A stretch of 20,000 nucleotides of DNA from Euglena gracilis (Eukaryota). The position numbers were made by a program, and so were the translations under genes. Of the stretch, positions 1-20,000 are shown piece after piece. Position 1 is the first letter of the stretch, and the number at the start of each line of letters is the position of its first letter. The notes beneath the pieces are model-generated. The model had not been told where the DNA came from. It did no database searches and was given only the letters and a program-made list of their open reading frames with translations. The stretch covers positions 5,853,389 to 5,873,388 of the forward strand of contig CP154954.1 in NCBI GenBank assembly GCA_039621445.1, written 5' to 3'.

Positions 1-57
1 GTCCGACGGGGCGTGGCACTGTGGTCGTTACCGGAATCGGTGCTTCCACAGGTGCTG
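1..57 (-). pseudogene. Continuation of the Pro-rich 3' ORF beyond element M
   Basis: Reads (S)APVEAPIPVTTTVPRPVG, in frame with ...MGEFPGV once M is removed. Confidence 0.75.
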
Positions 58-61
58 ATAC
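58..61 (+). other. Left target-site duplication ATAC
   Basis: ctgATAC|tgtgtg; identical to 1735-1738. Confidence 0.9.
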
Positions 62-306
62 TGTGTGCGGCGCCAGGTTTAAAATTTAAAAACCCAAAAT
101 TGAATTAGGAGGCGCCTATCCTAATTACAAAATCTCTATTTTTGCAGCTGCAACTGTCCTGAACTCTTTGACTCAAGGAAGGCCTGAACGCCAGATGAAG
201 ATTTCAAGTCTTGGTTTGTGCTATGCTGAAGGAAAGTGAGTGCTGCTGGAAAGGAAAAGTTTTCAAGTTTGACCCCCAGTGGGTACAAGGAGAAACTCAG
301 AAAACA
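62..306 (+). repeat. 5' LTR of element M (245 bp)
   Basis: TG...CA ends. Differs from 1491-1734 by 6 substitutions and 2 small indels (counted by eye). Confidence 0.93.
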
Positions 307-1064
307 CAAAGAGTTCAATTGTTGCTCAAGGCCTGGAGGCCAAAAGTCAGCCAGTTTGGCCAGAAGAAATGGACATTTCAGAAAGTGTCAAGTCAGGGAT
401 TGTCAATGATGAAAAAATCTGGGAAAATCAATGCTGCAGAAAACTTGGCTGGAAATCTGAGCTGTATGCAGTAAAATTTCAGTATGTTGTTGAAATCATT
501 GACAGATTGTAATTGAAGACCCCCAACATTGATGCATTCAGTTTGGAAGAAAGCAAGATATTCAAATGCTGGTGGGGACCTGGGTCACAATTTGTGGAAG
601 ATTCCTTCACAGTGAAGTGGACACATTCCATTGTTGGATTGTTGTGGTCAAGTCCCCCCTTCAGCCTCATTGCAAATGTCATCCGCAAGCTGAAGAAGGA
701 TCATGGTCATGCGGTGTTGGTTGTCCCAAAGTGGGTTACTGCCCCCTGGTGGGAAGATCTTCAAGACATTGTTGTCAGAATGCTGGAGTATCCTTGTGCC
801 ACGCCGTTGTTTGAGTTGGTTGGGGCAGGGTTCACAGTCCCCCCCACAAAATGGCCAGTACAAGTGGCATTTGTCTGTGGAAGGATAAGTCAATGTTTCA
901 AATTGGCAAAAGTTCTCAATCCAATTTCAAGTTCAGCAAAAAGGAGAATGAGGAGGCAAAAGATGAAAAGAGGGTCCTCCCCACAAGTGCACCTTAGGCT
1001 CCAGGTCGGCACAGGGGACAGCCCAAATTTCAGTGATTCAAGTGGTGAAGTCTCTTTGCAATGA
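279..1064 (+). pseudogene. Dam-like (phage/DIRS-type amino-) DNA methyltransferase ORF with one in-frame TAA at 510-512
   Basis: ORFs 279-512 and 513-1064 share a frame. Motifs P-IDAF, DSF--KW, LWSSPPFSLIANVIRKL and AVLVVPKWVTAPWWEDL follow the DIRS/phage Dam pattern (IDLFAS...DAF...W...NPPF-LI--VL-K...ILV-P-W----WW--L). Basic tail KRRMRRQKMKR. True start codon uncertain. Confidence 0.8.
307..317 (+). promoter_or_regulatory. Self-priming primer-binding site of element M (Tf1/sushi type)
   Basis: CAAAGAGTTCA directly after the 5' LTR is the exact reverse complement of TGAACTCTTTG at 160-170 in the LTR. No TGG-initiated tRNA PBS is present. Confidence 0.8.
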
Positions 1065-1481
1065 TTGTGTGTTCAATCTGAGCCCCCTCCTTGCGAAGTG
1101 GGCTTTGAGTTTGTGCTGGCCAGTGGCCCAGGCCCAGGGCCCAGGTGGGAGAACCGCTACAAGGGGGCCTACCCACAGGCCCTGGGACTCCCCCTGGCAG
1201 CCCCCCACTGGCCCTCTCATCCCAGGAGTGCCCTGGGGAAGGTTGGGAGGGGGACCAACCTTTCCCAGGGTGCCCCAAGGGCTCTGGGGTGGGCTGGTGG
1301 CCCTGTGGCCCCCCTACTTGTGCTGGACATTGTTGGACTAAATCCCTGTCAGCTGTATTATATCCCTGACTCAGCGTTCAAAAATTTAAAAAAAACAAAT
1401 TTCAGCCGCCCCCCCCCCCCAAAAAAAAGGCCAATTTTGGCGCCGCAAAAAATTGCCGAAGGCAGTGGGCACGAAGTGTCC

Positions 1482-1490
1482 AGAGAGGGG
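1482..1490 (+). promoter_or_regulatory. Polypurine tract of element M
   Basis: AGAGAGGGG immediately 5' of the 3' LTR TG. Confidence 0.85.
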
Positions 1491-1734
1491 TGTGTGGGCG
1501 GCGCCAGGTTTAAAATTTAAAAACCCAAAATTGAATTGGGAGGCGCCTATCCTAATTACAAAATTTCTGTTTTTGCAGCTGCAACTGTCCTGAACTCTTT
1601 GACTCAAGGAAGGCCTGAGCGCATGAAGATTTCAAGTCTTGGTTTGTGCTATGCTGAAGGAAAGTGAGTGCTGCTGGAAAGGAAAAGTTTTCAAGTTTGA
1701 CCACCAGTGGGTACAAGGAGACACTCAGAAAACA
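1491..1734 (+). repeat. 3' LTR of element M (244 bp)
   Basis: Copy of 62-306, preceded by the PPT and followed by ATAC. Confidence 0.93.
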
Positions 1735-1738
1735 ATAC
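1735..1738 (+). other. Right target-site duplication ATAC
   Basis: gaaaaca|ATACacccgg; identical to 58-61. Confidence 0.9.
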
Positions 1739-4700
1739 ACCCGGAAACTCTCCCATTGTCCGTGGGACGGCAGGGATCCTGCGCGGTGTCGGTGGTCGTG
1801 GGGGTATTTCTTCCACTTCCATTTTGACATCCGGTCGAGGAGGTTGATCCTCCACAACCGCTGGCGCAGGTGCTACGGGAGGTTGATCCTCCGTTGTAGC
1901 CGTTGCGACAGATGTCTCTGTCGGTTGGGGTTCATCCCCTGAAGATGGTTGCGCTGCTGCCGGAGGTGGGGGTGCCGGGACACCGATATCCGGCGTCTCC
2001 ACAACCTCAGTGGCAGAGCTTGATGCTATGCCTCCACCTCGTGGCGTTAGTGCAGAAGCCACGGCAGTAATGCCAGTGACGACGGCGCCGAGCACACGGC
2101 CTCCTAATGAGGTGCGTGCTGTGGGGCTGGCAGGTTCTTCGAGGGTATCCTCGATGACCATACCAGTCACCTCAGCTTCAGGCTCAGCCGCCGGGAGAGG
2201 CGTTGCAGCCACAGGTATATCCCCTGTGGGTGCTTCGTCTGGCCGAGGCTGTGCTGGGGCAGGCAGATCAGCGTAGAGGATAGCCTCCACGTTCTCGCCT
2301 TCCTCCTGAGGGAGTTCCTCGTCTCCACCTGCCGGTGGACAGACGGGAGCCGCGGCCGCGGGGGCCGGGGAGACTGATCGTTCCCCTGCCGCCCGTGGGG
2401 CAGAGACGAAGGATACAGCCGTCCCTGTCGGAGACAGCGGCGCTGCCTCCAGGATAGTGACGGAGGGGCTGCGGTCGCGATCCTCTCGCCGCGGAATCGC
2501 GGTGGTGGAAGCGACTGACTCCTCACGTCTCCTTCGCGCCAGAGGTTCATCCTCCGGGGCGATGAAGGCGCGCAGATCCTCGGGCGAACGCGGATCGTCG
2601 GGGTGCCATCGGCATCCCTGAGCATCCGCCAGCCTGTAAAAGGCCAGCGTACTGCTGCGGGGCTGTTGGGCCAGGGTGGCGGCCATGATGGCTGCACCCA
2701 AGCGTTGGCAGGCCTTTTTGGGCCCAGAACACCGCCGTAGCGCGTGTTTTCCCAGACGTCGAAAACGCCCTCCTCGAACTCCTGAACGCATGCCAGAATC
2801 GGCATACGCTGTTCGAGGATGGCCTCCGGGTGACACATCAGCGGGAGGAGTACCTCCCGGTCGAGGGTACCGCCAAACTGTCGCCGCAAATGTTCCTCCA
2901 TGTTGATATCAGCCAGGTGCCAGTTGGGGTGCAGGTGGCCGAGAATCCGACGACAAGGGCCCTCGATGGCGTCACCGTAATTCGGTGGCAGGCTTTCCAT
3001 ACCAGGCCTATCGTCCTGGGGGTCACGGAGATGTATATACACCTCCATGACATAGGTGGTCCAGGCTCGCCACCAGAACTGCTGCAGCATAAAAATACGC
3101 TGCTTGTGGACGCGGCGACTTTTGCCCTGGACATCCGGGGCGTCGCGGCACACATGCATAAGCATGCGGCGTCCCATCTCCAGGCCCGGGTTTTCCCGAG
3201 GCGGTGGAGGACTTCCGCGCACGCCTAATCCCCAGAAGTCGACAGGAAATTCCTGCCGGCAGTACTTACAACAGAGGTCATACCTCTGCAAGCCAGGGAA
3301 ATGCGCTTAACGCGGAAGGTGGAGCCGTAATGGCTCACCAGCCACACCTGGAGGTTGTTGCACCACAACACCTCGATCAGGCGTTCGATGTCGGGGTGTA
3401 GTGGGTAGAATTCCTACTGCACGCCGAGGGGTCTGACTCTATGAATACAGTCGTAGATTGCCTTCAGCCTTCGGGCCAACACACGCTGGTCCCGAAATCT
3501 CAACTGGTGCAGGTAACTGCGACCAGTGGAGTCGCTGAAGAGACCCCAGTTCAGGCAGGGGTATCCCAGCCAAAACAAGAGCTCCCAGAAACCCGGCTGG
3601 GCATCCAGCAAAGGTCTGCCACCTTCACCTTCGAAGGCTTACAGATCTCTTCCGTAATGGAATAGTCTGACTCTGTTCTCGGTGTGGCGTAATACCACAT
3701 CGATGACTGCTTGTGGAGGGGTGACGGGGCGGTTTCCTGCAATATGGTAACCATGCTGCATTCGCCAGCCTTCGTCCTCCAGCTCCTCCTTGCACCTGAG
3801 CATACGCTCAAAGTCCGAGAGGACTTCTGCTGGTTCCTCTTCCTCCTCACGTGCTGTTCCCTTACCTTTACCCTCACCCTTCCCTTTGCCGGCCACGCCT
3901 TTGCCTTCTCCCTTGCCTTTGCCCTCAGCCCAGCCTGTGTCCTTTCCCGTCTGGGGAATACCAGAGGGTCGGGCGCTCGGTGCCGCCGGAGTCGGTTCGG
4001 TTCCTTCCTATTCCATCTCTGGGGAGGGACCTGGCCGACCCGCTGCACGTCGCGGTGACGGCGTGGCTGGGGGTTGGCTAGGAGTCTGGCGTGGGCTTGG
4101 CTTCGGCGCAGGTGGTCGCGGCTCCTTCCATACCGGAGGAATCGGCGGTGGTATTGTGGCAACAGGACGGCTCATCGCCACCTCTGCCTCTGCCGGTGGT
4201 TTTCCAGCCGGGGTTACCTGGCTGGCTTCCACCTGCATCGCCACACCGCCTTCCGCGTCCCGTGGGCTGGGTCGCCTGGGCTGTGGGGTAAGGTTCTCCG
4301 TAGTCCTGTCGCGCTTCAGGGTGGCAGGTAATACTGCCACACCTGCCGGGGGCTCGCCGGGTAATACCGGGGTTGCCACCCGCAGCTGCGGCTGGTACGG
4401 ATGGCATGGGGTGTATCCACGGCCTGAAGGGCAGCCAGAGAGGAGTAATACCTCGACCGGTGCTCTTCAGACACGAATACTGGCTCCTGCAGGAAGTGCC
4501 GAGCAAGCTCATCCTGCTCGGTTTCCGGAGGTGCCATGTGATAGTAGGGAGTCTCCTGCCGACGGGGGATATCCCCAGTCTGGACCGGAGCTGCACTGGG
4601 CGGTCGGGCTGCCACACGGTGGGGAGGTTCATCCTCCACCACTATGGGCTCCGCCTGCCGCCGTGGCTCAACGCCAGGGACAGGGGCGACCGGTGATGCC

Positions 4701-5460
4701 TGTGGCATCCAGTGCATGAACATGTGTTGAACGTATGCCTCAGGGGGCACGTCCTACTGTCCGGCTGGGAGCACGCGTGCGCCGCGCGGGTAATCCGCGT
4801 GCGTCCCGTACTGCGAGACAAATTGCTCCGCTGGCGGCTCGCGCGGCGGCATTCGCTGCGGCGAGGGCGGGCGAGCAAAAATTTTCGTCATCCCAGGTGG
4901 GACATGCACAGCCTCACCTACCGGTGGGGGCGTGTGCTCACGCATATGCACGGTGTGGGATCCCACCGGCGTCTGCGTTTGCAGCATGGGCGGCACATAC
5001 ACGCCCAGGTCCATCATTGTCTCGCCAGGCTCGAATCTGGAATCGGATGCCGACGAGAAATACCGTCTCCCCGTCATCAGGGCTTGGCCACAGGGACACC
5101 ACTGAGCCACAGGCGTGTTGGCTACCACCAACAACTGAGCGCAGTATGCATCCCAAAGGGCTTGCATAAAGGGCTCCGTTGGGGGTGTGCGCACATACGC
5201 ATCGCCCGCTCCAACGTCTCCATAGTGCGGAAGATCATCTCTCCCGTATACGGGGGCAGGCGCGATCTGCGCTGCGCTGGTGGCTGACGTGCCGGCTGCT
5301 GGACGGCAGATGGATATGGTAGCGCATATGCGGACCGGCTGCTGGTAGCCGCGGCGAATACCGGGGCTGAAACCCTCTCAGCATGTGGGGCACCCGGAAT
5401 CGGGGCCTCAGCATACTGAGGGTACTGGGGGTATGGCTCGCCCGAAGGCTGCAGCCATGG
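1739..5460 (-). pseudogene. Extra long Pro/Ala/Glu-rich ORF downstream of pol, function unknown, frameshifted; continues at 1-57
   Basis: Chain of same-strand ORFs 4754-5194, 4316-4750, 4008-4379, 3639-3896, 3414-3611, 2167-3291 and 1691-2836. Contains a GKGKGE repeat (~3859-3926) and a W/C/H-rich core (CCKYC...HVC). Confidence 0.65.
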
Positions 5461-5563
5461 TGAACCAGGTGGTCCAGGTCCGCGCCCAGGCAGCAGGATG
5501 CTACCCGAACGACGACGACAACTAAGGGTGACCTTGTTGTCAGTCGCTTTGAGTGCTGGTGCA

Positions 5564-5637
5564 CTGAAAAAGTAAGGCTTCTATCTTAATCAAAAACTCT
5601 GCGAGAAAGATAGAGAAAGAAGGAAGTGCAGGGGGGG
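5564..5637 (-). promoter_or_regulatory. Candidate splice-acceptor region upstream of the 3' ORF
   Basis: Minus strand CCCCCCTGCACTTCCTTCTTTCTCTATCTTTCTCGCAG (AG ends 5599) and CCTTACTTTTTCAG (AG ends 5564). Confidence 0.5.
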
Positions 5638-5691
5638 TATAAACGCGAAACATTCACCTAAAGCACACGCATTCTCCAAAACGAAATCGTT

Positions 5692-5965
5692 TCAGAAAGT
5701 GTTTATGTTATTGCGCTTGTTCCACGGCTTCCAATCCTGCTGGATATATCCAACAAAACTGGATGCTGGCTCCCAAGTGTCCTCCTCTGGCCCATACCCT
5801 TTCCAGCGAACTTTCCAGTAGTGCACACCCCTGTCGACCTTGTGGTCTATTATCCTATCGAACACAAAGTCGTCCGTTTCAGGTAATCTGGAACGGGGCT
5901 TGAAATACAGGCAGGGGATAGCTTTTCCGTCTGGGGGGCTTAGGTACGGTTTGAAGTCGTCCATA
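5692..5965 (-). pseudogene. pol: C-terminal chromodomain of integrase
   Basis: [10 protein letters not shown]...[22 protein letters not shown], a canonical chromo motif with aromatic-cage residues. Stop at 5692. Confidence 0.95.
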
Positions 5966-5969
5966 TGTG

Positions 5970-6650
5970 TTGAAGTTTTGTAAAAACGATTTCCGTTTGT
6001 TGGAATGAATTTCTGTGATACGTGATTGGACTGCAGAGCGGAGTGATTCCACTTCTGCAAACCACGTTTCACAGCTGACGCTACTTCGGGCGGGTCTCTC
6101 CGACGGGATATCCCCTATGGCCGGAGGGTCTCGTCCGAAAACAATTTTGTACGGCGAGTGTGGTAATACCAACCCTGGCAAGGTATTGATGTAAAATAAA
6201 CACCAATGAAGAACGGATAACCAATTCTTACCCGAGTCGGCCAGTGAAAGGCGAAGCATATTGACAACGGATTTCACGGCTGCCTCGGCTCTACCATTGC
6301 CTTTCGGGCGGTATATAATGGAAAAATGCTGCTAAATGCCGAGTAAACCGCACAAAGTGGTGAAAAACCGCGAAGAGATCAAGTGATCTTGATCACTCAC
6401 AATTTCGTTCGGTAAACCCATTAAGCAGATACATTTCTCCAAAAATATGGATGCCAGAATTTGGGCCGTCAACCCTGCTTTCCGGCATGGAATGGCTACA
6501 ATGTACCCACTCAGCCGACAGACGACAACAAAAATTGTAAATTTTGTCATATTATCCTTTGCAAGGTTCAAGTTCGAGAAAGTCCATGCAGAGGGACGTA
6601 AAAGTGTCTGGTGGTACGGGGAAAAAGTCCATCGTACCAGGGGGGGTACC
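5970..6650 (-). pseudogene. pol: Integrase catalytic core (DDE), frameshifted
   Basis: SLCMDF, CRLSGYIVAIPC, GLPNEIVSDQD, NGRAEAAVKSV, SPYKIVFGRDP. Confidence 0.93.
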
Positions 6651-7691
6651 TCAGCGCGGTTTAACAGCCTGGCAAAATTGGCACCGTTGGGAAATTCGCA
6701 AACAGCGCGAATATAAATCTTTTGCACTCAGGGTTGTGCCATATCTGCGACCCACTAGTGAAAGAAGTTTGGGGGCCCCAGGGTGACCATGGTTGTGATA
6801 CCTCAAAATCACATCATCAACCAGGTCTTGGGGTATACAATATTTATAACCAGAAACATTCCGGAAAATAAGCCGCAATGGTGATAGAGAGTAATTCTCT
6901 ATGGATTCACCATTACGAAGTCTATTCACAATGGTACTATATATAGGGTCACGCGAATAGTCCCATTCGCGGAAAAATAGGGGGGTAGGAGTTTCCGTAC
7001 GCGTAATGCGACGGGGTGCGGCAGTGCGTCCACGCCGGCGCCTTCCACGCAATGGTGAAATGGCGATGCTGCGATATACCCGGGAAACGGGTAGTGAACC
7101 GAGCATGTTGTCCGCAGCGTCGGATCGACGTGCGAACTGGTCAGCCTCATGGCTGCCATAAAAAGTCGCATCACCCTCATCCGGGTTCCCAGGATAATCC
7201 CAGGGGGCTCGGCTGAGAGGATCCGCAACTTTTTGTGTATGACCTGGGGTATAGATAACCACCAGGTTAAACTGGCTCAAGAACTCATGCCATCGGCATC
7301 TTCTGCCAACTGATGACATGGCCTTGTTTAGGTCCTCGGTATACCAGTGTTGAAGGCTCTCATGATCCCTCAACACGAGTATCTGGACAAAGCTGCTGGC
7401 TATCCAGCTGCGGAATGTCTGGAGAATAAGCACAATGGTATATGTCTCCTTTTCGCGAATGCTCCATTTAACCTGTCCTTTCCCGTTGTCGCCCTGTAGC
7501 TTCCTGCTGAAGAAAGCCACAGGTCGGAGTTCATTCGCCGCATTATGCAGGCTAAGAACCCCGCCAACAGCGTAATCGCTGCTGTCGACTTCCAGGACAT
7601 ATGGTTTATATGGATCCGCGATATCGAGAACCACGTTCTCGAGCAGCAAGTCCTTGATTTTATTGAAGGCCTCGCGCATTTGGTCATCCAA
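6651..7691 (-). pseudogene. pol: RNase H and integrase HHCC zinc-binding domain
   Basis: VDSSDYAVGGVL, PVAFFSRKL, EKE, DHESL, VADPLSR; then YHNHGHPG...CQFCQ. Confidence 0.95.
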
Positions 7692-7735
7692 AATGACTTT
7701 TGCGTTATCGGGTGTCCTATTTTTGAGTTGTCGGG

Positions 7736-8640
7736 TTAGTGGTAACTGCGATTTTTTGCGAAATCTTTCATGTAAATCGCGTAATATTGGGCTAATCCCA
7801 AAAATCCCTTTAAATGCGTTAAGGTCTTAATGACCTCAGGAGTCCATTTCTTAATGGCCTCCATCTTACTGGGTGCCGCTTTACGCTGCCCGTTGCTCAG
7901 GATATGCCCGCAAAACTTAATAAATTTGCAAAACAGGTGCATTTTGGAACCCTTCACAAAAAGCGCATGCTTTTTGAACGCAGATAATACCACCCACACA
8001 TCGCGATAGTGCGGTTCGAGGATAGCCTCGCCCGATTTCGCGGATGGCGGTTGGGTTCCCACCAGTACATCATCGATGTACACCAGAGCAAACGGTAAAT
8101 CGCGCAAAACCCACTGGATCATGCGTTGAAACATGGCTGGACCATTCCTTACACCCATGGGGAGTACCGTCCATTGGTACACACCCTTGGATGTCACGAA
8201 TGCCGTGTACGGTTGCGAATCAGGATGCAAACGCATCTGATGGAAACCGTCTTCCAGATCAAAGATTGAGCACAACCGGTTATCCGATTGTCTGGTGATC
8301 AAATCTTTGATCAGCGGTAACGGGAAGGGGTCATCCTTCGTTTGGGAGTTCAGGTACCGGTAATCCAGCACTAGTCTCTACTTCTTTTGACCAGACTGGT
8401 CAGCGGGTTTGGGCACCACAAAAACCTGTGATGTCCATTCGCTCTTGGAAGGGATAATCCACTTCCGCTGGATGGGTTTCTCAATCATCTCGTTGAGAGC
8501 TTGTTCGCGTTCACCCGAACAACGGAAGAATTTACGGTGCATGGGTTTAGCGCCATCCTTGAGCTCGATTTTGCAAACACCGAACGGGCCGCGAATCGCG
8601 GGGTCGATGTCGCTGGCGTATACTGGGTTATCCAGTACAC
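7736..8640 (-). pseudogene. pol: Reverse transcriptase (Ty3/Gypsy)
   Basis: SEWTSQVFVVPK...K*RLVLDYRYLN (TAG at 8378-8380), FDLEDGFHQMRL, LPMGVRNGPAMFQR, YIDD (8069-8080), FCGH, LKGFLGLAQYY. Frameshift near 7745. Confidence 0.97.
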
Positions 8641-8784
8641 CATGAAATTCGCGAGTAATTCGCGAACAATAGTCAGCAGACTTTGTTGGTCCGCACTCTC
8701 AATGACCGCAGAAATCTGCGTTGAGGGTGTGGCATCCCCCTTGGTACCAAGGTATCTTGGCACACGCACATCGGATATTCCGAA

Positions 8785-9400
8785 TGCGTCAAAGAAACAA
8801 ACGCCAAAAATTATTTCTTTAACCGGTGGTAATAATATACTGGACGTCCTCAATCCCGTTGCGCAAGGTAACTTTATATCGCCCGCTACTACCTAACCTC
8901 TCCAAAATTTCGCATGGGCCGAGCCAAAGAGGATCTAGCTTGGAGGATTGCATGCGGGTGCGGTTATTCCGTACCCACACGTGGTCACCTGGACTATACA
9001 CAGGCACAAAAATCCTCGAATAGTGGTACATCAGCGGGTAAATCCCACCAGTGGAAACACACATGGGATAGTTGGTGAAACCAATCCGCATTCGGATTGA
9101 CGGGTATGAGGAGAGCTCCTCGCGCTTCATCGCGGAGGATTTTCTCCACCACATCCGGGAAAAAGTTCGGGAGAGGGTGCATCCAGAGCACCGTATCACC
9201 CCAAAATTTCAGAAATGCGTTGGAATGTCGCGACCAATATCGTGACAAGCGCGCATGCGCTTTTGATGAAAACACATCAATTTCTAATGACAAATCGAAG
9301 GAATCAGCCACAACCGCGATTTTGGAGAACGATCCCTCCAAAATTCGGTATTGACCAAAATTTAATGCGTTCCATACGCGCATCGCGTATGTGTCGACCT
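8785..9400 (-). pseudogene. Dam-like methyltransferase domain inside pol, between protease and RT; split by the 168-bp insert
   Basis: IDVFSS---ARLSRYW...NAF-KFW...LWMHPLPNFFPDVVEKILRD...ALLIPVNPNADWFHQL...PLFEDF [insert] ILLPPVKEIIFGVCFFDA. Colinear motif by motif with the element M protein. The catalytic motif is degenerate (HPLP). Confidence 0.75.
8841..9008 (-). other. Displaced integrase C-terminal GPY/F segment (168 bp)
   Basis: Encodes VPVYSPGDHVWVRNNRTRMQSSKLDPLWLGPCEILERLGSSGRYKVTLRNGIEDV. Homologous to element B ~15370-15525 and absent from A's integrase at ~5966-5969. Confidence 0.92.
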
Positions 9401-9731
9401 GGTTCGCGGGGTGAAGAGCAGTAACGCAATTCAGGGATCCGCAAACATAAGTCAAGGGTGTTTTATCCACTCTCCCTAGGGGCATTCCTCAATGTTGATG
9501 GGTTGGATGGGTGTATACCCAGTCCATATCATGCGAGATGGAGGTGGGGGAGGTGTGTGACACGGATTTCGCTGTCCCAAACAACAAGGCAATACCTCGT
9601 TGTTGGAGCACTTGATGTACGGTCGCGCATTGCGAACCGCAACCAAGTGTATGGTTGCGCGAAATCGGGATTATTGTTGGTGTTTGGACTAGGCATCCAC
9701 AATCGAAATCTGGCTGGGCGGAAATTCTCCC

Positions 9732-10640
9732 TCAGTGCACACATTGGAAGGGAGTGTCGGAGTAGTGGTCCTGGTCGCGCACGTTGGTCTGGTGGGGGTG
9801 TGTGTAAAAGTCGGGATGCGCTGTTGTAGCTGCTGGGGGGTGTACAGATGTATCTGAAAGCGATACATCTGGTGGAAAACGGGGTATTGGTGCAGCTGGG
9901 CGACTACTCGACACCGTACGTACTTCAGGCCTTTGGGCTTTCGTCTTGTAACCCAGTGGAACGAGGGGGGTACCGCTACTCGCTTGCCCTGCCTCATGGG
10001 GAACGGAAGTTGGTGTGTCAATGGGCAGGGGGTGAACTTTCTCGGTACACCCGGTGTGGAAAACGTTGGTTGGTGTGGATGGTAACGGGGTAATATTTTT
10101 TGAAATCGGTGTGGAAATATTGGTGGTCGTCGCGGTTGACGCCACGGGTGCTGAAGGTTTGGGGGGCAATGAAGAGAATGGTGATGTGCGCCAACCGTGG
10201 GAGTGGCAATCCACTACCAGCCGGTGCTGACGTAAAAAGGGGTATCCAAGAATTACGCCAGAACCATGGATTCCGGATTCGTATCCCCAGGTATCCGGAA
10301 AATTTTGCGTTTGGGGGGGGTGTGAGTGGTGCTTGGGGATGAGGGGTAGGACAATGTCCAAAAAGCATCCCAAGTCACCGCCGCACATGGGGGTGTTGTC
10401 AGCCGTCGTAATTTTGATCAGCTTCTTGGCTTTCACCAAGAGGGGGGTTGGTATCAACCCGAACCGAAAAAGTAGTGCAATGCGACAACCAGTATCAATG
10501 AGAATTTTGACTTTTGCACTACAATTTTGGAATTTGATTTCCGCTTGGACCAAAAGTTCAATGGGGGGTAAGCAAAGTGAAGGGTCTGGCGAAAATACGT
10601 TTTCTTCCAGCTTTCCCATGATCCCTTTCCTACTTTGCAC
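9732..10640 (-). pseudogene. pol: Retropepsin aspartic protease followed by a P/T/S-rich linker
   Basis: ILIDTGC (DTG at 10488-10496), flap ITTADNT and ILGYPFL motif. Confidence 0.9.
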
Positions 10641-10743
10641 AACATTCCGAGCGGAAAGCTGGAGTGGGGGGTGGGGGACCCGAAAATTTTCCGGGTACCG
10701 ACCAGAAAGGCAGATGGGCAGGGGGGGCGGGGTTGATCAGGTC

Positions 10744-12198
10744 CTACCTCCATCTGTTCATCAGCCCAGAGGTCCGTTCCCTCGGACCTCGGGCTCCCCT
10801 ACTCCAGGTCCGAACCGGCCGAATAGCCGCTATGGGCCTTTTAGAGGTGTAGAAGGATTTCAACGTGCGCACCGCCATGCGGGCATCGTCGAAATCGGTA
10901 TCCGTGGTCTCATCCCCCTCCCTGCCCGAAGCCGGGGTGTCATCCTCCAAACAAGATATCTTGAAACCGACTTTATGGCGGTTGGAGGAGTGACCCTTGT
11001 CACCGCGATTCATACCGCGATGACGTTGGCCAGGGCGTGGAGAACGAGAACGCAGACATTTGGATGAGTGGTGATCACTCGATCCACAAAGCGAACACCG
11101 AGATTTGTGTCGCGATTCTGGGTAACGGGGGGATCGGTTTCCCGATTTCCCGTCAACCGTCGCGGTGACCGGATATCCCGTCGACGATGACCGGTGTATC
11201 GAGGTTTTCCCGACGAGGATCGCGAAGAAGATGATCCGCTTCGCAAAACACGATCGCGATGTCTCGCGATGAGAATCACACTTCTTGGACAGGGCACCGG
11301 GTGACCTACCCCGAGGGGTACCGTGTTTCCGCTCATCGCGGAACGGGATCCGGGGGCTAATACCACCGGAACGGGGACCCGATGACCGTGAATTGCCCGA
11401 TTGGCGTGAAAACGTGGAGGAACCCGAACCCCGTGATGAGGTCGAGCCTCGTGGACTCTGAATACGCTTACACACTTCAGGATTAGGACATTCCCGAGAC
11501 ATATGTCCCGCTTTGTTGCACAAAAAGCACACTTTATCCGTGGCTTGGTCCGAAGAACGCGGATATCGCGTTTTCGATCCCGTGTTTGGTGAGGTGGGTG
11601 AAACCGGTGATTTTTGCAATGCGTTCACCGAACCAGCCGGTAATCCAGCGGTTGGGTGTGCGTTATACGCGGATTGCATCTGACCAAGAAGCTGTGATAG
11701 CTTCAACTGCTTGGAAACGTAGTTCCAGCGTTGGTCAAGAGTCATTGGATGACTCGCCAACCCATCACGGTGGATATCCTTGATGAGGCTAGGCGTGAAA
11801 TACATGAGAACAGCATCAAACTGTTCGCGCACTTGCTTTTCACTGAGTTCATCCACTTCGGCGGCAAGTCCTAACCATTTGGCATACCAAAGGTCAATGG
11901 ACTTCCACGTGCGATCGGGTGGGGCGCATTGCCGCCACTTGGTCTCTAGGGTAATCCTAGCGACCAAACTTGAACTGGTGGAAGCGTATTGCTCCACCAG
12001 GTCATCAAGGGAAACACGGTAGCGAATCACGAGTTGTCGCGCGCGTTCCTTCTCATCCCTAGGGAGGCAATCGATTAATTCCATCTTGATCACCTCCGGG
12101 TTTGTGTCCTGGGTTGGCCCTTTTAATGCCCAGTAGTACTGCCAGTCCCGGAAAAACTGTCTCCATGCGGTTGGATCACCGTCGCATTGGGGTTTCAC
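10744..12198 (-). pseudogene. gag: Gag capsid-like domain plus two CX2CX4HX4C zinc knuckles in an R/S-rich region
   Basis: Capsid-like start (DGDPTAWRQFFRDW). Knuckles CFLCNKAGHMSREC (11488-11529) and CSLCGSSDHHSSKC (11056-11097). Confidence 0.88.
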
Positions 12199-14771
12199 CT
12201 TATTCGCGATTGCGATGGTGCCCTTGAAGTCTTTCTGAGAAACCCAGTGACCGTCGGTGGTATTCCGTGGTTTTGGGCCTGGGTACGCTCGAGCACCAAG
12301 CGTATCCTTTCCGGAATCTTGGCGGAATTCGCGATTTCTGGTGAAGGTGAATCCTGGTACCGGAAATCCGGTCGCAAACCCTGTTGGGCACCCGTAATAC
12401 GGGGACTCTCCGGTGTGGGGGTATGTCGCCCATGCAACATGTGACCCACTCCCGGTGTACGGGTTTGGCTCATTCCATGCACAAGCATGGAATGATGGAT
12501 TTCTTGGCGGAGACTTGGCGGAATCGCCGTGTTTTCCGAAAATTCGGTTCCCGTAATGGGAAATTCATCCGAAAACTGGGTTTGGGTTGTGGGCAAGGCC
12601 AATGGTGGCACAATTCGCGGACTCGCGGATTGTGACACTCGGGACACGGGTTGTGGTGGTGCATGTGCACCTAGAGTCGGGTTATGGAAACGCGACTCTG
12701 CAACATTTGGCGCGTCTTCGGCATTGCATACTGCCGAATTGCGGTGTGAAACCCGCTGTTGGTTGGACACATTATCCAAACACACAGACAAGTCATGCAC
12801 AGTTTGCTCCAAGTGCTCAACGAGTTGGAGTTGACCGCAAATAAGATCAACTCGATCCTCCAAAGCGCGAATACGCTTGCGGTAACGGGAAAAGTCATCC
12901 GAGTGCGGAAACCTTTCGGAAATTTCGGTAACATCTTGGACAAGGTTCCCGTGAGAATTATCCAATAATTGGAGTTGTCCCATTAATGCTTTTACAGCAT
13001 TTGAGAGAATCTGCAGTTACCTTGGTTGGTGTGGTGGTGGGTGGAACCGGTGCAGCGTTATCCGACAACGCGGTTGTGGTACCCACGGGAAAATTTGCGG
13101 ATTGCAGCTTATCCAAAAACGCGGAAATTCGCTCATCCAACCTGGTAATTTCACTTTGCGTGGATCGGGCATTCCGATTCACCGATTCCTCAAGCCGTAA
13201 TAGGCTGTTGCAGAAATCTTGCAATGTTTCCTGATTGTCAGTGAGCATTTTGTCATAAAATGCCTTGAAATCGGGGTTCTCGGTAATCCAGGAATTGGAA
13301 CATGCAGGTAGAGACTGCATTTCTGTTTTTTTAGCAGACACCGATGCATACCGGGTCTGGAGTTCCCCAATAGCAGTTTGAATACCTCTAATGTCCGGAA
13401 CTCGGTGGGAAAGTGCGGAATAGCTTTGTTGCAAACCCGCAATGGCCGAGTTAATCCCGCCAATGTCGGATTGCAACTGCAACTGCAGGGAATCCTGCCG
13501 TTGTGCTACTTCCGCGACTTTCGCGCTCAGATTGGATAATCCAACCTGATTTGCGTCACAATAGCAGGTTTTCTGATCCAAGCGGGACAGTCGCTCCTCC
13601 AACTGCCGCACATACGTGTGGGGAGCAAAATTCTCGTTGGCTTGTGACTGGAATTGCCGAAATTTTTCTGTTTCATCGCACAATTGCATAATGCGGTGTT
13701 GCGATTCATGGAAAGTTGCGGACAATGTGGTGAAATGGTCCATAGACACAAATCCACCACTGTTTGATGTTGCAGACAAGGAATGTCGTGCATGCAACTG
13801 TTGTTGCAAATGCACGAGATTGTTGCAAATGAACAGGACTCCATTTTTCCCGATAACTGTTGTAGTGAGTCATGCAAGTGCAGAAACTTGGAATCATTCC
13901 GCGTTTCCGCTTCATGCATGCATTCACTAATTAGCCGGAAGTTTTGCGGGAGTTGTTGGCATATTTTGTCAAAGGTTTCCCGAAAGCTTGCAAGGTCAAT
14001 ACCCGCACTTTCGAAATTCCTCTGGCAATATTTGCCAACTTCTTGCAAATAATTCCAGCAGTATTCCAGCTTGGTGAAGACATGTTTTTGGTTGTCCTCA
14101 TCAAACTGGAGCACTTTGTTGAGTGCGGTTGCACAATCTGCAACGCATTGTTGCACATGGTTGAACTGCCTCACAAGGGGGTGATCCCCTGGAAGCTGAG
14201 CAACGATATCCTGCACATCCTCAGCAGTGAGGAGCTCACCAGTGCCCTTCCCATAGCCATCCATGTGTTGGGACGTACCGGAGAATTCCGGTACCACTAG
14301 GCGAGTCTCCGGTTGCCAAGGTAGTGCGGGATAGCACCCAAGATCGGGTGGTGGTGGCAAAGCTCTGTAAGGGCTTGCCGGTGGAAGAACGGGTGGTGGT
14401 TGAAAGAAACACGGGGTTTCTAGCTCACCATCACCAGAGAAGCCCGGTGGCTGAATCACCACGGGTCTCTCCGGTGTGTGCAGCTGCACCATTGCCGCAG
14501 ACAGAGGCGAATACCCCCGTTGTGACAAGGTGAGTGCGGAAGAGGCCGCATTAGCCTCTGAAGCCAGTGATGTGGAGGGCTCATTGCCGACCACTGTCAA
14601 TGATGACAAATGTTGCAATCTTGACAATTGAACCAATTGTGCCTCATCGGCGTGGGAACTGGAAGCACTTTCACATAAAAGCTTCCAATCCCCATTTTCC
14701 TGGTCAATGTCTTGCAATGATGCCTGTAATAAGGCATAGTTGAATTGATAGTTGGGGCCTGTGCTTTGCAT
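12195..14771 (-). pseudogene. Long helical/coiled-coil N-terminal extension of gag (or separate upstream ORF), frameshifted
   Basis: ATG at 14771 (MQSTGPNY). Overlapping ORFs 13527-14855, 12958-13815 and 12195-12983 chain by frameshifts. Q/E/L-rich heptad-like stretches (VRQLEERLSRLDQK, IRALEDRVDLICGQL). Confidence 0.65.
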
Positions 14772-15038
14772 CTTTCTGATGACAAAAACAGCAAAAACGC
14801 ACAAAATTAAACAGTTGTGCTGGCACCAGAGGGACTGTAACGGGTAATACCACACAGAGGCTTCCGGAGCCTGCTCGTCTGCTTAGACTAGAAGCCGGGA
14901 GGTGACGCTGCGACCTTGTAATGACGGTGCAGGGGCCCTCCGCTGCCAGTCAGCGTAGGATCGAATCAAACTGCAACCAAGTGTAATACCTGGTAGCCTT
15001 TTTTTTTCTGTATGGGTTGTATGTGTAGGATCGTGACC

Positions 15039-15051
15039 TCCTCTGCTACCA
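15039..15051 (-). promoter_or_regulatory. Primer-binding site complementary to the 3' end of initiator tRNA-Met
   Basis: Minus strand reads ttaca-cg-TGGTAGCAGAGGA(ggtcacgatcc). The reverse complement of animal-type tRNA-iMet is TGGTAGCAGAGGATGGTTTCGATCC. Confidence 0.9.
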
Positions 15052-15053
15052 CG

Positions 15054-15367
15054 TGTAAGTCTGATTCCCAATTCCCTTTTCCCAATTCCCAAAAGCCTTC
15101 GCTTTCGCCTTGGCGCACCTACTTGGGAACTGAAAATCATAGTAACAGAAAATCCCTTTTTCCCACTTCCCAAGAAGCAAAGCACAGAGCAATGCAGGGA
15201 GGACGGACTGGATATCCAAGTCCGGTCCGGAGAAAAGGAAGGACAAAGGGAAAAACAGAATACCACCTGTGGAGAGAGAAGGGGCACCCATTAGGAGATC
15301 CTAATAGGATCTGCTTCCATCCTAACTTCCTCAACGGAAGGGGACAGAAGCATATGCCTGGTACACA
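15054..15367 (-). repeat. 5' LTR of element A (~312-314 bp; start at 15367 or 15365)
   Basis: Begins TG(TG)TACC where element B's integrase homology stops (NGVE|). Ends CTTACA two nt before the PBS. The partner LTR is not in the window. Confidence 0.8.
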
Positions 15368-17243
15368 CCTCGACACCGTTGGGTAAAGCGACTTTATAGC
15401 GCCGACTTGTACCCAACCGATCAAGGATCTCACATGGTCCCATCCAGAGGGGGTCCAACTTCGTGGATTGCATGCGAGTTCTACCGTTCCGAACCCACAC
15501 GCGGTCACCTGGGTTGTATACCGGTGATTTGTAATCTTGTAAGAATTGTTTTTTTGTTTTTGTAAGTGTATAGCGACTACGTGCTTTTGCACATCCGTGC
15601 GCAATGATTCTACTTCAGAGAACAATGTTTCGCAGCTCACGCTAGAACGAGCGGGTCGTTCTGACTCGATGTCGCCCATGGCTGGGGGGTCTCGTCCGAA
15701 GACGATTTTGTACGGTGAGTATTGTAATATCAGACGCGGTAAAGTGTTGATATAAACACCAGGGTAGTACTTGTAGCCAGGCATTGTACGATTCGGCCAG
15801 TGAAAGTCGTAGCATGTTGACTACAGCTTTCACTGCCGCTTCAGCGCGACCATTTCCTTTTGGACGATAAATAATAGAAAAATGCTGCTCAGTTCCTAGT
15901 AAATCACAAAGAATTGTAAAAAATCGAGCAGTAATCAAATGGTCTTGATCACTCACGATATCATTCGGTAAACCCAGGAGGCAAATGCATCTTTCTAGAA
16001 ACGTTTGTGCCAAAACTTGTGCTGTCAACCATGCTTTCTGGCATGGAATGGCTACAATGTACCCACTCAGCCGACAGACGACAACAAGAACGTAATCGCA
16101 AATTTTGTCATCTGTTCCTTTGCAAGGTTGAAGTTCCAGAAAATCCATGCAGAGGGAAGTAAAAATGTCATTTGGTACGGGGAAGAAATCCAACGTACCA
16201 GGGGGGGGTACCTCTGCCCGGTTTCACAGCTTGACAAATTTGGCACCGTTGCGAATTTTGTAAACAGCGCTTGTACAATTTTTTTTCGGTCAGGGTTGTA
16301 CAGTATCTGCGACCCACCAAAGAAAGAAGTTTGGGGGCCCCAGGGTGACCTTGGTTGTGATAACATAAAAGTTCGTCATCAACCAAGTCACAGGGTATGC
16401 AGTATTTATATCCAGTATCATTTCGGAAAATCAAACGTAAAGGTGATAAGGTATAATTCTCAACCAATTCACCATTACGTAATCTTTGTACGACATTATT
16501 GTATAAATCATCCTTGGAATAATCCCATTCAAGAAAAAAGAGACGGGTTGGATATTCTGATCGCGCAACTCGGCGGGGGCCCGGCATTATGCAGCGTTTT
16601 CGTTTTCCCCGTACGGGGGCTATCGGCATCCGCCGCCAAGTCCGCGAAACAGGAAAGTTGTCAAGCAGGTTGTCAGCGGCGTCTGCGCGCCTTGCGTATT
16701 CGTCGGCTTCGCGACTTCCGTGGAACGTGGCATCACCCTTGTCAGGGTTACCAGGGTAATGTCAGAGTGCACGTAAAAGTGGGTCTGCGACTTAATGAGT
16801 ATGACCTGGTGTGTAAACTACCACCAGGTTGAATTGACTCAAAAATCCGTGCCAACGGCATCTTCGGCCAACTGAGGACATGGCTTTGTTCAAGTCTTCG
16901 TTGTACCAGTGTTGGAGAGACTCATGGTCTGTCAACACTAGTATTTGTACGAGTGAACTGGCGACCCTACTTCGGAATTTTTGTAGGATAAGGACAATGG
17001 CGTACGTCTCCTTTTCTCGTATGCTCCATTTGTACCTTGTAGCTTTCTGCTGAAGAAAGCTACAGGGCGCAGTTCATTGGACGAGTTATGTTGACTCAAC
17101 ACACCGCCGACGGCATAGTCGCTCCTGTCGACCTCCAGTACGTATGGTTTGTATGGGTCGGCAATGTCAAGTACAACGTTGTCCAACATCAGTTGTTTAA
17201 CTGTCGTTAGCGATTCTGGCATTGTATCATCCCATTGTATCGT
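15368..17243 (-). mobile_element. pol: Fragment of a related Gypsy (element B): RNase H, integrase HHCC, core and GPY/F; degenerate
   Basis: LDIADPYKPYVLEVDRSDYAVGGVL, YHNQGHPG...CQICQ, GLPNDIVSDQD, KLDPLWMGPCEIL. Colinear with A 5970-7700 but clearly diverged. Cut at both ends by LTR-like termini. Confidence 0.93.
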
Positions 17244-17856
17244 TGGGGGGATTAGAGGACCCTCGCCGCCCGGGGGGGCTGCTTTTTTCGCTGGGGCCAC
17301 AAATTCCTTTTGCTGGCCCTGGTGGGCTCAGGCCAGGGCCTTTGGTAAGTTGGGCCCCGTTTTCGAACATGCCAACCGGCGGTAATGGGGGTGAGGTGTG
17401 CCCCCCCGACCCGGGGTCCCCGGTTGCCCCGCGTAGGATTTTTTTTTCTTTCCATTGTTGGTTTTTCCCCATGTTTTCAACTTTGAACTTTCAGGATGAA
17501 ATTCAACAATGACAAACCAACCCACCTACTTAGGATCAAACAGCAGAGCACAACAAACCTGGGACTTGAGAGGGTGGGCAAGTACCTTTGAGTTCAGGTG
17601 TTGAGTGGGACAAAGAATGTGGAAATGAATGCCTTGGCTTCCTTTTGATGTTTGAATTGTTCTTATTGGCTCCTCAATTCCCAATTGAACAATTTGCTTT
17701 TCTGATTCTCAAATCGACTTCTCAAATTCTTCCAGGAATTTGCTGGGGTTCCAATTCCACTCGCGTGGCGGTTTACTTGGTTTTTGTTATTCCTACTGGG
17801 GGTTTTTGGGAATTTTCTGGGAAATTGTTGGCTGCCGATGCCAGCGGAAGCCGACA
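17244..17856 (-). repeat. Probable 3' LTR (~613 bp) of a third element (C) inserted into element B
   Basis: Starts TGTCGG right after a purine tract and ends CCCCCA where B's pol homology resumes (TIQWDDTM). No partner LTR in the window. Confidence 0.6.
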
Positions 17857-17867
17857 CCCCCTCCCTT
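17857..17867 (-). promoter_or_regulatory. Polypurine tract of element C
   Basis: AAGGGAGGGGG|TGTCGG on the minus strand; resembles M's AGAGAGGGG|TGTGTG. Confidence 0.65.
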
Positions 17868-19135
17868 GCGACGTTAGTCGGACCCCTTTTTCGCCCCCCC
17901 CCCACCCGAGCAAAAACGGGGAGAGTGAAATTGTTTTTTTTTGTGGGGGGGCGAAAATTCTGTGTTTTTTTTTTTGAAACGGGTCCTGTCGCTTTTTTTT
18001 GTTGAAAATCACTGTTACGAGTCTGACCCCCCCCTCAGCCATAATCGGGCACCTTGGAGGACTCTGAAAAATCAGGTCTACAGGGGGAGCCCCCCCACCC
18101 CTTTCCTCCGACGAGCATGGGGAACGGGTCTTTGAACACAAAATCTGAAAAACGATTCCAAACGAAACAAACTCTGGGCACTCCACCCCAAGGCCTAAGT
18201 CCCACGCTACCCCCTTGGTGAAAATCCTTTTTGGCAGCTTTCATTGTGTGAGACTTCATTTGTCGATTCTTTTTTTAAAAAAATCAGGGACTTTGGCCAA
18301 CAGTGCTTCAGAAAATGACTTGTGTGGGGAAAGAAAAGGAGAAAACCAGGCATTCCTTTCCAATTCGGGACAGAAAAGGTAAGGAAAAGGCTGAAGGTGA
18401 ATGGGTGCAATGGTGAGAGTGTAAGACGGTTATATACGGCGGGAATAGTGTACAATGGGTGTGCGGGTTCGTGTGCGTGTGTGGTTGTGTGTTTTGTGTG
18501 TCTGCACGCTCACTTCCTTGTCATGCATTCCAACCGAAAATGACTGGGCCGATTATTTTTTTGAACACAAAGAGAACAGGGCTTCGCAATGGCCCTCAGC
18601 CACTATGTCACAGGGCTTTAGTGCCCAGGTGGCTGGTTTTTTTTTTCATTGGCCCACAACAGGGCCTATGGACGGAGGAGGGGTCATCTTCGGTCCAGGG
18701 TCCACCCACCCCCACCCGAGTTTGGATGCCTCCAAGCTGCGTTCCATGAAAAAAATGCCTTTGACCAATATCCAATAGTCCAAACCGAATCAAAAAACTG
18801 AGTTTTAAAACTCCAACTCGTTTTGTCTTCCACCAGAAAGATTATCAAAACCCAGGTTTATCCAACTCTTTGAATAAAAATCCTCCAGCAACAAAAATCC
18901 TCAAAAAATCAAAAATCTGAGTCCAACCCACAAGTCCAGGGCCTACAAAAGCCCTCAACAAGATCCAAAATTCCAACTGCCATGTACAACAAACAAAGTC
19001 CAACCGAGACCAACTAACCCAACAGAAACAACATCAAGCGGCATACCGTTGCCTAGGGGCCAGGCCATTCCAGCACAACCCTGGGCACAACCAATTCACA
19101 GCCGGAACCAGCCAATTCGGCTTGCCAATTAAAAT

Positions 19136-19292
19136 TCACTGCCCCCCCCCCAATCACACGGGGCAATGGGGGTCAAATGGTCAAATGACATGGCAAACTC
19201 AAAAATACTGAAAATTCAAATCCAATTTTGTCAGCCAAATCGATTTTTCGCTGCCCCCCTCCAGTCACATGGGGCCATGGGGGTCAATCTGG
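19136..19292 (+). repeat. Imperfect ~45-bp direct repeat, 2 copies (19136-19180, 19247-19292)
   Basis: ttcactgccccccccccaatcacacggggcaatgggggtcaaatgg vs ttcgctgccccccctccagtcacatggggccatgggggtcaatctgg. Confidence 0.7.
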
Positions 19293-19699
19293 CTTCAGCC
19301 TCCAAACAAAAAAATCACAAACCTGGGCCGTAATATCCAAACCGGCTGCAATCTCACACATGTCAAAGGACAGGCCTTCACAATGTCGCCCCCCTCCCCA
19401 CCGTCAACCAATGCGAGGAGGGCCACGGGTTAAACATTCCTGGCTGCAAAACCGGAATCTCCATTCGACGAAAAAAAATGAGAAAAATGGAAATTTCATC
19501 AAATCCCGCCATATCTGGGGTATGACCAAAACAATCACGGTCACAATATGATGCATTCCTGTCCCCACCCAAACGTCTCACAGGGTATCCAATTCTGAGT
19601 CAAAAAATTCCAACCGTAAAGCCAAAACTGATTTTGTTCCACCACACCAACAAAAAACAGGGCTAAACACAGCCCCCCCCCCCCCCCAGCAGCACGAGG

Positions 19700-19998
19700 A
19701 GTGGAGAAAAAATGGCTCCAAACCACAAGCAAAATCCTGAGACCCAAAAACATGAAAAATCTGATTCAGCGCTGTGGGAGCAGCCAACCTGGGCCTGGAC
19801 CTGGGCTTTGGCCGTGCATCGGGCCACTGCCCACTGCTGGCTCTTGAGGTCATTAAGCTTCTCTCCCCAGCACTTCAGTAAGTAAATGTACCCACCATTC
19901 TGCAACTCCACAAACAATCCACAATTGCAATCATGACAATCGTAATCATGTGCTTCAATTGCTTGGGTCTCATTAATGTCATTGAAATCTGTTCTCAA
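19700..19998 (-). pseudogene. Possible coding remnant, unidentified; probably enters from the right edge
   Basis: Open frame with ordinary protein-like composition (GLFVELQNGGYIYLLKCWGEKLNDL) in CpG-poor sequence. No recognised motif. Confidence 0.25.
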
Positions 19999-20000
19999 TC

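Follow-up and report, generated by a model that had tools for sequence, protein, structure and literature searches.

The window analysed here, a 20,000-nt stretch of Euglena gracilis DNA, contains a compact LTR element of 1673 bp (62-1734), whose interior of 1184 bp (307-1490) carries an open reading frame (ORF) resembling the DAM domains of retrotransposons. The element interrupts a repeat, and a second DAM-like domain is found in a larger element of the same window. The features referred to below are:

1739-3306, resuming at 1-57, minus strand: interrupted target, a high-copy repeat that has long ORFs and lacks any known domain
58-61, plus strand: left copy of the target-site duplication (TSD), ATAC
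62-306, plus strand: 5′ LTR, 245 bp, TG..CA
160-170, plus strand: putative self-primer, at the inferred start of the transcript; exact complement of 307-317
307-317, plus strand: putative primer-binding site (PBS) of the self-priming Tf1/sushi type, the first 11 bases past the 5′ LTR
369-1064, plus strand: DAM-like ORF from the first ATG, 696 nt, with a TAA inside
510-512, plus strand: the in-frame TAA, private to the window copy
648-662, plus strand: degraded catalytic tetrapeptide region, SSPPF in the window copy and ANPPF in the intact relative P0003
927-974, plus strand: basic C-terminal tail, SSSAKRRMRRQKMKRG
1065-1480, plus strand: non-coding, GC-rich 3′ interior with a hairpin (16-bp arms, 1231-1246 and 1255-1270)
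1481-1490, plus strand: polypurine tract adjoining the 3′ LTR
1491-1734, plus strand: 3′ LTR, 244 bp, TG..CA
1735-1738, plus strand: right copy of the TSD, ATAC
9015-9329, minus strand: DAM-like domain of a chromovirus-like LTR element, separate from the mini-element (PF05869, E 8.8e-4)

Architecture and insertion of the mini-element

Global alignment of the two LTRs gave 242 columns with four transitions and two transversions (97.5% alike, K2P 0.025) and two gap runs of 2 and 3 nt, which reproduced exactly the six substitutions and two indels counted in the first-pass annotation from the sequence; the purine run directly before the 3′ LTR and the 4-bp TSD that it had described were recovered as well. 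By inspecting contigs assembled from three DNA runs, joints were found at which position 57 is followed immediately by 1735, so that 1677 nt are left out and four letters are shared (two contigs in X1, two in X2, and one in X8). Because these four letters fit either side of the joint, the ATAC match is not due to chance. The joint contigs are empty-site paralogues of the target repeat, and together with the TSD they bear out the earlier proposal that the short structure was integrated as a unit. Thus, 62-1734 is an LTR element of the integrase type, inserted as a unit. The accompanying claim of a restored host frame needs rewording: the minus-strand frame of the target is indeed open across the joined site, but the “host” is a high-copy repeat rather than a single-copy gene. 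The ORFs of this repeat had no Pfam match, and an Atlas look-up of the flank ORF returned no usable hit.

The reading frame of the DAM-like ORF is open from 279 to 1064 apart from the TAA. Neither the terminated nor the read-through version of this main frame had a Pfam match at E≤10, six more ORFs within or overlapping 307-1490 had no match at E≤1, and no zf-CCHC or gag match was found in the mini-element ORF in Pfam. When the interior was translated in its three forward frames and compared by tblastn with the rest of the window, the sole match was DAM to DAM, so that the reported absence of gag and pol stands. The 3′ interior had no Pfam match and no above-threshold Rfam match, and six Rfam matches obtained by E-value over 1-3400 all scored far under their gathering scores. 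Its predicted fold had a z-score of −2.1, with equal stability reached in 2 of 100 shuffles.

A perfect complement of 11 nt starts at the first base past the 5′ LTR, a length that was attained by only 6 of 20,000 LTR shuffles, and the MFE and centroid folds alike pair the two segments (160-170 and 307-317) with each other. The RNA fold of 160-330 as a whole was as stable as its shuffles (z −0.25), the pairing of the 5′ end with the PBS being the only notable part, and no TGG-type tRNA primer site was found past the 5′ LTR. Transcription would begin near 160 in the 5′ LTR, and minus-strand synthesis would be primed by the initial 11 bases of the RNA, folded back onto 307-317, as in the Tf1/sushi chromoviruses. 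In Tf1, 11 nt are used for self-priming and the TSD is 5 bp. The self-priming mechanism, in which the PBS complements the 5′ part of the element’s own R-U5 and not a tRNA, has been described (PMC4600332; PMC6317226), and the mini-element resembles this group in that respect, but its priming is putative, its TSD is 4 bp, and it has no pol by which it could be placed.

The DAM-like protein, its fold and its possible activity

Searching for relatives of the ORF at E≤1e-3 yielded 1141 clusters. The intact relative P0003 is a protein of 284 aa, with an identity of 95% over 261 aa and of 96% over a 183-aa part; its Atlas scores, at 0.87 or less, are to be taken as leads only. The Pfam Dam search proposed in the first-pass annotation had a divided outcome: no Pfam model was matched by the window ORF, with or without read-through, or by P0003, but PF05869 (Pfam Dam) was matched by 54 of 63 relatives at E≤0.01 (best E 2.5e-11), including P0060 with 32.5 bits and P0122 with 28.8 bits (gathering threshold, 28.1 bits). 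In addition, a phage Dam ORF (L004) was aligned by hhalign with a probability of 96.9 and an E of 1.5e-10. As judged from sequence, membership in PF05869 holds for the family, and the window protein is linked to it only via its relatives.

Across the family, residues D108, F110, W137, W146, P173, and W175 show no variation and N148, P149, and P150 almost none; the pattern [NDS]PP[FYW] was found in 136 of 151 relatives, with NPPF or NPPY in 135 of them. A basic tail is present in 61 of the 151, and in 57 of these 61 the protein ends no more than 40 residues from it. The earlier statement that the ORF carries the full Dam-like motif series was therefore too generous for this copy, in which the ORF and the basic tail are present but the tetrapeptide is degraded (SSPPF against NPPF), and the failure of (N/D)PP(F/Y) is that of the decayed window copy and not of the family. 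Taken together, the profile and motif comparisons identify the ORF as a DAM-type adenine-methyltransferase homologue of the retrotransposon DAM family. Among the relatives there are also forms with both DAM and DNMT, which resemble the “EpiLTRs” of a recent preprint (Fernandez-Moreno et al., May 2026, bioRxiv 10.64898/2026.05.21.726589). A metagenome scan with P0003 returned 25 pattern matches and no relatives. Scanning with a smaller family alignment retrieved four loci, each a Dam ORF of prokaryote or phage type without terminal repeats, and the same alignment retrieved ten loci from viral contigs, which were taken as phage from the collection and their 24-42% identity.

The family profile had no match among PDB sequences at E≤10, and the structure prediction suggested in the first-pass annotation was made on P0003. 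The AF2 model had a mean pLDDT of 76.5, with values of about 90 or more across most of residues 81-235, and Foldseek found six matches at E≤1e-3, the top one being PCIF1 (6irw_B, E 8.4e-5). VIA-align gave Z scores of 11.5 for PCIF1 (144 residues aligned, rmsd 3.1), 9.0 for DIMT1, 8.2 for T4 Dam, 7.8 for EcoDam, and 7.7 for M.TaqI, and the matches next to PCIF1 were rRNA adenine-N6 methyltransferases (DIMT1, KsgA, and Erm). The model thus predicts a class-I SAM-dependent methyltransferase (Rossmann-like) fold, in agreement with the expected methyltransferase fold and with PCIF1 as the best match.

We propose that the DAM protein would be translated from the ATG at 369, that its basic tail may serve nuclear entry or nucleic-acid binding, and that it could methylate adenine in the element’s own cDNA, RNA-DNA hybrid, or RNA. 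Such methylation would favour a permissive chromatin for new copies, a hypothesis put forward in the preprint (bioRxiv 10.64898/2026.05.21.726589). Independently of how the short form arose, there is a smaller but appreciable chance that the protein is not a DNA 6mA enzyme, and that it instead methylates cap-adjacent adenosine like PCIF1/CAPAM or binds nucleic acid or RNA polymerase II without catalysis. The structural ranking points in this direction, with PCIF1 well clear of T4 Dam and EcoDam, and Pfam PCIF1_WW was touched by one of 63 relatives (E 0.0015). Nevertheless, since no PF05869 member occurs among the listed solved structures, this ranking may be biased, and the sequence lies nearer to phage and prokaryotic Dam, both in its Pfam and hhalign matches and in the loci fetched via the family’s conserved peptides, all 14 of which are prokaryote or phage contigs. 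From the literature, Iyer et al. (PMC4738411) assigned the methyltransferase domain of DIRS1 to the PCIF1 clade, judged such domains likely inactive, and proposed transcript binding or PCIF1 mimicry, and eukaryotic DAMs expressed in dam-deficient E. coli caused no rise in 6mA (bioRxiv 10.64898/2026.05.21.726589). On the other side, the retention of NPPF/Y in most relatives argues against a purely non-catalytic role, and DAM-LTR insertions were described in the same preprint as carrying more 6mA than other LTR elements.

Copies elsewhere and the origin of the short form

Contigs matching window positions 1-3000 numbered 5088 in X1, 6053 in X2, and 2326 in X8 and covered 30 of 30 bins, although most are about 200 nt long and their depth is no measure of copy number. 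Sequences at least 88% like the element comprised many distinct contig variants in several runs. At positions 510/511, differences from the window were found in 14 contigs of X1, 5 of X2, 9-10 of X8, and 1 of X15, and every other contig has a sense codon at 510-512, where P0003 also has a residue. The TAA therefore reverts in the other copies, as the first-pass annotation had suggested checking. Of 13 codons changed by the differences in the contig table, 11 were non-synonymous and 2 synonymous. These data indicate that the window copy is decayed, having a stop codon, a lost Asn of NPPF, and private changes that are mostly non-synonymous, and that the element is multi-copy, with other copies keeping the ORF frame.

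We consider it probable, at roughly 70%, that the dead copy at 62-1734 comes from a non-autonomous LTR family in which a retrotransposon-type DAM of about 230 residues is the sole gene product. Gag, RT/RNase H, and integrase would be supplied in trans by an autonomous partner, probably a chromovirus-like one. A partner of this kind, a DAM-bearing chromovirus-like element, exists in this genome: the DAM domain at 9015-9329 has zf-CCHC, RVT_1, RNase H, integrase, and chromodomain as neighbours, and the tail of its integrase is SH3_Tf2-1-like. This particular element was rejected as the partner, having no common LTR with the mini-element (blastn) and a DAM that is only 24% identical to the mini-element ORF in BLASTP (113 aa, E 4e-8), in an alignment that crosses the TAA. 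The autonomous element sharing the LTR, for which the first-pass annotation had recommended a search, was not found within the window, where the best blastn match of the element was 19 nt.

A less likely origin is a one-off internal deletion, by which an autonomous DAM-LTR lost gag-PR upstream and RT-RH-IN downstream in the window copy only, so that the multi-copy signal would come from full-length parents with the same LTR, DAM, and 3′ interior. Among the relatives, P0122 and P0060 are PR-DAM-RT polyproteins, autonomous relatives in which the DAM sits between protease and RT, and a double deletion could therefore give the layout of the mini-element. A second complete LTR-ORF-LTR copy was not seen in contigs that are mostly about 200 nt long. 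One X8 contig of 1299 nt matches the window at 1429-1596 only and then continues for about 1100 nt without a listed match, so another element may share the LTR. Likewise, small proteins consisting of DAM only were not supported as one lineage, since the label required 38 changes on the tree against a shuffled mean of 39.1, with 201 of 500 shuffles as low; the labels are scattered over the tree, and many such proteins may therefore be fragments.

Several observations, however, speak against a single deletion. Among the loose ends listed, those inside the element amounted to three single or double contigs at 1094-1101, the well-supported ones being in the flanking repeat, and the share of contigs running into unlike sequence was 0 for X1, X2, and X8. 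Two contigs of X15, a run that may consist of RNA, are collinear with the window over 147-963 (827 nt, 23 differences) and 970-1316 (352 nt, 4 differences), thereby passing the expected place of pol just downstream of the ORF. The P0003 contig, 1460 nt in length, begins within LTR-derived sequence and has room for at most about 600 nt past the ORF, and the four closest proteins (P0003 and P0006-P0008) are all small and DAM-only and form one clade (SH-aLRT 98). As a side observation, the length of the P0003 contig equals that of one LTR and one interior together (1429 nt) plus 31 nt, a weak hint of a collapsed repeat unit.

That the structure is no LTR element at all, but belongs to the DIRS type or arose by local tandem duplication around a DAM pseudogene, is highly improbable, even though DIRS elements were the first in which DAM domains were known, because DIRS elements have a tyrosine recombinase, inverted or split repeats, and no TSD, whereas here the termini are TG..CA, the purine tract and the primer site lie exactly at the 3′ and 5′ repeats, a 4-bp duplication is accompanied by precise empty sites in the target paralogues, whose joints already contradict this reading, and neither a tyrosine recombinase (Pfam, element ORFs) nor inverted or split repeats were found in the element.

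Relation to known elements and significance

DAM domains in Ty3/gypsy-type LTR elements have been described by Fernandez-Moreno et al. (bioRxiv 10.64898/2026.05.21.726589), and with these DAM-LTRs, and the one in the window, the first-pass annotation's description of phage-type Dam domains as a feature of DIRS elements is out of date. Like the mini-element, the DAM-LTRs have a retrotransposon-type DAM with an Asn-Pro-Pro pocket between LTRs, but they are Ty3/gypsy-like and autonomous, encoding RT and integrase, whereas the mini-element is 1.67 kb long and has no gag or pol. In the main text of the preprint, the terms “non-autonomous” and “LARD” are absent, and the two words starting with “trim” include trimAl. 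Thus, the mini-element is a compact variant lacking gag and pol of the known DAM-carrying LTR elements, and a variant of this form is not described in that text.

Its short LTRs, TSD, polypurine tract, multi-copy state, and lack of RT or integrase are shared with TRIM and LARD elements. Nevertheless, TRIMs are defined as shorter than 1-1.5 kb and non-coding and LARDs as longer than 4 kb (PMC13570524), and the TRIM label given earlier does not suit a coding element of 1673 bp. Closer in design are TR-GAG and other domain-retaining elements, which are likewise short LTR elements with a PBS, a PPT, and one parental ORF that borrow their enzymes; however, TR-GAG keeps GAG or GAG-PROT, which form the particle structure, whereas the mini-element keeps an accessory methyltransferase-like ORF (PMC13570524). 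The DIRS1 domain of the PCIF1 clade (PMC4738411) and phage Dam (PF05869) belong to the same superfamily as the mini-element protein. Retrotransposons carrying a DNMT (PMC5890265) are also retroelements bearing a DNA-modification enzyme, but theirs is a cytosine-C5 enzyme in autonomous elements, in contrast to the adenine-type homologue of a non-autonomous one.

A further reading, which at present seems doubtful, is that the mini-element is a semi-autonomous “epigenetic hitch-hiker” that shed its replication genes while its DAM was kept by selection, marking the element’s own RNA, cDNA, or insertions; the DAM may then also serve the autonomous partner in trans. Two views of retrotransposon DAMs are current: that they deposit 6mA on cDNA for permissive chromatin (the preprint), or that they act on RNA in the manner of PCIF1 or bind without activity (Iyer et al.). 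Heterologous DAM assays have given negative results to date. An element that lacks gag and pol while its other copies retain an intact DAM frame would offer a natural minimal system, in which the DAM is the sole protein whose benefit to the element could be measured. If the short form is a single deletion product, it would only add a further decayed copy to a known DAM-LTR family. As to eukaryotic DAM proteins at large, 46.1% have no TE features, which the preprint attributes to degenerate remnants or annotation limits (bioRxiv 10.64898/2026.05.21.726589). If the hitch-hiker reading were true, a sizeable share of these “orphan DAM-only” proteins would be carried by compact LTR units, part of the “orphan” DAM genes would be mobile units and not debris, and an accessory enzyme, not Gag, would be the one function worth keeping in cis.

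Structure of the mini-element and its insertion

By sequence reading, a repeat finder and global alignment, the mini-element was found to be bounded by direct repeats, both starting with TG and ending with CA, which in the global alignment (242 aligned columns, K2P 0.025) differ by four transitions, two transversions and two indels, one of 2 nt and one of 3 nt.

Features of the mini-element and of the repeat that it interrupts (window coordinates)
58-61, repeated at 1735-1738: ATAC, 4-bp duplication either side of the mini-element
62-306: 5′ LTR, 245 bp, TG..CA
279-1064: interior frame, first ATG at 369, in-frame TAA at 510-512, basic tail at the end (927-974)
1481-1490: purine run (PPT) adjoining the 3′ LTR
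1491-1734: 3′ LTR, 244 bp, TG..CA
1-57 and 1739-3306, minus strand: interrupted target repeat, very high copy

The interior of 1184 bp holds a single long frame. Pfam returned no family for two reads of this frame or for six further ORFs in or overlapping the interior, and tblastn of the three forward interior frames against the remaining window gave only a DAM-to-DAM match. The mini-element is devoid of gag and pol. On this point, as well as on the six substitutions and two indels between the LTRs, we arrived at what the first-pass annotation had claimed. The GC-rich, non-coding 3′ portion of the element contains a near-perfect hairpin at 1231-1270, its arms 16 bp long; the surrounding 426 nt folded better than 98 of 100 shuffles, and no Rfam family matched the hairpin region.

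Parts of window 1-2400 are contained in 20 public-run rows, every one under the same organism label (organism A), 19 of which (15 studies) have from a fifth to 0.56 of the sampled words. Contigs of the DNA runs X1, X2 and X8 and of X15, whose being RNA is only a guess, were compared with window 1-3000 at ≥88% likeness, and 5088, 6053, 2326 and 3 contigs matched, respectively; therefore the mini-element and its flanks are both repeated sequence, contig depth not being equal to copy number. A direct junction of 57 with 1735, lacking 1677 nt and with four letters assignable to both sides, is present in two contigs each of X1 and X2 and in one of X8. These joints are paralogous empty sites, and with their four common letters they establish that 62-1738 was inserted as one unit, generating the 4-bp duplication. 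Neighbouring, more diverged joints (46 to 1749, 57 to 1740, 58 to 1740, 62 to 1746 and others) are consistent with unit insertion.

When the mini-element is removed in silico, a minus-strand frame is open through the junction, as implied by the restored host frame of the first-pass annotation, but this frame belongs to another high-copy repeat. The interrupted repeat has approximately 15-80 contig variants per position in each DNA run among the table rows listed, and its long minus-strand ORFs (1691-2908 and 2167-3306), which are partly Pro/Ala-rich, gave no Pfam and no Atlas match.

Other copies, decay and a putative self-priming site

At positions 510 and 511, contigs differ from the window in all four runs (X1, 14; X2, 5; X8, 9-10; X15, 1), so the TAA at 510-512 is private to the window copy and the other contigs have a sense codon, the reversion that had been proposed as a check. 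P0003, a database relative of 284 aa, is uninterrupted, with 96% identity over a 183-aa part in a word-indexed search and 95% over all 261 residues in a full HMMER search, and has NPPF in place of the window's SSPPF. Those differences from the contigs that were taken from the variant table alter 13 codons of the window copy, 11 non-synonymously (stop included) and 2 synonymously, which is the pattern of post-insertion decay in this copy.

X15 contigs track window 147-963 (23 differences) and 970-1316 (4 differences) and cross the point immediately 3′ of the ORF, the expected place of pol. Among the loose contig ends listed, beside which there are 528 further ones, the mini-element itself has none but minor ends at 1094-1101, each of one or two contigs. 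Since the first residues of P0003 are translated LTR sequence and its contig is 1460 nt long, only about 600 nt are left beyond the ORF. A second complete copy was not seen among the run contigs because their length is about 200 nt. Of a 1299-nt contig of X8 (record 24), only 169 nt match the window (1429-1596, covering the interior end, the PPT and the beginning of the 3′ LTR), and no other piece of it is listed. Its source may be another element sharing this LTR, and the contig is a candidate lead to an autonomous partner.

No TGG-type tRNA primer site was found 3′ of the 5′ LTR in the mini-element. The first 11 bases past this LTR (307-317) pair perfectly, as reverse complement, with LTR 160-170, an anchored match of 11 nt that was reached in only 6 of 20000 LTR shuffles. 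The pairing is present in the MFE fold of 160-330 as well as in the centroid fold, a region whose overall stability is no greater than that of shuffles (z −0.25). This primer site was absent from the first-pass annotation. The hallmark of self-primed reverse transcription, as described in the accessible text of PMC4600332 and PMC6317226, is a PBS complementary to the element's own mRNA 5′ end, found in Tf1, Tj1 and the Tf1/sushi and Tcn1 chromoviruses. The putative PBS of the mini-element is complementary to the element's own upstream sequence (LTR 160-170), and by analogy the transcript would start near 160 and the helper would be chromovirus-like. We firmly conclude that the mini-element is a non-autonomous, putatively self-priming LTR element with a DAM as sole ORF, present here as a dead copy.

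Related elements in the window and in the literature

Features of the chromovirus-like element (window coordinates)
10744-12564, minus strand: zf-CCHC gag
9015-9329, minus strand: DAM-like domain (PF05869, E 8.8e-4), between gag and RT
7736-8377, minus strand: RVT_1
6651-7826, minus strand: RNase H and integrase zinc domain
6332-6727, minus strand: rve
5692-6114, minus strand: chromodomain

The DAM of this element is 24% identical to that of the mini-element over 113 residues (E 4e-8), in an alignment spanning the TAA. As a partner of the mini-element, the chromovirus-like element (5692-12564) was rejected since no LTR sequence is common to both; it is kin only. Its sequence suggests a nested or chimeric element: immediately following its DAM, 8854-8989 looks like the C-terminal SH3 of an integrase and is 71% like 15368-15524 of a second, partial copy of this kind of element (15137-17327, minus strand; RNase H, integrase zinc domain and rve). 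Between that partial copy and 6026-7689 identity is 69-86%, with the offset constant at about 9560 nt, and the two copies may be arranged head to tail; LTRs of either were not found within the window. Two C-rich 34-nt direct repeats with a spacing of 111 nt occupy 19143-19287, within a region (18500-20000) where GC skew is strongly negative.

A May 2026 preprint (10.64898/2026.05.21.726589) reports, in the portion of text accessible, 10,030 eukaryotic DAM proteins, mostly of one clade, and extends DAM beyond DIRS to Ty3/gypsy-like 'DAM-LTRs' in green algae, an ochrophyte, ichthyosporeans, Pyropia and Euglena, the kind to which the element at 5692-12564 belongs. DAM proteins without TE features (46.1%) are there ascribed to remnants or annotation limits. 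In that portion, the words non-autonomous and LARD are absent, and the two word-start matches to 'trim' include the trimAl program. Our literature searches found no other paper on DAM-LTRs and none on a non-autonomous LTR retrotransposon with an N6-adenine methyltransferase domain. TR-GAG elements, according to the accessible part of PMC13570524, are non-autonomous LTR elements retaining one parental ORF, and remnants of domains are often found in such families (in sugar beet, 43 of 115); the mini-element shares this single-ORF retention and is unusual in which ORF stayed. DAM in LTR elements is already in print and single-ORF retention is known, whereas for a gag/pol-less LTR unit with a methyltransferase as sole cargo no description was found in the searched literature.

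The DAM family, its predicted fold and its role

Searching 1.84 billion representatives by phmmer, we obtained 1141 clusters at E ≤ 1e-3, of which 197 reached 1e-10 and 3 reached 1e-30. In the alignments, six residues (D, F, W, W, P, W) are invariant and Asn-Pro-Pro is nearly so, with [NDS]PP[FYW] kept in 136 of 151 relatives (97 NPPF, 38 NPPY, 1 SPPY). Pfam gave nothing for the window protein or P0003; PF05869 (Dam) was matched by 54 of 63 relatives at E ≤ 0.01 (best 2.5e-11), and P0060 and P0122 pass its gathering score among the relatives scanned. The family profile matched the Dam ORF of a phage-like metagenome contig (L004; probability 96.9, E 1.5e-10), whose neighbours are helicase- and primase-like by reading of the ORFs, and all 14 loci recovered with conserved family peptides are on prokaryote or phage contigs.

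P0122 is arranged as PR-DAM-RT and P0060 as PR-DAM, while P0052 (891 aa) and P0013 (272 aa) carry cytosine-C5 methyltransferase motifs C-terminal to DAM in the same protein, followed in P0052 by a retropepsin DTGA motif; these motif names come from alignment reading, Dam being the sole Pfam match of P0052. This layout resembles the 'EpiLTRs' (DAM, DNMT and chromodomain) of the preprint text accessible (10.64898/2026.05.21.726589). One of the 63 aligned relatives also matches Exo_endo_phos (E 4.4e-10), which would place DAM beside a LINE-type endonuclease.

The 128 core-covering hits comprise 83 small DAM-only proteins (one being the window's own fragment, P0002), 26 with a long N-terminus and 19 extending past the domain. 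In a rapidly built maximum-likelihood tree with 132 rows, eukaryotic sequences stand apart from three prokaryotic Dams (SH-aLRT 100), and P0003 groups with a further three small proteins (SH-aLRT 98) within a 16-row group, 15 of them small (SH-aLRT 86). The 'small' label is not clustered on the whole tree (it takes 38 changes, the mean over shuffles is 39.1, and 201 of 500 shuffles give a number at least this low), so many small proteins may be gene-call fragments, and they are not counted as evidence for a widespread mini architecture.

An AlphaFold model of P0003 (63 sequences; mean pLDDT 76.5, about 90 or more for most of residues 81-235) gave six PDB matches at E ≤ 1e-3 in Foldseek, with PCIF1/CAPAM at the top (6irw_B, 8.4e-5) and KsgA and DOT1L included. 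A second, Foldseek-independent search aligned 144 residues of PCIF1 (Z 11.5, rmsd 3.1), with DIMT1 (Z 9.0), ErmC′ (8.7), T4 Dam (8.2), EcoDam (7.8) and M.TaqI (7.7) lower; by its calibration, PCIF1 alone is clearly above background. The predicted fold is that of a methyltransferase, adenine-N6 enzymes heading the listed matches, and the first-pass annotation, which had staked its reading on such a match, holds here.

For the mode of action, which we infer, DNA or hybrid methylation is put tentatively (probability about 0.45) somewhat ahead of an RNA-directed or non-catalytic role. In the model of the preprint, 6mA on cDNA or a hybrid would recruit host maintenance, which fits the sequence kinship to phage Dam, and its accessible text reports higher 6mA on DAM-LTR insertions than on other LTR elements (10.64898/2026.05.21.726589). 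The RNA-directed or non-catalytic role is somewhat less likely; it draws on PCIF1 as the best structural match, on the accessible text of Iyer et al., who assigned the DIRS methyltransferase domain to the PCIF1 clade and proposed transcript binding, and on expression in dam-deficient E. coli, which according to that preprint text did not raise 6mA (10.64898/2026.05.21.726589). A protein without activity takes the remaining probability.

Taken as a whole, the first-pass reading of a methyltransferase-carrying LTR retroelement is confirmed as an observation and supported in part as an interpretation. An LTR unit with a methyltransferase alone would offer a clean handle on the purpose of the DAM domain.

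Follow-up and report, generated by a model that had tools for sequence, protein, structure and literature searches.

Element M, a small LTR retrotransposon near the start of the analyzed window (the whole stretch of 20,000 nucleotides), carries directly after its 5' LTR an 11-nt sequence that is the exact complement of a stretch within the same LTR. The pairing is real and unlikely to have arisen by chance, and Tf1-like self-priming of reverse transcription is the best reading of it, one that we regard as moderately probable. The element is a small, high-copy LTR retrotransposon of the integrase type, non-autonomous and without gag-pol, and its sole coding content is a reading frame resembling Dam methyltransferases.

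The first part of the window is a repeat-rich region, in which element M occupies positions 62-1734 (1673 bp); all of its features are given on the plus strand. Two direct repeats of the form TG...CA bound the element, namely a 5' LTR of 245 nt at 62-306 and a 3' LTR of 244 nt at 1491-1734, and blastn gives 95.9% identity between them over 245 nt (about 4% divergence). A polypurine tract, AGAGAGGGG, recognized by reading the sequence, adjoins the 3' LTR at 1482-1490. The target-site duplication ATAC is found at 58-61 on the left side and, with the same four letters, at 1735-1738 on the right side. The internal region of 1184 nt is devoid of gag and pol and contains the Dam-like frame alone. 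Contigs of four public runs were aligned to positions 1-1800 at a likeness of at least 80%. Three of these contigs (two from run X1 and one from run X13) represent the empty site, in which 57 is joined to 1735 with four letters fitting both sides and a single ATAC, and from which element M is recognized as a genuine insertion that duplicated 4 bp of its target. The integrase type follows from the TG...CA ends, the polypurine tract and this 4-bp duplication. The end of the 5' LTR is fixed, because the LTR pair, the TG...CA termini, the ATAC flanks and the empty-site contigs all agree on it. At the same likeness, 1333, 111 and 59 contigs of the element M region were obtained from the DNA runs of organisms A, B and C, respectively; element M is a multi-copy element that is abundant in all three organisms. 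Taken together with the empty sites, this abundance indicates that the family has been mobile. Element M was itself inserted within another repeat, which is deeper than element M in the DNA runs.

The sequence TGAACTCTTTG at 160-170 in the 5' LTR is the exact reverse complement of CAAAGAGTTCA at 307-317, with 11 of 11 positions matching at offset 0, since 307 is the first base past the 5' LTR. We designate 160-170 as the putative self-primer, with its 3' end at G170 and a proposed RNase H cut between 170 and 171, and 307-317 as the putative primer-binding site (PBS). G170 pairs with C307, and the first templated bases are A306 and then C305. Both the perfect complementarity of the two segments and the geometry in which the terminal CA is copied next had been claimed in an earlier note on this DNA, and both are confirmed. 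When the LTR was shuffled 20000 times with its dinucleotides preserved, seven shuffles yielded a perfect complement, at least 11 nt long, to the sequence starting at the first post-LTR base, and 27 of 20000 did so when offsets of 0-5 were allowed. Of the 1173 internal start positions of element M, 307 alone is complementary to the LTR over 11 nt. Within the LTR, RNAduplex predicts 151-170 as the strongest pairing partner of 307-324 (-15.9 to -17.0 kcal/mol), and the next unrelated site reaches -7.6. This partner includes six extra pairs upstream of 160, which are U157-A318, G156-U319 and the pairing of CAAC at 151-154 with GUUG at 321-324. The segment 151-157 may therefore be an upstream extension of the primer helix, albeit a statistically weak one.

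The region behind the 5' LTR does not resemble a binding site of the tRNA type. In PMC6317226, tRNA-type binding sites were sought as TGG at 0-5 nt past the LTR, and no TGG lies in this interval of element M. TGG is absent within 27 nt of the 5' LTR end, and the first one is located at 334-336. No tRNA genes were detected in the window by ARAGORN. An Rfam scan of positions 1-1800 returned seven matches at E<=1, all of them far under the gathering scores and none near the LTR or the PBS. Judged by the TGG motif and by the tRNA scan of the window, the claim that element M has no tRNA binding site is borne out to that extent, with the addition that the first TGG occurs 27 nt downstream. PMC6317226 also gives a working criterion for a self-primer, which is a complement of at least 10 bp that starts 0-5 bp past the 5' LTR; the complement in element M measures 11 bp and starts at offset 0.

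Folding predictions recover the helix formed by 160-170 and 307-317. It is present in the minimum free energy (MFE) fold of 160-340, and of the 35 transcript contexts that were folded, 29 give it a mean pair probability of 0.7 or more. The remaining six give the helix a low probability, such as 0.11 in the context 160-400. Taken whole, the 160-340 fold is not stabler than those of shuffled sequences (z = 0.61); 145 of 200 shuffles reach at least its stability. A stem-loop in U5 is further predicted at 259-305 (MFE -11.8 kcal/mol), ending one base before the PBS. Its stability was equalled in four of 500 mononucleotide shuffles, and the version in the 3' LTR is weaker (-8.1). Tf1 is said, in work by Lin and Levin from 1998, to require a stem-loop resembling the U5-IR, and the predicted hairpin at 259-305 may correspond to that structure.

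In a self-priming cycle of element M, the R-region stretch 160-170 would fold back onto 307-317, the first 11 post-LTR bases, and the RNase H of a helper would cut after G170 and free the 3' end of the primer. The reverse transcriptase would then extend G170 via A306 and C305 and further back along U5 and R, and the cDNA would be transferred to the R copy in the 3' LTR, where the 11-mer recurs at 1591-1601. Plus-strand strong-stop synthesis would copy the RNA primer, and the PBS would be rewritten from the primer in each cycle, which would explain the perfect 11-nt match. The 5' end of the strong-stop cDNA would consist of RNA ending in ...UGAACUCUUUG, joined to DNA complementary to 306 and 305. 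With the 3' end at G170/C307, the primer junction would define the end of the LTR. Of the earlier claim of Tf1-like self-priming, the pairing, its position, a PBS that is not of the tRNA type by the TGG criterion and the agreement with the published self-primer criterion are upheld, and the pairing is thermodynamically plausible; the priming itself, the cut that precedes it, the strand transfers and the involvement of a helper are inferred.

The 11-mers were traced in other copies through bridging contigs. In the four contigs checked, the 11-mer or 11-mers covered are unchanged, and one contig covers both. This is the contig of run X19 at 147-1266, which has 29 differences from the window and none within either 11-mer. 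An X13 contig at 89-217 has five differences, none of them inside 160-170, and an X14 contig at 287-638 has ten, none inside 307-317. A further X14 contig, at 130-312, has ten differences, eight of them among those listed, and it may or may not retain 160-170. Another copy, P0051, reads ...HSENTKSSIVAQG... across the 307-317 stretch, which is compatible with the same letters. The variant places over the 1800 nt comprise 40 listed ones and 59 more; at the density of the 40, about 0.5 variants would be expected in 22 nt, so that the unchanged 11-mers carry no weight as conservation. Both 11-mers are invariant in the copies checked, and accordingly no matched substitutions were seen. The X19 contig has a variant at 318 by which the helix would gain an adjoining pair. 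A search pattern for the LTR ends, with the PBS excluded, gave no matches in the prokaryote-genome contigs and none in the viral contigs; its sole match among metagenome contigs is an unrelated AT-rich contig and was dismissed as chance.

The transcript of element M may start at about 160, as the earlier note proposes, where the primer would be terminal as in the strict geometry of Tf1, or upstream, at about 147 or earlier. The data of all 24 runs are assembled contigs, and contigs cannot show RNA ends. The contig at 147-1266, from run X19, whose RNA nature is only a guess, extends 13 nt upstream of 160. Together with the pairs upstream of 160, this contig suggests that the RNA may start upstream of 160. 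If it represents RNA from the 5' LTR, the strict geometry of the first 11 nt does not hold; a contig of this kind could also be assembled from 3' LTR reads. With such an upstream start, the 5' tail of the primer would provide the six additional pairs with 318-324. A primer embedded in this way would still work, since the cut after G170 makes its 3' end, and it would depart from the strict Tf1 picture.

Several other indications of the transcript start were considered. The X19 contig is a single deep contig (depth 69.9) with nine unaligned letters before 147, and the depth at 62-131 and 1267-1500 is 0-7. A transcript boundary near 138-147 drawn from this depth was rejected, being contig-based and dependent on a loose end in a single study, with site 138 polymorphic. 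TATA-like stretches at 79-94 and 121-143 were given no weight because they fit any start from about 110 to 170, and a sigma-70 promoter scan was set aside as irrelevant to a eukaryote. Contigs of runs X1 and X13 contain a joint from 1530 to 147, which represents an LTR variant that becomes similar to the window again from 147 onward. This joint is a suggestive hint of a boundary like that between U3 and R.

The only reading frame in the internal region of element M is the Dam-like (N6-adenine methyltransferase-like) frame of 231 codons at 369-1064. The copy in the window is interrupted by a stop codon at 510-512 and lacks the N of the NPPF motif. P0051, as the predicted protein of another copy, is 96% identical and has an open frame, and at the stop codon nearly all aligned contigs read differently from the window. 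An exhaustive HMMER search yielded 1094 relatives at E<=1e-3. The closest diverged relatives, with 46-48% identity, are stand-alone proteins of 202-242 aa with a methionine start. An alignment of 15 relatives displays invariant D.F, WG..S, W.NPP and P.W motifs, two invariant Cys residues and a basic tail. The Pfam Dam family (PF05869) matches relatives of the frame; the frame of element M itself has no Pfam matches at E<=0.01, and it is matched by the Dam-family profile (alignment A2) with an E value of 6e-61. Longer relatives possess the order protease, Dam and RT, and two relatives have weak C5-methylase matches. A sequence-profile search of the PDB with the Dam-like family gave no matches, and a homologue search restricted to longer proteins found none. 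Protein-guided searches with the Dam-like frame gave 24 pattern matches (alignment A3) in prokaryote-genome contigs, none of which was confirmed, and six loci with 28-38% identity in viral contigs.

A bioRxiv preprint of May 2026 (10.64898/2026.05.21.726589) describes DAM domains in Ty3/gypsy-like LTR elements, some of them with chromodomains, from green algae, ichthyosporeans, a red alga and Euglena. There, DAM-only sequences (46.1%) are regarded as likely remnants; element M presents another state, in which the frame stands alone between the LTRs of a mobile, high-copy element. The words 'non-autonomous', 'standalone' and 'primer binding' do not occur in the main text of that study.

The window also contains an element A on the minus strand, which is a chromovirus or a nest of chromoviruses, as shown by its gag zinc knuckle, RT, RNase H, integrase and chromodomain. 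These lie farther along the minus strand from an LTR at about 15054-15365, which is followed by CG and then by a perfect motif at 15040-15051 that we take to be a PBS of the tRNA-iMet type. A second copy of this LTR was not found in the window. The Dam-family profile also matches 8997-9488 on the minus strand (E 6e-16), at 25% identity to the frame of element M and beside an integrase SH3 piece. The presence of this distant Dam-like copy in the chromovirus region ties the cargo of element M, distantly, to the DAM-carrying Ty3/gypsy world. The link does not name the helper of element M, and no candidate helper was seen in the window. A helper of a self-priming lineage, as supposed in the earlier note in preference to element A, is plausible, because the cutting of an RNA duplex is said to be a special activity of the Tf1 enzyme, going by the title of a cited Tf1 study.

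Three other explanations of the complementarity were weighed against self-priming. The helix of 160-170 and 307-317 could be a structural leader helix that closes R-U5 and acts in packaging, dimerisation or PBS presentation, the primer being an unconventional tRNA fragment or small RNA at or just past 307. We consider this unlikely, yet deserving of attention. The helix is predicted to be stable, and retroviral and Tf1 leaders reportedly contain stems between U5 and the leader (the latter in the 1998 work of Lin and Levin). Half-tRNA primers, which have no TGG-type PBS, are also given for 2% of plant elements in PMC6317226. However, the complement in element M begins at the first post-LTR base, the very site required for the 3' end of a primer, whereas a structural helix needs no such start. 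Nor is an alternative PBS visible, the first TGG being 27 nt off.

It is very improbable that the complementarity arose by chance in a dead, non-mobile copy with its real priming signal lost or of another kind. The copy of the window is decayed, with about 4% LTR divergence and a stop in its only reading frame, and several elements and k-mer lengths may have been inspected beforehand. Such a coincidence is nevertheless hard to reconcile with the shuffle tests, where 11 nt were reached in 7 (offset 0) and 27 (offsets 0-5) of 20000, with 11-mers identical in copies from three further runs (both covered in X19), and with a family that is abundant in three organisms and shows empty sites, hence mobile. 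The nature of the cargo raises the idea that element M is a DIRS-like derivative of a tyrosine-recombinase element, in which the LTR complement serves circle formation like the internal complementary region of DIRS. Its sole frame encodes a Dam-like domain, a type that came to light first in DIRS elements according to 10.64898/2026.05.21.726589. Even so, this idea is scarcely credible in view of the unsplit direct LTRs with TG...CA ends, the polypurine tract adjoining the 3' LTR, and the 4-bp duplication, which the empty sites match. The scanned ORFs yielded no tyrosine recombinase, and relatives of the domain are also situated between protease and RT in polyproteins. That study, moreover, now reports Dam domains in Ty3/gypsy-like LTR elements.

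Self-priming thus remains the preferred reading, and the mechanism is a known and widely predicted one; the novelty is modest and consists in a non-autonomous, DAM-only carrier. As element M shows, a pair of LTRs can carry a Dam-like methyltransferase frame with no other gene beside it, and this bears on the origin of the DAM-LTR elements and of orphan DAM genes. One could go further and propose a compact mobile class of DAM-only LTR elements that are self-priming, carry a stand-alone Dam-like protein of about 200-260 aa as sole cargo and parasitise DAM-carrying chromoviruses to high copy, with a primer that differs from that of the neighbouring tRNA-iMet-primed chromovirus and lies at least a dozen bases in from the 5' end of the RNA. 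As a whole this proposal is rather doubtful. If it were true, many orphan DAM-only genes in protists and algae would have to be seen as active hitchhikers instead of remnants, and the choice of primer would not be tied to the helper. With its clean signature and high copy number, this non-autonomous element lends itself to the search for the helper, which has to possess an RNase H that cuts an RNA duplex. The family also offers a substrate for covariation analysis across many copies, and for asking whether a parasite must share the primer of its helper.

Self-priming has been known since the 1990s and has been predicted in fungi, vertebrates and plants. To our knowledge, it has been shown experimentally for fission-yeast elements only, and elsewhere it is inferred from the same signature. 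According to PMC7175516, the Tf1 transcript pairs with the PBS through its first 11 bases and is cut by RNase H between base 11 and base 12; PMC4600332 interprets Tj1 of S. japonicus as self-primed likewise. Tf1 and Tf2 of Schizosaccharomyces pombe and Tj1 thus have no tRNA PBS, and 11 nt of the transcript from their own 5' LTR complement the PBS (PMC7175516, PMC4600332). Element M is similar to Tf1 in the 11-nt length and in the abutting position, and perhaps in the predicted U5 hairpin beside the PBS. Unlike Tf1, Tf2 and Tj1, it has no gag or pol and must borrow RT, RNase H and integrase. The hosts of these elements are fungal, whereas the host of element M, judged from its relatives, is probably a protist or an alga. 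The six extra pairs upstream of 160 may be a further difference from Tf1, and the primer of element M may or may not lie at the very 5' end of the RNA.

Beyond fission yeast, PMC6317226 predicts self-priming by this signature for the Tcn1 clade and the TAR copia elements, amounting to 12% of the surveyed plant elements; in PMC6934838 it is mentioned only as a known alternative. What the predicted self-primers (the Tcn1 clade of fungi and mosses, the plant copia elements TAR/Houba/Osr-1, Maggy, Skippy, Cft-1, Boty and sushi) have in common with element M is the sequence signature only (PMC6317226, PMC6934838). They are autonomous and were placed by RT and integrase phylogeny, whereas element M has no pol and is not placeable in this way. 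Its short LTRs, PBS, polypurine tract, target-site duplication, absence of gag-pol and high copy number resemble those of TRIM and LARD elements. It is distinguished from them by the conserved 231-codon Dam-like frame in place of a non-coding core, and by a PBS that is self-complementary and not of the tRNA type. Finally, element M shares a Dam-like domain inside an LTR element with the DAM-LTR retrotransposons, as these are described in 10.64898/2026.05.21.726589, but differs from them in carrying the Dam-like frame alone between its LTRs, with no RT-bearing pol in or beside it.

The sole reading frame of element M, a small LTR retrotransposon at 62-1734, lies on the forward strand at 369-1064 and encodes a Dam-like adenine-methyltransferase domain followed by a basic C-terminal tail. 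The frame is broken in the copy of the window and open in P0051, a predicted protein from outside the window that is 96% identical to it. A total of 1094 relatives of this frame were found, among which stand-alone proteins of about 200-260 aa are common. The frame and its relatives together suggest that mobile LTR units are a possible state of 'DAM-only' genes.

Element M sits within another repeat (1-61 and 1735-1800), whose depth in the public DNA runs is several-fold higher than that of M, and the empty site, namely this repeat without M, is present as contigs in two runs. Among the copies of M, 100-147 and 1137-1440 are prone to indels: about 100-146 is missing from one LTR variant (joint 1530 to 147), and deletions of 64 nt (1217 to 1282) and 120 nt (1311 to 1432) were found in other copies. 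These parts also include a G+C-rich self-complementary stretch with C and A homopolymers after it.

The minus strand carries one or more chromovirus-type elements (15040-15365 and 5695-12564) with gag CCHC, RT, RNase H, integrase and a C-terminal chromodomain. The LTR lies at about 15054-15365, with no second copy within the window, and is accompanied by a perfect primer-binding site of the tRNA-iMet type at 15040-15051. Another copy of pol is located at 15587-17232, with 69-86% identity across the aligned blocks. Near the window end, the forward strand holds a pair of 34-nt direct repeats at 19143-19287 (CCCCCCCCCAATCACACGGGG...), which are 88% alike and lie 111 nt apart.

A distant Dam-like fragment was also detected on the minus strand at about 9014-9281 (profile E 6e-16), with 25% identity to the reading frame of M; immediately after it comes a Tf2-1-like piece of integrase SH3 (8854-8989). 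Both are flanked by a gag zinc-knuckle ORF and RT, and represent either a DAM-LTR element with an internal deletion or a nested insertion.

Longer relatives of the M frame from outside the window (P0103, P0081, P0171, P0106 and P0199) display the domain order protease, Dam, RT. Weak C5-cytosine methylase matches adjoin the Dam domain in two of these five proteins, a pairing that recalls the dual-methylase 'EpiLTRs' described in a 2026 preprint (bioRxiv 10.64898/2026.05.21.726589).

Follow-up and report, generated by a model that had tools for sequence, protein, structure and literature searches.

A Dam-like methyltransferase domain between the protease and reverse transcriptase of a decayed chromovirus-type Ty3/Gypsy copy

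The stretch analysed here is very probably the methyltransferase module of a decayed chromovirus-type Ty3/Gypsy DAM-LTR copy, which reads, in order, protease (PR), Cys-motif linker, Dam-like N6-adenine methyltransferase domain, reverse transcriptase (RT), RNase H (RH), integrase (IN) and chromodomain. This assignment is supported by the domain order, by homology to phage-type Dam, by the fold of a close relative, by in-frame fusion in intact relatives and by other copies of the family that also carry the domain. A Dam domain in an LTR-type pol is no longer new: DAM-LTRs, chromodomain-bearing ones included, are described in the available text of a preprint of May 2026 (bioRxiv 10.64898/2026.05.21.726589), and a full-text literature search returned no other paper on the subject.

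The window (the whole stretch of DNA that was analysed, 20,000 nucleotides, eukaryotic in appearance) contains one Ty3/Gypsy-type element on the minus strand, from ~12564 to 5690, according to a Pfam scan of stop-to-stop ORFs that covered all 157 window ORFs of at least 70 aa. The Pfam families follow one another on this strand as zf-CCHC, Dam, RVT_1, RNase H, Integrase_H2C2, rve and Chromo (Table 1). The PR-RT-RH-IN order, the Gypsy-type RT (RVT_1), the DDE integrase and the chromodomain at the integrase C-terminus allow us to classify the element as a Ty3/Gypsy chromovirus, and a PF05869-type Dam domain inside the pol of a non-DIRS LTR retrotransposon, between PR and RT, classifies it as a DAM-LTR. 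Among the 157 ORFs, Pfam gave no Phage_integrase-type match that would indicate a tyrosine recombinase and no match to a cytosine methyltransferase (DNMT) domain. A repeat search and self-blastn found no direct repeat pair around 5600-15100 that could represent flanking long terminal repeats, so the ends of the window copy are undefined; truncation of the copy, or LTRs beyond recognition, may account for this.

Table 1. Features of the element and of the second Dam-like domain, in window coordinates.
Feature	Position	Strand	Evidence
Gag-like ORF, 606 aa	10744..12564	-	Pfam zf-CCHC knuckle E=5.4e-5, residues 345-361
Retropepsin-type protease core (predicted)	10203..10574	-	DTG at residues 81-83 of ORF 9735-10736; VILGYPFL motif; fold
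Cys motif CxxC...DCGC, PR-Dam linker	9684..9746	-	Translation and alignment of relatives
Dam-like methyltransferase domain, N-terminal part	9005..9395	-	IDVFSS, then motif-IV position = HPLP
164-nt piece, own integrase SH3 region, within the Dam domain in a different frame	8841..9004	-	Pfam SH3_Tf2-1 E=5.8e-6
Dam-like domain, C-terminal strands (…LLPPVKEIIFGVCFFDAFG…)	8765..8840	-	P0151 residues 406-477 against 8841-8635
Reverse transcriptase	7718..8683	-	RVT_1 E=8.5e-25; 78% aa identity to P0151 residues 459-787
RNase H	7269..7688	-	Pfam RT_RNaseH_2 E=5.2e-22, RT_RNaseH E=2.9e-19
Integrase, H2C2 zinc domain and catalytic core	5975..6836	-	Integrase_H2C2 E=1.1e-6, rve E=5.2e-4; SH3 part absent at 5965/5966
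Chromodomain, pol C-terminus	5758..5859	-	Pfam Chromo E=4.6e-10, 39.7 bits against a cutoff of 25.1
M, second divergent Dam-like domain fragment, motif SPPF	441..1061	+	BLASTP to the main domain E=3e-8

Upstream of gag, three long ORFs in overlapping frames (273, 303 and 451 aa; 12195-14882, minus strand) have only sub-threshold coiled-coil-type matches and no Pfam family. A second chromovirus copy, 5'-truncated to RNase H and integrase, occupies 15140-17327 on the minus strand; it has 85-93% amino-acid identity to P0151 (a relative described below) and ~74% nucleotide identity to the main element, and it lacks the region in which the Dam domain would fall. The sequence upstream of this copy (17400-20000) is of low complexity. 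The block from 1700 to 5600 is GC-rich (55-65% G+C, compared with ~50% elsewhere), with long ORFs on both strands and no Pfam match; its open frames may result from base composition, or the block may be a host gene or a different repeat.

An earlier note on this DNA had placed a Dam-like domain between PR and RT on the pol strand, at 8785..9400. The domain was found there, spanning ~9395-8765 on the minus strand and broken by 8841-9004, with a match to PF05869 and a protease fold upstream. The minus-strand ORF 8997-9488 (164 aa) matches Pfam Dam (PF05869) with E=8.8e-4 and 19.4 bits; residues 62-139 of the ORF lie on positions 24-105 of the 169-position profile, and the NPPF region is included. 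This score is below the PF05869 gathering score of 28.1 bits, and the Dam-family homology of the window ORF therefore rests, transitively, on its relatives. A phmmer search for the METHYLTRANSFERASE domain, with the 164-aa ORF as the query, covered a library of 1.84 billion (1.84e9) representative proteins. It matched 234 of them at E<=1e-3; 60 of these reach E<=1e-10 and one reaches E<=1e-30. Sequence searches of the PDB gave no match even at E<=10, either with the single ORF or with a 74-row profile.

The Pfam scan of 25 longer phmmer matches supplies that link. Dam is matched at E<=1e-3 in 19 of them, bearing out the methyltransferase homology on which the earlier note depended, and ten exceed the gathering score (maximum 42.8 bits). 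RVT_1 lies downstream of the Dam-like stretch in six (P0006, P0022, P0026, P0044, P0045 and P0096) and Copia-type RVT_2 downstream of the Dam-like domain in three (P0111, P0136 and P0138, with integrase upstream in two); one, P0114, has the DIRS-like order RT-RH-MT. A word-indexed search of longer proteins gave P0151, a close relative of 1208 aa that is 66% identical across 92% of the query. P0151 is a single uninterrupted ORF that runs linker-Dam-RT-RH-integrase. According to tblastn, residues 7-408 of P0151 correspond to 10091-8997 of the window and residues 406-477 to 8841-8635. Two further proteins, P0153 (1677 aa) and P0154 (1991 aa), have Dam-RT-RH-IN-(SH3)-Chromo in uninterrupted ORFs, and P0022 and P0044 have weak protease matches upstream of Dam. 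The same domain order is thus found in single ORFs in P0022, P0044, P0096, P0151, P0153 and P0154, and the PR-MTase-RT-RH-IN-chromodomain lineage proposed in the earlier note is represented by the intact one-frame ORFs of P0022, P0044, P0151, P0153 and P0154. The proteins derive from ENA, JGI and Logan assemblies.

Some candidates were set aside. P0085 is a WD40 protein that was counted as a chance match and excluded from the alignments. Two metagenome loci (L001 and L002) were dropped, as their match was limited to RT-RH at ~30% and included no Dam match, and no metagenome locus was found with P0151 as the query. The best ESM Atlas cluster, with a score of 0.75, fell short of the level of trust for that tool and was discarded as a guide to taxonomy.

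Two observations on the relatives stand by themselves. P0111, P0136 and P0138 are Copia-type polyproteins (RVT_2) in which the Dam-like domain lies between integrase and RT, so the domain is found directly upstream of RT in both LTR superfamilies. In P0150 (891 aa), Dam is followed by sub-threshold matches to DNA_methylase (E 0.048) and N6_N4_Mtase (E 0.044) and by a protease-like stretch; going by these very weak matches, P0150 may have two methyltransferases, as elements of the 'EpiLTR' sort do.

Upstream of the Dam-like domain, ORF 9735-10736 has no Pfam match even at E<=5. In its AF2 model, pLDDT exceeds 90 for most of residues 61-170. The best Foldseek match of this model is the protease of Rous sarcoma virus (1bai_A, E 7.2e-4, prob 1.00), followed by Ddi1 and by the HIV, HTLV and FIV proteases. 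D81 and G83 are nearly invariant in a 17-row alignment of this ORF with the N-termini of 16 relatives. The ORF as modelled holds a retropepsin-fold protease and, given this predicted fold, the Dam-like domain does sit between protease and RT. The linker between the two has a conserved Cys motif: C317, C320, D330 and C331 (P0153 numbering) are invariant in 7 of 7 relatives, and the second Cys position is a stop codon in the window copy (9732-9734). To judge from its sequence, this CxxC...DCGC motif looks like a small zinc-binding knuckle.

The window copy itself is badly damaged. Its pol is scattered successively over frames -1, -3, -2, -1, -2 and -3 (tblastn with P0151 and P0153); the frame changes at least five times, and two in-frame stops fall in the protease-Dam linker. 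The earlier note had treated 8841-9008 as foreign to the methyltransferase domain, and 8841-9004 indeed proved to be a piece of the integrase SH3 region of the element itself. The piece matches P0153 residues 1530-1583 at 70% identity (tblastn) and has 72% nucleotide identity to 15368-15512. In the window, P0153 residues 1339-1525 fall at 6535-5975 and residues 1583-1672 at 5967-5698, and residues 1526-1582 are absent from the integrase; as residue 1525 is at 5975 and residue 1583 at 5967, the piece at 8841-9004 is the stretch missing from the element's own integrase. It is displaced 2.9 kb upstream of the integrase site, with junction microhomology of at most ~3 nt.

Contigs of four public runs were aligned to 5600-10800 (X1, X2, X15 and X17, the last a metatranscriptomic library, in which presence alone is no proof of transcription). 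The joint 5965->8841 was found in other copies in 11 contigs of X1, seven of X2, one of X17 and one of X15, and the joint 9004->5966 in 12 contigs of X1, nine of X2 and one of X15; an X15 contig of 867 nt has 8841-9004 between 5965 and 5966. Position 8840 is joined straight to 9005 in three contigs of X1, in three of X2 and in one 981-nt contig of X17 (8495-9635), and loose contig ends matching the 8840/9005 junction number 25 in X1 and 18 in X2. Between the two halves of the domain the reading frame is offset by the length of the piece (164 = 2 mod 3). The contigs with 8840 and 9005 joined, together with a frame offset equal to the length of the piece, imply that the interruption is private to this copy or its assembly and that the Dam domain belongs to the family. 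The domain is thus no private insertion, a condition under which the earlier note would have abandoned its reading: other copies read uninterrupted across it, and the 234 phmmer matches agree. The rearrangement looks like a precise relocation of the 164-nt piece; template switching in the course of reverse transcription could have produced it, or a misassembly. With a split domain, frameshifts and stops, and HPL instead of NPP, the window copy is unable to make the enzyme and is a dead relic without function. The family is abundant, with 42,677 contigs of X1 and 34,795 of X2 on 5.2 kb at >=90% identity.

The fold was modelled on P0001, a 316-aa relative with a complete domain, rather than on the broken window copy; the AF2 input was a 74-row alignment that included both window domains. 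Residues 71-220 of the model have pLDDT above 90. Foldseek against the PDB placed PCIF1, a cap-specific adenosine-N6 methyltransferase, first (6irw_B, E 5.9e-4), with only two matches at E<=1e-3. A VIA search of 48,161 chains, independent of Foldseek, also placed PCIF1 first (6irx_A, Z 9.7, r.m.s.d. 2.8, 127 aligned), followed by a putative RNA methyltransferase (Z 8.9), METTL5 (7.9), KsgA/Erm enzymes, M.BseCI (7.2), T4 Dam (1q0s; 7.1, r.m.s.d. 2.9, 105 aligned), M.TaqI (7.0) and EcoDam (2ore; 6.6). Below 8, the VIA Z may mean only a common arrangement. PCIF1 carries an NPPF-type catalytic motif. The modelled domain of P0001 has a class-I (Rossmann-like) methyltransferase fold and its nearest neighbours are adenine-N6 enzymes, a prediction that by itself does not indicate the substrate.

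The catalytic motif was compared in an alignment of 155 rows, made up of the window domain, M and 153 phmmer matches (P0085 was left out). At the motif-IV column, 97 rows have Asn, 29 have His and 12 have Cys, and the triplet is NPP in 78, HPP in 21, CPP in 11 and NAP in nine; the residue that follows is most commonly F (80 of 155). Conservation reaches at least 90% at the flanking D, F, W, W, P, K and P. P0151 has HPPL, P0153 has HPMF and M has SPPF, while the window domain has HPLP and is the sole HPL row among the 155, departing from the (D/N)PP(Y/F/W) motif IV of N6-adenine methyltransferases. His at motif IV is thus found repeatedly in ORFs that are long and intact, whereas the Leu occurs in the decayed window copy alone.

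The second Dam-like domain, M, was said in the earlier note to be colinear with the main domain, which holds: BLASTP aligns the two at 25% identity over 96 columns (E=3e-8), colinear at 513-1061 on the plus strand. By tblastn, P0153 matches M at 441-872 and P0151 at 528-851, and M has no Pfam match of its own at E<=0.05. It is flanked by direct repeats of 245 nt (62-306 and 1493-1734, 96% identity), with no RT, protease or recombinase beside M in the window or between these repeats. Among longer proteins, none of 320 candidates is a relative of M at E<=1e-3; in its nearest relatives, local phmmer and Pfam searches gave weak protease-like matches only (P0146, E 0.0074, upstream of Dam; P0099, E 0.063). 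In a midpoint-rooted FastTree tree of the domain, built on the 128 of 155 rows with at least 110 residues and weakly supported overall (59 of 125 forks open), the main domain and P0151 fall together into a clade with Gypsy-labelled rows. M lies across the midpoint root, in a 15-row clade (support 95) without labelled rows and near Copia-type and PR-MT rows. The earlier note had also drawn from the two domains an old and diverse group of methyltransferase-bearing LTR elements in this genome. The great divergence of the two domains stands (25% identity, opposite sides of the root), and the placement of M in an LTR element was not confirmed; what speaks for a diverse group is the divergence of M and the weak protease-like matches in its relatives.

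For intact members of the family, the model of the preprint (bioRxiv 10.64898/2026.05.21.726589), in its available text, is that DAM marks reverse-transcribed intermediates or recruits AMT1. Following it, the Dam-like domain would travel with RT and integrase in the particle and would deposit 6mA on the new cDNA, as an RNA-DNA hybrid or as a double strand; an alternative step would be recruitment of AMT1, the host 6mA maintenance enzyme. New insertions could then resemble transcriptionally permissive chromatin, and the chromodomain would steer integration by reading histone marks.

The motif data bear directly on whether such a domain is catalytic. We consider it unlikely, although deserving of weight, that in the His subfamily the domain is retained but non-catalytic, as a nucleic-acid-binding or protein-recruiting module, for example for host AMT1 or for cDNA. 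His or Cys at motif IV is found in 29 and 12 of the 155 rows, and the His rows include the long uninterrupted ORFs P0151 and P0153; moreover, in the available preprint text, expression in E. coli did not raise 6mA, and recruitment of AMT1 is put forward as another option (bioRxiv 10.64898/2026.05.21.726589). NPP is nevertheless still the majority state, the flanking residues are conserved as would be expected for an enzyme under selection, and the preprint itself gives several trivial explanations for the negative E. coli assay. The structure searches raise a different substrate: the domain would methylate RNA, at the N6 position of a cap-adjacent or internal adenosine on the element's own transcript, in the manner of PCIF1/CAPAM, and so stabilize or mark the genomic RNA. 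PCIF1 does top both searches (with a VIA Z of 9.7 compared with 7.1 for T4 Dam), and Pfam PCIF1_WW is weakly matched in P0114 (E 2.3e-5) and P0146 (E 0.0071). However, phage Dam is the best Pfam family in the same 19 of 25 scanned relatives, PCIF1 leads the next VIA rows by only ~1-2.5 Z units (a Z below 8 may mean no more than a shared arrangement), and the preprint text reports 6mA enrichment on the DNA of DAM-LTR copies (bioRxiv 10.64898/2026.05.21.726589). An RNA substrate therefore seems improbable to us.

The damage to the window copy invites the further thought that the protease-methyltransferase-RT order is an artefact of the locus, with a fragment of a DIRS or other element nested in a Gypsy copy, or a misassembly. 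The copy is certainly rearranged, with an integrase piece inside the domain, and the preprint warns, in its available text, of nested insertions and assembly artefacts in Euglena (bioRxiv 10.64898/2026.05.21.726589). Against this, the order recurs, within one open reading frame and without interruption, in proteins from independent assemblies (ENA, JGI and Logan), contigs from several runs cross the linker, the Dam domain and the RT-proximal sequence without interruption, and the 157 window ORFs of at least 70 aa include no tyrosine recombinase. We regard an artefact as highly improbable and retain the reading of a family-borne Dam-like domain in a DAM-LTR pol.

The DAM-LTR design was here recovered independently from raw sequence, in an abundant family. 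What the analysis adds is that otherwise intact elements repeatedly have His in place of Asn at the catalytic position, that a conserved Cys motif precedes the domain, that the nearest solved fold belongs to an RNA cap adenosine methyltransferase, and that an integrase piece is relocated into the Dam domain. The His change, the Cys motif and the PCIF1-like fold bear on the role of the eukaryotic retroelement Dam, a putative methyltransferase. A more speculative proposal, which we hold only tentatively and think rather unlikely, is that the family is a DAM-chromovirus lineage beyond the five described, very abundant in an unsampled host, whose methyltransferase module has changed from the canonical NPP pocket to an HPP pocket, retained in long intact ORFs, and has gained the CxxC...DCGC zinc-type motif upstream. 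Were this so, it would suggest that the domain has another substrate or serves to recruit without being catalytic, for instance on RNA or RNA-DNA hybrids as the PCIF1-like fold hints, rather than acting as a classical Dam. More broadly, retrotransposons with their own DNA- or RNA-modifying enzyme and a chromatin reader suggest that mobile elements may manipulate host epigenetic marks and do not merely suffer them.

Among known systems, the nearest solved fold is that of PCIF1/CAPAM, at a sequence identity of just 15-16%. This host enzyme acts on RNA and has a helical domain as well as a WW domain; an RNA substrate is not indicated for the window domain. The best sequence family is phage-type Dam (PF05869), of which only part of the profile is matched. 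Retroelements with a captured DNA-modifying enzyme include SymbioDIRS-DNMT3, SymbioLINE-DNMT, Gypsy-DNMT3 and the EpiLTRs, as listed in the preprint's available text (bioRxiv 10.64898/2026.05.21.726589); these elements carry enzymes of a different class, the C5 cytosine methyltransferases, and no DNMT domain was found in the window. The Copia-order IN-Dam-RT elements (the Chloro-Ochrophyta clade of the preprint; P0111, P0136 and P0138) resemble the window element in having a Dam-like domain immediately upstream of RT in an LTR-type pol, but have RVT_2 and carry the domain after integrase rather than after protease; in the weakly supported FastTree tree, their rows lie across the midpoint root from the main window domain.

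DIRS1-like elements carry the same Dam-like domain family in the pol ORF, with a function that is unknown in DIRS according to the available text of PMC3266345. The same source gives the DIRS order as RT-RH-MT, with the tyrosine recombinase in a separate ORF and with inverted or split repeats, in agreement with the order and the use of a tyrosine recombinase given in the earlier note. The window element instead has the domain before RT, a DDE integrase and a protease, and is without a tyrosine recombinase, which sets it outside DIRS.

The closest system is the DAM-LTR. The available text of the preprint (bioRxiv 10.64898/2026.05.21.726589) counts 10,030 eukaryotic DAM proteins, 53.9% of them with retrotransposon features, with chromodomain-bearing LTR elements making up 30.9% of DAM-TEs. 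By its own account, no earlier work had described such domains in LTR elements other than DIRS. It reports at least four transfers from DIRS to Ty3/Gypsy-like elements and a clade with DAM between integrase and RT. The lineages that it describes are five (Chlorophyta chromovirus-like, Chloro-Ochrophyta, Ichthyosporea, Pyropia and Euglena). In the same text, Asn-Pro-Pro is kept in almost all of the proteins and the fold has a five-stranded sheet; DIRS, DAM-LTR and adintovirus DAMs gave no 6mA rise in dam-deficient E. coli, and 6mA is enriched on DAM-LTR copies in two ichthyosporeans and Euglena. Compared by this text, the 'DAM-chromovirus-like' class shares with the window element a Ty3/Gypsy-type pol, a Dam domain in the same ORF and a C-terminal chromodomain, and the preprint family and the window family both have a conserved NPP pocket and a domain that aligns to only part of prokaryotic Dam. 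The window subfamily differs from the DAM-LTRs so described in having His for Asn in the triplet and a conserved Cys motif ahead of the domain.
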